DNA from: Gammaproteobacteria bacterium
GTDB lineage: Bacteria; Pseudomonadota; Gammaproteobacteria; Eutrophobiales; Eutrophobiaceae
DNA: 64,000 nucleotides
Direction: 5' to 3'
Assembly: GCA_965243205.1 (NCBI GenBank)
Contig: CBDEUK010000002.1
Span: 1,920,001-1,984,000 of the forward strand
The position numbers and the translations under genes are program-made. Under the pieces are notes generated by a model. It was not told where the DNA came from. It made no database searches and saw only the letters and a program-made list of their open reading frames with translations. Positions 1-64,000 of the stretch are shown here, one piece after another; position 1 is the stretch's first letter; the number at the start of each line of letters is the position of its first letter.

Positions 1-793
1 GTTCAGCGGTAGTAAAATTTTGAGGACTACTTGAAAGGATGTTAGGAATGATTTGATTATCTGCAATATGGTTTGGATAGTAGCCACGCCAAATATCTAT
101 TTCACTTTCTAAATTTTGACGGTTGTTTTTATTGGTTTTAGCAATGATGGTCAAATCAATCCAACTTTGAGATTTTGCATCAACAGTTTGTTTTAAACTT
201 TGTAAATTTTCTATGGGTAATGAATTAAGATCATTCCATAATTGCTGATTATCAATGTTCGGTTCGGAATTTACATCGCTAATAGAATATGCGATTAATC
301 GTTCTTCGATCGAATTATCAATTAAACCTAAGTTTTGATAGGCTTTAGAGCGAGTTTCATAAAAAGCGACTTGAAGTGAAATAGGAGTTTGTTCATTCGG
401 CAAACCTTGCAATAAATCGAGTGCTTGTTCAGCTTGTCTTTCAGATATAGCAATTCTGGCTAGAATAATATTTTTTTGTAAGTTTTGAACGGGTGAATTT
501 GAAGGGTCAATTTCAGTTTCACTAAGAATTAATTTAGCATTGATTAAATCATTGGCCTCAAAGAAAGCGGTTGCCGCTTTTAATCGGTAGGCCATGGTAT
601 TTTCAGGATAATTGGTTGCTAATCGTAAATATTCAGTGGCGGCTTGATCATACTGACCTTGTTCCATTAACGATTTTGCTGTGACTTCAATGGTTGGATC
701 TTCTACAGGAGCAGGCTTTGTTGTCGTGCCAGCTCCACAAGCAGTCAACCCAAATAATAAAAGAAGAAGTAAAATACGATTTCGATTAGCCAT
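1..793 (-). CDS. lpoA: Penicillin-binding protein activator LpoA/LppC lipoprotein (N-terminal part; runs off the window start)
   Basis: Not in the ORF track. Reading from CAT at 791-793 gives MANRNRILLLLLFGLTACGAGTTTKPAPVEDP..., with lipobox LTAC and helical TPR-like segments. It is divergent from rsmI, the usual yraM/yraL arrangement. Confidence 0.8.
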   Translation of the reverse strand, partial: MANRNRILLLLLLFGLTACGAGTTTKPAPVEDPTIEVTAKSLMEQGQYDQAATEYLRLATNYPENTMAYRLKAATAFFEANDLINAKLILSETEIDPSNSPVQNLQKNIILARIAISERQAEQALDLLQGLPNEQTPISLQVAFYETRSKAYQNLGLIDNSIEERLIAYSISDVNSEPNIDNQQLWNDLNSLPIENLQSLKQTVDAKSQSWIDLTIIAKTNKNNRQNLESEIDIWRGYYPNHIADNQIIPNILSSSPQNFTTAE

Positions 794-828
794 AAGTTTT
801 TATATTTTTAGAGTAAGCAGAGGTTCAT

Positions 829-1683
829 ATGAGTCGTCAATCAGGTAAGTTATACATTGTATCGACGCCCATCGGTAATTTAGATGATATAACACTCCGT
901 GCGATTAATATTCTTAAATCAGTGGATCTTATACTGGCTGAAGATACTCGGCACAGCAAAAAGCTACTGAATCATATCGGTTCTAATAAGCCAGTAAAAG
1001 CTTATCATGATCATAATGAACGAGAAACTGGTCAGCAATTTATTGATAGACTGCTTCAGGGGAATCAGGTTGCATTAATTTCAGATGCAGGAACCCCGTT
1101 GATTAATGACCCAGGTTATCATTTGGTTTCATTAGCACATGAAAAACAAATTCAAGTTGTACCTATTCCAGGACCGTGTGCTTTAGTAGCTGCCCTATCA
1201 AGCTCTGGGCTAGCAACCGATAAATTCAGCTTTTTTGGGTTTGTACCGTCTAAAGCGAAAGAGCGCAAAGAGTTTTATAAACATTTTAGAGAAAACATTG
1301 AGACGTTAGTTTTTTATGAGTCTACTCATCGTATTTTGGACTCAGTCCATGATGCGGTTGAGGTCTTCGGTGCTGATAGAGAAGCTTGTATAGCAAGAGA
1401 ATTGACCAAGCACTACGAGGATATTCATCTTGCACCTTTAGGAAAGCTTGCTGATAGGTTAATACAAACACCCGAAAAACAAAAAGGTGAGTTCGTTATA
1501 ATAATTAATGGAGCTAGTTGGATTGATTCTGATCCTGAGCTACTTGAATCTAAACGGATATTAGAGGTTTTGCTTGAACAATTGCCTACCAAGCAGGCAA
1601 GTGAACTTACGGCTAAAATTACAGGACAAAAAAAGAATCAGTTATATCAGTTAGCACTATCCATTGTTGCTGATAAAGAATGA
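829..1683 (+). CDS. rsmI: 16S rRNA (cytidine1402-2'-O)-methyltransferase
   Basis: Motifs LYIVSTPIGNLDDIT, AEDTR, SDAGTPLINDPG, ARELTK. Confidence 0.97.
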   Translation: MSRQSGKLYIVSTPIGNLDDITLRAINILKSVDLILAEDTRHSKKLLNHIGSNKPVKAYHDHNERETGQQFIDRLLQGNQVALISDAGTPLINDPGYHLVSLAHEKQIQVVPIPGPCALVAALSSSGLATDKFSFFGFVPSKAKERKEFYKHFRENIETLVFYESTHRILDSVHDAVEVFGADREACIARELTKHYEDIHLAPLGKLADRLIQTPEKQKGEFVIIINGASWIDSDPELLESKRILEVLLEQLPTKQASELTAKITGQKKNQLYQLALSIVADKE

Positions 1684-1696
1684 AAGAGATAAAACT

Positions 1697-2110
1697 ATGA
1701 TTACTTATGCGTATTGGTTTTTAGTCTTAGTGCTTATTAGTACAACAGTCTTTTTTATCGGTATTCGCTTAGATGCCTGGAAGCAAACGTTTATTTTGTC
1801 AGGTCTAATATTAATTGTTGCCTGGGCAGCGTATTATTTTCACTTTGAGCAGATGTTTGTGAAGAAATGGGGTGGAGTAATGGCAATTACGGTTCCAAAA
1901 GGCCAATATCACATACATACTACATGGAAAGATGAAAATCTGTGGGTAGAAAATTACGACCCGGAAACAAATACCTGTATTTTCAGTGAGTATTCTAAAG
2001 GCAATTTACTACAAGGCCGCGTTCACATTAAAAACTGTAATCCTCTCTTTTTCACCGACTCTGAAAGTGAGCTTAAAATAAATAGTTTGATTTCAGAGCC
2101 TACTCAATGA
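1697..2110 (+). CDS. Hypothetical membrane protein (2 TM segments plus a soluble beta domain)
   Basis: Track ORF 1664..2110; ATG 1697 is the likelier start. Two hydrophobic segments, then WGGVMAITVPKG...TWKDENLW. Confidence 0.7.
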   Translation: MITYAYWFLVLVLISTTVFFIGIRLDAWKQTFILSGLILIVAWAAYYFHFEQMFVKKWGGVMAITVPKGQYHIHTTWKDENLWVENYDPETNTCIFSEYSKGNLLQGRVHIKNCNPLFFTDSESELKINSLISEPTQ

Positions 2111-2162
2111 AGTTATCGTTTTTAACTTGTAATTCTTATAGTTAGTCACTAAGTTACTAAGC

Positions 2163-2508
2163 GAGAGTTGGCCAGATAATCGCTGTTAGCCTTGAGTTAG
2201 CAGAGGAAAGTCCGGGCTCCATAGGACAGAGTGCCAGATAACGTCTGGGCGATGTAAATCGACGGCTAGTGCAACAGAAAAGATACCGCCTTTTTTCCTA
2301 AAAAGGTAAGGGTGAAATGGTGCGGTAAGAGCGCACCGCGGAACGGGTAACCGGTACGGCAGGGTAAACCCCACTCGGAGCAAGGCCAAATAGGGATCCT
2401 ACAGGTGTGGTCCGCACTGGATCCGGGTAGGCTGCTTGAGGCACATGGCGACATGTGCCCTAGATGAATGATTATCCATGACAGAACCCGGCTTATCGGC
2501 TGACTCTC
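2163..2508 (+). ncRNA. rnpB: RNase P RNA (bacterial type A)
   Basis: P1 arms GAGAGTTGGC / GCTGACTCTC. Conserved GAGGAAAGTCCGGGCTCC, AGTGCAACAGAAA, GGTAAACCCCACTCGGAGCAAGGCCAAATAG and ACAGAACCCGGCTTA. Lies downstream of rsmI as usual. Confidence 0.97.
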
Positions 2509-2511
2509 TCC

Positions 2512-2652
2512 TTAAAATATTTTATCAACGTCAATGTCTGCACGGTAGTCAAATGGGTTTGCATTACTTTCACCATTTAAAATTAATCCCGTCATGACTA
2601 ATATCCCTGTTAGTAATACAACTCCTGCAAGGGCAATTATTTTCTTTTTCAT
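2512..2652 (-). CDS. Small 46-aa protein with signal peptide or single TM segment
   Basis: Read by hand: MKKKIIALAGVVLLTGILVMTGLILNGESNANPFDYRADIDVDKIF*. It is below the ORF-track length cutoff. Confidence 0.55.
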   Translation of the reverse strand: MKKKIIALAGVVLLTGILVMTGLILNGESNANPFDYRADIDVDKIF

Positions 2653-2798
2653 ATTTAGCACCATATTTAGTAGATATTAAATATTATGCTATATATATGC
2701 CAATTATAATTTTATATAAAAAACTTTATATTAATCAATAATATATAGTTTTGTGAACCAGTTTTAATTCTATTTTACGTCTTTTAATAGAGACGATT

Positions 2799-3902
2799 TT
2801 ATTGGTGATTATTAGATAGCTCACCAGCTTGAACATGGATAGTCGAAGTTGGAAATGCACATTCAGCATCATGTTTAGAGATAATCTCAATAATCTTTAA
2901 CATAACATCTTGTTTTACCTCATGGTATCTAACCCAGTTCGTGGTTTTGGTCATTGTATAGATGAAGAAATCCAATGAAGAGGGAGCGAATTTATTAAAA
3001 TTCACTATTAAAGTTTGGCTGGTATCTATTTCATCATGATTCTGTAGCATTTCTTTAACATCGTTGACGATATCAGACATCTTTTCGGCATCATCATAAC
3101 GAATACCAATGGTTTCATGGATGCGACGATGACTCATGCGGGATGGGTTTTGCACGGCTATATTGGCGAACACAGAGTTAGGAACATACAAGGGGCGTTT
3201 ATCAAAGGTTCGAATCGTCGTTAAGCGCCAACCAATATTTTCTACTGTTCCTTCTATTTCTCTATCAGGGGAACGAATCCAATCTCCTACTTTAAACGGT
3301 CTGTCTAAATAGATCATTAGACCGCCAAAAAAGTTTGCGAGTAAATCTTTGGCAGCAAAACCAATAGCAATACCCCCAATTCCACCGAATGCTAATAAAC
3401 CTGAAATACTGTAACCAAGTTTTTGTAAGATAATGAGCAAAGCCGTAATAATGACTGAAGCTCGAAACAGCTTAGAGATAGCATCGACAGTAGTGTAATC
3501 AAGAGGTTTGCCATTTTTAATCCCGTCCTGAATTAATTGAGTTTTTGCTGTAGCAATAAAGCGGATAAAAAACCAAGTGATGCAAACAATGATGCCAACA
3601 TCTTTGATTGTATCCACGATCAACAAAAGAGATTCGTTATCTGTATTTCTGTAGGCAATTTTAATCGCTAAGCTAATGCCTAAAACCCATATTAAAAGTC
3701 TTAAAGGTTTGCTGAGCGAATAGAATAAAATGTAATCCCAAATGTTATCGGTCTGTCCAAATTTATTAACTAATTTTTTAAATACGATCCTTATCACTAA
3801 ATTTAGAGTCATTGTTAGAAGAACAACGATGAATATTTTTAATACCCATGACTCGTTCGAAAAATATTCTAAGTATTTATTAATTGTTTCTTGTTCAGGC
3901 AT
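2799..3902 (-). CDS. Small-conductance mechanosensitive channel, MscS family (YnaI-like)
   Basis: GGIGGIAIGFAAKDLLANFFGG, DRPFKVGDWI, GTVENIGWRLTTIRTFD, VPNS. Confidence 0.93.
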   Translation of the reverse strand: MPEQETINKYLEYFSNESWVLKIFIVVLLTMTLNLVIRIVFKKLVNKFGQTDNIWDYILFYSLSKPLRLLIWVLGISLAIKIAYRNTDNESLLLIVDTIKDVGIIVCITWFFIRFIATAKTQLIQDGIKNGKPLDYTTVDAISKLFRASVIITALLIILQKLGYSISGLLAFGGIGGIAIGFAAKDLLANFFGGLMIYLDRPFKVGDWIRSPDREIEGTVENIGWRLTTIRTFDKRPLYVPNSVFANIAVQNPSRMSHRRIHETIGIRYDDAEKMSDIVNDVKEMLQNHDEIDTSQTLIVNFNKFAPSSLDFFIYTMTKTTNWVRYHEVKQDVMLKIIEIISKHDAECAFPTSTIHVQAGELSNNHQ

Positions 3903-3930
3903 AAAGATAAACCAAACGTCTATAATAAAA

Positions 3931-4854
3931 TTAATGGATAGGAGTTAATTTATAACCCTGTTGTTTGAGTAAGGCAACTACTCCTTGTTTGCCAACTAAA
4001 TGTAAACTTCCTATGGCAATGAAATTAGAGGTATCGTTTAAATTATCAATGATATTTTTTACCATATTATGATTACGTACGTTCACCAGTTGTTCGTATA
4101 ATTGTTGGTAAAGTTGTTCATTAATAATGGAATATTTATTTGCTGCTTTGACTACATTAAGTAAATCGTTATTAACGTAAAAATCAATCACAGTATTCAA
4201 ATCGTTTTGAATAGTTTGATAATGACAAACAGAATCAAATAAAAGATGCGTTTGTTGATGATGATTGAGGTTATCAAAAACCGCCAGTTGTTGTTCCATC
4301 GTTTCAAGTCCTTTGAGTTGTTTATTCTGTTGGCGGGCGATTTCGAGTAATTTTAGATCAAGAATAGTTCCATTATTTTCTGGGTAATTCATGACTAAAT
4401 ACGCTGCCCAAGGCTGCATCAACTTTACATATTGTTCAGGAATATTATACAAAGCAAGAATGCGTGCCATTTTATTCATTACATCAGGTTCTACGTATTC
4501 AAGAAGTAATTGGTCATTAGCAGAAAACATTCGTTGACTTAATTGTATTTCTAATTCAGGCGTTAATAATAACTCAAGAATAAATTGATCAGAATTTTGC
4601 AATGCGTTTAAAACATTTTCGGGTATATCTAAAACTCTCGGGTCACTGGAATGCATCGTGCCATATAGATAACTGGTTTTATAACCTTGTTTTTCGATTT
4701 TCCAAAACAACGAATCGCTATTTTGAGTATCAATATCTTCAGTATGATTCAGTATGAATGCCTTACAGTTGTTTAAAGAAAATTTTTGATCTGCGTTAAC
4801 AAGGCATGAAATAAAACAAAAAATGAGTACTGAATAAAATTTAAGATAATTCAT
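3931..4854 (-). CDS. TraB/GumN family protein (exported)
   Basis: Signal peptide; SYLYGTMH, GLETMEQQL, RNHNM, FIAIGSLHLVGKQGVVALL. Confidence 0.9.
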   Translation of the reverse strand: MNYLKFYSVLIFCFISCLVNADQKFSLNNCKAFILNHTEDIDTQNSDSLFWKIEKQGYKTSYLYGTMHSSDPRVLDIPENVLNALQNSDQFILELLLTPELEIQLSQRMFSANDQLLLEYVEPDVMNKMARILALYNIPEQYVKLMQPWAAYLVMNYPENNGTILDLKLLEIARQQNKQLKGLETMEQQLAVFDNLNHHQQTHLLFDSVCHYQTIQNDLNTVIDFYVNNDLLNVVKAANKYSIINEQLYQQLYEQLVNVRNHNMVKNIIDNLNDTSNFIAIGSLHLVGKQGVVALLKQQGYKLTPIH

Positions 4855-5905
4855 TATCGCCTAGATCCAATTCTGGTGTTTTGACTAAATCATTCATATC
4901 TCGACTAGCCTGTTTCCATTTGTCTGAACAACAGAGTGCTTGTAAATCAGAGGTGTTTTTACGATTTGCTCGCATGCGCATAAGACGAGAATGGCTAGAA
5001 GGATTCGGTGTATACTCTAACTGTTCTAACACTTTCACTGCTTCTGATTGTTGATTGCAGATTAATGCCATATCACAACCTGCGGAAAGAGCGGCCCTGG
5101 TTCTATCAAGATAATCACCAACGACTTCTGCACCAGTCATACTTAAATCATCACTAAATATGACGCCATTAAAACTTAATTGTTGGCGTAAGATGGTTTG
5201 TAACCAAAATGTTGAAAACCCAGCGGGTAATTTATCGATATTGGGATAAATTACATGTGCTGGCATGATAGCGCTTAGGTTTGCCAAGATTACATTTTCA
5301 AATGGTCTGATGTCAGACATCTGTATATCTTCAAATCTACGCCCATCACGAGGGATCTCGATATGCGAATCTTCTTTGACGGAACCATGACCTGGGAAAT
5401 GTTTTCCTACGGCAGACATTCCGGCTTGATTCATACCCTTGATATACAATTTTGCAAGTAATGAGATGATGTCAGGATCATGGTGAAAAGCTCTATCGCC
5501 GATTACTTGGCTAACACCTTTATACAAATCCAATACAGGAGCGAAACTAAAATCGATACCAACGGCGAGTAATTCAGATGCCATAAGCCATCCAGCCGTT
5601 GTTGCAAGTTCTTTGGCTTTTGCTTGATCGTTATCAAATATTTCCCCTATTTGGTGAGATGCAGGTAATAGCGTAAATCCCTTACGAAATCGTTGTACTC
5701 TACCCCCCTCTTGATCTACAGCGATTAATATAGGGCTTTCTTTTGCATTGCGAATGGACTTACAAAGCTGAGTTATTTGTTCAGGTGATTCATAATTTCT
5801 GGAAAATAATATGACGCCACCTACTAAAGGGTGTTGGATAATTTCGTGCTCGTCTGATTGTAACTCAATCTCACGAACATCTAGCATGATGGGTCCAAAA
5901 GTCAT
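4841..5905 (-). CDS. nagZ: Beta-N-acetylhexosaminidase (GH3)
   Basis: DQEGGRVQR, SFAPVLD, KHFPGHGSVKEDSH, FSDDLSM. Confidence 0.95.
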   Translation of the reverse strand: MTFGPIMLDVREIELQSDEHEIIQHPLVGGVILFSRNYESPEQITQLCKSIRNAKESPILIAVDQEGGRVQRFRKGFTLLPASHQIGEIFDNDQAKAKELATTAGWLMASELLAVGIDFSFAPVLDLYKGVSQVIGDRAFHHDPDIISLLAKLYIKGMNQAGMSAVGKHFPGHGSVKEDSHIEIPRDGRRFEDIQMSDIRPFENVILANLSAIMPAHVIYPNIDKLPAGFSTFWLQTILRQQLSFNGVIFSDDLSMTGAEVVGDYLDRTRAALSAGCDMALICNQQSEAVKVLEQLEYTPNPSSHSRLMRMRANRKNTSDLQALCCSDKWKQASRDMNDLVKTPELDLGDNELS

Positions 5906-6043
5906 TTGATATCTATTTTTGTAATAAATTTTTAGTTATTTGAATAAGCATTATTATATCCATAAAAATAATGGTTTATCTTTGAATTTAAGATACGGCA
6001 TAATGACGAATCTGTATATGGATAAACGAATTACTGAATAAAA

Positions 6044-6523
6044 ATGTATGATTTTAAAAATATAGACGAGGATGGTTTTACTTTGGGAGATTTGGCGTTG
6101 TCTGTCATGAGTGCCGCTGTGCGGTTATTTGGTTTTGCATTGATGTTATTTGGACTTTGGGTTGCCTTCATGGTGATGTGGGAAGCTTTAGATTTATATG
6201 AAGATCCTATACGTATTGAGCAATTAGCAACACATATAGAACAAGGTTCGAATGTAGATGCAAGTCTGTCGAATGTTTCAAGTGAGTTAGTGAACAAATC
6301 AAGCGCTGAGACTACTCAGGCTAACAAATCGAATAAGAATAAAAATAAAGATATTCGTGTTTCTTATTTTTTCGCATGGGCTATAGCTTTATTATTATTA
6401 CTGTTAATCGCTAGGATTGCTTTAGGAGCGATTAAAACAGGTGGTGAATTAGTTTTATACGATGTTCAGATAAAACGTTTTGCAAAAGAATTAGCAAAAG
6501 AATCAATGAGAATACAAAAATAG
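6044..6523 (+). CDS. Hypothetical membrane protein (2 TM segments)
   Basis: 159-aa ORF with two hydrophobic helices; no family recognised. Confidence 0.7.
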   Translation: MYDFKNIDEDGFTLGDLALSVMSAAVRLFGFALMLFGLWVAFMVMWEALDLYEDPIRIEQLATHIEQGSNVDASLSNVSSELVNKSSAETTQANKSNKNKNKDIRVSYFFAWAIALLLLLLIARIALGAIKTGGELVLYDVQIKRFAKELAKESMRIQK

Positions 6524-6599
6524 ATTTTTTAAATAGGATTCTTTGTCTAGTTTTATAAATTGTTAAGATCCATCAAAAATAACTCATCTAGGAATCAAC

Positions 6600-7508
6600 A
6601 TGGCAGGTAACAGCGCATCATTTAAAGCAATTCTTTATGCATTTTTCGCAAATTTAGGTTTGGCTATCGCAAAAACAGCGGCATCAATTTATACCGGTTC
6701 AGGCAGTATGATGGCCGAGGCAATACATTCCTATGCTGATTGCACCAATCAACTTTTATTATTCTTAGGTTTAAAACAATCACAAAAACCCGCGACTAAG
6801 GAACACCCTTTAGGTTTTGGTAAAGCAACTTATTTTTGGAGTTTCATTGTAGCCATTATGCTGTTCAGTATGGGTGGTTTGTATTCGGTGTATGAAGGTG
6901 TACATAAACTGGATCATCATGAGCCAATTACGATGGCCTGGGTCGCATTATTAGTGCTTGGTGTTGGCATTGTCTTGGAAGGCTTTAGTTTGGTTGGTGC
7001 TTTAAAAGAAATAAAAAAATTACGTGGTGAAGAACCGTTTTGGAAATGGTTTTCTGAAACACGAAATGCTGAGCTTGTGGTTATTCTTGGAGAAGATGCT
7101 GCAGCGACATTGGGTTTGGCAATTGCTTTTATCTTCGTATCGCTAGCTGCCATTACTGGTAATTCGATGTACGATGCCATCGGCTCGATTTGTATAGGAA
7201 TTATTCTACTGTTTGTTTCTGTTTTTATAGCGCTTCGTGTAATGAAGTTAATCCTTGGACGTTCTGTTGAGCCTGAACTGGAAGCATTACTAAATTCAAT
7301 CATTGATAATGATGATAGTATCGAGAAGATATTAAATACAATGACCATGCATTTTGGCCCTGATGTGATGTTAGCGGCTAAGGTTAAAATGAAAGCAGGT
7401 TTATCGATTGAAGAGACTGTTAAACAGATTAATGAATTAGAAGAAGAAATAGAACGTCAAGCGCCTATGGTTAAATGGACATTTGTGGAACCTGATATTA
7501 AAGATTAA
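6600..7508 (+). CDS. Cation diffusion facilitator family transporter
   Basis: AEAIHSYAD, HPLGFGK, EDAAA and a C-terminal dimerisation domain ending FVEPD. Confidence 0.92.
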   Translation: MAGNSASFKAILYAFFANLGLAIAKTAASIYTGSGSMMAEAIHSYADCTNQLLLFLGLKQSQKPATKEHPLGFGKATYFWSFIVAIMLFSMGGLYSVYEGVHKLDHHEPITMAWVALLVLGVGIVLEGFSLVGALKEIKKLRGEEPFWKWFSETRNAELVVILGEDAAATLGLAIAFIFVSLAAITGNSMYDAIGSICIGIILLFVSVFIALRVMKLILGRSVEPELEALLNSIIDNDDSIEKILNTMTMHFGPDVMLAAKVKMKAGLSIEETVKQINELEEEIERQAPMVKWTFVEPDIKD

Positions 7509-7620
7509 TATAAAACTATCGATATATTTATATATCAGTTATAGTTTATCTAGATATTACAGAATTGTTTTTTAGTAAAACGCTACAATTTTAAAAACAA
7601 TAGTTAATACAGGTTTTTTA

Positions 7621-8598
7621 ATGTCTAATAGTCCTATACCAGACAATGAATCTGAACGAATAGCTAAATTGCTGGCTTTAGATATTCTCGATACGTCACC
7701 AGAACAGATATATGATGATATAACTAAGGCTGCATCCATTGCTCTGGATATGCCTATCAGTCTCGTATCATTAGTTGATACGGATCGACAATGGTTTAAA
7801 TCAAAAGTCGGTTTGGATATTGATGAGACTTCACGTGAGGTCGCTTTCTGCGCTCATGCAGTTTATTCAGGAAGGCCTTTAGTCATAGAGAACGCAAAAC
7901 AAGACGAGCGCTTTAAAGATAATCCTCTTGTTACATCAGATAAAATTGGTTCTTATTTAGGCATGCCGTTAAATATTTCTGATGATATTTGTTTAGGTAC
8001 GCTATGCGTTATCAGCCCAGAGGCTAAAGAGTTTACTCAAAAAGAACTAGAAATACTCTCTCGTTTGCGTAATGTTCTTATGCAAGTACTTAAGCATAAA
8101 GAAGAGTCTTTATCAGATTTTCTCACAGGTGCTTTTAACCGAAGAATGTTCCATAAAATTGGTAAGAAGTTTATCTCTTCTTTCAATCGTGATGGACAAG
8201 CTTTTTGTCTTATCTCCATCGATGTAGATAATTTTAAATCTATTAATGATACGTATGGACATGATTTAGGCGATGAAATCCTCTCTACTGTCTGTAAGCA
8301 TATTGAAAGCGCTCTTAGAGAAGATGATTATTTATTTCGTCTAGGGGGTGAAGAGTTTGCAGTATTAGCACCGATAAGTAATAAAGATATTGCTATTACA
8401 TTGGCAGATAGAATTCGTAAAGCAATAGAAAAATTTGATCTTACCTATGGTGGTACTTATATTAATCCGACTATTTCTTGTGGTGTTTGTTATTACAATA
8501 AAAAATATACGGATATAAAAGCAGCATTAATTGTTGCTGATGATGCTATGTACAAAGCTAAAAGACAGGGAAAAAACAAGGTGGTTGCAGTAGACTAG
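7621..8598 (+). CDS. GAF-sensor diguanylate cyclase
   Basis: GAF domain (RQWFKS, FCAHA, DERFKDNPLV, GTLCV) plus GGEEF with an upstream RxxD I-site (REDD). Confidence 0.93.
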   Translation: MSNSPIPDNESERIAKLLALDILDTSPEQIYDDITKAASIALDMPISLVSLVDTDRQWFKSKVGLDIDETSREVAFCAHAVYSGRPLVIENAKQDERFKDNPLVTSDKIGSYLGMPLNISDDICLGTLCVISPEAKEFTQKELEILSRLRNVLMQVLKHKEESLSDFLTGAFNRRMFHKIGKKFISSFNRDGQAFCLISIDVDNFKSINDTYGHDLGDEILSTVCKHIESALREDDYLFRLGGEEFAVLAPISNKDIAITLADRIRKAIEKFDLTYGGTYINPTISCGVCYYNKKYTDIKAALIVADDAMYKAKRQGKNKVVAVD

Positions 8599-9339
8599 CT
8601 AAAAATTATCTTTCTGTTTCCTGTAGTTTGCAAATTCACTTGCTGTGTTAGCCAATAAAAAAGGGTTCGTCGTTTTATCTTCTCCAAGGATAAAAGGTAT
8701 CGTTGGTAGTTTTTGTTTTCTTAAACTAACTATTTTTTTATAACGTTCCTTAAATTTATCAGTTTGTAAATTTAAACTGATAATGAAATCAGCGTTTGCT
8801 TCCGTGTATTCATGAGCACAATGAACAGTAATGTCATCAGGAAGTGATTTTATTTTAGCAAGTGACGCAAACATCTGTTCTGCGGAACCCTCGAACAATC
8901 GGCCACACCCTAAAGCAAACAATGTATCACCAACAAATAATAATTTTTGTTGTTCAAAGTAATAAATAATATGGCCTAGAGTATGACCAGGGGTTTCGAA
9001 TACCGTGGTTATATGATCTCCAATATTAATGTGATCGCCTTCTTTTACCGTTTGTGTGATGCCAGGCGTACGATGTTTATCGTATTCAGATGCAATAATT
9101 TCACAATCGTATTTTTCTTTTAATTGCAGATTGCCACCAACATGATCCATATGGTTGTGAGTATTGAGAATTTTTGTCAGTCCCCATTCTTTTATCTGTA
9201 ATTGTTTATCAATTTCATTGGCATCAGGCGTGTCAATACAAGCAGTTTCAAGGCTTATAGGATCATGAATTAGAAAGCCATAGTTATCTTCTAAACAAGG
9301 AAAGGTATGGACGATGAGATCATTTGTTATACTATTCAT
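8599..9339 (-). CDS. gloB: Hydroxyacylglutathione hydrolase (glyoxalase II)
   Basis: THNHMDHVGG, TPGHTLGH, GDTLFALGCGRLFEG, CAHEYT, NPFL. Start placed at ATG 9339 rather than the track's 9396. Confidence 0.92.
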   Translation of the reverse strand: MNSITNDLIVHTFPCLEDNYGFLIHDPISLETACIDTPDANEIDKQLQIKEWGLTKILNTHNHMDHVGGNLQLKEKYDCEIIASEYDKHRTPGITQTVKEGDHINIGDHITTVFETPGHTLGHIIYYFEQQKLLFVGDTLFALGCGRLFEGSAEQMFASLAKIKSLPDDITVHCAHEYTEANADFIISLNLQTDKFKERYKKIVSLRKQKLPTIPFILGEDKTTNPFLLANTASEFANYRKQKDNF

Positions 9340-9675
9340 ATGCCTTGTTATAGCTACTTTTGCGAAGCAAATCAAAAACTCGTTTTGGTCGATCATCCAA
9401 TGGATACAGTTTTAACGACCTGGGGCGAAGTTTGTTATGTTAAACAAATACCAATTGAAGGTGATCCGCTAGCGCCCGTCAAAAAGATTATTACACCCCC
9501 GAATATATCGGTAACACCTTCCAATTCAGAGCTTAAGTCACTTGGGTTTACCAAATTGGTAAAAAGAGACGAGGGCGTTTATGAAAACGTCACGGCCTTA
9601 GATCATGAATCACGTTATATGAAGGCGGGTGATAAAGAAACTATTCCTGATTTAAAATCTAAGATCTCTGATTAA
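9340..9675 (+). CDS. FmdB-like zinc-ribbon domain protein
   Basis: Begins MPCYSYFC (MPxYxYxC pattern); C-terminal GFTKLVKRDEGVYENV. The track ORF starts at 9307. Confidence 0.75.
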   Translation: MPCYSYFCEANQKLVLVDHPMDTVLTTWGEVCYVKQIPIEGDPLAPVKKIITPPNISVTPSNSELKSLGFTKLVKRDEGVYENVTALDHESRYMKAGDKETIPDLKSKISD

Positions 9676-9936
9676 CTATTTGATAAACAAACTGAATAAA
9701 AATTGTTCAATATAAAACCAGATAAATAACCTTGTTTTTAGCTGATTAGATCCTATGCTTATAGATGAGAGCATGAAGTATTTAATCTATTCAACCTTTA
9801 GAAACATGTTGATTTATTTAAGTCAGCACGTTTTTATTTTTGCTTTAATTTCTCACACCTTTCTAGTTTCCTGTTATAGGAAGCTGCTTGCGATAGTTCT
9901 TTTCACATTATCACGTCAACACTCATTGGAGGTTCT

Positions 9937-10158
9937 ATGTTCGAAAACCAACAGAATATTGTTAAATCCTTATTACAAGAAGATAAAGATTTCTCGAGGC
10001 TGTATAGCAAACATTGCGAATTAAAAGATAAAATTAATCTTGCTAATCAAGGCAAAGAAGCAATGGATGATTTGATTCTTGATCAGTTAAAAAAACAAAA
10101 ACTCTCACTAAAAGACCAAATGGCAAATATTATTTATAATTATCAACATAGCCATTAA
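9937..10158 (+). CDS. YdcH/DUF465 family small coiled-coil protein
   Basis: MFE...FSRLYSKHCELKDKI...LKKQKLSLKDQM, preceded by a GGAGG Shine-Dalgarno. Confidence 0.85.
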   Translation: MFENQQNIVKSLLQEDKDFSRLYSKHCELKDKINLANQGKEAMDDLILDQLKKQKLSLKDQMANIIYNYQHSH

Positions 10159-10175
10159 CTAAAATACTTCATAGT

Positions 10176-10203
10176 AAAAGCCCGCTTAAACAGCGGGTTT
10201 TTT
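10176..10203. terminator. Bidirectional intrinsic terminator
   Basis: AAAAGCCCGCT-TAAAC-AGCGGGTTTTTT between the convergent DUF465 and TauE genes. Confidence 0.85.
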
Positions 10204-10207
10204 GATC

Positions 10208-10996
10208 CTAAAAAGCCATTTTAATTCCAATTAACAACAGCATGGTTGCTAGGATAGGGCGAATGACTTTATCTGGAAGCCAAGTGGCAATTCGACTGCC
10301 AAGAAAAATGCCAGGTAAAGAACCTAACAATAATCCCAACAATAAAGTTAGATCCACAGTACCAATATGCATATGACCGAGTCCGGCAATTAAAGTAATA
10401 GGAACGGCATGCGCTAAGTCGGTACCAATAATTTGTATAGTTTTTAATTTAGGATATAAAAATAATAATACAGCAGCACCAAATGCGCCTGCACCAACGG
10501 AAGATAAGGTGACTAAAGAGCCGATGAGTGCACCACATGCAATGGTAACGGGTTTTTGAATTTTTTGATGCAATGCTCGAATCCAAGCAAAACTTTCTCG
10601 GTTAGCAAATTTTTGAATCGACTTGCGAAAAATCAGTACTAACGCAGTTAGGATCAAAGCAATACTTAGTGAAGAGGTGATAATGTGATCGTAATTGACG
10701 CCACTATTATGCATGTTTTTTAAAATATAAATGGATATCAAGCTGGCAGGAATACTACCCATACAGAGGTATTTTACGACGCCCCAATCGATATTATGTT
10801 CTTTATTGTGGAAAATAATACCACTGCTTTTGGTAATCGCAGCATAGAGTAGATCGGTGCCAACAGCGACAGTTGGGCTGATATTAAAACCCAGTACTAA
10901 AATGGGAGTCATTAAAGAACCACCACCGACGCCTGTCATACCGACAATAAAGCCTACGACAAACCCAGCGATTGTGAATAAAAAATCAAATTCCAT
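10208..10996 (-). CDS. Sulfite exporter TauE/SafE family membrane protein
   Basis: GMTGVGGGSLMTP, AVGTDL, SSVGAGA, IGTDLAHAVP; divergent from cysB. Confidence 0.92.
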   Translation of the reverse strand: MEFDFLFTIAGFVVGFIVGMTGVGGGSLMTPILVLGFNISPTVAVGTDLLYAAITKSSGIIFHNKEHNIDWGVVKYLCMGSIPASLISIYILKNMHNSGVNYDHIITSSLSIALILTALVLIFRKSIQKFANRESFAWIRALHQKIQKPVTIACGALIGSLVTLSSVGAGAFGAAVLLFLYPKLKTIQIIGTDLAHAVPITLIAGLGHMHIGTVDLTLLLGLLLGSLPGIFLGSRIATWLPDKVIRPILATMLLLIGIKMAF

Positions 10997-11105
10997 GAGG
11001 TGCAGCTTTTTATAGTTATTTTAATAGGCTTGTAATGTAGAAGAGCTTTTCTATAATTAAAAGTAATTATTTCTTATATTTTTATAATTTATAGGAATAA
11101 CTTGA

Positions 11106-12080
<975 letters not shown>

Positions 12081-12374
12081 CTAGGCATTAACCATTGGTT
12101 CGATGATTTCTTTTACAAGCTTAAAATAGATAGTATAAATCTGTGGTTCTTGATCAGTTTTGTTTACAATAAAAAAAGGTGCGCGCTCAACTTGATATTG
12201 TTTGGCTAGTTGCATTCCTTCACTTTCTAAATCCCTTTCGTCCGCAATAATTGTTTTATTAATAAAACGCATATAATCGTTTTCAATTAAACGTTGTTCA
12301 ACTTCTGCACATTTTTTACAGGGTGTTCCATCCATTTTTATTTTTTTGATGAAATAGATTTCAGTGTGTGGCAT
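12081..12374 (-). CDS. Small thioredoxin/glutaredoxin-like CxxC protein
   Basis: PCKKC motif and a later APFF cis-Pro-like motif; lies in a sulfur-metabolism neighbourhood. Confidence 0.65.
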   Translation of the reverse strand: MPHTEIYFIKKIKMDGTPCKKCAEVEQRLIENDYMRFINKTIIADERDLESEGMQLAKQYQVERAPFFIVNKTDQEPQIYTIYFKLVKEIIEPMVNA

Positions 12375-12475
12375 GGCGAATAGTCTTTTAGTTGATTTTA
12401 ATAAAAGTCTAGCTATTGATGTACTAAAACGAAAGAAGTTTTAAAAAAACTATAACAAAAAGAAAAAAGGTTTAA

Positions 12476-13372
12476 TTAATGTGCTGCAGCGAGTTGAGGT
12501 GCGTAATGTTCGTTGTGTAGAAAAGTGCCATGGGATGAAAGATCAGTGATTTCAATAGTATCGTTTTCTTTAAGAACAATCACCATATGTACACGGGAGA
12601 TATCTCTTAATTGTCGATCTAAAATAATACTGCATATAGGATCACGCCCGATGATGTTTTTACCTAAATTTAAAACATATTCGTTATTATCTTGGTCAAT
12701 AAAAAGCATGTTATCACGCTTTACTAACTTACATTTGTATTTTGAAAGTACGATATCAATATGATCTTTAGTAATAATGTCAATTAGGATTTTTTCGCCT
12801 TTCGGTAGCCGCTCCATATTGCTATTGAGTTTATGGCCATGAAGCGCTCGAACCATATCAAGTGTTGAGCTATTTAAATCAGCGGTCTCATAAAAAATAT
12901 TTGATTCAATCGTCATGGAATCTGTAATAGTTTGCGGAGGCAGTTTGGTTTTTTCCGAATATAAATAATGGATCAAATCTTGACGCGCGCTTAGGTATTG
13001 TAGGTACTTAATAATCGCAAGATGTTTGAATTCAACAAGTGATGAATTCGCATTGTTCAATGCAGCAAAAATATCACGCCAATTATGATCTTGTGAAAAA
13101 ACTAAAGATTCTGTTTCTCTTAAGGTTTCATCGATGCTTTGAGGATCTTGCATATAATCCGCTACCATTGAAACAAAGTAACTTTCAACATTTTTTATAG
13201 TGATAGATTCATCATTAAGTTGTTCAACTGATAGATGAACTATATCGGATATCTTCTTGGCAGGGATTGAAGTTCTTCCATTTAAAGCAAATTCAAACTC
13301 TTCAACACTATTAAATACAATTGGCTGACCGCTGATATTAAGCTTGACTGATTGTTGTATTTTTTTATCCAT
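12476..13372 (-). CDS. FHA domain protein (C-terminal FHA, unknown N-terminal domain)
   Basis: IIGRDPICSI, ISRVH and DLSSHGTFL are FHA signatures. Confidence 0.85.
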   Translation of the reverse strand: MDKKIQQSVKLNISGQPIVFNSVEEFEFALNGRTSIPAKKISDIVHLSVEQLNDESITIKNVESYFVSMVADYMQDPQSIDETLRETESLVFSQDHNWRDIFAALNNANSSLVEFKHLAIIKYLQYLSARQDLIHYLYSEKTKLPPQTITDSMTIESNIFYETADLNSSTLDMVRALHGHKLNSNMERLPKGEKILIDIITKDHIDIVLSKYKCKLVKRDNMLFIDQDNNEYVLNLGKNIIGRDPICSIILDRQLRDISRVHMVIVLKENDTIEITDLSSHGTFLHNEHYAPQLAAAH

Positions 13373-13513
13373 GCATATAGAAACAACGTAATGAAAGAAA
13401 ACAAATTTAAATTAAATAAAAGGTCTAAAATTCAATGAACCAATTTTAAAATATTTTTAAGATCTGTACAGTAAATTTATTGTAATAATGTGAACAAAAA
13501 CTGATTGACACGG

Positions 13514-14578
13514 TTATTTTTTGCATACTGGTTCATGTTTCCTCTTAAGGTATTCACGACGTTGTTGTTTTGAGCAGCCGTCTAACTTCTTTACTGTTTG
13601 ATAAAATAAAGATAAATCTTCGTTCAGTGTTTGATAGAGTTCTATAAATTCCGGGACAAGTTCTCGATAGGTGCTGACAGCGGAGAATCTTGCGTTATTC
13701 AATGGCTTTTTAAACCAATTATCAAAACCTTTATAGCCATCCCAGTTTTGAGAGAGTATTTCATAATCGGTTTTAAATTGTTTCAGTAAGGATTGTTTTT
13801 TTTCTCGTTTTGATTTTTCATTTATTTTGGAATCATAAACGACTTCTAGTTTTTTTTTATATTGAAACAGCAATGAAACAAATTCTTCCTCGTAGTGTTG
13901 TTCTTTCAGCAAGTCTTTGTAGAGAGGGGATTGGTTAGTTTGTTGCAACCACATATCTAGACCAATCATAGCGATAGAATCTGCAAAGGCTTCATTAAAT
14001 TCGCTGTCATTTTTGAGATATATTTTTTGGTGTGTTAATTCATGAAAGATGATTCGGGCAAGATATAAATCATCATAACGAATCATGGTATTGAGAATAG
14101 GATCATCAAACCAACCCAGAGTCGAATAAGCTGTTACACTACCGACGAAGACATCCATATTTTGTTCAGATAATTCAGTCGCAAGTTGGTCAGCAGACTC
14201 TTTGTTGTAGTAACCGCGATAACTGAGACATCCAACAAAAGCGTAACACCATGTTTGTGGTGTAAAAGAAAACTCAGGTGTTGCGAACACATTCCAGACT
14301 ACGTAAGGACGTTTGATATCTGCATAATGTTGATAACTACCGTTATTAGGTAGTAGCAGTTCGTGTTCTGCAAAGTTTAATAGATCTTTTACCAGGGTCA
14401 GTTTGTGTTCTAGCTCAGCAGTTGGAGCTTGTTTAAGAACATCATCGATGGATTGTCGGTTAAGTAAAACCTCGCTATGACCTTGAATCGACTGAATATA
14501 GTAGGGAATATTCGAACAACCCGTAAATAAAAGAACGCAAATAAGTTGAAAAATAGCCAGAGTACATTTCATTTTCAT
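13514..14578 (-). CDS. Putative zinc aminopeptidase lipoprotein (DUF2265-like)
   Basis: Lipobox FTGC; YVVWNV, GCLSYRGYY, AYSTLGWFDDP, HELTHQ, FNEAFA. Confidence 0.88.
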   Translation of the reverse strand: MKMKCTLAIFQLICVLLFTGCSNIPYYIQSIQGHSEVLLNRQSIDDVLKQAPTAELEHKLTLVKDLLNFAEHELLLPNNGSYQHYADIKRPYVVWNVFATPEFSFTPQTWCYAFVGCLSYRGYYNKESADQLATELSEQNMDVFVGSVTAYSTLGWFDDPILNTMIRYDDLYLARIIFHELTHQKIYLKNDSEFNEAFADSIAMIGLDMWLQQTNQSPLYKDLLKEQHYEEEFVSLLFQYKKKLEVVYDSKINEKSKREKKQSLLKQFKTDYEILSQNWDGYKGFDNWFKKPLNNARFSAVSTYRELVPEFIELYQTLNEDLSLFYQTVKKLDGCSKQQRREYLKRKHEPVCKK

Positions 14579-14673
14579 GATAAATACTATAATGTAATCA
14601 AGCTGATGATTCGAATTATTAGAATTTCAGTCAAATACTTCACCTAAGTAAATACAAAAGCTAACATAAGATA

Positions 14674-15507
14674 ATGTACTCAACATTAATATCTGTAGAG
14701 CAGCTAGATGCGATGATCGGGGCTGAGGAATTAGTCATCGTAGATTGCCGTTATGATTTATCGAATCCTGATGCAGGCAAAAAGGATTATCAAGAAAATC
14801 ATATTCCAAGTGCTGTATATGCAGATGTTCACGATGATTTAAGTGGTCCTCCGTTAACCGATTCTGGCAGGCATCCACTGCCCAGTCCTGATGCTTTAAA
14901 TCAGTTATTTTCACGATTAGGTATTACACATCATTCTCAAGTAGTTGTTTACGATGCAAGTGGTGGCGCTTTTGCTGCGCGTCTATGGTGGTTATTACAA
15001 TACATGGGACATGAAGCTGTAGCTTTATTAGATGGTGGTTGGCTCGAGTGGAGTCGTTTGTCGAAGCCGCAATCTCAGATGATTCCTGAGGTTGATAGTA
15101 GTAACTTCATTGGTGCTGCTAAATCTGATTGGTTAATATTGGTTGAGCAGGTGCTTTCTGCTGAATTATTAATTGATTCACGCGACCCAGCTAGATACAG
15201 TGGTGAAGTCGAGCCAATTGACCCACAAGCCGGTCATATTCCTGGAGCAATCAATCATTTTTGGCAGAATAATCTGAGCAGTAATGGTTTGTTTAAATCC
15301 TCCGAACTATTAAAAAATCAATTCGCTGAATTATTTCAAGATATACCCAGTCAAGACGTCGTTTTTTATTGTGGTTCAGGTGTGACGGCATGTCATAATT
15401 TATTGGCTGTACGTCATGCAGGTCTAGATGCTTCCTGTTTATACGCTGGATCATGGAGTGAATGGTGTTCAAACGCTGAACGAGCAGTAGTTAAGGGAAA
15501 CGAATAA
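14674..15507 (+). CDS. Tandem rhodanese sulfurtransferase (SseA-like)
   Basis: HIPSA, GRHPLP, LDGG, GHIPGA, active loop CGSGVTAC, YAGSWSEW. Confidence 0.93.
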   Translation: MYSTLISVEQLDAMIGAEELVIVDCRYDLSNPDAGKKDYQENHIPSAVYADVHDDLSGPPLTDSGRHPLPSPDALNQLFSRLGITHHSQVVVYDASGGAFAARLWWLLQYMGHEAVALLDGGWLEWSRLSKPQSQMIPEVDSSNFIGAAKSDWLILVEQVLSAELLIDSRDPARYSGEVEPIDPQAGHIPGAINHFWQNNLSSNGLFKSSELLKNQFAELFQDIPSQDVVFYCGSGVTACHNLLAVRHAGLDASCLYAGSWSEWCSNAERAVVKGNE

Positions 15508-15522
15508 TAATCATACTGAACA

Positions 15523-17178
15523 ATGCTCATGTTTAAAAAAAATATCGATAAAGCTTGGAATAAAATTTTATTTGCAATTGGCTTGATGATATTGGGCAAT
15601 TTGTTTAGTCAACTTTCCTACGCGAATCAAAGCGCTTTGGATTTAGTCTTAGTGTTAGATAATTCAGGTAGCATGAAAAAAAATGACCCAGAATTTATCG
15701 TTCCACAAGCAATCCAAAAATTCATTCAACAGCAATCAGAGCAGACACAGATATCCGTTATTATCTTTGATAAAAATGTGAATTTGTCACTGCCTTTTAT
15801 TCAAGTCAACGAAGAAAATTTTTCTGAATTTTCAAAGAGTCTAGAATCTATCAATTACAAAGGTCTGTACACGGATAGTCCTGCCGCAATAGAGCGAGCA
15901 ATTTATGAACTTAAAAATTATGGCCGTACTGATTCGCAAAAAAATATTGTTTTTCTAACTGATGGGATCGTTGATACAGGTAAACCAGAATTTGATTTAG
16001 AAAAAACACGTTGGTTAAAACAAGAGCTAGCTGCGGATGCCGTTGAAAATGCAATCAAGATTTTTTCTATCGGCTTTACTGAGAACGCAGATTTTCAATT
16101 AATTCAATCATTAGCACAACAAACTCATGGAGAATATTACCGTGCGATGGAGGCGAGTGATTTAGAAAATGCATTCAGTAAAATCAGTACAGCAATCAAT
16201 TTTCAGCCTGTTATTTCAGAAACTGATTCAATAGTCGTTTCAACTGAGCCTGCCAATGAGGAGATCGTTGAAATTGAAACGAATATTTCTACTCCAGAAG
16301 ACGTATCTTCTGAGCAAGTTACTCTTCAAAAGAATCAAGAACCTGAATTAAGTTCGATGATTCAGGCAGAGAGTGATGAAACAAATTCCAAACCTTATAT
16401 CGAAGAGCCGCCTGAGACGCCTACATTAGTTGCAGAAGATATTAAACCGATTACCGAACAAATTCATATGGAAACCAATAGCGGTTTACCCTATGTGTTA
16501 TTGGGTGTGTTTGGTTTGGTCATCGGCGGCTTAGTTTATTGGCTTTATCTTAGGCCTCAATGGGCAGTTCATTCAGATGAGTTTTATGTCTCTGAAGCGT
16601 ATTTATTAGATGTTCATAATCATACTAAAGAAAAAAAATATCAATTAACTGAAACAGTGACAATGGTTGGGCGAGTTGAACCGTCCAATAACGAACAAAT
16701 AAATTATATCGTGATCCCTGAAACGACCATTGGGCGAAGACATGCTTTATTTGAATATCGGGATTATTCATTTTGGGTTATTGACCAAGGCAGTACTAAT
16801 GGTACTTATGTAAATGATAAATTAATTGAAACCGCAACTCGGCTGAAAGATGGAGATAGAGTTCGCTTTCATAAATTTGAATTCGTGTTTGAGGTGCCTG
16901 AACTTCAAGAAGATGGGATTACTGAAGTTTCAGCAACTATTCTTAAGCAGGCCGTGAATGAGAGAGCAAAAGAACTTCCTGAACCCCAGTTTGATATTAC
17001 TATGCAAAATTCCGATTTAATTCAGTCCGCAGAGAATGAGGCAATTACTGAGTTTAATTCAGTCAAAGTTTCAGAGGACGAATTCATACTGGATTCAGAA
17101 GACGAAACCATACTGCCTGAGCAAGCTTTTGATCTGAGCTTAGAACCACAAACTGACTCAGAAGACCCTGAAAAGTAA
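15523..17178 (+). CDS. Membrane protein with exported VWA domain and cytoplasmic FHA domain
   Basis: Signal peptide, MIDAS motif DNSGS...LTDG, acidic linker, TM (YVLLGVFGLVIGGLVYWLYL), FHA (VGR, IGRRHA, GSTNGTYVN), acidic tail. Confidence 0.88.
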   Translation: MLMFKKNIDKAWNKILFAIGLMILGNLFSQLSYANQSALDLVLVLDNSGSMKKNDPEFIVPQAIQKFIQQQSEQTQISVIIFDKNVNLSLPFIQVNEENFSEFSKSLESINYKGLYTDSPAAIERAIYELKNYGRTDSQKNIVFLTDGIVDTGKPEFDLEKTRWLKQELAADAVENAIKIFSIGFTENADFQLIQSLAQQTHGEYYRAMEASDLENAFSKISTAINFQPVISETDSIVVSTEPANEEIVEIETNISTPEDVSSEQVTLQKNQEPELSSMIQAESDETNSKPYIEEPPETPTLVAEDIKPITEQIHMETNSGLPYVLLGVFGLVIGGLVYWLYLRPQWAVHSDEFYVSEAYLLDVHNHTKEKKYQLTETVTMVGRVEPSNNEQINYIVIPETTIGRRHALFEYRDYSFWVIDQGSTNGTYVNDKLIETATRLKDGDRVRFHKFEFVFEVPELQEDGITEVSATILKQAVNERAKELPEPQFDITMQNSDLIQSAENEAITEFNSVKVSEDEFILDSEDETILPEQAFDLSLEPQTDSEDPEK

Positions 17179-17235
17179 GAAATAATATCCAATCATAAAA
17201 AATTCACTTTTTTGAGTTCTAATATCAAAAACAGC

Positions 17236-17262
17236 TAAAGTTTTTCCTATTTTTGCCGTTAT
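17236..17262 (+). promoter_or_regulatory. Sigma-28 (FliA)-type promoter
   Basis: TAAAGTTT-N11-GCCGTTAT versus consensus TAAAGTTT-N11-GCCGATAA. Confidence 0.6.
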
Positions 17263-17363
17263 AAAACTATCTTAAAAACACAACGGTTATTTTATAAACA
17301 ACCCAACATATTTTCTAATGATTTAATGCATTTAGAAAACAAAGTGTTAGGAGTAGATAGTTT

Positions 17364-18305
17364 ATGACTTCAGCAGCAATTGATATTAACGAATCTCCAA
17401 GTAATAACATCGCAAACTTAGCTACGTATCAGCCTCCACGAGGACCATCTGATTCGTGGATTGAAAATGTTATGGATTCATTGGCAAATAACGGCATTAA
17501 GAAAAAATTATCGAATGCTGCCAGAGTCCATCCATGCATTATCGAGGGGCAAAGGGTCTTGGTTTATCAACGAGGTTTGAAACAAAAAGAACCAGAAGTA
17601 TTTGCTGAATTGATTGATTTTGCTCAAACAAACAGTTTTGCATTAAAAGAAGATCAAAGAGACATCCATCAGAAAGACATTCCATTTGAAAGACGCAAAG
17701 CTAAAACAACATCCATGGTATTACTGGCTGGCGGATTGTTTTTACATGGTGCTGCTCAAGCTGGCGCAATTCCAAAAAATCAACTTGATGATTTAATTAA
17801 TAAAGATTATGTGTATCCGATGGTACAAGTGGTTGATGAATCACAAAGTAAACATCGATCTTATTTAGCTCATGATGGAAAAGTATCACCAGTTACTAAA
17901 TCGAATGAAATTGAAAATATTTTATCGATAGCAAGTAAAGTTAAATCGCAAGGTACTATGACAGGTGTAAGCACTCATAATATAAAAATGCCTGAAGAGT
18001 ATATTGGTGGTTTTATTAATCGCTATGATTATCAATTCGATAATTCTTTTTATGGAAACAATTACAGCTACTATGAAGGTGATGGCTTTGGTGCCTTAGC
18101 TTATTACAATGGTGGAAATGTATTGGTTGATGTTTTGATTGGTAATGATGCGCAAATTAATCAAATAATAGGTGGTCCATATGATCAAGTATTATATGAT
18201 AATCATCAGATGCAATTGTTTACTTATCGTTCTAAAAAGAATCAGCAAACAAGTTTTTTGAAAGCAACGTACTCTATGGGTATAACAACCTTAATTAGTT
18301 TATAA
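17364..18305 (+). CDS. Hypothetical protein with an internal signal-peptide-like segment
   Basis: 313 aa with an AGGAG SD; RRKAKTTSMVLLAGGLFLHGAAQA at about residues 110-133; Tyr/Gly-rich C-terminal domain. Confidence 0.8.
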   Translation: MTSAAIDINESPSNNIANLATYQPPRGPSDSWIENVMDSLANNGIKKKLSNAARVHPCIIEGQRVLVYQRGLKQKEPEVFAELIDFAQTNSFALKEDQRDIHQKDIPFERRKAKTTSMVLLAGGLFLHGAAQAGAIPKNQLDDLINKDYVYPMVQVVDESQSKHRSYLAHDGKVSPVTKSNEIENILSIASKVKSQGTMTGVSTHNIKMPEEYIGGFINRYDYQFDNSFYGNNYSYYEGDGFGALAYYNGGNVLVDVLIGNDAQINQIIGGPYDQVLYDNHQMQLFTYRSKKNQQTSFLKATYSMGITTLISL

Positions 18306-18383
18306 ATAAAACTTCAAAATTTTAATCACGCACTCTATTTATAATGCATAGTTTGCTGTTTGTGATAATCTTCTCTGAAGATT

Positions 18384-19409
18384 ATGACAGCAAACGATAA
18401 GCAAAAAAATAACTCTTTAACCCACACAAAAGTCTCTAAGCATCAAAAAGTGTTAGAGATTTTATCTGATGGTCATTTTCATTCGGGCCAAGAAATTGGT
18501 GAATCATTAGGCCTTACTCGGGCCGCGATTTGGAAACAGATAAAATCCTTACAAGATGAAGGACTGGAAATTTATTCAGTTCGTGGTCGCGGCTATTGTT
18601 TAGAAACACATTTAGAGTTACTGAACTTTGATAAGATAAATGAATATTTATCTGCTGAATCTTCAAAAAAGTTAATGCAACTTAATGTTTTATTCGATGT
18701 GGATTCAACAAACTCATTTTTATTAAGACGTTTACAGCAAGGAAGTATTCATGGTGAAGTTGCTGTAAGCGAATATCAAACCTCAGGTCGTGGGCGAAGA
18801 GAGTCACAATGGGTTTCTCCTCGTGGTGCTGGTGTGTATCTCTCAGTCGGTTGGCGGTTTAACCAACTATTAGCTGATATGCATTGTTTATCATTATCCA
18901 TAGGCGTTGCTGTTGTCAGAGCTTTGAATCAGTTAGATATTCAAGGTATTGGTTTGAAGTGGCCAAATGATATTTATCATGGACTAGAAAAATTAGGCGG
19001 GGTATTAGTTGAAACACGGATGGAAAATGCAGCTTTTGCAGATGTTGTTATAGGTGTAGGAATTAATATTTCGTTGCCGGATAAAATTAAAAAAACGATT
19101 GATCAGCCAACTTCTGATTTATCAAGTATTACAAATCATTTGCCAGCAAGAAATAAATTAGCAGCAACGTTAATAAATGAGATTTTGCAAACCTTAAGCA
19201 CTTTTGAAATAGATGGTTTTAAGAATGATATTGAACAATGGAGACAGTTGGATGTCGCAAAAGAAAAAAAAGTCATATTGCAATTAGATCAGCATAACAG
19301 TATTGGTCGAGTACTTGGGATAGAAGATAATGGTATGTTGAAGATGTCAATTAACGGCGTGATTAAAAAATTTATGTCAGGACAAATCCGTTTTAAAATA
19401 GACTCATGA
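18384..19409 (+). CDS. birA: Biotin-protein ligase / biotin repressor
   Basis: N-terminal HTH (HSGQEIG...RAAIWK), DSTN, QTSGRGRR, KWPND, KLGGVLVE. Confidence 0.96.
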   Translation: MTANDKQKNNSLTHTKVSKHQKVLEILSDGHFHSGQEIGESLGLTRAAIWKQIKSLQDEGLEIYSVRGRGYCLETHLELLNFDKINEYLSAESSKKLMQLNVLFDVDSTNSFLLRRLQQGSIHGEVAVSEYQTSGRGRRESQWVSPRGAGVYLSVGWRFNQLLADMHCLSLSIGVAVVRALNQLDIQGIGLKWPNDIYHGLEKLGGVLVETRMENAAFADVVIGVGINISLPDKIKKTIDQPTSDLSSITNHLPARNKLAATLINEILQTLSTFEIDGFKNDIEQWRQLDVAKEKKVILQLDQHNSIGRVLGIEDNGMLKMSINGVIKKFMSGQIRFKIDS

Positions 19410-20149
19410 TCTTATTAATCGATATTGGTAACAGTCGAATTAAAATTTGTTATTTTCATAACAATGAATTCATTGAACATAATGCCAGTGAATATCGTCT
19501 GGATAATTTCACACAGATTTTTGAAAGTTTAGTATTAAATCAACCACAGAAAATTTTTGTTGCTAATGTTGCTGGCGATGTAATAAAACAAAAATTGATA
19601 GATTGGTGTTTAGCGCAATGGCAGTTGGAACCTGTGTTTGCTTTTGTGCAGGAAAAGATCGATCGTTTAAGCAATGCTTATTCAGAACCACAACAACTCG
19701 GTGTGGATAGATGGGTGTCGATGCTTGCTTGTCGACGGATAAGTCAAAACCACACATTATTAGTTAGCTTTGGTACAGCAACAACTTTGGATGCAATAGA
19801 TAATAAAGGCCAACATCTCGGGGGCATGATCGTCCCTGGCTATGCATTAATGCAATCTTCTTTAATAAGTAATACCCAAGAAATTAGACCAGAAGCTTCC
19901 GTTCATAATTTGGATGATTCTTTATTTGGTAAAAGTACGTTTGATGGTTTACAAAAAGGCGCTGTCACAACATTAATCGCATTGGTGGAAATGACCTATT
20001 CAAATATGAAAGAACAATATAATGTAGACGTGGACTGTATTATTACAGGTGGTTTCGCTGCGGAATTAAAAGAAAAATTGACAATAGAGTATAATTATCA
20101 AGCGCATTTAGTACTAATGGGTTTAAATGATTGGAGAAAATATTTATGA
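19406..20149 (+). CDS. coaX: Type III pantothenate kinase
   Basis: DIGNSRIK, LGVDRW, FGTATTLD, HLGGMIVPG, TGG; follows birA. Confidence 0.95.
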   Translation: MILLIDIGNSRIKICYFHNNEFIEHNASEYRLDNFTQIFESLVLNQPQKIFVANVAGDVIKQKLIDWCLAQWQLEPVFAFVQEKIDRLSNAYSEPQQLGVDRWVSMLACRRISQNHTLLVSFGTATTLDAIDNKGQHLGGMIVPGYALMQSSLISNTQEIRPEASVHNLDDSLFGKSTFDGLQKGAVTTLIALVEMTYSNMKEQYNVDVDCIITGGFAAELKEKLTIEYNYQAHLVLMGLNDWRKYL

Positions 20150-20958
20150 AATGGCTGTCGATATTACTTTTAATTGCCAACGTAGCCTATTTAGGCTGGG
20201 AGTTAGATCGACAAACCATGATTAATAATGCTTTGACGCAGCATAATTTACCTAAAATACCATCAGGCGTCTCACAACTTAGCTTTTTAGATTATTCTAA
20301 AGTGCTAGGAGATGAATTGCTTACGATTAATTCAATGGAAGAAACACCCCAACTTGCAGAAGTAAATTATAGTTCTAGCAGAACACTTGACTCCAATTTG
20401 GAGTTAGAACTTAGATTAGGTCAGTTAGAATCAATTAAAAAAGTCGCTAACGATAAATTAAATCAAAATGTTCCTTTGTGCATGAGTTATGGGCCTATTG
20501 AAGGAGATGCAAAGACTGATGAGCTACATAGTTATTTGACCTCGAACCAAGTCGTAGCTAGCAAACGTCAAGCGATTGAGGAAAGTAAGTTATATTGGGT
20601 TTATTTAACGTCTAATATGAATGAAGAAAAAGCCGCTGCAGTATTGGATGATTTGAAACAAAAGGGTGTTACTGATTATCAACATATCAAAAGCGGCAAG
20701 TTTAAAAATGCGATTTCTCTTGGGCTTTTTTCCTCAAAAGAACGTGTAGATGATCGTTTAGAAGAGATTAATGCGAAAGGATATGAGCCAGTTGTTGTGC
20801 CCTATCACAAACCAGATTTAGAGCGTATTTATTGGTTAGATGCACAATTTGATACCACTCCTGTAGATTTTGAGAATATCAATTCGGGTATTTCAAGCGA
20901 GTTTGATTCGAAAACAATTTCTTGTTCCGAGATTGCGTTGAGTACTAAGAATCCATAG
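20146..20958 (+). CDS. SPOR domain protein
   Basis: MKWLSILLLIANVAY anchor (ATGA overlap with coaX), CMSYGP, YWVYL, NAISLGLFS; usual birA-coaX-SPOR synteny. Confidence 0.85.
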   Translation: MKWLSILLLIANVAYLGWELDRQTMINNALTQHNLPKIPSGVSQLSFLDYSKVLGDELLTINSMEETPQLAEVNYSSSRTLDSNLELELRLGQLESIKKVANDKLNQNVPLCMSYGPIEGDAKTDELHSYLTSNQVVASKRQAIEESKLYWVYLTSNMNEEKAAAVLDDLKQKGVTDYQHIKSGKFKNAISLGLFSSKERVDDRLEEINAKGYEPVVVPYHKPDLERIYWLDAQFDTTPVDFENINSGISSEFDSKTISCSEIALSTKNP

Positions 20959-21108
20959 AATACCTGAAGATGTTTTTAAGCTTTTCCAAAGATTTACGGG
21001 CAAAATTCTTCAAGCATGATTAACATTTAAAATGTTCATGGCTTGGACAGATTTTGAAATTATAACTATATTAAATTTTATACTTTTGTCTCTGGGGGCC
21101 ACCTTGAT

Positions 21109-22161
21109 ATGTATTTGAACTTTATACGAATGATTCTATTAGGGTTCACGTTATTTGCCACGCAATCTTTATATGCAAATCCTAAGCTACAACAAGCTCA
21201 AACACTTTTAGAGCAATCAAAATTACAAGAATCGCTGGACATGATCAACGAGGTGTTGTCAGAGGATGCTGGAAACATCGAAGCCAGATTCATGAAAGGA
21301 TTGATCTTGACTCGTTATGATAGATTGCCAGATGCTGAAGTTGTTTTTGACCAATTAACGCGCGACCATCCCGATTTACCAGAGCCATACAATAATCTTG
21401 CCGTCGTTTACGCTGCCCAAGGCAAATTTGATGAAGCCCGGGACGCATTAACACGAGCGATAAATACACATCCGAGTTATGCAACGGCCCATGAAAATCT
21501 TGGTGATATATACGCGAAAATGGCAAGTCGAGCGTATAACCAGGCGCTTGAATTAGATGATGGCAATAGCAGTGCTCGTGAAAAATTATCATTGGTAAAA
21601 GAGGTTTTCTCTGCAACTGCTTATGCTAGTGTTCCTGCTAAACAGGCAGAACCGGAACCAGAACCAGTAACAGTTGCTAAGGTTGAAGAAACAACTAGCT
21701 CTGTAGAAACTGAGCCAACAAATATTCAACCCCCAGTTGTAAAACCTGTGGTTGAAGAACCAGCTAAAATAGAAACAGTCGAGAAGCAAACGGTTGAAAC
21801 TGCTCCAGTACAATCAATACCTTTAGATCCAAATATTGAGACAGTGATTTTAGATTGGGCTAATTCATGGTCGGCTCAATCTGTTGAAGATTATCTTTCA
21901 TATTATTCAAATGAATATAAACCGCAGTTTGGAATTTCATTCGAAAAATGGAAGCAGCAAAGATATGTTCGCTTAAAACAGCCTAAATTTATTAAAATAC
22001 AAGTAGAGAATATTCAAATTGATATGATAACTGAAGCAATGGCTCTAGCTAGTTTTAAGCAAGCCTATACTTCGGATACGTATAATGACAAGGTGAATAA
22101 AAAACTCAGACTGCAAAAGCAAAAAGAACAATGGAAAATTGTCGAAGAATTTTCAAATTAA
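21109..22161 (+). CDS. Exported TPR protein with C-terminal NTF2-like (Csd6 C-terminal-type) domain
   Basis: Signal peptide, TPRs (PEPYNNLAVVYA, AHENLGDIY), Pro/Glu linker, WANSWS...YLSYYS...FKQAYTS...WKIVEE. Confidence 0.87.
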   Translation: MYLNFIRMILLGFTLFATQSLYANPKLQQAQTLLEQSKLQESLDMINEVLSEDAGNIEARFMKGLILTRYDRLPDAEVVFDQLTRDHPDLPEPYNNLAVVYAAQGKFDEARDALTRAINTHPSYATAHENLGDIYAKMASRAYNQALELDDGNSSAREKLSLVKEVFSATAYASVPAKQAEPEPEPVTVAKVEETTSSVETEPTNIQPPVVKPVVEEPAKIETVEKQTVETAPVQSIPLDPNIETVILDWANSWSAQSVEDYLSYYSNEYKPQFGISFEKWKQQRYVRLKQPKFIKIQVENIQIDMITEAMALASFKQAYTSDTYNDKVNKKLRLQKQKEQWKIVEEFSN

Positions 22162-23390
22162 GACCGGTTCAGTTTTTCCTTAGTGTAGTCTTATCAAATG
22201 TGACATTTGTCGCTCTTTGTCAGCCAACAGTTGCTGTTGAGCTGTTAACACATCCTTCAGTAGCTACAAATTCACATATTGTAGAACACCGCTATGAAGA
22301 TCGTTTAATTCAAACCATTCAATTGATTCGAGAAGGCAAAGTTGATCAAGCAATTGAACAAGTCAAATTAGTGATTGCTGATAAGCCTGACTTTAAATTA
22401 GCACAATTGATTTATGCCGATTTATTATTATCAAAAGCACGTGGAATAAACGATTTTGGAAATATCTATTCTGCACCGATAGAGAAAATCACTGCTTTAT
22501 TGAATGAAGCAAAAGTTCGTTGGCAGCATCATGAGCATCCACCAAACAAAAATTTAATTCCTTCCTCATTGATAAGATTAAGTGGTCATCAAAAATATGC
22601 CATTGTCGTTGATTTAAAAGCTTCACGTTTATATTTATATGAAAACAATAAAGGCACTCCTATTTTACACAGTGATTACTATGTCACGATTGGTAAGAAT
22701 GGCGTAGGAAAATTTATTGAAGGTGATCAGAAAACACCAACCGGTGTTTACTTTATTACAGATTATATCGACTCAAAAGAGTTGCCTGATTTGTATGGTG
22801 ATGGTGCTTTTCCGATTGACTATCCCAATGCTTGGGATCTAAGACTAAACCGCACAGGTTATGGTATCTGGTTACATGGAACGCCGAGTAATACATACAC
22901 TCGCCCACCTCGTGATAGTAATGGTTGCGTTATTGTTAGTAACGATGATTTTAGAGAAATTAGTAAGTACATAGATGTAAAAGCAACTCCAGTGATTCTT
23001 TCTCCTGAAATCGATTGGATAACGATGAAAGCTTGGCAAACACGAGCTGTGCAGTATGCTAATTTTTTAGAGCAATGGCGTAAGGATTGGGAAAGTCGAG
23101 ATGCTGAAAAATACCTTAGTCATTATTCAAAACAATATCATGGTTTAGGTAATGATTATGAAAGTTGGGCTGAATATAAACGACAAGTGAATCCATCCAA
23201 ACAGTTTATTCAAGTTGATCTCTACAATACGAGTATGTTTCTTTATCCCGGCGATGAAAATTTATTAGTTGTTACCTTCGAGCAAGATTATAAAAGCGAT
23301 AATTTCAAACGTCGGTTTATTAAACGCCAATATTGGAAGATGGAAGCCGATGGAAAATGGCGTATTGTATATGAAGGAAATGTGACCTAA
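22131..23390 (+). CDS. YkuD-fold L,D-transpeptidase/carboxypeptidase with C-terminal NTF2-like domain (Csd6/Pgp2-like)
   Basis: EGDQKTPTGVY, DYPN, GIWLHG...SNGCV catalytic His/Cys, then WRKDWES...FEQDY...WRIVYE. Confidence 0.88.
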   Translation: MENCRRIFKLRPVQFFLSVVLSNVTFVALCQPTVAVELLTHPSVATNSHIVEHRYEDRLIQTIQLIREGKVDQAIEQVKLVIADKPDFKLAQLIYADLLLSKARGINDFGNIYSAPIEKITALLNEAKVRWQHHEHPPNKNLIPSSLIRLSGHQKYAIVVDLKASRLYLYENNKGTPILHSDYYVTIGKNGVGKFIEGDQKTPTGVYFITDYIDSKELPDLYGDGAFPIDYPNAWDLRLNRTGYGIWLHGTPSNTYTRPPRDSNGCVIVSNDDFREISKYIDVKATPVILSPEIDWITMKAWQTRAVQYANFLEQWRKDWESRDAEKYLSHYSKQYHGLGNDYESWAEYKRQVNPSKQFIQVDLYNTSMFLYPGDENLLVVTFEQDYKSDNFKRRFIKRQYWKMEADGKWRIVYEGNVT

Positions 23391-23394
23391 CTAA

Positions 23395-24273
23395 TTAATA
23401 ATACTCTTCTATATAATCTTTATGTTGAGTCACTTCTTGTTGTTTTAAATTCTTTTTTAGATATCGCACTAAATCGATCCAAATTGCAGAGATTTCTTCT
23501 TTCGTAGGCATTATCCCTGCGTGTGGTAATTCTATAGTAACAACTGGAATATTTAATTCGGTTCCAGCATATCGTCCAAGTGAACCTGGGTAGGTTCCAA
23601 GTAAATTCAAATGCAATCGACCGAGTTTACTCGGTGCATCTAGAGGACCATCATAATCAATAATGCCATGAGGTGCATGAACTGAAACCAATATGTCAGG
23701 TTTAAAACGATGAATTTCATCTACTACCCATTGTGCTTCAGGTTCACTTAAAGGTTGTTTGCCAGGGAAACGTCTCGCACTGCGTTTGGCTTTTTCTTGC
23801 CAATGTTTGATAGGGCTTTCTGACCAAGTTGGTACAGGAAAATTTCGATTTAAATCGACTCCATTAGAATTGACTCTAGAAGATTTTTTTTGCAATAGAC
23901 CATCAGGATTTACCAAAGGCGCTATTTTCCAATGAAATAAACCAGAATGGTGTTCTTTTAATGTTTTAAGCCATTTAAAAACAACACTGACAGAAGAATA
24001 TTCATCGCCGTGAATACCACCTAATAATAATACTTTGCCGATTGGTTTTTTATCTTTTAATGGAAGAAATTCTTTGATTAAAATTTCTGTGTCATTATTA
24101 CTTAAGCCACCATTCGTTATTAAATCGAGATCTAAACAGTCATCAATACTTACGCTACCAAGTTTATTACCAATTCGTGTGCAAACAGAATTAACATCCG
24201 CGTAAGCGATATTTAGATTAAAAAAATAAAAGATAATAAATAATAAGCAGAGGTTAGAATTATTATTTTTCAC
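23395..24273 (-). CDS. M14 zinc carboxypeptidase / murein peptide amidase (MpaA-like), exported
   Basis: GIHGDE, NPDG, GVDLNRNFP, SEPE, SVHAP, YPGSLG, TIELP. GTG 24273 overlaps the ubiA stop (GTGA) and is followed by a signal-like segment ending AYA. Confidence 0.85.
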   Translation of the reverse strand: MKNNNSNLCLLFIIFYFFNLNIAYADVNSVCTRIGNKLGSVSIDDCLDLDLITNGGLSNNDTEILIKEFLPLKDKKPIGKVLLLGGIHGDEYSSVSVVFKWLKTLKEHHSGLFHWKIAPLVNPDGLLQKKSSRVNSNGVDLNRNFPVPTWSESPIKHWQEKAKRSARRFPGKQPLSEPEAQWVVDEIHRFKPDILVSVHAPHGIIDYDGPLDAPSKLGRLHLNLLGTYPGSLGRYAGTELNIPVVTIELPHAGIMPTKEEISAIWIDLVRYLKKNLKQQEVTQHKDYIEEYY

Positions 24274-25238
24274 GATATTTTGAAATGATATTCTAGAAAA
24301 AGTCCTATATATATAACTGCACCAAACCAATTATTATTTAAAAATGCTTTAAAACATTTTTGTGGTTTTCTATCTCTAATTAAAGTTTGTTGATAGATAG
24401 CTAATACACAAGCAATAGCCAAACCAGTAAAATAGTAAAATCCAAACTCGAGTTGTTGTCCAAGCAATACCAGCGTGAACATTAACATAATCTGAATAAT
24501 ACCAATAATGAACGTATCTTGTTCAGCAAATAATATAGCAGTCGATTTTACACCAATTTTAATGTCATCTTCACGGTCGATCATGGCGTACATTGTATCG
24601 TATACAACTGACCATAGAACATTCGCGATTAATATCATCCAGGCAATTATAGGAATAGAGTTTGTTTGAGCAGCAAACGCCATAGGTATCCCCCAACCAA
24701 ACGCAAGCCCTAATACAAATTGTGGTAAGTAGGTATAACGTTTCATTAATGGATAAACAGCAGCCAGTAATACGGCAATGCAAGATAAGTAAATTGTCAG
24801 TTCATTGGTAAATAAGACCAAGATAAATGCCAATAATAATAATGAACAAGCCACATAAATGGCTTCTATGGGGCTAACTTCCCCTGTAACGATGGGTCTA
24901 TCTTTAGTTCTACCAACGTGACCATCAAATTTTCTATCAGCAAAATCGTTCAAAGCACAGCCTGCAGAACGAGTTAAAAAAACACCTGCTATAAAAATGA
25001 ATAAAATCTTAATTGATGGAATACCTTCAGCTGCTACCCATAATGCCCATAAGGTAGGCCATAATAATAATAGAATTCCGATCGGTTTGTGCATTCGACA
25101 AAGAACAGCATATTTAGCAAGACGTTCCTTAATTAAGGGTTTATAAAATTCTCGCCATTTGACGTAAGTTGGTTCGTAATATTGAAAACGAAATTGATTA
25201 TAAGCGTAAATTAATTCTTTGATTTTTCGATTTTTCAT
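24270..25238 (-). CDS. ubiA: 4-hydroxybenzoate polyprenyltransferase
   Basis: KPIGILLLLWP, RSAGCALNDFADRKFD, YPLMKR, YDTMYAMIDREDD. Confidence 0.96.
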   Translation of the reverse strand: MKNRKIKELIYAYNQFRFQYYEPTYVKWREFYKPLIKERLAKYAVLCRMHKPIGILLLLWPTLWALWVAAEGIPSIKILFIFIAGVFLTRSAGCALNDFADRKFDGHVGRTKDRPIVTGEVSPIEAIYVACSLLLLAFILVLFTNELTIYLSCIAVLLAAVYPLMKRYTYLPQFVLGLAFGWGIPMAFAAQTNSIPIIAWMILIANVLWSVVYDTMYAMIDREDDIKIGVKSTAILFAEQDTFIIGIIQIMLMFTLVLLGQQLEFGFYYFTGLAIACVLAIYQQTLIRDRKPQKCFKAFLNNNWFGAVIYIGLFLEYHFKIS

Positions 25239-25252
25239 AATAAATCAGCCAT

Positions 25253-27340
25253 TCAAACTTGGCTGTAATCAACTTGCTGTCCGCACCAACGTTTTATAAT
25301 AGGTTCAACTAATTCAGGATATGATTTCATAATATGATTTGCAGCTGTTTGAACATCAGGAATTATATCCGCATCGCGCATAATGTCAGCAACAGAAAGT
25401 TCAGGTAAACCAGCTTGTCGAGTCCCTAATAATTCACCTGGGCCACGGAGCTGTAAATCAATCTCGGCTATTTTAAAGCCATCGTTACTATTTCGAATAG
25501 CATCCAATCGTTTTTTTGCTAATTCAGAAAGCGGCGATTGATAGAGTAAAATACAATTACTTTGTTTGTTACCTCTACCGACACGTCCACGTAATTGATG
25601 CAATTGAGCTAAGCCTAAGCGTTCACTATTTTCAATGACCATTAAACTTGCATTAGGAACATTAACGCCGACCTCAATAACGGTTGTTGCAACTAATAAA
25701 TCAAGTTTGCCCAATTTGAATTGGTTCATTATCGATTCTTTTTCAGTATTTTTCATTTTTCCATGAACTAACCCAATATTTAAATCAGGTAGAGACTCAA
25801 TGAGTAAATGTTGTGTATCGGTTGCGGTTTCAACACGTAAAGTTTCTGATTCTTCAATCATTGCACAGACCCAGTAAACTTGAGTACCTTGTTTTACAGT
25901 TATTTTGATTCGTTCAATTAATTCCTCTCTTTTTTGATTAGATAAAATTACGGTTTTAACTGCTTTTCTATTGGGTGGTAATTCATCGATGATAGAAACA
26001 TCTAAATCGCCATAGGCAGTCATGGTTAAAGTACGTGGGATCGGTGTTGCAGACATGACGAGCTGATGCGGATAAAAATTTTTATCTTTATTTTTATTTA
26101 GCAGGCTTAGTCTTTGGTTTACACCAAAACGATGTTGTTCATCGATAACTACCATAGCTAATTTATTAAATAACACATCTTCTTGAAATAAAGCGTGTGT
26201 GCCGATTACTAAGCAAGGAATATCTTTTTGAATTTGTTCTAATGTTTCTATGTAGTCAGCCTTAGATAGTTTGCCAGTTAGTTTAATTATTTTAAGTCCG
26301 AGTGGAGTAAACCATTCAATGAAATTTTCATAATGTTGTTCAGCTAATAACTCAGTCGGAGCCATTAATGCAGCTTGATAACCAGATTGGATGGTATAAA
26401 GTGCAGCAATTGCTGCAATGATGGTTTTACCTGATCCAACATCACCTTGTACTAAACGCAACATTGGTATGTTCGTTTGTAAATCAGCGGCGATTTCTTC
26501 TAGCACACGGTTTTGTGCATTAGTTAAAGAAAAAGAAAGTTTAGAAAAGAATTTATCTATTAAGTCTTGTTGAAATTGAAATTTAAAACTTTGTTTTTCT
26601 CTAAATTTATCTTTAATTTTTTGCAAACTTAAAGACTGCGCAATCAATTCTTCAAACGCTAAGCGTTGTTGTGCAGGATGAACCCCGGATTTTAATTCAC
26701 TTAATGAAGCATCAGGTGGTGGGCGATGAACATAATTTATGGCTTCAGATAAGTTTGTTAAAGAATAATTTTTACATATTTTTTCTGGAATTAATTCTAT
26801 ATCAGCATTATTAATACATAGTTTGTCTAATGCTTGGTCGGTTAATTGACGTAATTTATTTTGATGTAAACCTTCTGTCGTAGGATAGATTGGTGTTAAG
26901 GTTTCATTAACAGCAGTGACATTAGTATTGATTATTTGAGTCTCAGGATGGATCATTTCGGGATTTTTTGCTGAATAACGAACAGTTCCATAGCAACGTA
27001 TACGAGAACCTTTTTGCAAACGATCTTGTTGGCTTTTATTAAAATAAAAAAAACGTAAAACTAAAGAACCTGTACCATCTGAAATTTGGCAAAGTAAGGA
27101 ACGACGTTTACCAAATTGAATTTGGGTTAGTTCGATCTCACCTTCAACTAGAACTTCTTGGCCAGTTAGCACACTGCCGATTGGAACCAAGCGCGTTCTA
27201 TCTTGATAACGAATCGGCAGATGAAATAAAACATCCTGTATTTGATAGATACCAATATTATTAAGTAGCTGTTGGGTTTTATGCCCTACACCTTTAAGCG
27301 TATTGATATCTTGGTTCAGAATAGAATCTGATGAATTCAC
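25253..27340 (-). CDS. recG: ATP-dependent DNA helicase RecG
   Basis: QGDVGSGKT, DEQHRFG, MSATPIPRTL, QLRGRVGRG, RGPGE. Confidence 0.98.
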   Translation of the reverse strand: MNSSDSILNQDINTLKGVGHKTQQLLNNIGIYQIQDVLFHLPIRYQDRTRLVPIGSVLTGQEVLVEGEIELTQIQFGKRRSLLCQISDGTGSLVLRFFYFNKSQQDRLQKGSRIRCYGTVRYSAKNPEMIHPETQIINTNVTAVNETLTPIYPTTEGLHQNKLRQLTDQALDKLCINNADIELIPEKICKNYSLTNLSEAINYVHRPPPDASLSELKSGVHPAQQRLAFEELIAQSLSLQKIKDKFREKQSFKFQFQQDLIDKFFSKLSFSLTNAQNRVLEEIAADLQTNIPMLRLVQGDVGSGKTIIAAIAALYTIQSGYQAALMAPTELLAEQHYENFIEWFTPLGLKIIKLTGKLSKADYIETLEQIQKDIPCLVIGTHALFQEDVLFNKLAMVVIDEQHRFGVNQRLSLLNKNKDKNFYPHQLVMSATPIPRTLTMTAYGDLDVSIIDELPPNRKAVKTVILSNQKREELIERIKITVKQGTQVYWVCAMIEESETLRVETATDTQHLLIESLPDLNIGLVHGKMKNTEKESIMNQFKLGKLDLLVATTVIEVGVNVPNASLMVIENSERLGLAQLHQLRGRVGRGNKQSNCILLYQSPLSELAKKRLDAIRNSNDGFKIAEIDLQLRGPGELLGTRQAGLPELSVADIMRDADIIPDVQTAANHIMKSYPELVEPIIKRWCGQQVDYSQV

Positions 27341-27363
27341 TTGTTTGTGAAAGAGTGTTTAGA

Positions 27364-27747
27364 TTATACAATCACCATAATGGCATCCATTTCAACGCCG
27401 GCGTTTTTAGGTAAAGAAGCAACTCCAATAGCCGCGCGTGCAGGATAAGGTTGTTGAAAATATTGAGACATAATTTCATTCACGGTCGGGAAGTTACTTA
27501 AATCGGTTAAAAAGATATTAAGTTTCGCTATATCATTGAGACTGCCACCCGCTGCTTCAGCAACTGCGGTTAAGTTTTTAAACACACGATGTATCTCATC
27601 ACTGATATCACCTTCAATCATTTCCATTGTTTCAGGTATTAATGGTATTTGGCCGGAAAGATAAACAGTATTGTCAATTTTAACGGCTTGAGAATAGGTT
27701 CCAATAGCTTGTGGCGCTTTATCGGTTTGGATAATTTCGCGACCCAT
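27364..27747 (-). CDS. ridA: RidA family enamine/imine deaminase
   Basis: [25 protein letters not shown]...VE. Confidence 0.92.
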
Positions 27748-27775
27748 AATTAACTCCTATGAATAGTAATAATAA

Positions 27776-29914
27776 TTAGCTTCTTACGATGTGTGAAACA
27801 TGTTTAATTCGATGTAAACGTCGCATAACACTAGCAAGGTGGTTTCGATTTTTGACTTCGACTAAAAAAGTAATGCGCGTGTAACGATCATCTTTATCAA
27901 CGATATCAACATTTAAAATATTTGCATCAACTTCTGCAATAGCAGAAGCAATAGTAGCAAGTACACCACGTTGGTTTGTGACTTCCATGCTTAACATGCA
28001 TGGAAATTCTTGTTTAATTTTCTTTTCCCATTCTACATCAACCCATTTTTCCGGTTGGTTTTGAAATTCTTGAACGTTTTTACAATCGCGAACATGAATA
28101 ACAATACCTCGACCCGCGGTAACATAACCAATGATAGGATCACCAGGAATGGGACGACAACATTTAGGAAAACTAATCACCAGGCCTTCAGTCCCTTTAA
28201 TGGAGATGGGGTTTGAGTCAACTTTGTCTTTTTGATTTTCTGTTAATTCTTCAAGTGTTGGAACGAGTTTTCTAGCAACTAAAGGCGCTAAACGATTACC
28301 TAAACCGATCTCTGCTAGTAATTCATTTTCCGAAGAGAGCTTATATTCTTCTATGATAGATTGTTTTTGTTCTTCAGGAATATCATCGTAATTAATAGAA
28401 AAAGCAGAGAGCTCTCTTACTAACAAACGTTTTCCTAGCACACTGGCTTCATTTGCTTGTAGTGATTTCAAATAATGGCGAATATTACTTCTGGCTCTTG
28501 CTGTGACGACAAAGTTCAACCATTGTGGGTTTGGACTTTCGGTTTTTCCACGAATGATTTCGATAACTTGTCCTGTATCTAATGGTGTTCCCAAAGGGGC
28601 CAAACGTTTATTTACTCTGGCACCAATACAGGTATTACCAACATCAGTATGAATGGCATACGCAAAATCAACGGATGTTGCTCCACGCGGTAATTCAATG
28701 ATCTTGCCTTTAGGTGTGAACACATAAACGGATTCTGGAAATAGATCGACTTTTACATTTTCCAAAAACTCTTCTGGGTTACCAGCAGTTTGTTGCATCT
28801 CAATGATGTTATGTAACCATTCACGAGCACGTTTATGAGCGCCTTTCCGATCATTTTTTGCTCCAGTTTTATATAACCAATGAGCTGCAATACCTGATTC
28901 AGCAACGTCATTCATATCATGTGTACGAATTTGTACTTCAATGTTAACGCCATAAGGGCCGAACAAGATCGTATGCAAAGATTGATAACCATTGGTTTTA
29001 GGTATGGCAATATAATCTTTAAATTTACCTGGAACAGGTTTATATAAATTATGCATCACACCTAAAACACGGTAACAAGTATCAACTGAATCAACTAATA
29101 ATCGAAATGCGTATACATCATAAACTTCACTGAAAGAACGTCGCTGTTCTCGCATTTTGTTATAGATGCCATAAAGATGTTTTTCACGACCAAGGATTTG
29201 CGCAGGGATTTTTTCTTGACGTAATCTGCGCCGCAAAGCGTTACGAATTTTTGAAATGATTTCTTTGCGATTACCACGCGCTTTACGAACTTGTTCGGCT
29301 AAAATTCTATGACGCATTGGATATAAAGAAGAAAACCCTAATTCTTCTAATTCAAGTCGAATTGCATTCATACCCAAACGTTGAGCGATCGGTGCGTAAA
29401 TTTCTAACGTTTCTTTTGCGATTCGACGGCGTTTCTTCGCAGATAAAGATCCTAAGGTGCGCATGTTGTGTAAACGGTCGGCAAGTTTTACGAGAATGAC
29501 GCGAATATCATTACTCATTGCCATTACCATCTTGCGGAAGTTGTGCGCTTGTTTTTCTTCCAAGCTATCGAACTTCATCATGGTTAATTTACTGACACCA
29601 TCAACTAGTTCAGCGACACCCTTACCAAATTTTCGTTGAATATCATTTTTATCAATAGAGGTGTCTTCAATAACATCATGCAAAATGGCGGCTTGGATGG
29701 TTTGATGATCCATGTGCATTTCGCCAAGGATTTCTGCTACAGCAATAGGGTGAGTGATATACGGTTCGCCACTTTTACGAGTTTGTCCATCATGCGCAAC
29801 CGCACCAAACTCCACGGCTTTTTCGATACGAGCGATTTGCTCGTCTTCCAAATATGTGCCAACGGTTTTCTTTAAATCATTTAATTGATAAACAATTGCT
29901 GATGGATAATTCAT
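27776..29914 (-). CDS. spoT: Bifunctional (p)ppGpp synthetase/hydrolase
   Basis: HD domain (LHDVIED), KLADRLHNMRTL, GYQSLHT, EVQIRT, plus TGS and ACT domains; follows rpoZ. Confidence 0.97.
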   Translation of the reverse strand: MNYPSAIVYQLNDLKKTVGTYLEDEQIARIEKAVEFGAVAHDGQTRKSGEPYITHPIAVAEILGEMHMDHQTIQAAILHDVIEDTSIDKNDIQRKFGKGVAELVDGVSKLTMMKFDSLEEKQAHNFRKMVMAMSNDIRVILVKLADRLHNMRTLGSLSAKKRRRIAKETLEIYAPIAQRLGMNAIRLELEELGFSSLYPMRHRILAEQVRKARGNRKEIISKIRNALRRRLRQEKIPAQILGREKHLYGIYNKMREQRRSFSEVYDVYAFRLLVDSVDTCYRVLGVMHNLYKPVPGKFKDYIAIPKTNGYQSLHTILFGPYGVNIEVQIRTHDMNDVAESGIAAHWLYKTGAKNDRKGAHKRAREWLHNIIEMQQTAGNPEEFLENVKVDLFPESVYVFTPKGKIIELPRGATSVDFAYAIHTDVGNTCIGARVNKRLAPLGTPLDTGQVIEIIRGKTESPNPQWLNFVVTARARSNIRHYLKSLQANEASVLGKRLLVRELSAFSINYDDIPEEQKQSIIEEYKLSSENELLAEIGLGNRLAPLVARKLVPTLEELTENQKDKVDSNPISIKGTEGLVISFPKCCRPIPGDPIIGYVTAGRGIVIHVRDCKNVQEFQNQPEKWVDVEWEKKIKQEFPCMLSMEVTNQRGVLATIASAIAEVDANILNVDIVDKDDRYTRITFLVEVKNRNHLASVMRRLHRIKHVSHIVRS

Positions 29915-29990
29915 GCGCCTAACAAAATTAATTACTTACAGTAATTATGCGCAGTAATTCAACGGGATGAAAGGTAAGTTTTGAGATTAA

Positions 29991-30016
29991 GGTATCCGAT
30001 TGAAGAATCGGATACC
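29991..30016 (-). terminator. Stem-loop after rpoZ (possible weak terminator or mRNA stabiliser)
   Basis: 11-bp perfect stem GGTATCCGATT-N4-AATCGGATACC with only a short T tail on the minus strand. Confidence 0.55.
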
Positions 30017-30029
30017 GCTGTCTTGGATA

Positions 30030-30293
30030 TTATTCTGCGACGGGCAGAGAAAAGTCGCCTTCTTCAACAAATTCGTCTTCTTCATCGAATCGGTCGATTT
30101 CATTGATGTTTTCTGGTGTCACCAAACCTTCAGCGATCTCGCGTAATGCGATCACAGTCGGTTTGTCATTGTCTTCTTCTACTAAAGGCTCAGCACCCAT
30201 GATAATTTGACGCGCACGCTGGCTAGCCAACAAAACTAAGTCGTATCGGTTATCTACGTTATCTAAGCAGTCTTCAATCGTTAATCTGGCCAT
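30030..30293 (-). CDS. rpoZ: RNA polymerase omega subunit
   Basis: [39 protein letters not shown]. Confidence 0.97.
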
Positions 30294-30361
30294 GTAATTC
30301 TCTTAATTTGGGGATTCGGAAAAAGCCGGCAATTATAGACTACTATTTAGATAATCTGCAA

Positions 30362-31874
<1,513 letters not shown>

Positions 31875-32000
31875 TCATGGTTCCGCTGTTGATTATTATT
31901 GCGCGTAGTCTAACTCGTCACTAAAGATTGGCAAGCATGTTGATAGAATTAATGGGTATAATCCCTTTCCTTTTTTACCCTTATTTATTTGGAGATTTAT

Positions 32001-32717
32001 ATGCGACCTAGCGGTAGACAAGCGGATGAATTAAGAGAAGTCAGCATCCAACGACATTACACCTGCCATGCCGAAGGCTCGGTTTTAATAGCGTTTGGCA
32101 ATACCAAAGTATTGTGTAATGCGAGTTTTGACGCGGGTGTACCGGGTTTTTTAAAAGGCAAAGGCGAAGGTTGGGTTACCGCAGAATACGGAATGCTACC
32201 GCGCTCAACGGGTAGCAGAATGCGCCGCGAAGCCACAGCAGGCAAACAAGGTGGCCGTACCTTGGAAATTCAACGCTTGATTGGTCGTTCATTAAGAGCG
32301 GTCGTCGATATGAAAAAGTTAGGTGAAAACACCATTGTTTTAGATTGTGATGTGATTCAGGCCGATGGTGGAACACGTACAGCATCGATCACAGGTGCTT
32401 ATGTTGCACTTCAAGATGCGATTCAATCGGGTTTGGACAAAGGCATCATTACGGAATCGCCTTTACTAGCGAAAGTTGCCTCCATTTCAGTTGGTATACA
32501 TAACGGCACCCCCGTTTTGGATTTGGATTATGCCGAAGATTCAACAGCCGAAACCGATATGAATGTGGTGATGAATGACAAAGGCGAATTCATTGAAGTG
32601 CAAGGCACCGCGGAGGGCCATCCGTTTAACCCTGATGAACTCAATGCCATGTTAGCTTTAGCACAAAAAGGCATTACGGAATTACAAGCCAAACAAGAAG
32701 AGTCGTTAAAAGGTTAA
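32001..32717 (+). CDS. rph: Ribonuclease PH
   Basis: [41 protein letters not shown]. Confidence 0.97.
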
Positions 32718-32723
32718 GTTCTT

Positions 32724-33326
32724 ATGAGTAAGCCGATTGTGTTGGCCAGTGGTAACAAAGGAAAAGTCCGTGAGATTTCACAAATGCTTGAACACTTGGA
32801 TTACGATGTGCAACCACAATCGGTTTATCAAGTTCCAGAAGTTCCTGAAACAGGATTAAGCTTTGTTGAAAATGCTTTGATAAAAGCACGTAATGCTTCA
32901 AAGCAAACAGGCTTACCTGCAATTGCCGATGATTCGGGTATTGCCGTTGATGCATTAAACGGCGCACCAGGAATTTATTCAGCGCGTTATGCAGGCGAAC
33001 CTTCTAATGATCTCGCAAACTTAAATAAATTAATCGAAGAAGTTAAAAACATTCCTGAACAAAATCGTGGCGCTGCTTTTGTTTGCGTAATGGTGTTTGT
33101 TCGTCATCATGAAGATCCATTACCGATTATTGCTGAAGGCATTTGGCGAGGTACTTTGGTGACAGAACCCGTTGGGGAAAATGGCTTTGGTTATGACCCC
33201 ATGTTTTATTTATCTGAACATCAATGTACTTCTGCACAACTAAAACCTGAACAAAAAAATACGATCAGCCATAGAGCGATTGCGTTACAAACATTATTAA
33301 CGCAATTAGAAGCTATCAATTTATAA
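32724..33326 (+). CDS. rdgB: dITP/XTP pyrophosphatase
   Basis: ASGNKGK, ADDSG, GAPGIYSARYA, GFGYDP, SHR. Confidence 0.97.
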   Translation: MSKPIVLASGNKGKVREISQMLEHLDYDVQPQSVYQVPEVPETGLSFVENALIKARNASKQTGLPAIADDSGIAVDALNGAPGIYSARYAGEPSNDLANLNKLIEEVKNIPEQNRGAAFVCVMVFVRHHEDPLPIIAEGIWRGTLVTEPVGENGFGYDPMFYLSEHQCTSAQLKPEQKNTISHRAIALQTLLTQLEAINL

Positions 33327-33331
33327 AATAC

Positions 33332-34291
33332 TCAATTATCCAAAGGACTGATCACGCCTCTGCCGCCTTTGTTCATTACATGTGTATAAATCATCGTAGT
33401 CTTTACATCTTTATGGCCTAATAAATCCTGAATGGTCCTTATATCATATCCATCTTCTAAAAGATGTGTTGCGAAAGAATGTCTAAGCGTATGACTGGTT
33501 ACAGGTTTTGTAAGGCCAATATTTCGTAATGCATTTTTAATTGCACGTTGAATGGTTTTTTCATCAATATGATGACGACGTATTTTATTACTACGTGGAT
33601 CGATTGAACGTTTGTGCGATGGAAAAACATATTGCCAAGCCAATTCACGGGCAGCATTCGGATATTTTCTCGATAAAGCAAACGGCAAATAAACTTCACC
33701 ATAACCTTCGTTCAAATCAGTATCATGTAATGTCTTAACGTGATGAATTTGTTTGTGGAGTTCTAGCAATAAAATTTCTGGTAAGACTGTTTTTCGATCT
33801 TTTCCTCCTTTACCATCTCGAATATTAATTGAATGATATTCAAAGTCGATGTCCTTGACTCTAAGCCGTATCGCTTCCATTAATCTCATACCTGTGCCAT
33901 ACATTAATCGAGCTATAAGACTATTAATACCCGTTATTTCAGATAATAATAAATTCACTTCAGGCTTGGTTAACACCACTGGTAGTCGTTTCGGCTTCTT
34001 TGCACGCACAACATCGTTAATCCAATCTATCTCTAATGATAAAACTTCCTTATATAAAAATAATAAAGCAGATAAAGCTTGATTTTGAGTTGAAGCTGAG
34101 ACATTCTTTTCTACAGCTAAATCAGTCAAAAAAGCGGTGACTTCTGGTTCACCCATATCTTTTGGATGTTTTTTATTATGGAAGTATATAAAGCGTTTGA
34201 TCCACTGAAGATAAGCTTCTTCAGTACGAATACTATAATGGCGGACACGGATTGCGTCCCGAACTTGATCCAACAATTTAGGTTGCTTCAT
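33332..34291 (-). CDS. intI: Integron integrase (tyrosine recombinase)
   Basis: RHYSIRTEEAY, ASTQNQAL, YGTGMR, GKGGKDR, IntI-specific insert VYLPFALSRKYPNAARELAWQYVFPS, HTLRHSFATHLL, LLGH, TMIYTHV; GGAGG SD. Confidence 0.98.
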   Translation of the reverse strand: MKQPKLLDQVRDAIRVRHYSIRTEEAYLQWIKRFIYFHNKKHPKDMGEPEVTAFLTDLAVEKNVSASTQNQALSALLFLYKEVLSLEIDWINDVVRAKKPKRLPVVLTKPEVNLLLSEITGINSLIARLMYGTGMRLMEAIRLRVKDIDFEYHSINIRDGKGGKDRKTVLPEILLLELHKQIHHVKTLHDTDLNEGYGEVYLPFALSRKYPNAARELAWQYVFPSHKRSIDPRSNKIRRHHIDEKTIQRAIKNALRNIGLTKPVTSHTLRHSFATHLLEDGYDIRTIQDLLGHKDVKTTMIYTHVMNKGGRGVISPLDN

Positions 34292-34337
34292 ATCATCCTC
34301 CCTGCGATGTTTAAAAATCCATTTAGGTCTTGTTTTT

Positions 34338-34387
34338 TTGACCTAAACTATTGTTTTTATTATACCCCAGTTTTTTATACACCCCAA
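34338..34387. promoter_or_regulatory. Candidate overlapping Pint (minus strand) and Pc (plus strand) promoters
   Basis: Minus strand: TTGGGG (34382-34387)-N17-TATAAT (34359-34364). Plus strand: TTGACC (34338-34343)-N17-TATACC (34361-34366). Confidence 0.4.
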
Positions 34388-34412
34388 AAGTCGTTTTTTA
34401 ATCCGACAATTA

Positions 34413-34434
34413 GGGTGTCTAGTTATAGTTAGAG
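34413..34434 (+). other. attI site; crossover G^TT at 34428/34429
   Basis: GTTAGAGAGATT (34428-34439) is the exact reverse complement of AATCTCTCTAAC at the end of cassette 1 (34808-34819), as expected for an integrated cassette circle. Confidence 0.85.
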
Positions 34435-34441
34435 AGATTAA

Positions 34442-34855
34442 ATGAAAAAACTACTTTTAATATTTCTCTTGTTATCAGGCTGCACTTCCTTTCATGCTCA
34501 AGTTCAAAATAAAAATACCCTTTATAACTTGAGTGAATCTGAAGCATTTTCATTGATGGAAACAGTTATAAATAATTCTGTTCTAAATGGAGAGTTTGAT
34601 AAATATAGTGAATTTGCAGAAATATTTTCTGTATTTATTGGTGATGTAAAAGGCGTATATAGTTTTGAAAAACGTAATGAGGGAATTGAAATCACTTTTA
34701 GTATTATTGGTGAAAATGTGCCGGTTTGGGAATCAGCGAATTTTGATAAATTTAATGATTTATATTTGAAATTGCATGAAATGTTCAAACAAAAATCAGA
34801 AGAGAAAAATCTCTCTAACAAATTATTCCAGCCGACCGCTTACGCGGCCGGCTGA
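34442..34855 (+). CDS. Cassette 1: hypothetical lipoprotein
   Basis: Lipobox LSGC; the stop codon lies inside attC1. Confidence 0.8.
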   Translation: MKKLLLIFLLLSGCTSFHAQVQNKNTLYNLSESEAFSLMETVINNSVLNGEFDKYSEFAEIFSVFIGDVKGVYSFEKRNEGIEITFSIIGENVPVWESANFDKFNDLYLKLHEMFKQKSEEKNLSNKLFQPTAYAAG

Positions 34856-34870
34856 ATTCAAACGTTATGT
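34813..34870 (+). repeat. attC1 (58 bp, family A)
   Basis: CTCTAAC-AAATT-ATTCCAGCCGACCGC-TTAC-GCGGCCGGCTGAAT-TCAAAC-GTTATGT. Confidence 0.93.
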
Positions 34871-34890
34871 TTTATTAAAGGATCCTATAA

Positions 34891-35478
34891 ATGAATAAAC
34901 TTGGTTTTGTATTATTGTTTTCTATATTTCTTATCTCTTGTGGAACTGCTCCGGAAAAGCAATATTCTAATTCTGTTGCAAACTCTTCAAACCCTGCTCT
35001 AACTAGCAAAGAGGCCATTGATAAATCGAAACATATAGAAATAAAAGAAAAAGAAATAATAAGAGCTGAAATTAGACTAGAAGATCCAACAATTCAATAT
35101 GGTGGGATTATATCTAATTATAAAATATTTAAAATTAATGCTAAACAAAATAAAAAATATACTATTGAGTTAAGGACATTATGTAGTTGTTTTAGCTGGA
35201 CCAAACATATTCTTTTTCCTGTAGCTTATTTAATGGATTCAAACGGCAATACAATTAATAGCAAACCAATAAAATTCGAAAAAGGATCTGAAGGGCTTAC
35301 ATTACCTGCTAATTTACATCTAATTTTCGAAGGTAGATTTCCTGAAAACGATACCTATTATTTTATGATTGCCGCTGACAATAGCAATATTGGAGAACCT
35401 ATTATTACTTATCAAAATGGCTTCACTATAGATAGCTATCCTACTGGAGACATAATAATTAGTTATAACCATGAATGA
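34891..35478 (+). CDS. Cassette 2: hypothetical lipoprotein
   Basis: Lipobox LISC; AAGGA SD; beta-rich domain with CSC. Confidence 0.8.
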   Translation: MNKLGFVLLFSIFLISCGTAPEKQYSNSVANSSNPALTSKEAIDKSKHIEIKEKEIIRAEIRLEDPTIQYGGIISNYKIFKINAKQNKKYTIELRTLCSCFSWTKHILFPVAYLMDSNGNTINSKPIKFEKGSEGLTLPANLHLIFEGRFPENDTYYFMIAADNSNIGEPIITYQNGFTIDSYPTGDIIISYNHE

Positions 35479-35484
35479 AATAAA

Positions 35485-35547
35485 ACATAACAAATTATTC
35501 AACTGGAACGCGCCTAAGCGGCGCGCCCGTTAATTCCACCGTTATGT
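35485..35547 (+). repeat. attC2 (63 bp, family B)
   Basis: ACATAAC-AAATT-ATTCAAC...GCGCCTAAGCGGCGC...GTTAAT-TCCACC-GTTATGT. Confidence 0.9.
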
Positions 35548-35565
35548 GTATATGGAATATATATT

Positions 35566-35799
35566 ATGAAAATGATAGCGATATTACTTAATTTAATATT
35601 ATTAAGTTTTGTAGGTTATTTAATATATGACAAAGGAATACCAGATGATGAAGAATTTTTTATTTTTTTATTATTTACTGCAACGCCATTTTTTAATTTG
35701 ATAGCTATTTTGACAAGTCATGGTGAAACTTTTTTAAGTTTATACTTAAAAAGAAAAGCTCTAGAGGAAAAGAAAAAAATTGAAAATCTTCAGAGATAA
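35566..35799 (+). CDS. Cassette 3: small 2-TM protein with a basic C-terminal helix
   Basis: 77 aa, two hydrophobic segments, then LYLKRKALEEKKKIE. Confidence 0.75.
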   Translation: MKMIAILLNLILLSFVGYLIYDKGIPDDEEFFIFLLFTATPFFNLIAILTSHGETFLSLYLKRKALEEKKKIENLQR

Positions 35800-35823
35800 A
35801 AAAATCATATTTTCAAAAAAAAC

Positions 35824-35881
35824 ATATAACAAGTCATTCAAGCCAACCGCTTGCGCGGTCGGCTGAATTCAAACGTTAGCT
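35824..35881 (+). repeat. attC3 (58 bp, family A)
   Basis: ATATAAC...ATTCAAGCCAACCGCTTGCGCGGTCGGCTGAATTCAAAC-GTTAGCT. Confidence 0.92.
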
Positions 35882-35888
35882 CTTAATA

Positions 35889-36302
35889 ATGGATATTAAT
35901 AGATTGCATACGAAACGTCAGTTAAACGTTCAAGAACAAAATGCTCTTGAGAAAAGTAGTATTATGGAAGTGGCCAAATCATACTTAGCAAAAGAACTAC
36001 ATACCGCTTGGGTGAGTGATGCGCTGAAATCTAAAGCTATTAATTCTGATCTAGGTATTCTTATAAAAGTTTCATCAACTCCTTGTGGAGGAAATGAACA
36101 ATCTTCATATGCAACATGGCTAACAGTAGATGAACAGTTTTATGAGATTGAGGCAACAACGATATTAGATAGCTATGAATTAGTATCCGTTGATGTTATT
36201 GATAATAGCTCTGAAGTAGTAGAGATAAGTAGCCATCTTCGCGGCAAAGGTAAGAGCTTTGGACAACTTTCGTTAGAGATTCTCAATGAATTATCAAAAT
36301 AG
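35889..36302 (+). CDS. Cassette 4: hypothetical protein
   Basis: 137-aa ORF filling the interval between attC3 and attC4. Confidence 0.75.
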   Translation: MDINRLHTKRQLNVQEQNALEKSSIMEVAKSYLAKELHTAWVSDALKSKAINSDLGILIKVSSTPCGGNEQSSYATWLTVDEQFYEIEATTILDSYELVSVDVIDNSSEVVEISSHLRGKGKSFGQLSLEILNELSK

Positions 36303-36360
36303 AGCTAACAAATCATTCCAGGCGACCGCTAACGCGTCCGGCTGAATTCAAACGTTAGCG
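36303..36360 (+). repeat. attC4 (58 bp, family A)
   Basis: AGCTAAC...ATTCCAGGCGACCGCTAACGCGTCCGGCTGAATTCAAAC-GTTAGCG. Confidence 0.9.
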
Positions 36361-36368
36361 GTAAAAAA

Positions 36369-36713
36369 ATGGAAATATCAGAATTTACAGGTAAACGATA
36401 CGATTTGGCGATTGATCTATTCCAGGAAAGAAAGGATAGTTTGCTATATGAAGGTATTCTTTTCATAAACAAGGGAAACTTAATAGAAGTCAATTCATAT
36501 TCCGATTGGGAGCTGGAAAGAATCACTGAAGCCGTGGCAAAAGAAAAGATTGAAAGGTCAAAGCAAGTAATTCACCAACTATCAGTAAGCAGTAAAGAAT
36601 TCAAAGAAATTGAGTCCGTACTACCTAAAGAGTATGTATTCTGTCATGACTATCATACTGGTGCAGTAATGCTCGCGAGTGAAATAAAAGGTGAATTTAA
36701 ATGGCACCTATAA
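36369..36713 (+). CDS. Cassette 5: hypothetical protein
   Basis: 114-aa ORF between attC4 and attC5. Confidence 0.75.
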   Translation: MEISEFTGKRYDLAIDLFQERKDSLLYEGILFINKGNLIEVNSYSDWELERITEAVAKEKIERSKQVIHQLSVSSKEFKEIESVLPKEYVFCHDYHTGAVMLASEIKGEFKWHL

Positions 36714-36723
36714 ACATAATAAC

Positions 36724-36781
36724 CGCTAACAAGTCATTCCAGCCGACCGCTAGTGCGGCCGGCGGAACTCAAACGTTAGAT
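36724..36781 (+). repeat. attC5 (58 bp, family A)
   Basis: CGCTAAC...ATTCCAGCCGACCGCTAGTGCGGCCGGCGGAACTCAAAC-GTTAGAT. Confidence 0.92.
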
Positions 36782-36786
36782 TTTAT

Positions 36787-37092
36787 ATGTCAGATCTATT
36801 ATTTTTGTATTTTATAGCCTTTATATCTAACATCTATATTGGATATTCTGAGTCAGTGAAAAAAACTGAAGAAATAATAGGTATTTCTCAAGGCATTTTA
36901 ATTGGTTTAATTATTGGTGTTATTTGTTTAGCAATTTTTAAAGTAACAAGTTTTATTTGGGCATTTGCAAAAAAAAATCAAAAGAAATCTATAGGTGCAA
37001 TAATTGGTGTGAGTTATTCCCTTTTTTGCATCTCAGTTATGATTTTTTGTTGTGTTGCCACAGGTAACCTGACAGAGTATTTAATATCATGA
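36787..37092 (+). CDS. Cassette 6: small membrane protein (about 3 TM segments)
   Basis: Hydrophobic 101-aa ORF between attC5 and attC6. Confidence 0.7.
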   Translation: MSDLLFLYFIAFISNIYIGYSESVKKTEEIIGISQGILIGLIIGVICLAIFKVTSFIWAFAKKNQKKSIGAIIGVSYSLFCISVMIFCCVATGNLTEYLIS

Positions 37093-37104
37093 ATTACTCG
37101 AAAA

Positions 37105-37162
37105 ACCTAACAAGTTATTCCAGCCGGCCGCTGTCACAGCCGGCTAAATTCAAACGTTAGTT
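37105..37162 (+). repeat. attC6 (58 bp, family A)
   Basis: ACCTAAC...ATTCCAGCCGGCCGCTGTCACAGCCGGCTAAATTCAAAC-GTTAGTT. Confidence 0.88.
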
Positions 37163-37164
37163 CT

Positions 37165-37524
37165 ATGAAATTATCTGCATATATGGCAATTATATTGGGA
37201 TTGGTGTTGGCATTCCTTGAAGCTGTTAGAAATTGGGGTAATTGGCAGTGGTGGCCATATTGGGTAATCGACTACATTATGGCCGTACTATTAATCAGTG
37301 GTGGCATTCTAGTATTGCTAGGCAAAAAAGCTTCAGGTCGGGTTTTAGCTTGTGCATGGGGAGTATCTTTTGGTGCAGGCTATATGAGTTTTTGGAGCCA
37401 TGTAGAAAATTTTCATAATCCTGCTCATGGAAACATTAGCCAAGCGCCATTGACGTACTTAATTGGGTTTGGTCTTATTTGTTGTATTATTGGTTTTTTA
37501 CTAACCGTATATGGAGAAAACTAA
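37165..37524 (+). CDS. Cassette 7: 4-TM membrane protein
   Basis: 119 aa, four hydrophobic segments, Trp-rich loop WGNWQWWPYW. Confidence 0.78.
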   Translation: MKLSAYMAIILGLVLAFLEAVRNWGNWQWWPYWVIDYIMAVLLISGGILVLLGKKASGRVLACAWGVSFGAGYMSFWSHVENFHNPAHGNISQAPLTYLIGFGLICCIIGFLLTVYGEN

Positions 37525-37527
37525 AAT

Positions 37528-37585
37528 GACTAACGAGTCATTCCAGTCGATCTCTTACATCGGTGACGGAATTCAATCGTTAGTT
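37528..37585 (+). repeat. attC7 (58 bp, family A, drifted)
   Basis: GACTAAC...ATTCCAGTCGATCTCTTACATCGGTGACGGAATTCAATC-GTTAGTT; the inner stem is weakened. Confidence 0.75.
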
Positions 37586-37619
37586 TTATTAATAATAAAT
37601 TAAAAAATAAGGAGACATT

Positions 37620-38135
37620 ATGTATTTCAAAAATATAATAATTTTATCAGTAATATTTTTAGCCAGTGGTTGCGCCGGTCCTGTAGTAATTAATTATGCT
37701 CCTAGCTCTACGATGACAGTAGAGGGGGAATTGAAAGTAGGTGATTTTCGATACATTCCAGCTGAAGAAGAAGGTATTAAACCTAATCAATTAAAAAATA
37801 CTGCTCTAGGTGAAATTATTTTAGAGAAAAATATTGATGAATACATTGAAACAGCTTTGTTTACTGAATCTAGATTCGTTGGCATAAAGCTAACAGATTC
37901 TGCTAAAGTTATTACAGGAGATATTAAAGAATTTTTAGTCGATGACCTTGGTTATAGTATTGATTGGACATTGGATATACGTTACGTGATTAGCGATTGT
38001 TATGATAAATCTCATAAACTTGAGAAAAACACAGATAAATTTTCGAATCCTTTTGGTGCTTTGAATGAAGTGGTTAAACTAAATATTGAAATGTTATTCA
38101 ATGATTTTCAGTTTAAAGAATGTATTAAAAACTAA
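37620..38135 (+). CDS. Cassette 8: hypothetical lipoprotein
   Basis: Lipobox ASGC; AAGGAG SD. Confidence 0.8.
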   Translation: MYFKNIIILSVIFLASGCAGPVVINYAPSSTMTVEGELKVGDFRYIPAEEEGIKPNQLKNTALGEIILEKNIDEYIETALFTESRFVGIKLTDSAKVITGDIKEFLVDDLGYSIDWTLDIRYVISDCYDKSHKLEKNTDKFSNPFGALNEVVKLNIEMLFNDFQFKECIKN

Positions 38136-38192
38136 TAATTCATTTTATCAGGGTGCGCCTAAGCGGCGTGCCCATTAATTCCTTTGTTATCT
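38130..38192 (+). repeat. attC8 (63 bp, family B, degenerate)
   Basis: AACTAAT (AAC changed to AAT)...GTGCGCCTAAGCGGCGTGCCCATTAATTCCTTT-GTTATCT; colinear with attC2. Confidence 0.75.
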
Positions 38193-38206
38193 CTCTTAAA
38201 AGCTAG

Positions 38207-38827
38207 ATGACAAAAACTGTTAAACCACCCAAACAAGACTTGGCAATGTTGCTTGGGAAGATTCGTAATTGTCGCGAATGTGCTTCTGCCTTACCGCACA
38301 AACCTCGCCCCGTTCTAGCTGCTGGAATCGATGCAAAAATTTTAATTATTGGGCAAGCTCCTGGAAAACGCGTTCAAGACTCAGGAGTCGCTTGGAACGA
38401 TGCGAGTGGTGATCGGCTTCGAGAATGGCTCGGTTTGGATTCGAATATATTTTATGATGAATCATTCATTGCGTTGATGCCTATGGGGTTCTGTTACCCA
38501 GGAACTGGAGATTCTGGTGACCTGCCTCCACGACCCGAATGTGCTCCACTATGGCATGAGCCGTTGCTTGAGCTTTTATCTAATGTACGATTGACTTTAT
38601 TAGTTGGAGCTTATGCCCAACGACATTATTTATCTAAAAAAAGTAAGAGAACACTAACTGAGACTGTCGCTGCTTGGAAGGAGTATCGACCAAAATACGT
38701 ACCACTCCCACATCCGAGCCCACGAAATAATATTTGGATGAAAAAGAATCCTTGGTTTGATGATATGGTATTACCATACTTGAAACAGAGGGTTGGACGA
38801 TTGTTGAAGGAGCGTAACGCGACATAA
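38207..38827 (+). CDS. Cassette 9: uracil-DNA glycosylase superfamily protein
   Basis: CREC, IIGQAPG, WNDASGDRLREWLG, FCYPG, PRPEC, LPHPSPRN. Confidence 0.9.
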   Translation: MTKTVKPPKQDLAMLLGKIRNCRECASALPHKPRPVLAAGIDAKILIIGQAPGKRVQDSGVAWNDASGDRLREWLGLDSNIFYDESFIALMPMGFCYPGTGDSGDLPPRPECAPLWHEPLLELLSNVRLTLLVGAYAQRHYLSKKSKRTLTETVAAWKEYRPKYVPLPHPSPRNNIWMKKNPWFDDMVLPYLKQRVGRLLKERNAT

Positions 38828-38869
38828 CAAAGACACTGATTCGTTACTGCTTGAATTCAACTGTAAGGC
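38822..38869 (+). repeat. attC9 remnant (internally deleted)
   Basis: ACATAACAA...GCTTGAATTCAACT-GTAAGGC; only 48 bp, with GTT changed to GTA. Confidence 0.55.
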
Positions 38870-38904
38870 TTATCATTAAATTATTCAACAATTGTGGAAA
38901 TTTT

Positions 38905-39285
38905 ATGATTACTAATGAACAACGACAAATTATTTTAAATGCATTAAGCGATGCGAGTGAGCGTTGGAAGAATGCATTTAATTCAGGCGATGCTTCAGCC
39001 TGCGCATTACAATATGAAGCAAACGCTGTGATGACAGCTAAACCATTTGGGACATTTAATGGTACAGAAGAAATACAGGCATTCTGGCAAAAATTAATTG
39101 ATGATGGCTTTTGCGATGTTGAATATGTAAATCCTGAAATAAAAATTGTTGATGTTAATAGTGCTGTCTTGTCAGCAGAATGGAAAATGAATAAAGCTAA
39201 AGGGGTTATTACTAAAGAATTATGGGTAATGCAGAGTGATGGAACTGCAAAGTTACGCATTGATGAGTTTGAGGCACAAGGTTAG
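38905..39285 (+). CDS. SnoaL/DUF4440 NTF2-like protein
   Basis: WKNAFNSGDA...YEANAVM...GTEEIQAFW...KELWV. ATG 38905 preferred over the track's 38851. Confidence 0.82.
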   Translation: MITNEQRQIILNALSDASERWKNAFNSGDASACALQYEANAVMTAKPFGTFNGTEEIQAFWQKLIDDGFCDVEYVNPEIKIVDVNSAVLSAEWKMNKAKGVITKELWVMQSDGTAKLRIDEFEAQG

Positions 39286-39350
39286 AAATCAAATCCACAA
39301 AACTTAAAAACATTTTATTTGAGCGTTAGGTATTTTAGAGAATAATTTTT

Positions 39351-39728
39351 ATGAATTTACAAAATAACAAAGAAAACGCTATTTCATTCTATAAAATGGC
39401 ATATATGGGTAATCCTGTTGAAGCTGTAAAGCTATACGTTGGTGATGAATATATACAACATAATCCTTTAGTAGGTAATGGCAAGCAGGCATTCATAGAA
39501 TATTTTGAAAAGATGGCAGCGGAGTATCCTGACAAAGAAATAAAATTTGTACGTGCGGTAGCAGAAAATGATTTGGTAGCTTTACATACGCATCAGAAAT
39601 GGCCTGGCGACGAAGAATACGTAACAATAGATTTTTTCAGATTTGATGCAAACGGAAAAATTATTGAACATTGGGATTCAATACAATTAATCCCATCGGA
39701 AACTAAAAATGGCAACACGATGTATTAG
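39351..39728 (+). CDS. SnoaL-like NTF2 family protein
   Basis: YIQHNP, GKQAFIEYF, AENDLVALH, DFFRFD, GKIIEHWD. Confidence 0.88.
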   Translation: MNLQNNKENAISFYKMAYMGNPVEAVKLYVGDEYIQHNPLVGNGKQAFIEYFEKMAAEYPDKEIKFVRAVAENDLVALHTHQKWPGDEEYVTIDFFRFDANGKIIEHWDSIQLIPSETKNGNTMY

Positions 39729-39788
39729 TAAAATACATAATAATTTATTCAATTATTATGTGATGTAGCTAGATAGGAAGTAAGTATA

Positions 39789-40145
39789 ATGAAAATGAAT
39801 TATTTCGTTTTTGGAACAAACGATATGACAAAGGCCGTTAGTTTCTATGACAATATTTTTGATGGCTCTGAAGTAAATAAAATTCATGATGAAGGACGGA
39901 TGACGTTATGGATGGGTGATGGTTTCATGTTTGCTCTTGCTGAGCCGTTTGATGGAAATGATGCAACAGTAGGAAATGGAACGATGATCGGTTTAAACCT
40001 TGATTCTTCATCTGAAGTCGATCGTATTCACAGCAAGGCAATTTCACTAGGTGCAAAAACGGAAGGTGAACCTGGAATGAGATCAGGAAGGTATTCTGCA
40101 TATTTTCGTGATCTTGATGGAAATAAAATTTGTGTATTTCAATGA
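39789..40145 (+). CDS. VOC/glyoxalase family protein
   Basis: GTNDMTKAVSFYD, GNGTMI, GAKTEGEPG, AYFRDLDGNKI. Confidence 0.9.
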   Translation: MKMNYFVFGTNDMTKAVSFYDNIFDGSEVNKIHDEGRMTLWMGDGFMFALAEPFDGNDATVGNGTMIGLNLDSSSEVDRIHSKAISLGAKTEGEPGMRSGRYSAYFRDLDGNKICVFQ

Positions 40146-40238
40146 TCTAACTGAAAGTGTTTTAAGCTTATTATAGTCATTTAACAAATAGCCTATAAAT
40201 CATTTCAGTTAACTAAATTTATACATTAGATTGCATAC

Positions 40239-40640
40239 GTGAAATTATTAAAAAAATTGCATTTTTATTTAGGTATATTACTGATTTTGGTTTTTATACT
40301 TACAGGTCAATACATGCATCACTTTCATTCCCATCTTGAGAACATGTCTGATGGCCCTAGAATGCTATATAGATCTGCACACATATATATTTTCCTCTCT
40401 TCTTTATTAAACATTATGTTTGGTGTTTACTTAATTAAATTTAATCAACACCATAAAATTATAATCCAATACATCACATCCATAATAATATTGATTTCGC
40501 CATTTTTATTATTAATCGGTTTTTTCTTAGAGCCTCAATTATTAGATTTAGAAAGACCCTATAGTAGAATAGGCATCTATAGTCTTTTAATTGCAGCAAT
40601 GTTGCTTATTTATCTAGGGTTTTCTGGAGATAAGAAGTAA
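40239..40640 (+). CDS. Hypothetical 4-TM membrane protein
   Basis: Hydrophobic 133-aa ORF with His-containing helices (LHF, TGQYM, RSAHIY). Confidence 0.72.
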   Translation: MKLLKKLHFYLGILLILVFILTGQYMHHFHSHLENMSDGPRMLYRSAHIYIFLSSLLNIMFGVYLIKFNQHHKIIIQYITSIIILISPFLLLIGFFLEPQLLDLERPYSRIGIYSLLIAAMLLIYLGFSGDKK

Positions 40641-40685
40641 TTTAAAAAAATATCAAACTATCGTATAGCTTAAGGTTTAATTCAT

Positions 40686-41072
40686 ATGATTGTCATTTAC
40701 GGGATCAAAGAAAAACTCAATCCGATAAAAGGAAAATTATCAGATGTTATCCATCATTGTATGAGAAACGTTCTTGGTATGCCTGAAGATAAAAGAGCAC
40801 ATCGTTTTATTCCATTAGAAAAAGAGGATTTTTATTATCCTGTTGGTAGAAGCGATGCTTATACTGTTATCGAAATTAACATGATGTCAGGACGAAAACC
40901 TGAAACACAAAAACAATTAATAAAAACACTATTTCAAGAAATAGAAAAACAACTTTCTATTCAAACTATAGATATAGAAATAACCATTAAAGAACAAGCG
41001 CCTTATCAATGGGGTTTTCGAGGTATGACGGGTGATGAAGCAAACGATCTTAAATATAAAGTGAATGTATGA
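40686..41072 (+). CDS. Tautomerase family protein
   Basis: LGMPEDKRAHRF, RSDAYTVIEI, GRKPETQKQL, WGFRG. Confidence 0.87.
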   Translation: MIVIYGIKEKLNPIKGKLSDVIHHCMRNVLGMPEDKRAHRFIPLEKEDFYYPVGRSDAYTVIEINMMSGRKPETQKQLIKTLFQEIEKQLSIQTIDIEITIKEQAPYQWGFRGMTGDEANDLKYKVNV

Positions 41073-41142
41073 ACATCATATTCATAAACTGATAATTACA
41101 TTGATTTAATTCAAATAGTAAATGCTCTAATGGAGAAATAGT

Positions 41143-41376
41143 TTGAGTAAAGGCCAATCAAAAAAAATGAGTTTTATTGAAAGCACCGCCAGTATTATTG
41201 CTGGTTATATTATTACGGTGCTTATTCAATATTGGCTTTATCCATTATTTGGCATTAGTATTCCAGCGACAGAAGCTTTGATTATCTCTGTTATCATTGT
41301 TATTGCAGCTTTTATAAAGAATTTTTCTATTCGTCGTTTATTTAATTTTATTCAGGTTCGCAGTGAGTCGAACTAG
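41143..41376 (+). CDS. Small 2-TM protein (resembles DUF7220-type proteins)
   Basis: QSKKMSFIES...GY...Q...YPLFG...RRLFN pattern; GGAG SD before TTG. Confidence 0.65.
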   Translation: MSKGQSKKMSFIESTASIIAGYIITVLIQYWLYPLFGISIPATEALIISVIIVIAAFIKNFSIRRLFNFIQVRSESN

Positions 41377-41400
41377 AGATATCTTTGGTGTGGTAAAAAA

Positions 41401-41778
41401 ATGAAAATCAAACGCTTGCTAACCAATATTTGCTCTCAAAATTTAGAACAATCAAAAAAGTTTTATACGTCATTGTTTGCATTTAAAGTAGATTATGACA
41501 GCGATTGGTTTATTCATCTTATATCTGAAGGTAGAGATTTAGAGTTAGGCATCATATCTGAGAACCATGAAATTGTTCCCGCACAAACAAGAGGTAGTAT
41601 TTCAGGTGTTTATCTAACATTTGTGATTGAAGATGTTGATTCTTTTCATCAAAAAGCTAAAAGCTTAGGTTACGAAATATTACAATCTCCTGAAATGACG
41701 CCTTATGGTCAAAAACGTATGTTATTAGTTTCTCCAGAAGGTACAATCTGTGATGTGTCATCACCAACTAATACTTAG
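41401..41778 (+). CDS. VOC/glyoxalase family protein
   Basis: SKKFYTSLF, YDSDWF, LTFVIEDVD, YGQKR, PEG. Confidence 0.87.
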   Translation: MKIKRLLTNICSQNLEQSKKFYTSLFAFKVDYDSDWFIHLISEGRDLELGIISENHEIVPAQTRGSISGVYLTFVIEDVDSFHQKAKSLGYEILQSPEMTPYGQKRMLLVSPEGTICDVSSPTNT

Positions 41779-41853
41779 AAAGCCATTTGTTTTTTTATGA
41801 AAATGGTCAATATAAATAATGGGGTTACTTAATAGTTTAATAGGAGAGAAAAC

Positions 41854-42252
41854 ATGAATATGAAACGTTTTATCATTGCCGGGATTAGTGCCTTTGTTTT
41901 TGTCTTTTTTTATGAGTTTCTTGTGCATGGTTTTTTGATGCTGGAGCAATATGAACAAACAATGGATGTCTGGCGTCCACAAGAAGAAGCCAATATGTTA
42001 ATTATGACTTTAAGCCAGTTTTTATTTGGAATGGCCGTAGCCTTTTTTTATCCTATTGTTGGGCTAGATACAGATTGTAAAAAAGCGATTCCTTTTGGTG
42101 TTGGGTTAGGCCTTGTTATGGGCGTGCCACAAATTGCTACTTATTGTTATTTACCAATTCCTTTACAAATGAGTTTATCATGGGCTGTGATCGAGTTTAT
42201 AAAAGGTTTGGGCAGTTCAATTATTGTTTCTAAAGTTTACAATTGGAAATAG
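41854..42252 (+). CDS. Hypothetical 4-TM membrane protein
   Basis: AGGAG SD; four hydrophobic segments; the stop codon abuts an attC. Confidence 0.78.
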   Translation: MNMKRFIIAGISAFVFVFFYEFLVHGFLMLEQYEQTMDVWRPQEEANMLIMTLSQFLFGMAVAFFYPIVGLDTDCKKAIPFGVGLGLVMGVPQIATYCYLPIPLQMSLSWAVIEFIKGLGSSIIVSKVYNWK

Positions 42253-42309
42253 TTTAACGAATCTACCAGCCCGTGGTAACACACGGGCTTTCTAATTCAA
42301 ACGTTATGC
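42252..42309 (+). repeat. Distal attC-like site (58 bp)
   Basis: GTTTAAC...AGCCCGTG-GTAACA-CACGGGCT...AATTCAAAC-GTTATGC. Confidence 0.7.
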
Positions 42310-42366
42310 GATAATGGAATGATTGTATCTTTTAACAGATTGTTAGATATATTTTATGTAGAAAAA

Positions 42367-42570
42367 ATGAAAAAATATTTTGTTAAAGTCCCATTAGTTT
42401 TATTCGTTCTTATTTTTGAATCTGCTTGTAGTACGGAACAGATTTACAATGCGTTTCGTGAAAATAGAGTTCAGGAATGTCAACCTTTGAGAGGTTCAGA
42501 AAGAGAACGTTGTTTAGAATCCGTAGAAGATACTCATGATGAGTACCAAGAAAAACGAAAAAACACATAG
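42367..42570 (+). CDS. Small putative lipoprotein
   Basis: MKKYFVKVPLVLFVLIFESAC, then ECQ...RC...YQEKR. The track ORF starts at 42319. Confidence 0.65.
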   Translation: MKKYFVKVPLVLFVLIFESACSTEQIYNAFRENRVQECQPLRGSERERCLESVEDTHDEYQEKRKNT

Positions 42571-42603
42571 GTCTAATGAGTAAAATCGAACTTAAATTTT
42601 TAA

Positions 42604-43026
42604 ATGGAATATTCTGCTAACTGCAAGTGTGGAAAAGTTGCAGTACTTCTCTCAATTTCGCATGATATTGAAAACCTTGAGCCTCGAGAATGTGATTGTG
42701 ATTTTTGTAGTTCACATGAATTGATTTATCTGTCGGAATCTAACGGCAAGCTTTCGATAGAAGCACATGATACTCTCAAACAACTAAAACAAGGTTCTGA
42801 ACAAGCCATCTTTTGGCAGTGTGTATTTTGTGATCAAATAATTGCCGTAACCAGCGAGTTTGAAGGAAAAATAAAAGGAGCAGTCAATGGTAAATTGTTT
42901 GCCAAAGATAGAAAACTTAAAACTCCAATCACAGTATCCCCAAAATTACTATCAGCAACGGAAAAGCGTGCACGTTGGCAAACTATGTGGTTAACAGTAA
43001 ATTTCAATATAAAAACACAAACCTAA
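42604..43026 (+). CDS. GFA (glutathione-dependent aldehyde-activating)/CENP-V family protein
   Basis: CKCGKV, RECDCDFC and CVFC zinc-binding motifs. Confidence 0.85.
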   Translation: MEYSANCKCGKVAVLLSISHDIENLEPRECDCDFCSSHELIYLSESNGKLSIEAHDTLKQLKQGSEQAIFWQCVFCDQIIAVTSEFEGKIKGAVNGKLFAKDRKLKTPITVSPKLLSATEKRARWQTMWLTVNFNIKTQT

Positions 43027-43045
43027 CTTATTATCAGATTATATT

Positions 43046-43375
43046 ATGGAATTGATTTTTTATCTCTTTATAGTGATTTTTATTAGCATCATGATTTTTT
43101 GGGTTCTAGGTTTTTTATATGGGCTACTTAGAAAACCTGCGATTTATTTTCCTTTCAGTCTTGCCGCAAAAATGGCGTTGGTTGGATTTGTAGGTGTTTG
43201 GTTTTTTATGATAGGAGGAGTTATTCTTCCTGCTTTAATTCTCGACAATGCAATGTCTAAACGATCCGATTATAAGCAATGGCCCACATTAATTGCTGGT
43301 GGCATTATTTCGCTAATATCAATACCTTTAATTTATTATATAGCCCTTGTACTAGCATTCGAAATTCTAGGATAG
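43046..43375 (+). CDS. Hypothetical membrane protein (last ORF of the array)
   Basis: Hydrophobic 109-aa ORF, convergent with lptG. Confidence 0.65.
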   Translation: MELIFYLFIVIFISIMIFWVLGFLYGLLRKPAIYFPFSLAAKMALVGFVGVWFFMIGGVILPALILDNAMSKRSDYKQWPTLIAGGIISLISIPLIYYIALVLAFEILG

Positions 43376-43387
43376 GTAATATGAATA

Positions 43388-44473
43388 TTAAGCTTTTATT
43401 AGTTGTGTGAAATTATCTTTGTACAACATTCCCAAAACAAATGCAGATAGAAGTAACAGAGGAATGATCATGCTTATAAATGCAGGAATATTATAAACTA
43501 CGCCTAGATGACCAAATACTTGGTTTAACATGTGAAATAAAATTCCTAATAAACATCCTAGAAAAACACGTTGTCCTACATTATTTTGTCGTGAATGAAT
43601 TTTAATAATCGGCACCGCTATAACCACCATTAAGAAAATCGTAAATGGTTTTGACAACTTAGACCAAAATGCTTGTTCGTATACTTGGCTATTTTGTTCA
43701 TTTTCTTTTAAGTAACTTATGTAACTATATAAACCCCATAGCGTTAAAAACTTAGGTTTAATCGTGATCAGATTTAAAACTTCTGGATTTAATACCGATT
43801 CCCAATTGGCAAGTTTGATGGGTTTGCTAACAATCCCTTCATCCGAAATTAACGATTGTTTAACGTCTTCAAGCTGCCATTTGCCATCGATATAGTTGGC
43901 TTTTTTTGCATAGATACTACTGATTAAAATATTATTATCGGTAAATTCATAAATATAAATATCTTCGACTTCGTTGCCAGAAATAATTTTACGAATATTG
44001 ACAAAATTATTTTCATTGCGTGACCAAAAGCCGTATTTGGTTTGCAGGGTAATTTGTTCCGTCATAGCAATGGATTTGCGATGTTCAGCAGCTTGTTCAG
44101 AATATGGTGCAATGAATTCACTCACAACAAACGCAATCAGAATTAAAATAAAAATGCCTTTGGATAAAATTTTGATTAGATTGGTTTGTGATACACCTGA
44201 CGTCCGAATAATCGCAAGTTCATTTTGACTCGACATCTTACCTAAAGCCATCATGCCACCGATTGCTGCGGCAATTGGAAATAGTTCAGACACCAAGTTA
44301 GGAATTGTTAATAATAAATGCTCTAAAGCTTGCATTACACCATAACGACCTTGACCTGAATCTTCTAGTTCATCAATCAAAGCGAAAAATGCAAAAATGC
44401 CTACTAATACTGCTAGCGCTAAAAAGGTCGAGCGCAGTAATGATGTAGTTAAATAACGGTCGAGTATTCTCAT
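43388..44473 (-). CDS. lptG: LPS export ABC transporter permease
   Basis: MRILDRYL, NELAIIRTSGVS, YEQAFWSK; follows lptF. Confidence 0.93.
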   Translation of the reverse strand: MRILDRYLTTSLLRSTFLALAVLVGIFAFFALIDELEDSGQGRYGVMQALEHLLLTIPNLVSELFPIAAAIGGMMALGKMSSQNELAIIRTSGVSQTNLIKILSKGIFILILIAFVVSEFIAPYSEQAAEHRKSIAMTEQITLQTKYGFWSRNENNFVNIRKIISGNEVEDIYIYEFTDNNILISSIYAKKANYIDGKWQLEDVKQSLISDEGIVSKPIKLANWESVLNPEVLNLITIKPKFLTLWGLYSYISYLKENEQNSQVYEQAFWSKLSKPFTIFLMVVIAVPIIKIHSRQNNVGQRVFLGCLLGILFHMLNQVFGHLGVVYNIPAFISMIIPLLLLSAFVLGMLYKDNFTQLIKA

Positions 44474-45579
44474 GAGCGTTGTTCAGTATATTCTTGATAA
44501 GAATATTTACGACGACGTTTTTTAATATTACTAATCGCAAATAAAATAAATAAAAATACAATCATTAAAACGTGAACCCACCACAAACCGAGAAAGGGTG
44601 ATAGTTGATCACGACTCAACATAGTTTTTGATATGCCAAGTAAATTGGTATAGATAATATAAATCAATAAGCCAATAAAAATTAAAGTGTATTGTTTGTC
44701 GTTCCATGAAAGACTGTTTAGTAATACAGCTAACATGCTCAATAAAATACAACAAATAATTAGAGAAACACGCCATTGAAATTCGGCTTGATAAGAAGGA
44801 GTATCAGAGTTCATTAATTCTATTGTGCCAATGCCTTTAGGATCACGATGATTTGATTGTTCAGGATCCGTTTTCTCAATTAACACGGCGTAAGTTTCGT
44901 ATTCCGTGATTTGATAGTCTTGCTGACCTGGGTTTCCTACATAACGTCGACCATCTTTAAATACGATGTAACGATTACCTAATTCTTCATCCCACTCAAA
45001 ATTGGCAATATCTGATGAAAGCACACCTAATTTTTTCAATTCTCTGACCTGTAAAAACACATTCGACATGGCTGAGCGATCGGCACTTAAGCTTTCAACA
45101 TATACGACGCGATCACCTTTGCTGAATTCTTTAAAGCGGCCGGCTGTAATACCTGTGATATCTGAATCACGTTTAGCTTGTTCTTTCAATTCAGAAATCC
45201 GACCCTCAGCATACGGTGCGAGATAAAATACTAGACCACTGAATAAGAGTGAAAAGACCAAGGTAAAAGTTAAAGTGCTGGAATATTCAAAAGAACGTCC
45301 AGCCCCTGAAGTATGGAAGATGACTAATTCGTTATCTCGCACTAATCGTGAAAAAGCCAAAATCACCGAGATTAATAAACAAATGGGCAGCATTTTTGGC
45401 AAACTGGCGACAATTTTTAACCAAAGAAAGGTGGTAACGAGTTGAGTCGAAATTTTGCCAGATGCTGCATCGGCTAGATAACCGACATAGTATTTACTAA
45501 TAAATATCAATAGTAAAAGTGCACAGATCGGTAATAACTTATATGCGATCTCTTTGTAGATGTATTTATGTAAGATCAA
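44470..45579 (-). CDS. lptF: LPS export ABC transporter permease
   Basis: YLADAASGKI, RDNELVI, AGRF, AEFQWR, GLWWVH; divergent from pepA. Confidence 0.93.
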   Translation of the reverse strand: MILHKYIYKEIAYKLLPICALLLLIFISKYYVGYLADAASGKISTQLVTTFLWLKIVASLPKMLPICLLISVILAFSRLVRDNELVIFHTSGAGRSFEYSSTLTFTLVFSLLFSGLVFYLAPYAEGRISELKEQAKRDSDITGITAGRFKEFSKGDRVVYVESLSADRSAMSNVFLQVRELKKLGVLSSDIANFEWDEELGNRYIVFKDGRRYVGNPGQQDYQITEYETYAVLIEKTDPEQSNHRDPKGIGTIELMNSDTPSYQAEFQWRVSLIICCILLSMLAVLLNSLSWNDKQYTLIFIGLLIYIIYTNLLGISKTMLSRDQLSPFLGLWWVHVLMIVFLFILFAISNIKKRRRKYSYQEYTEQRS

Positions 45580-45714
45580 GAATCGTAACCAAAATATTTA
45601 CAGGATTTTTGCCTAAAGCCGATTAAATGAATACACTGCAACATAACAGATAGTATGACAATGTGACAAACTGTCACCTAAACCATTCAACCAAATTCTG
45701 CGTGGAAAATAACA

Positions 45715-47217
45715 ATGCAAATAGAATTCAGTATCAAAAGCGGTTCACCTGAAAAACAACGCACAACCTGTTTAGTTTTGCCTGTTTTCGAAGGTAGAAA
45801 ACTCTCTGATATAGCGAAAACCATTGATGAAGTTAGTGATAAATTTATTTCAACATTATTAAGACGTGGTGATATCGAGGGCAAAATAGGCCAAACATTG
45901 TTGCTTCATAATGTTCCTAACACCTTAGCTGATAGAGTGTTATTGGTTGGAGCAGGTAAAGAACGTGACTTATCAGATACAAGCTATCGCAAGATTATTT
46001 CTAGTTCAGTACAGTTTTTACGTGGTATTGGTGCACCTGAAGTGGTGAGTTATTTAACCGAATTAAATCTAAAAAATCGTGATATTTACTGGAAAGTTAA
46101 ACAAGCAGTAGAACAAACACGGTCGATCGCGTATGAATTTAACGAATTAAAATCGGGTAAAAAGCCAAAAACTAAGGCATTACGCAAACTGACTTGGACA
46201 GTACCAACCCGTCGTGAATTAACTGCTGGAGAAAAAGCAGTGGCTCATGGTGTCGCTGTTTCGAATGGTATGGACCTAATGCGCGATTTGGGTAACCGTC
46301 CGGGAAATATCTGTACTCCAACCTACCTAGGCAAACAAGCTCAGGCAATGGCGAAAGCGCATCGTAATTTAAAAGTGACAGTACTAGGCGAAAGCCAAAT
46401 GGAAAAACTGGGCATGGGATCTTTATTATCCGTTTCGCAAGGTAGTGAAGAAGAAGCCAAGATGGTTATTTTTGAATACAAAGGTGGTAAAAAAGATGCC
46501 AAGCCTTATGTATTCGTTGGTAAAGGTGTGACCTTTGATACAGGTGGTATCTCCATCAAACCTTCTCCAGCGATGGATGAAATGAAATACGACATGTGTG
46601 GTGCGGCCAGTGTGTTTGGGACCATGCAAGCTGTGGCTGAAATGAAACTGCCATTGAACGTTGTGGGTATTGTTCCAGCAACGGAAAATATGCCGAGTGG
46701 TACGGCAACTAAACCGGGTGATATCTTCAAAAGTATGTCTGGTCAAACCATCGAAGTATTGAATACCGATGCCGAAGGTCGTTTAATTCTTTGTGATGCT
46801 CTAACGTATAGTGAACGTTATGAACCTAAAGCGGTGGTAGATATTGCGACCTTAACAGGTGCATGTGTGATTGCTTTAGGTAAACATGCCTCTGGTTTAA
46901 TGAGTAACCATAACCCATTGGCGCGTGATTTATTAAACGCAGGTGATACCAGTGGTGACAGGGCTTGGCAGTTGCCACTATGGGATGAATACGATCAACA
47001 ACTCCATAGCCCGTTTGCTGATATGGCCAATATCGGTGGTAGAGATGCTGGTACCATTACTGCTGGATGTTTCTTAGGTCGTTTTACAAAAAAACTACAA
47101 TGGGCGCATTTAGATATTGCCGGTACTGCTTGGATTTCGGGTAAGAATAAAGGTGCAACAGGTCGACCAGTGCCATTATTAACGCAATATCTATTGGATA
47201 AGTGTCCTAAATCTTAA
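45715..47217 (+). CDS. pepA: Cytosol (leucyl) aminopeptidase, M17
   Basis: [35 protein letters not shown]. Confidence 0.97.
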
Positions 47218-47630
47218 TGCCTAAAGTCGATTTTTATGTGCTTTCAGAAAAACACACACCTGATGTGTTTATATGTCAGTTGACACAAAAAATTTGGCAA
47301 CAAGGTCATCAGATCCATATTCATACTGATCATCAACCTCAGGCTGAACAATTAGATACACGACTTTGGACATTTTCTGACATCAGTTTCGTACCTCATG
47401 AGATTTGGTCTGAATCCGTTAACGCACCAGTCACGATTGGATGGCTGAATAATTATTCAGGTAATCAAGAGGTATTGATTAATTTAAATCGGCAAGTGCC
47501 GGAATTTAGTAGTAGCTTTACGCGGATTGCCGAGATCGTGACTTTGGATCAAGCCAATAAGGATATTGGTCGGGAACATTTTCGTTTATATCGAGAAAAA
47601 GGCTACGAACTAGAAAGTCATCAGCTATAG
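47217..47630 (+). CDS. holC: DNA polymerase III chi subunit
   Basis: VDFYVL, LDTRLWTF, FVPH, REHFRLYREKG; pepA-holC-valS synteny. Confidence 0.93.
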   Translation: MPKVDFYVLSEKHTPDVFICQLTQKIWQQGHQIHIHTDHQPQAEQLDTRLWTFSDISFVPHEIWSESVNAPVTIGWLNNYSGNQEVLINLNRQVPEFSSSFTRIAEIVTLDQANKDIGREHFRLYREKGYELESHQL

Positions 47631-47637
47631 TAGATCT

Positions 47638-48060
47638 ATGAGTGAATTTGATAATCCAGAAGACGCTAAAGCGGCTATTTTAAGTCGTAAGATTGAAGAG
47701 CTGGAAAATCTGTTAGAGCAGGCAGAGTCCTCTAATCGCCCTGATCCAAAAATACCTATTTTAGATGATTTGGTAGATTACGATGAGGAGTCTGTGATTC
47801 GTCCTAATTATTCAACACCTATTGATATAGAAGCGACACAACCTCTTGAACCTCAATTCAGACCTCTACCTGTTGAGCCAGAGCCTGAACCTGAACCCAT
47901 CAGTAGCGCCGAATTGGATTCTTTGTTTAATGAGATTGAATCCAAAATTTCTACTGAACTCGATGCCCTAGTGGATATCCTCAAAGATACCATCAAAGAT
48001 AGCGTCATGAATGAGCTTAAAACTCGTTTAGCCCAAGCCAAAGAAGATAAAAAGATTTAA
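47638..48060 (+). CDS. Hypothetical acidic, Pro-rich protein
   Basis: N-terminal helix, IPILDDLV, PVEPEPEPEP linker, C-terminal helix. Confidence 0.78.
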   Translation: MSEFDNPEDAKAAILSRKIEELENLLEQAESSNRPDPKIPILDDLVDYDEESVIRPNYSTPIDIEATQPLEPQFRPLPVEPEPEPEPISSAELDSLFNEIESKISTELDALVDILKDTIKDSVMNELKTRLAQAKEDKKI

Positions 48061-48149
48061 CGAATAAGCTCACTAAAACAGCCCTGTAAAACCCGCGCAC
48101 TAACGTGCATAATGCGCGGTTTCTGATAAACCCCTAATAATCAATAAAG

Positions 48150-50906
48150 ATGGAAAAAACCTACGACCCGCAAGCGATCGAGTCTCGAATTTACGAAAAC
48201 TGGGAAAATAATAATCACTTCTCACCCAAAGGTGGTGATGACAGTTTTTGTATTATGTTACCGCCACCTAATGTGACGGGTAGCCTGCATATGGGGCATG
48301 CATTCCAACAAACCTTGATGGATGTCTTGATTCGATATAATCGCATGAACGGTGTGAATACCCTATGGCAATGTGGAACTGATCACGCGGGCATCGCTAC
48401 GCAAATGGTAGTCGAACGTCAATTGGCTGCGGATAATGTTTCGCGTCATGATTTAGGTCGAGAACAATTCATCGATAAAGTTTGGGAATGGAAAGAAAAG
48501 TCAGGTAATACCATCACTAAACAATCACGACGTCTTGGAACTTCAATGGACTGGTCGCGTGAGCGTTTTACCTTAGACGATGGTTTATCCGATGCTGTGA
48601 AAGAAGTATTTGTACGTTTATACGATGAAGGATTGATCTATCGTGGTAAGCGTTTAGTAAATTGGGATCCAAAACTTCATACAGCGATCTCTGACCTTGA
48701 GGTTATTTCAGAAGAAGAGAACGGACATCTTTGGCATATGAAATACCCTCGTGTTGATGATAAAGGTTATGTTGTTGTTGCTACTACCCGTCCTGAAACT
48801 ATGTTGGGTGATGCTGCCGTTGCTGTTCATCCTGATGATGAACGTTATCAAGATTTAATTGGTCAAGAAGTTGAACTGCCTTTAACTGGTAGAACCATTC
48901 CAGTGATTGCCGATGATTATGTGGATCCAGAATTTGGAACGGGTTGCGTAAAGATTACCCCTGCACATGACTTTAATGACTATGAAATGGGTCAGCGCCA
49001 TGACTTACCGAAAATTAATATCTTTACGATCGATGCTGCTATCAATGATGAAGCTCCTGAAAAATATCGTGGCTTAGATCGTTATGCGGCACGTAAACAA
49101 ATCATTGCGGATTTAGAGGATCAAGGTTTATTAGATAAGATCGATGATCATAAATTAATGGTACCGCGCGGTGATCGTTCAGGTGTTGTTGTCGAACCAT
49201 ATTTAACCGATCAATGGTATGTAAAGATTCAACCACTTGCTGATCCTGCTATTAAAGCAGTTGAAGATGGTGATATTAAATTCGTTCCTGAAAACTGGGA
49301 TAAAACCTATTTCGAATGGATGCGTAATATTCAAGATTGGTGTATCTCACGTCAGTTATGGTGGGGGCATCGTATTCCTGCTTGGTACGATGAAGAAGGC
49401 AATGTTTATGTTGCTCGCGACGAACAAGAAGTGCGTGAAAAATATAATTTAGGTGATAAACCATTATCTCAAGATAATGATGTATTGGACACTTGGTTTT
49501 CATCCGCACTATGGCCTTTCTCTACTTTAGGATGGCCCGAGAAAACTCCTGAGCTAGAGTCGTTTTATCCTACTAATGTTTTAGTTACTGGTTTTGACAT
49601 TATCTTTTTCTGGGTCGCACGCATGATTATGTTTGGTTTAAAGTTCATGGGCGATGTACCGTTTAAAGAAGTTTATATACATGGCTTAGTGCGTGATGGT
49701 GAAGGCCAAAAGATGTCAAAGTCTAAAGGCAATGTGTTAGATCCAATTGATTTAATCGATGGTATTGAACTTGAGAGCTTAATTCAAAAACGTACTACAG
49801 GTTTAATGCAACCAGAAAAAGCGCCTAAGATAGAAAAGGCGACTCGTAAACATTTCCCAGAAGGTATCGAAGCCTATGGTACAGATTCTTTACGTTTTAC
49901 ATTTGCATCATTAGCCACACAAGGTCGTTTTATTAACTTTGAGATTGGTCGTATTCAAGGTTATCGAAATTTTTGTAATAAATTATGGAATGCTGCGCGT
50001 TATGTAATGATGAGCATAGAAGCTAACCCAATCGATATACACAAAGGAGATAAAGAATTTGGTGTGATTGAATACTGGGTGAATGCAAAGCTTGCCAATA
50101 CATTAGATGAAGTGACACGCAGTATGAACAATTACCGTTTCGATTTAGCATCACAAGCTATGTACGAATTCACTTGGGATGAGTATTGCGATTGGTATTT
50201 GGAATTATCCAAAGCAACATTAAATAATGATATTGCAACAGAAGCGGAAAAACGTGGAACGTTGTTTACATTAGTGAATGTATTAGAAAATATGTTGCGT
50301 ATGATGCATCCATTGATGCCTTTCATTACAGAAGAAATTTGGCAATTGATTAAACCGATTACCAAAGCCGACGGTGATACCATCATGTTGCAAAACTATC
50401 CTCATTCTGATGATTTGAATATTAATGAAGAATCATTGCTGACAGTTGAATGGTTAAAGCAATTTATTTTAGGTGTCAGACGTATCCGTGCTGAGCGTGA
50501 CATAGCGCCTGGTAAACCATTAGCGGTAAAAGTAAAAGGTGGTTCTGAACAAGAACAAGCTTGGTTAACGTCAACCAAAGAATCAATCCAATTTTTAGGT
50601 CGTATTGAATCGATTGAAACCATAGAGCAAGAACCCGAAGATGCTGTGATTGCCTTAGCGGGTGATATGACCTTAATGGTACCTTTGGCGGATATCATCG
50701 ATCCTGCACAAGAAAAGATTCGATTAGAAAAAGAAATCGAAAAAGCTGACAAAGAAGTTTCAATCTTTCAAAAGAAATTAAGCAATGAAAATTTTGTTAG
50801 CCGAGCTCCAGAAGAAGTCGTTGCTAAGGAAAAAGAAAAGTTAGCGAACTCAGAAAGTAGTTTAGAAAAACTGAAACAGCAATTGGAAAGAATTTCGAAA
50901 CTTTAA
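48150..50906 (+). CDS. valS: Valyl-tRNA synthetase
   Basis: [30 protein letters not shown]-terminal coiled coil. Confidence 0.99.
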
Positions 50907-50949
50907 TTTTTATTTCTGTCATAATTCACTATAAGAATTATGGCCGATT

Positions 50950-52074
50950 ATGTTTACATCTCTAACTAACATTTATAGTTCTACTGTTTATGCCATAGCA
51001 TGCTTTTTGCTGTTGGTATGTACTTTATTTTGCCCCAATTTGATTCATGCCCAAGAGGAATCTGTTCCAGTAGTTACCGCTTTTGTTAAAGTCGGTTCTG
51101 CATCTGAATTATTACCTTTGACTGGGACAGTGACTTCTCCTCGCGCTTCTGCGGTTTCTACTAAAGTTGAAGGCTATGTTGCTAAACTTTATGTAGAAGA
51201 AGGTGATGAAGTCAAGCAGGGTGATGTCTTGCTTGAGATTGATAAGGAACTTGCTGAAATTGAGTTGGAGCGATTACGAGCTGTTTTGAATGAAGCCGTT
51301 ACAAGAGATAATGAACTTAAACGTAAGCGCAAAGAAGCGAAAGATCTATTAACCAAACGACATATTTCTGAAACAACCTATAAAGCTGCTGATGCTGAAG
51401 TCAATATTAACTCAGCGGTTGTGCAACGATTACGCGTTGAATTAAAACGTCAGCAAGTGATTGTTGAACGACATATTGTCAAAGCACCATTTTCGGGTGT
51501 TATAACCGAGCGCTCTGTTGAGGTAGGACAATGGATTGAAACCAGTTCAGAGTTATTTCAACTCACGGAATTGAATGCTTTACGTATAGAGGTTCCAGTC
51601 CCACAGTTTTATTTTAATAAAATCCAAACAGGTACAAAAGTATCCGTTGTATATGACTCTATACCGGACAAACAATTTAATGCGGTAGTTGACATTAAAG
51701 TACCAGTTAATCAAGAAGCGACTCGAACGTTTCCTGTCATGATCAATGTAAGTAATGATCAAAAGTTACTCGCGCCAGGGATGTCGGCAAAAGTTTTATT
51801 TAACTTATCGGATGCGAATTCGAAAGAGAGTTTGTTGATACCGACAGATGCATTGATAAAGTTAATTGATGGTACAGAACAAGTTTGGCGCGTTATTAAA
51901 AATCAAGAATCAACAACCGTATCTCCTATTCCAATAACAACAGGAAAGACTCTTGGTGATCAAGTTCAAGTTATCCAAGGAGATTTAAAAGAAGGTGATG
52001 AAATAGTCATTCGTGGTAATGAATTACTGCGTCCAATGCAGTCTGTTTCAATCACTAAAACGGTGACTGATTAA
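50950..52074 (+). CDS. RND efflux periplasmic adaptor (MFP) subunit
   Basis: VEEGDEVKQGDVL, APFSGVI, TRTF, LAPGM, LKEGDEIVIRG. Confidence 0.93.
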   Translation: MFTSLTNIYSSTVYAIACFLLLVCTLFCPNLIHAQEESVPVVTAFVKVGSASELLPLTGTVTSPRASAVSTKVEGYVAKLYVEEGDEVKQGDVLLEIDKELAEIELERLRAVLNEAVTRDNELKRKRKEAKDLLTKRHISETTYKAADAEVNINSAVVQRLRVELKRQQVIVERHIVKAPFSGVITERSVEVGQWIETSSELFQLTELNALRIEVPVPQFYFNKIQTGTKVSVVYDSIPDKQFNAVVDIKVPVNQEATRTFPVMINVSNDQKLLAPGMSAKVLFNLSDANSKESLLIPTDALIKLIDGTEQVWRVIKNQESTTVSPIPITTGKTLGDQVQVIQGDLKEGDEIVIRGNELLRPMQSVSITKTVTD

Positions 52075-52080
52075 ACTCTT

Positions 52081-55000
52081 ATGTTTCGGTTTGCCTTAGA
52101 AAAGCCGTTTATCATCACTGTAGCGATCTTAATTATTAGCATCTATGGTTTGATCGCAATTTTTCGTGTGCCAGTGCAAATGATTCCGGATTTAGATCCT
52201 AGAGTGATTTCTGTAAATACTTGGTGGCCTGGTGCAAGTCCACAAGATATTGAAAAAGAAATTCTTATTGAACAAGAAGAGTATCTAAGACGTATTCCAA
52301 GCGTTGAACGCATGACGTCAACATCCACCACCAGTACTGCCAGTATCGAACTGGAGTTTCCTCATGGTACCGATATCAATGAAGCATTAATACTGGTGAA
52401 TAATGCTTTATCGCAAGTACCTAACTATCCTGAAAATGTTGATGAACCACAAATCACCAGCAGTTCCTTCTCCAGTAATTCGTTTATGTACTTTGCAATA
52501 AAACCAATCGCTGGTAATCCAAATAATTATGACATGCGCACCATGCGTGATTTTATTGAAGACAATATTCAAACCGTTATTGAACGGGTACCTGGTGTGG
52601 ATTCAACCCGGGTTCGTGGCGGTGAAGAGCAACAAATAAAAATCTATGTCGATCCGCAAAAATTAGCACAGCGAAATTTAAATTTAATTGATGTTCGTAA
52701 TGCCATTCGTTCACGTAATCGAGATGTTTCGGGTGGTGATTTAGATAGTGGCAAACGTCGATATTTATTACGAACACGTGGACGTTTTGAATCTATCGAA
52801 TCAATTAATGATTTGGTAATTCAAAGACAAGGTGATGCCTTAATTCGATTACGAGATATTGGTTATATTGAAGAATCGATATCAGAAGTACGTGGTTATT
52901 CGTATTTAAATTCAGAACCAATTATTAATCTTTCAGTGAAAAGACAAATTGGATCAAATGTTATCCAGATAAAAGAAGATGTTGTTCATGAAGTTAAGAA
53001 TCTTAATGAAACATTTTTAAATAAAAAAGGACTGGATATGTTATTGATCTCGGAAGATGTTCGTTATGTACAAGATTCAGTAAAAATTGTTAGTCAAAAT
53101 CTTTTAATCGGTGCTGCTTTAGCAGTGATAGTGTTATATGTTTTTTTGCGATCAACTTCAGCAACATTGATTGGCGCATTAGGGATTCCTATTTGTACAG
53201 TGACAGCTTTTTTAGGTTTATTAATTACTGGGCGTACTATGAATGTTATTTCTATGGCTGGCGTTGCCTTTGCAATCGGCATGACTATGGATAATAGCAT
53301 TGTTGTATTAGAAAACATTTATAAACACTTAACGCAAGGCAAATCAAAATTCCAAGCGGCTTTAGATGGTGTTACAGAAGTTTGGCCAGCGATTTTAGCT
53401 TCTACGATGACAACAATTCTGGTTTTTCTACCGATTGTATTAATCAAAGAAGAAGCAGGACAATTATACTCAGATATCTCCATTGCAATATCAGCATCGA
53501 TTTTGATGTCGATGATTGTTGCAGTGACTGTTGTACCAATGGCAAGTCGTTATTTTTTACATCCAAATACTAAACCTCCATTTCGTTTTGGCTTATATCG
53601 GTTAGGGCAAGCATTTGGCAACATGATCCTTTATTTGGTTGATAAATTACTGAAAGGTTTTATTCGACAAATAATTTTGATCGCTGTGGTTTTGTCTGCT
53701 GCATTTTGGGTTTTAGAAAATTTAACACCTCAAGCTGAATATTTACCTGAAGGTGAAGAGAAAAAGATTTTTGCATTTGTATTTTCACCACCGGGTTATA
53801 ATTTAGAAGAGATGCGCCAGATGGCCGAACAAGGTAATAAACACTTTGGGCAATATTATATCGATGCAGAAAATGAATTTGATCCAGATACGCAAAAATA
53901 TCCTGTGGATTATGTGGTTTCTTTTTTAAGTTCGCGCAGTATTTTATTCATTGTTGAAACCAGTGATAGAAAATACTTAGACGCAATGACGGAAGATGCA
54001 TCTGAGTTTGTGAACAAATTTCCTGGTGTCATTTCGTTTGTATCACGTGGCAGTATCTTTGCTGGCAATGTGGGTGGTACTCGGAGTATCAATTTAGATA
54101 TTAGCGGTATAGAACTAGAAGAGTTATTCGATACTGGATTGAAAGCATTTTTAAAATCGAAACAAATTTTTGAAAACCCCAGAGTCAGACCTCAACCTTC
54201 TTCTCTGTCTTTAGGTCAACCTATGGTAGAGATTTATCCTAACTGGGAGCGTGCGGCTGAACTTGGAATTAATGCAAATGATCTGGGGTATATGATTTGG
54301 GCGTATTCTGATGGTGCCTTTGTAGATGAATATTATAAAGGTGATAAAAAAATTGATATGTATTTATATTCTACTGAAGGCAACGTTGATTCGCCCGATG
54401 ATTTACAACATTTACTATTATATTCGGATCGAGGTGGAATCATTCCATTAAGTGAGATAGCAAATATTAAAAGTACCGTTAATACTGAAAATATTCGTCG
54501 AGTTGATAATAAACGTACTATTACTTTATCGATTATCCCTCCACGTGACATCCCTTTAGAGCAAGGTGTGGAGATAGTGAAGCGTGATTTGATTGATGCA
54601 ATGATGAATTCAGGTGATTTATCCGATGATATATCAATGACCATTAGCGGCGCGAGTGATCGTTTGCACTCCACACAAAAAGCGTTACAAGGAAATTTTT
54701 TGGTTGCGATCGTTATTTCATATTTGATTATGGCCGCTATCTTTTCTCATTGGGGATATCCATTATTAATTTTAACAACGGTTCCGATTGGTATTAGCGG
54801 TGGAATTGTGGGTATATGGTTGTTGAATGTAATAGGTGGTCAGCTAGATCAATTTGGATTGCAAAATATATTTCAACCGTTTGATATGATCACGATGTTA
54901 GGTTTTCTAGTCTTGATCGGAACGGTTGTTAATAATCCTATTTTATTAGTTGAACGAGCTATGGTTAATTTACATAAACGCTCAATGGATATACATAATG

Positions 55001-55257
55001 CTATTTTAGAAGCTACTCAATCAAGATTACGTCCTATTTTAATGTCAATGATTACAACAATATTTGGTTTATCTCCATTGGTATTGAATCCAGGAGAAGG
55101 TACAGAGTTGTATCGAGGATTAGGAGCAATTGTTTTATTTGGTTTATTTTTTTCTACCATCATTACATTAACCTTTATGCCTTGCCTATTATCATTAGTG
55201 CTTAAAATACAAAGTACGATCAAAAATATTTTTACTGTTAAACAAACAACCAATTAG
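52081..55257 (+). CDS. RND efflux permease (AcrB/CzcA superfamily)
   Basis: 1058 aa; WPGASPQDIE, GMTMDNSIVVLENI, GTVVNNPIL, RLRPILM. Confidence 0.95.
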   Translation: MFRFALEKPFIITVAILIISIYGLIAIFRVPVQMIPDLDPRVISVNTWWPGASPQDIEKEILIEQEEYLRRIPSVERMTSTSTTSTASIELEFPHGTDINEALILVNNALSQVPNYPENVDEPQITSSSFSSNSFMYFAIKPIAGNPNNYDMRTMRDFIEDNIQTVIERVPGVDSTRVRGGEEQQIKIYVDPQKLAQRNLNLIDVRNAIRSRNRDVSGGDLDSGKRRYLLRTRGRFESIESINDLVIQRQGDALIRLRDIGYIEESISEVRGYSYLNSEPIINLSVKRQIGSNVIQIKEDVVHEVKNLNETFLNKKGLDMLLISEDVRYVQDSVKIVSQNLLIGAALAVIVLYVFLRSTSATLIGALGIPICTVTAFLGLLITGRTMNVISMAGVAFAIGMTMDNSIVVLENIYKHLTQGKSKFQAALDGVTEVWPAILASTMTTILVFLPIVLIKEEAGQLYSDISIAISASILMSMIVAVTVVPMASRYFLHPNTKPPFRFGLYRLGQAFGNMILYLVDKLLKGFIRQIILIAVVLSAAFWVLENLTPQAEYLPEGEEKKIFAFVFSPPGYNLEEMRQMAEQGNKHFGQYYIDAENEFDPDTQKYPVDYVVSFLSSRSILFIVETSDRKYLDAMTEDASEFVNKFPGVISFVSRGSIFAGNVGGTRSINLDISGIELEELFDTGLKAFLKSKQIFENPRVRPQPSSLSLGQPMVEIYPNWERAAELGINANDLGYMIWAYSDGAFVDEYYKGDKKIDMYLYSTEGNVDSPDDLQHLLLYSDRGGIIPLSEIANIKSTVNTENIRRVDNKRTITLSIIPPRDIPLEQGVEIVKRDLIDAMMNSGDLSDDISMTISGASDRLHSTQKALQGNFLVAIVISYLIMAAIFSHWGYPLLILTTVPIGISGGIVGIWLLNVIGGQLDQFGLQNIFQPFDMITMLGFLVLIGTVVNNPILLVERAMVNLHKRSMDIHNAILEATQSRLRPILMSMITTIFGLSPLVLNPGEGTELYRGLGAIVLFGLFFSTIITLTFMPCLLSLVLKIQSTIKNIFTVKQTTN

Positions 55258-55269
55258 TTTGTTTTTATC

Positions 55270-56418
55270 ATGTCGATACCACTATCGCTTTATATTCATT
55301 TACCTTGGTGTGTAAAAAAATGTCCGTACTGTGATTTTAATTCGCATACATTCAATAATTTTGAGCAACAAGAAAAAAATTATATTGATGCTCTTATCAA
55401 AGATATGGAATTCGAATCATTAAGAATTCAAGGTAGAGAGATACAAACAATTTTTTTTGGTGGAGGAACCCCATCATTATTTTCTGTTTCAGGAATAAAA
55501 AATATATTAGATGCTGTAAAGAAATATTTTACGGTTTCTCAAAATGTAGAAATAACCTTAGAAGCGAATCCTGGAACGGTTGAAGCTGAAAAATTTAAAG
55601 GGTTTTATCAAGCGGGTGTTAATCGTTTATCAATTGGGGTGCAAAGTTTTTCTGATAAAAAGCTTTCTGCTCTAGGTAGAATACATAATTCAACTGAAGC
55701 AGAAAAAGCAATTGATATAGCAATTAATTCAGGGTTTAGTAATTTTAATATTGATTTGATGTATGGTTTACCTAATCAGACACATGAAGAATCATTACAT
55801 GATTTACTAAAAGCTATTGAGTATCAACCTTCACACATTAGTTGGTATGAGTTAACTATAGAACCGAATACTGTTTTCTACAGTAAACCACCTAAGTTAC
55901 CGGATGATTCCAAAGTTTGGGATATGCATTTAGCGGGTAAGGAAATATTAGAAAAAGCAGGTTATAAACAATATGAAGTTTCTGCTTATGGAAAAATACA
56001 GTGTCAGCATAATATTAACTATTGGCAGTTTGGGGACTACCTAGGATTAGGGGCAGGTGCTCACGGTAAATTAACAAATTTACAAACCATGCAAGTGGAA
56101 CGTTTTGCACGTGTAAAATTACCACAAAGTTATATCGATAAGTCTGCTTCAAGCACGATGATTGCAGAACATCGAGTGTTAACTGAATCTGATTTAGTGT
56201 TTGAGTTTATGTTGAATGCTTTTCGTCTGAGTGATGGTTTTGAACTAAGACTGTTCGAGCAATGCACGGGTTTAAATAAAGATAGGGTTTCTTCTCAATT
56301 GCAAATAGCAGAACAAAATAACTGGATAATTAATGAGGACGGCTTAGTCAAAACAACATTGTTAGGTAAACAATATCTGAATGAGGTTATCGGTTTATTT
56401 TTGAATGAGAATGTTTAA
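55270..56418 (+). CDS. hemW: Radical SAM heme chaperone
   Basis: LYIHLPWCVKKCPYCDFNSH, GGGTPS, EANP, HNINYW, GLGAGAHG. Confidence 0.95.
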   Translation: MSIPLSLYIHLPWCVKKCPYCDFNSHTFNNFEQQEKNYIDALIKDMEFESLRIQGREIQTIFFGGGTPSLFSVSGIKNILDAVKKYFTVSQNVEITLEANPGTVEAEKFKGFYQAGVNRLSIGVQSFSDKKLSALGRIHNSTEAEKAIDIAINSGFSNFNIDLMYGLPNQTHEESLHDLLKAIEYQPSHISWYELTIEPNTVFYSKPPKLPDDSKVWDMHLAGKEILEKAGYKQYEVSAYGKIQCQHNINYWQFGDYLGLGAGAHGKLTNLQTMQVERFARVKLPQSYIDKSASSTMIAEHRVLTESDLVFEFMLNAFRLSDGFELRLFEQCTGLNKDRVSSQLQIAEQNNWIINEDGLVKTTLLGKQYLNEVIGLFLNENV

Positions 56419-56419
56419 G

Positions 56420-56441
56420 AAAAAAGGGGAGCTAGCTCCCC
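56420..56441 (-). terminator. Intrinsic terminator for the 56498-56893 gene
   Basis: Minus strand GGGGAG-CTAG-CTCCCC-TTTTTT. Confidence 0.75.
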
Positions 56442-56497
56442 CCCAGTGGGCTTACCTATTTTTTAATTGTTATTGATCCACGTACGACTTGGGCATC

Positions 56498-56893
56498 TTA
56501 GGAAGATTGTCGTACGTCTAGGTAATCGCAAGATCGCAAAATAGTTTGCAGATCAAATTTAGATTTCACAGGTAGCCAAATACCTATTTCAAAACCATCG
56601 GTTTTACGTAATGCTGAAACTACATATGCGTTATAAGAATGCACAGAGTCTGGTAGCGGAAAACCAACGGAAATTCGTTTGCCTAGGTATAACTCTGATT
56701 TGGTTTTAAAGCTTAAACCTAGCCCATCACCTGGGAATTCCTCCATTCCAAGGATTTCTGAAACGCTGTCATAGTGGTATGTCACCTGTTCATGATTGTG
56801 TTTCAAAATAAGCCAAGGACCATTGTCGATGGATTCATATTCTGTGTATTTAACAGGGACTTGTTGAAGTATTTTTTGTTCTACTGCAAGCAT
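56498..56893 (-). CDS. Hypothetical protein, possibly a degenerate PilZ-like barrel
   Basis: GAGG SD. GLSFKTKSELYLGKRISV...AYVV...FEIGI resembles PilZ strands, but RxxxR and DxSxxG are absent. Confidence 0.6.
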   Translation of the reverse strand: MLAVEQKILQQVPVKYTEYESIDNGPWLILKHNHEQVTYHYDSVSEILGMEEFPGDGLGLSFKTKSELYLGKRISVGFPLPDSVHSYNAYVVSALRKTDGFEIGIWLPVKSKFDLQTILRSCDYLDVRQSS

Positions 56894-57158
56894 AGCTACT
56901 TACCTCTTTATGGATTCCGTAAGGAATAAACAAAATTGATAGTTGAACTATAAAGAGCAAAATATAAAAAATCAATAAAAACATACAATTATAAGTTATA
57001 TTTAAACTAAAATATCATATAATTATATTAATTAAACATTATAAATTATTGATTTTATTATATATATAATATTTTTGTTATTTTCTCACGGATGTACATC
57101 GGTGTATTACAATAGCCCCCCTAAATACTTGGATACTGATTGTCTAAGGAGCTATTGA

Positions 57159-59867
57159 ATGAAAATTCTGTTTGGAGTTCTTGGGTTAATTTTTGGCGCG
57201 GGCCTGGATGATGAGACGGGAGCTTTTTTTGGCTTAGCAATAGGCATACTTGCTGGAGCCTTAATTCAATACCGAGACAAGATAAATCATCTGGAAAAAT
57301 CTTTGGGTGTATTGCAAACCAGAGTTAATTTGCTGCAATCTGAAACCACAGTCAAGAAAGAATCTGTGGTAGAAGAAACTACGGAACCTGAGATTGATGT
57401 GGTGGACTCAGGATGGGATGAGCAGCCAAAGGATATCTTGCCGGATCCAAATTTTGTCCCTGCAAATCAGATCACTACAAAGACCGAAGAAGCCAATACA
57501 ATTGAATCATCCGTAAAGTCATCACAAGACATTTCACTTACTGATAAAGTTTTTAGCCATATAAAAGAATTTTTTACCACCGGTAATATTGTGGTGAAGA
57601 TAGCGATTATTATTTTATTTTTCGGTGTCTCGTTTCTAATCAAATACGCATCGGAAAATAATTTATTACCTATAGAGTTAAGGTTGTTAGGTGTTGCAGT
57701 ATTTGGCGCGGTTTTATTGGCAATCGGATGGAGACTGCGTTTAAAGAACAGTCTATATGCATTAGTTGTACAAGGTGGTGCAATTGGTTTGTTATATCTA
57801 ACCACATATAGCGCTGGCCGTTACGAAATCATCCCTGCCCTGTTAGCTTTTGCTATATTATTTTTCCTAGTTATCTTCGCTTGTTTTTTGGCGGTTAAGC
57901 AAGAATCAAAATCCTTGGCACAATTCGCTACCATTGGTGGTTTCCTGGCGCCGATACTTACCTCAACAGGTAGCGGTAGTCATGTTGAATTATTTACTTA
58001 TTATGCAATTTTAAATCTAGGAATTTTTATCGTTGCTTGGTTTAAATCATGGCGTAGTTTAAATTGGATTGGCTTTGTTTTTACATTTGTGATCGCATCA
58101 CTTTGGGGTTTTAAATATTACAATGCAGAATATTTCAATACTACACAGCCTTTCTTAATTTTATTTTTTGTTTTTTATGTAGCGATATCGATTTTATTTT
58201 CCGTACGCCAACCACCAAAATTAAAAGGGATCGTCGATGGTTCATTAGTGTTTGGTGTTCCTTTAGTGGGTTTTGCTTTACAAAGCCGTTTAGTAGAGAA
58301 CTTTGAATATGGACATGCATGGTCTGCGTTTATTATTGGCATGGGATATTTTTTACTAAATCGATTCATCAATATCAAAAAGGTAACTAACCTAAATTCA
58401 TTGAATGAGGCATTTTTAGCGTTAGCAATTATATTTTTAACCTTAACGATACCTTTTACAGTCGACGGAAACTGGACTGCTGCTGCTTGGGCATTGGAAG
58501 GTGCTGGTATTTTGTGGATGGGACTTAAGCAAAATCAAAAGCTCGCCAAATGGTTCGGTTTAGGTTTACAGATAATGGCCGCAATTATGTTTTTCATAAG
58601 AAATGAAAGTACCTTATCACAAGAAATTTTCTTGGATAGTTTCTATATAGGTTCAGTGATGATCAGTATTGCAGCTTTATTTTCCTCTTATCATTACTCG
58701 ATAAAAGAAAAAGAATTAACGAATTTAGAATTGTCTTTGCCTAAAATTTTATTTTACTGGGGATTGTTATGGTGGTTAGGAATTCATCTATATAAAATCG
58801 ATCACCTTTTAACTAATGACATTGGTATTAATATATTAATATTGTTTGTAACGCTTAGCTTTTTATTGCTTGCATTCATAGGTCAATCTTTAAATTGGAA
58901 ATTCCCTGAAAAAAACGCCGTTATTGTGTTGCCAGTTATTATATTATTTACGTTGGTTAGATATACAGATCATTATAGTCTAATTCCATTTGATAATTAT
59001 GGTTGGTTAAGCTTGCCTGTGTGCATTGCGACTTCATATTTGTTTTTATATAGAAATAGTTTGATTTGGGAAAGTAATTTAGTAAAGATTTATCATGCAT
59101 TGAGTTTATATTTAATAGTATTTTTATTGACTTGGTTTATAGATGGTTTATGTGCACGAATATTTACGCAATATAATTTATTTTCTTATTTAGTTTGGGG
59201 AATTGTTCCAGCTATTTGCGTATTAGCGTTAATCAATATTCGCAATGTTAATCTATGGCCTATCAAAAATTATCCTAACAGTTATTTATCAGACGGATTA
59301 ATACCTGTGTTTGGATTTTTATCAATATGGTGTATAGCAGCATCGAGTCAAATATCATCAACTAAATTATTTGCATATTTACCTATAATGAATTTACAAG
59401 ATATATCAATATTTTTTGTAATTGCTGTAATGTTATATTGGATTTATTTATGGAGTAATGAAAAATTAGAAAAAATAAATTTTATTAATAAAGCTTTAGC
59501 TTATTTAGTAATAATATTTATAAGTTTTGTTTGGCTAAATTCAATGATTGCACACTCCGTACATTATTATGCAGGAGTTGATTATAATTTGTTGACGATG
59601 CTTGGTTCTGATATTTATCAGTCATCAGTATCTATTGTTTGGACCTTGACGGCTTTTATCATAATGACCTTTTCTTCAAAACAACAATTGAGAAAACTCT
59701 GGTTTGTTGGGGCTACAATTTTAGGTTTGGTAATATTAAAATTATTTGTCATTGACATGAATGATTCCGGCACACTTACTAGAATTGTTTCTTTTATCGG
59801 TGTGGCTGTATTGATGTTGGTGTTAAGTTATTTTTCACCAACACCGCCTAAATTAGATAAGGCATGA
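57159..59867 (+). CDS. DUF2339 family polytopic membrane protein
   Basis: GNIVVKIAIIILFFGV, QGGAIG, GGFLAPIL, AWALEGAG, KLFVID...RIVSFIGV. Confidence 0.9.
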   Translation: MKILFGVLGLIFGAGLDDETGAFFGLAIGILAGALIQYRDKINHLEKSLGVLQTRVNLLQSETTVKKESVVEETTEPEIDVVDSGWDEQPKDILPDPNFVPANQITTKTEEANTIESSVKSSQDISLTDKVFSHIKEFFTTGNIVVKIAIIILFFGVSFLIKYASENNLLPIELRLLGVAVFGAVLLAIGWRLRLKNSLYALVVQGGAIGLLYLTTYSAGRYEIIPALLAFAILFFLVIFACFLAVKQESKSLAQFATIGGFLAPILTSTGSGSHVELFTYYAILNLGIFIVAWFKSWRSLNWIGFVFTFVIASLWGFKYYNAEYFNTTQPFLILFFVFYVAISILFSVRQPPKLKGIVDGSLVFGVPLVGFALQSRLVENFEYGHAWSAFIIGMGYFLLNRFINIKKVTNLNSLNEAFLALAIIFLTLTIPFTVDGNWTAAAWALEGAGILWMGLKQNQKLAKWFGLGLQIMAAIMFFIRNESTLSQEIFLDSFYIGSVMISIAALFSSYHYSIKEKELTNLELSLPKILFYWGLLWWLGIHLYKIDHLLTNDIGINILILFVTLSFLLLAFIGQSLNWKFPEKNAVIVLPVIILFTLVRYTDHYSLIPFDNYGWLSLPVCIATSYLFLYRNSLIWESNLVKIYHALSLYLIVFLLTWFIDGLCARIFTQYNLFSYLVWGIVPAICVLALINIRNVNLWPIKNYPNSYLSDGLIPVFGFLSIWCIAASSQISSTKLFAYLPIMNLQDISIFFVIAVMLYWIYLWSNEKLEKINFINKALAYLVIIFISFVWLNSMIAHSVHYYAGVDYNLLTMLGSDIYQSSVSIVWTLTAFIIMTFSSKQQLRKLWFVGATILGLVILKLFVIDMNDSGTLTRIVSFIGVAVLMLVLSYFSPTPPKLDKA

Positions 59868-60406
59868 ATAAGATAGAGACAGAGATTGTAGAATGGATAA
59901 ATAATGTTGTTATTAATTTGGCATTATGTCCTTTTGCAAAAAAGCCATTTACAGAACAACGTGTCAGAATTCATGTAACGATTGTGGAATCTGATGAGGA
60001 AATATTAGAACAGCTACAATCAGAATTATTATATATCGATAACAATGATAATGTAGAGACTACCTTACTTGTGATAGAAAATTATCTACAAGATTTTTAT
60101 GACTTTAATCAATTTTTAGATTTAGTCGATTTACTATTAGAACAAGAACAATGGATAGGTAAATATCAGATTGCGACATTTCATCCAAATTACCAATTTG
60201 CTAATACTGAACCAGAGGATAATGAAAATTTAACCAACCGTTCGCCTTATCCTATCCTGCATATTTTATCAGAAAAAAGTATGGCTAAAAATTTGCAATC
60301 TTATAGTAATCCCGAGCTAATTCCTCAAAAAAATATTGAGAAGATGAATACATTAACTCAACAACAAAAAAACCAATACTTCGAATATTTATTCAATAAT
60401 AACTGA
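59864..60406 (+). CDS. DUF1415 family protein
   Basis: LALCPFA, QIATFHPNYQF, NLTNRSPYPILHI. Confidence 0.9.
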   Translation: MNKIETEIVEWINNVVINLALCPFAKKPFTEQRVRIHVTIVESDEEILEQLQSELLYIDNNDNVETTLLVIENYLQDFYDFNQFLDLVDLLLEQEQWIGKYQIATFHPNYQFANTEPEDNENLTNRSPYPILHILSEKSMAKNLQSYSNPELIPQKNIEKMNTLTQQQKNQYFEYLFNNN

Positions 60407-60480
60407 ATTATTCTAATTAACAGATTGTCTTAGATGTTTTAACATTGAATTATTAATATTATCCAGGAAGAGGCTCTGGC

Positions 60481-62049
60481 ATGTTAGCTACTTTAAAATC
60501 GATTCCAATAAAACAATTACACATCCTATTTAACTTATTAATTTTATTATTCGTTTCAGCTTGTTCAACCAATCCAGTCACAGGTAAAAACGAATTAAGT
60601 TTATTGGGTGAGAGTTGGGAGTTAAATGTTGGCAAAGAACAATATAGTCCAACTCGACAATCTCAAGGTGGTGATTATGTAGTCGATCCTCAAGTTGAAG
60701 CTTATGTGAATCAAGTAGGACAAAAATTAGCAGCGGTAAGTGATCGTAAATTACCTTATGAATTCAATGTCATTAATAGCTCTGTTCCTAATGCCTGGGC
60801 TTTACCAGGTGGAAAAATTTCTATTAACCGTGGTTTATTAGTTGAGATGCAAAGTGAAGCTGAGCTCGCAGCGGTATTAGGTCATGAGATTGTTCATGCG
60901 GCGGCTCGTCATGGCGCACAAGGTGCACAACGAGGCATGTTATTACAAGGTGGGATCTTGGCTGCGAGCATTGCAACGGCGGGATCACAATACGCGAACT
61001 TAGCGCAGATAGGAGCTTCTATTGGTGCGCAGTTGATCAATACGAAATATGGTCGTGATGCAGAACGTGAGTCTGATCATTATGGTATGACCTATATGAG
61101 TCGAGCAGGTTATGATCCTCAGGGAGCTGTTGATTTACAAAAGACGTTTGTAAAACTTTCAGAAGGCAGACGACAAGACTTCCTCTCGGGTTTATTTGCA
61201 AGTCACCCTCCTTCACAGGAACGGGTTGAAAATAATACACAAGATGCAGCTAATTTGCCTACTGGCGGTGTTGTTGGTAAATCAGAATACCAACAAAAAC
61301 TAGCAACTTTATTTAAAACCAAACCCGCTTACGATGCTTATGATGAAGCTCAAAAAGCATTAACGGATGGAAATAACTCAAAGGCAAAATCATTAGCGCA
61401 AAAAGCGATCAAGCTAGAACCTCGTGAAGGCCATTTCCATTCATTGATGGGTGATATTGAACAAAAAAATAATAAATTACAGACAGCAAGAACACATTAT
61501 GATAAAGCAATTAGTTTAAACAATAATTTCTTTTACTATTTTTTACAAAATGGTTTAGTGAGTGAAAGATTAGGCGATCAAGCTGCTGCAAAACGTTATC
61601 TAGATCGAAGTCTACAATTATTACCAACTGCAAATGCATACAACTCTCTTGGAAATATCGCTAGAGCACAAGGCCAGATTAATTCGGCTAAACAGTATTA
61701 TTCGAAAGCGGCAGGCCAAAAAAATGAAGCAGGACAAGCTGCGTTTGGATCATTAGTTGAGTTAGACTTACCAACAAACCCAGGTAAGTATCTTCAAACA
61801 AGATATGGTGTTGCTAAAAATGGCCAATTACAGATTCAAGTAAATAATGCAACACCACGTAACGTTCGCAATATTGTTGTTGCGGTTCAGTATGTTGATG
61901 TCAATGGTAAATTAAGAAATATTCAACAAAAACTTTCTGGTGGTTTAGCTGCGGGTAAGAGTCAAGTCATCAATACGAATGTTCGTGTCAATACGGAATA
62001 TGCATCTCGCACACGTGTTGCAGTTGTTGCGGCTGCTTTAGCAAATTAA
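60481..62049 (+). CDS. M48 metalloprotease lipoprotein with TPR repeats (BepA-like)
   Basis: Lipobox VSAC, NPVTG, NAWALPGG, GHEIVH, ERESD, SHP, followed by TPR helices. Confidence 0.9.
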   Translation: MLATLKSIPIKQLHILFNLLILLFVSACSTNPVTGKNELSLLGESWELNVGKEQYSPTRQSQGGDYVVDPQVEAYVNQVGQKLAAVSDRKLPYEFNVINSSVPNAWALPGGKISINRGLLVEMQSEAELAAVLGHEIVHAAARHGAQGAQRGMLLQGGILAASIATAGSQYANLAQIGASIGAQLINTKYGRDAERESDHYGMTYMSRAGYDPQGAVDLQKTFVKLSEGRRQDFLSGLFASHPPSQERVENNTQDAANLPTGGVVGKSEYQQKLATLFKTKPAYDAYDEAQKALTDGNNSKAKSLAQKAIKLEPREGHFHSLMGDIEQKNNKLQTARTHYDKAISLNNNFFYYFLQNGLVSERLGDQAAAKRYLDRSLQLLPTANAYNSLGNIARAQGQINSAKQYYSKAAGQKNEAGQAAFGSLVELDLPTNPGKYLQTRYGVAKNGQLQIQVNNATPRNVRNIVVAVQYVDVNGKLRNIQQKLSGGLAAGKSQVINTNVRVNTEYASRTRVAVVAAALAN

Positions 62050-62052
62050 TAT

Positions 62053-62580
62053 ATGTCTAAGACTAGTCTTGAAAATAACTTAACAAAAGAACAACGACAG
62101 CAGGTTATCTTATTAACTGATGAAGCTATAGATTTTGCGACTAAGCAATTAAATCATCCTTTTCCAAAGGTTAATGTGAAGTTTGATTTGATTGGTAAAG
62201 CTGCGGGCATGTATGTTAATAAATATAATGAAAAAAACATTCGTTACAATCCATTTATTTTTGCTAAATATTTTTCTGAAAACATTGAATCAACAATTCC
62301 ACATGAAGTTGCTCATTATTTAGTAGATTGTGTTTATGGTATGAAAAATACCAAACCTCATGGCAAAGAATGGAAAGCGGTGATGAGAATGTTTAAAGCA
62401 GATGCCAGTGTTTATTGTAATTTTGATATATCAGATTTGCCACAGAGACAATATAAAACAATACAGTATCAATGTCGTTGTAGAATTCATGCTTTAACTA
62501 AGATACGTCATAATCGAATCAAGAAAGGTTATCGTTATCATTGTCGATTTTGTAAAACTTTATTGACTGAGATCGCATGA
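62053..62580 (+). CDS. SprT family zinc metalloprotease
   Basis: AAG, PHEVAH, PHGKEWK, CRC, CRFC. Confidence 0.9.
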   Translation: MSKTSLENNLTKEQRQQVILLTDEAIDFATKQLNHPFPKVNVKFDLIGKAAGMYVNKYNEKNIRYNPFIFAKYFSENIESTIPHEVAHYLVDCVYGMKNTKPHGKEWKAVMRMFKADASVYCNFDISDLPQRQYKTIQYQCRCRIHALTKIRHNRIKKGYRYHCRFCKTLLTEIA

Positions 62581-63644
62581 TTCAATTTTTTGTTAATCTA
62601 ATTATTTCTTTACTACTATTTATTCCATTCACAAATTGTTTGGCTAATGAACAATTAGAGAAGCTAAATATTATTGATTGGCATGCACATGTCGCCGGGT
62701 TGGGTTATGGCGATAGTGGTAATTTTATTAATAAAGACATGCGCAATAATTTTCGTTTTGGTTTTTTTATGAGATGGATGTTAGTTAGTGAAAAAGAGTT
62801 GAAACAACATGGTGATCAAATTGTTGTTAAACGATTAAGTGAAAAACTGGCAAAATCTAAATATGTTGATCAAGCTGTTGTTTTAGCATTGGATGGTGTT
62901 ATAGATGAAACAACAAAACAATTAGATAAATCTTTAACGCAACTTCATGTCAGTAATACATTTGTCGCAACTGAAACCAAAAAATATTCGAATTTATTAT
63001 TTGGGGCAAGTATTAATCCACGGCGTGAGGATGCTATAGAGTTACTTGAGAAAGTCGTAGCACAAGGAGCAGTATTGATAAAATGGATCCCTTCCATAAT
63101 GTATATTGATCCCAGTGATGAAGCATTCATACCGTTTTATAAAAAAATGGCTGAACTCAATATTCCTTTGTTATCTCATACCGGAATGGAGAAATCATTT
63201 GCTACAGCGAAAGATGAATTAGCAGATCCAAAACGATTAGAATTACCATTGAGTTTAGGAGTGACGGTAATTGCTGCACATATTGCTACAACTGGGGAAT
63301 CTGATGGGCAGGATAATTTCGAAAGAATATTGCCTATGTTTGATCAATACGAAAATTTATACACAGATATATCAAGCTTAACCCAGATTAATAAACTGGG
63401 TTATTTAGCAAAAGCGTTAAAACATCCTGGCCTACAAGACCATATGATCTACGGTACTGATTGGCCTTTGCAATATTTTCCAGTTGTTTCACCTTGGTAT
63501 CACATTAATCACGTCGGATTCAAACATGCTAGTAAATTAAACGGTGTTAAGAATCAATGGGATAGAGATCTTTTATTAAAACAAGCGTTTGGTATTTCTC
63601 AAAAAATTTTAACCAGGAAGATTGGCTTGTTAAACGATAGGTAA
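62577..63644 (+). CDS. Amidohydrolase family protein, probably exported
   Basis: Signal-like N-terminus; DWHAH, LSHTG, AAH, YGTDWP. Confidence 0.88.
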   Translation: MIQFFVNLIISLLLFIPFTNCLANEQLEKLNIIDWHAHVAGLGYGDSGNFINKDMRNNFRFGFFMRWMLVSEKELKQHGDQIVVKRLSEKLAKSKYVDQAVVLALDGVIDETTKQLDKSLTQLHVSNTFVATETKKYSNLLFGASINPRREDAIELLEKVVAQGAVLIKWIPSIMYIDPSDEAFIPFYKKMAELNIPLLSHTGMEKSFATAKDELADPKRLELPLSLGVTVIAAHIATTGESDGQDNFERILPMFDQYENLYTDISSLTQINKLGYLAKALKHPGLQDHMIYGTDWPLQYFPVVSPWYHINHVGFKHASKLNGVKNQWDRDLLLKQAFGISQKILTRKIGLLNDR

Positions 63645-63790
63645 TGCCAATCATTTTTAGAAAAGTTCCATAGCTTTTTCGAATCATAGCTATCAACAAT
63701 AACAATTAGAAAAATAATAGGAAAAGACTATAGTTATCTCCAATGATTTAGGTCATTTAATTTAACTTTTAATCTATAGGAGAAACTATT

Positions 63791-64000
63791 ATGAAAAACT
63801 CAATTAACAATGTTGTTGTAGCCAGTGCAGTTGCTTTATTCGCTGCGAATGTAAATGCAGATGATGTTCAGTCTGTTATTAATCAACAAGTAGATTCTAG
63901 CAACTCAGTTGTTCAATCTTCGATCAGTACGAATGAACCACGAGTTTCTATTCAAGACTATGTTGATGCTGCTAGAAGTGCAGATGCTTTTCAAGCATCG
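63791..64000 (+). CDS. Exported hypothetical protein (runs off the window end)
   Basis: AGGAG SD; MKNSINNVVVASAVALFAANVNA-DDVQ..., open to the end of the window. Confidence 0.7.
   Translation, partial: MKNSINNVVVASAVALFAANVNADDVQSVINQQVDSSNSVVQSSISTNEPRVSIQDYVDAARSADAFQAS

Follow-up and report, generated by a model that had tools for sequence, protein, structure and literature searches.

The locus between rdgB and lptG in this DNA of an uncultured-type gammaproteobacterium (the window, that is, the whole stretch of 64 kb that was analysed) raises the question of whether an integrase gene and the twenty small genes next to it form a single integron, and of how much of the array still consists of cassettes. 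We will argue that the locus is likely a complete chromosomal integron with the ordinary divergent layout, eight proximal cassettes and a decayed distal array.

The attC calls discussed below rest on a model trained on nine sites of the window (R1), which matches those nine by construction, and on a broadened model (R2), not on the covariance model of IntegronFinder. The features of the locus are as follows.

32724–33326, plus: rdgB, Ham1-family dITP/XTP pyrophosphatase, left flank (Pfam Ham1p_like, E 7e-66)
33332–34291, minus: intI, integron integrase, 319 aa (TIGR02249, PDB 2a3v, Pfam)
34292–34441, no strand: intI-to-cassette spacer, 150 nt, with candidate attI and presumed Pc and PintI promoters (sequence reading)
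34442–34870, plus: cassette 1, 137-aa protein with lipobox LSGC (ORF 34442–34855) and attC1 (34813–34870)
34891–35547, plus: cassette 2, 195-aa lipobox protein (34891–35478) and attC2 (35485–35547)
35566–35881, plus: cassette 3, 77-aa protein with two hydrophobic segments and attC3 (35824–35881)
35889–36360, plus: cassette 4, 137-aa soluble protein and attC4 (36303–36360)
36369–36781, plus: cassette 5, 114-aa protein without known family and attC5 (36724–36781)
36787–37162, plus: cassette 6, 101-aa membrane protein and attC6 (37105–37162)
37165–37585, plus: cassette 7, 119-aa membrane protein and attC7 (37528–37585)
37620–38192, plus: cassette 8, 171-aa lipoprotein and attC8 (38130–38192)
38193–42251, plus: block of nine ORFs without intact attC (Pfam), made up of the next seven ORF entries
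38207–38827, plus: UDG-superfamily protein
38851–39285 and 39351–39728, plus: SnoaL-like proteins
39735–39761, plus: collapsed attC relic, R''/L'' and L'/R' ends kept, 31 central model positions deleted (R1 19.0 bits)
39789–40145 and 41401–41778, plus: glyoxalase-fold proteins
40191–40231, plus: collapsed attC relic, 16 central positions deleted (R1 17.6 bits)
40239–40640, plus: 4-TM protein
40686–41072, plus: Tautomerase_2 protein
41143–41376, plus: DUF7220 protein
41854–42252, plus: 2-TM protein
42252–42309, plus: attC9, full length, divergent stem (R1 49.7 bits, training site; fold −10.4 kcal/mol, z −3.4)
42319–43375, plus: three terminal ORFs without downstream attC (83 aa; 140 aa; 109 aa, 4-TM)
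43388–44473, minus: lptG, right flank (Pfam LptF_LptG, E 8.5e-69)
44470–45579, minus: lptF, beyond lptG
45715–47217, plus: pepA, beyond lptF (NCBIfam)

The product of intI reaches 503.3 bits, against a cut-off of 265, with the NCBIfam family TIGR02249 ('integron integrase') over profile positions 1–313 of 315. It contains the Pfam families Phage_integrase and Phage_int_SAM_4, and its PF00589 match (E 6.6e-38, 130.6 bits against a cut-off of 27.1) is that of a tyrosine recombinase. Residues 7–318 align with PDB 2a3v (IntI4/VchIntIA) at E 3.1e-99 with a single one-residue gap, and this alignment spans the IntI-specific region (residues 183–237) and the catalytic motifs RHSFATH, GH and IYTH. The IntI-specific region near patch III was judged by proxy, from TIGR02249 and the 2a3v alignment instead of the intI_Cterm profile. 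As far as its sequence tells, intI is an intact integron integrase gene, and the IntI-specific insert that a preliminary description had ascribed to it is borne out. Several other points of that description also hold. The gene rdgB converges on intI with a gap of 5 nt (33326 and 33332), and 12 nt separate the end of the last ORF (43375) from the end of lptG (43388), both as first given; all 20 ORFs between 34442 and 43375 (77–206 aa) are on the plus strand; and no transposase, toxin-antitoxin, resistance or, in addition, defence family was found in the Pfam, NCBIfam and PADLOC searches.

The eight consecutive full-length attC sites reported earlier are found at their positions, and a ninth, attC9, has to be added to them. 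All nine are 58–63 nt long, lie on the plus strand and have invariant ends, TAA...GTTA; attC2 and attC8 represent a 63-nt subtype, and six of the nine belong to one family at 63–100% identity. The bottom strand folds into an R box, an unpaired spacer, an L box, a stem and a 4–6-nt loop, the L box carrying an additional base, which is on the 5' arm in the top strand and reads G in the bottom strand. Bottom-strand DNA folds with z ≤ −2.75 were obtained for seven sites, among which attC1 (R1 77.1 bits, a training site) has −14.9 kcal/mol and z −4.8. The folds of attC4 (z −1.43) and attC8 (z −1.15, −6.7 kcal/mol) are weak, no better than those of shuffles, and the R'' box of attC8 is degenerate (TAAT). 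These properties point to canonical attC architecture with folding bottom strands at all nine sites, weakly so at attC4 and attC8.

Applied to two plasmid class 1 integrons, R1 gave five matches, all of them on the cassette strand and at cassette boundaries, namely the attC sites of aadA2 (37.5 bits, E 1e-6), aac(6')-IIa, cmlA1 and two other cassettes. Among the best 80 IntI-related loci, R1 identified four sites in two loci and R2 28 sites in 16 loci, every one of the 28 being upstream of intI and on the opposite strand. Besides the nine training sites, the whole-window R1 matches consist of the two relics and four reverse-strand echoes of training sites; nowhere else in the 64 kb was an attC-like site detected by R1, the other matches all having E ≥ 1.1. 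The distance from intI to the start of attC1 is 522 nt and the eight sites are spaced 334–677 nt apart, well inside the 4 kb used for clustering. A complete integron is described for IntegronFinder as a recombinase with PF00589 and intI_Cterm and at least one attC within 4 kb on the same strand (PMC4889954).

Cassettes 1–8 are 334–677 nt long, each having one small ORF and one attC. Lipoproteins or small membrane proteins are encoded in six of the eight, and none of the eight has a named family in Pfam, cassette 1 included; the protein of cassette 4 has neither a Pfam family nor a usable Atlas match. The lipoproteins of cassettes 2 and 8 do have relatives: 147 non-self representatives for the former (best identity 41–42%), and 154 for the latter at up to 69% identity, including proteins of Microbulbifer, Halopseudomonas and Vibrio.

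We now turn to the part beyond attC8. The preliminary description spoke of about 20 cassettes, which overstates what can be delimited, because attC sites bound only eight ORFs; nine others share one 4,117-nt unit from attC8 to attC9, and the last three are followed by no attC in the R1 searches. It had also mentioned further attC remnants, and this part stands in so far as two collapsed sites were found, both in plus orientation and within intergenic spacers. The relic at 39735–39761 has E 0.0098 and the one at 40191–40231 E 0.022 in a search of 38193–43387, and no attC in the block lies below the former value. Over the whole window, however, their E values of 0.12 and 0.27 are near noise, and the relics are invisible to a sequence-only HMM, which gave nothing better than E 2.7 in the distal region. 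The second relic overlaps a 70-nt inverted repeat, TCTAACTGAAA...TTTCAGTTAAC, at 40145–40214 (fold −8.4 kcal/mol, z −3.2).

It could be argued that the integron comprises 33.3–38.2 kb only, that it abuts by chance on ordinary genes of the host, the 12 distal ORFs, and that attC9 strayed there, for instance with one cassette that was inserted at a secondary site. The 4,059 nt from the end of attC8 to the start of attC9 exceed the 4-kb clustering limit of IntegronFinder (PMC4889954), but attC9 has its full length and the orientation of the array, which the two relics in the spacers of the block share. The block ORFs differ from the proximal cassettes in that seven of the nine pass the Pfam gathering cut-off, with ordinary enzyme or DUF families, as against 0 of 8, which means that the two halves of the array could differ in origin. 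In GC3, too, the block (0.263) resembles the host (mean 0.291) more than the proximal cassettes do (0.226). For the tautomerase ORF, the best relative (68.8% identity) is in a Vibrio replicon region and is taken to be outside a cassette array, since gene orientation there is mixed and direct repeats of at least 40 nt are absent. On the other hand, the twelve distal ORFs are unrelated small genes on one strand with 12–93-nt spacers, and are cassette-like in both size and spacing, and for one ORF of the block a relative with 35% identity is present on the cassette side at a different integron locus, L077. Genes without recognisable attC that are cassettes in other genomes have been described for Xanthomonas (bioRxiv 10.1101/2025.06.18.660453). 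We therefore consider it unlikely that these are ordinary host genes and infer a cassette origin for the 12 distal ORFs, the nine of the block being read as fossilised cassettes.

As to individual distal genes, the 140-aa terminal ORF is probably a divergent GFA-family protein, with a Pfam score of 15.5 bits, under the cut-off of 24.3, and an Atlas feature score of 0.96. One of the glyoxalase-fold ORFs was considered as a Fos enzyme, and this was rejected because it reaches only 23.8 bits against the FosM cut-off of 255.

The spacer between intI and cassette 1 contains a candidate attI core, GTTATAG/GTTAGAG (GTTRRRY-like), at 34421–34433. To our knowledge, no general attI model exists. By eye, two direct repeats of ca 17 nt, each ending in TATAC(A)CCCCA, can be seen at 34352–34386, and a 5-bp inverted repeat at 34326–34345. 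A promoter scan of this spacer was not above chance (5 promoter-like sites against 8.0 ± 2.7 expected), and no LexA box was present in 34292–34441 with up to one mismatch allowed. Another option is accordingly that intI, though intact by sequence, has lost its expression or its activity and that the whole array is frozen, and the loss of attC sites from half of the array and the degenerate R'' box and poor fold of attC8 would fit with this. However, the intI ORF has its full length, the alignment to 2a3v takes in all catalytic motifs, seven attC sites have strong folds, and the proximal attC sites are well conserved, so that we find an inert element rather improbable.

The best metagenome relatives of the window IntI are unnamed proteins with 78% identity, and a protein annotated 'MAG: integron integrase [Gammaproteobacteria bacterium]' has 72%. 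Among the best 80 loci from species-representative genomes no IntI exceeds 67%, the Methylococcales MAGs L009 and L013 having 66–67%, and none of the 80 has rdgB, rph, lptG or lptF near intI. In the IntI tree, the window protein is alone on a long branch (0.54) without a supported sister. Only one of the 20 cassette proteins has a relative in these 80 loci, and the look-up placed each of the nine window proteins that it found in a singleton cluster at 90% identity, all from a single contig. The earlier idea of a cassette pool of its own is nevertheless not upheld, in view of the 154 and 147 relatives of the two lipoproteins and of the tautomerase copy in the Vibrio replicon. In a comparison with IntI1 (52.5% identity) and with plasmid-borne IntI (best 61.1%), and with no transposition genes found in the Pfam and NCBIfam searches, the element does not qualify as a mobile integron of classes 1–5.

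The lack of mobility genes, the short junctions on both sides and a GC3 near that of the host (0.245 for the cassettes and 0.291 for 25 host genes) suggest long residence in the chromosome. That the element is instead a recent arrival, either as a mobile integron or within an island, is very unlikely: its short attC sites with 4–6-nt loops are of a type commoner in mobile integrons (PMC5371416), attC5 is 79.7–85.1% identical (BLAST) to class 1 cassette attC sites on plasmids, and the best 80 IntI loci lack its neighbourhood, but neither within the element nor next to it did the Pfam and NCBIfam searches reveal a transposase, an IS, a relaxase or a plasmid gene, its base composition is host-like, its junctions are tight, its IntI is distant from IntI1, and its attC sites are largely of one family, homogeneous sites going with larger chromosomal arrays (PMC4889954).

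A resident element is not necessarily a sedentary one in the formal sense, for which either presence in 100% of the genomes of the species or an attC count above 19 is asked (PMC4889954); with nine full-length sites and two relics the array stays below this number, and the label 'sedentary' used at first is not sustained. The cumulative GC skew climbs from 0.13 to 4.90 over the window, and from the skew only, the plus strand is taken as the leading strand, with the attC bottom strands on the leading-strand template. The same arrangement is described for 25 of 30 sedentary integrons, and for arrays of up to 203 cassettes (PMC5371416). The rdgB–lptG locus had first been described as not recognised as a standard integron site, but chromosomal integrons are reported to occupy lineage-specific sites, such as downstream of ilvD in Xanthomonas (bioRxiv 10.1101/2025.06.18.660453), and an unfamiliar site is therefore to be expected.

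Compared with known systems, the locus is closest in IntI to environmental gammaproteobacterial chromosomal integrons (Methylococcales and unclassified MAGs), in which intI and cassettes are likewise divergent, but which lack the rdgB/lptG neighbourhood in the best 80 loci; an attC in a methane-oxidising endosymbiont (L054) reaches 46.5 bits with the window model. The Xanthomonas integron, as described (bioRxiv 10.1101/2025.06.18.660453; PMC8352920), likewise keeps to one chromosomal site next to a housekeeping gene and has short aadA-type attC sites and array genes that have lost recognisable attC, but it lies at ilvD, whereas the window element lies at rdgB/lptG and its host has ca 35% G+C; this comparison is by description only. 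The aadA2 attC is assigned to Xanthomonadales (PMC8352920, Table 1), and the match of the window model to it served as a proxy for a 'Xanthomonadales-like' attC clade. Class 1 mobile integrons have the same architecture and attC sites matched by the window model, but the window element is chromosomal, without the Tn402/3'-CS context or a resistance gene, and differs in IntI. The Vibrio cholerae superintegron is also chromosomal with cassettes mostly of no known function, and VchIntIA aligns end to end (E 3e-99), whereas the window has nine attC sites of 58–63 nt and no toxin-antitoxin cassettes were found; Vibrio attC sites are described as long, predominantly 120–129 nt (PMC5371416).

In structure, with intI, a candidate attI and an attC array, the locus is thus a complete chromosomal integron, a new example of a well-known kind. 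Its IntI, a tyrosine recombinase with the integron-specific extra domain, would act on attC hairpins formed by the folded bottom strand and recombine them with attI, whereby promoterless cassettes would be inserted, excised and reordered, and their transcription would start from a promoter in or adjoining intI; both this activity and the promoter are presumed. Past attC8 the array would have decayed, the attC sites of nine genes being lost or collapsed, and these genes would therefore be mobile only as a block, if at all, while the last three ORFs, without attC, would be fixed beside lptG. The eight proximal cassettes appear to be mobilisable.

The stretch between rdgB and lptG is most likely a complete integron, and in every respect tested it is a standard one. 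Its layout in the window, whose G+C content is about 35%, is as follows.

Layout of the element and its flanks
32724-33326, plus strand, rdgB, the left flank
33332-34291, minus strand, intI open reading frame (ORF) of the integron integrase, 319 aa
34442-43375, plus strand, 20 ORFs of 77-206 aa
43388-44473, minus strand, lptG, the right flank

The preliminary description gave the junctions exactly, the stops of rdgB and intI being 5 nt apart and the last ORF ending 12 nt from lptG, and the ORF coordinates bear out its statement that all 20 ORFs between intI and lptG lie on the plus strand. It had seen no transposase, and family searches agree in finding no mobility genes in or near the element. 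The integron carries no resistance gene of its own, and PADLOC returned no defence families for any of the 20 ORFs.

The integrase IntI matches Pfam Phage_integrase (E 6.6e-38) and also Phage_int_SAM_4, and it scores 503.3 bits against the NCBIfam profile TIGR02249, 'integron integrase' (cut-off 265; profile positions 1-313 of 315). Residues 7-318 align with the V. cholerae integron integrase (PDB 2a3v) at E 3.1e-99 with one 1-residue gap, covering the IntI-specific region and the catalytic motifs RHSFATH, GH and IYTH. Judged from its sequence, IntI is intact, and the TIGR02249 score and the 2a3v alignment support the earlier observation of an intact intI with the IntI-specific insert. An identity of 52.5% to IntI1 rules out a class 1 integrase.

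Among the 5,000 plasmid-borne matches listed, the best is 61.1% identical (a cyanobacterial plasmid) and 4,999 are below 60%. The best 80 IntI-related loci in species-representative genomes are 55-67% identical and come from many phyla, with Methylococcales metagenome-assembled genomes (MAGs) at the top. The IntI tree proposed in the preliminary description was run against IntI1 and 77 of these loci, but yielded no supported sister: of its 80 rows (the window IntI, IntI1 from two plasmid loci and the 77 loci, three others being left out as shorter than 250 aa or X-containing), the window IntI stands alone on a terminal branch of 0.54. The integrase belongs to a populated environmental clade, because in a larger protein collection 37 of the 119 listed non-self IntI clusters are at least 70% identical, the best at 78%. 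Two clusters at 72% carry the name 'MAG: integron integrase [Gammaproteobacteria bacterium]'.

The spacer between intI and attI, the candidate recombination site beside it, contains no LexA box (CTGT-N8-ACAG, at most one mismatch; 9 in the window against 14.3 expected), and a promoter scan of the spacer gave a result not above chance. Inspection by eye of 34326-34386 shows an inverted repeat of 5 bp (AGGTC...GACCT) and, after it, two direct repeats of about 17 nt ending in TATAC(A)CCCCA; these could be integrase- or regulator-binding sites.

The attC sites were located by direct-repeat search, pattern scan and alignment.

Full-length attC sites
34813-870, plus strand, attC1
35485-547, plus strand, attC2
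35824-881, plus strand, attC3
36303-360, plus strand, attC4
36724-781, plus strand, attC5
37105-162, plus strand, attC6
37528-585, plus strand, attC7
38130-192, plus strand, attC8
42252-309, plus strand, attC9

The eight sites in a row described earlier are all present, but the full-length total is nine, attC9 not having been listed as such. All nine are 58-63 nt long with invariant TAA...GTTA ends; six form one family (63-100% identity), and attC2 and attC8 constitute a 63-nt subtype, 73% alike. As single-stranded DNA, the bottom strands fold in the canonical manner: the R box is paired and the spacer is not, the L box has one additional base, and a G+C-rich stem ends in a loop of 4-6 nt. The fold z-scores are -2.75 to -4.9 for seven of the nine and weak for attC4 (-1.43) and attC8 (-1.15). 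There is no attC family in Rfam, whose sole match in the window is a bacterial class A RNase P RNA (2164-2511, plus strand, 342.9 bits).

A covariance model built from the nine sites (R1) was scanned across all 64 kb with filters off. It recovers its training sites by construction (E ≤2.2e-8), together with four reverse-strand echoes of them, two weak matches on the plus strand, one at 39735-761 (E 0.12) and the other at 40191-231 (E 0.27), and 15 other matches with E ≥1.1, all outside the integron region except 38822-38849 on the minus strand. In a BLAST search against plasmids, attC5 gave matches of 79.7-85.1% identity that lie at class 1 cassette boundaries, between an HAD-hydrolase gene and aadA2 in one case and just before qacEdelta1 in another. 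On two class 1 plasmid loci, which total 12,102 nt and were scanned with filters off, R1 found five matches, all on the cassette strand and all at cassette ends, one preceding qacEdelta1 and the others following aac(6')-IIa, the HAD cassette, aadA2 and cmlA1. Cassettes are expected upstream of intI and on the strand opposite to it. In the 80 IntI-related loci, R1 found four sites in two loci, and a broadened model from 19 sites (R2) found 28 sites in 16 loci, every one of the 28 in this expected position and orientation. Since the matches in independent loci are thus correctly placed, the window sites are attC sites. We do not take this attC type to be rare among IntI-related integrons, as most of the 80 loci extend no more than a few hundred bases into the cassette side and form an unfair negative set. 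One of the R2-positive loci, from an Ideonella MAG (L055, 121-8490, minus strand), has a sizeable array of nine attC sites of the long-loop type, about 110-130 nt, upstream of intI.

From G to G of successive R' boxes, the cassettes measure 677, 334, 479, 421, 381, 423 and 607 nt, followed by a unit of 4,117 nt; counted from the candidate attI core up to attC1, the first cassette has about 440 nt. The earlier figure of about 20 cassettes has to be reduced, as the attC sites bound only eight, each with a single ORF. None of these eight ORFs matches a Pfam or NCBIfam family, and an Atlas search with the 137-aa ORF of cassette 4 gave no usable matches. By a crude count of hydropathy and lipoboxes, six of the eight have an envelope-associated look, three with a lipobox and three with two or three hydrophobic segments.

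Nine ORFs lie inside the 4,117-nt unit between attC8 and attC9, and seven of them pass the Pfam gathering cut-off: a UDG-superfamily protein, two SnoaL-like and two glyoxalase-fold proteins, a Tautomerase_2 and a DUF7220 protein. All seven matched ORFs fall in this attC-less block (38207-41778) and none in the cassettes (34442-38135). The DUF7220 ORF has no relatives in the plasmid collection. The SnoaL-like ORF at 38851-39285 is listed with a doubtful TTG start and more plausibly begins at an ATG near 38905; a 138-aa antisense ORF overlapping it (38844-39260, minus strand) is probably spurious, because the Pfam match sits in the plus-strand frame. Beyond attC9 there are three ORFs, each without an attC, one of which probably encodes a divergent member of the GFA family (15.5 bits in Pfam, where the cut-off is 24.3; Atlas feature score 0.96).

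When the R1 search was restricted to 38193-43387, it returned attC9 and two collapsed relics, the relics both in plus orientation and in intergenic spacers.

Collapsed attC relics
39735-761, plus strand, relic 1, E 0.0098, lacking all 31 central positions of the model
40191-231, plus strand, relic 2, E 0.022, 16 positions missing

A sequence-only HMM of attC found no relics beyond noise (best match E 2.7). Half-sites can be seen by eye in other spacers, e.g. about 38822-38872 and 39286-39350, with no statistical support. Most likely, the proximal eight cassettes are still mobilisable, and the block and the three terminal ORFs are former cassettes that became fixed upon losing their attC. There is a precedent in Xanthomonas, where genes with no recognisable attC are reported as cassettes in other genomes (bioRxiv 10.1101/2025.06.18.660453).

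The main rival explanation is that the distal 5 kb belong to the ordinary DNA of the host and contain a single stray attC. It draws on the distribution of recognisable families (0 of 8 proximal ORFs vs 7 of 9 in the block), on the GC3 of the block (0.263), which is nearer to the host mean of 0.291 than the proximal cassettes are (0.226), and on the tautomerase ORF, whose closest relative (68.8%) lies outside any repeat array in Vibrio sp. THAF190c (L083, 3995-4387, plus strand). Given the relics in the same orientation as attC9, we consider this explanation unlikely. The Vibrio region is not a cassette array, and we rejected the tautomerase relative as an integron cassette there; the replicon, of 1.72 Mb, is filed as a plasmid and has two annotated features only.

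Arguments for long residence of the integron are the absence of a mobility gene nearby, the tight flank junctions, the homogeneous attC family, and a composition near that of the host, although cassette GC3 is somewhat lower (0.245 vs 0.291, Mann-Whitney p 0.012). The cumulative GC skew climbs almost monotonically from 0.13 to 4.90 over positions 1-64000, placing the window inside one replichore with plus as the leading strand. The attC bottom strands would then lie on the leading-strand template, which also counts toward residence; this orientation is reported for 25 of 30 sedentary integrons (PMC5371416). The earlier term 'sedentary' therefore has several arguments behind it, but nine attC sites fall short of the published criterion of more than 19, the alternative criterion being 100% presence in the species (PMC4889954). 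Nine of ten proteins looked up are singleton clusters at 90% identity, all from one contig of 2,333,710 nt; the look-up gave no entry for the tenth, Rph translated from a TTG start. The proposal of an own cassette pool does not hold, as two lipoproteins have about 150 relatives each: the one of 171 aa has 154, at most 69% identical, the named ones in Microbulbifer, Halopseudomonas, Vibrio and Rhodanobacter, and the one of 195 aa has 148 representatives at E ≤0.001 including itself, the best non-self at 41-42%. Only one of the 20 cassette proteins, a glyoxalase-fold ORF, has a relative in the 80 IntI loci, a weak one (35%) on the cassette side of L077.

None of the 80 IntI-related loci has rdgB, rph, lptG or lptF beside intI. 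Chromosomal integrons occupy lineage-specific sites (bioRxiv 10.1101/2025.06.18.660453), so that an unfamiliar site is unsurprising. In the window, hemW (55270-56418, plus strand) shares the strand of rdgB but follows it only after 22 kb, with the integron, lptGF, pepA, valS and an RND efflux pair in between. In E. coli rdgB and hemW (yggV-yggW) are adjacent, suggesting that their junction has undergone an old rearrangement or insertion here. Elsewhere in the window, NCBIfam gives no family at E ≤1e-5 for seven ORFs of 262-419 aa (3931-4854, 10208-10996, 12476-13372, 13514-14578, 17364-18305, 20131-20958 and 22131-23390), and a 551-aa protein (15523-17178, plus strand) has weak NCBIfam matches to an N-terminal VWA-like and a C-terminal FHA-like domain.

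The preliminary observation thus stands with small corrections, and its interpretation in part. The element does not change the understanding of integrons: it is an example of an established type, at a site beside rdgB for which a limited literature search found no account. Complete integrons are reported in 20% of gammaproteobacterial genomes, with cassettes mostly of unknown function, and integrons are reported to be commonest in genomes of 4-6 Mb (PMC4889954); this is one more, on a 2.33-Mb contig of a little-sampled gammaproteobacterial lineage. It offers a compact case of array decay, in which eight intact cassettes precede collapsed or lost attC sites and cassettes may be turning into fixed chromosomal genes. 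It also holds a practical trap. The gap of 4,059 nt between attC8 and attC9 slightly exceeds the 4-kb clustering limit of IntegronFinder (PMC4889954), so that automatic annotation may stop at 38.2 kb and halve the element.

Common clinical resistance cassettes have attC sites similar to the ones found here. The sites in the window are of the short aadA type, and R1 matches the aadA2 attC of class 1 integrons; a similar site is found in L054, a Methylococcales-type symbiont. Ghaly et al. placed the aadA2 attC in a 'Xanthomonadales-like' class that is nearly confined to this order (935 of 941 sites, 54 of 56 genomes) and to which they assign 19 clinical resistance cassettes, and could not decide whether the class is taxonomic or ecological in nature (PMC8352920). 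The best matches to the PepA encoded in the window are metagenome proteins at 86% identity and, among named ones, MAGs labelled 'Gammaproteobacteria bacterium' at about 70%. With 35% G+C, the host is probably not typical of the Xanthomonadales, and it could thus be an outside example of the class. We offer only as a lead of low probability that this gammaproteobacterium, with unclassified MAGs as its nearest named relatives, represents a non-Xanthomonadales home of the aadA-type attC class. If so, the lineage would be a second home of that class, which would bear on whether the class denotes a taxon or a habitat and would lengthen the list of possible source pools for cassettes of the aadA, aac and catB type.
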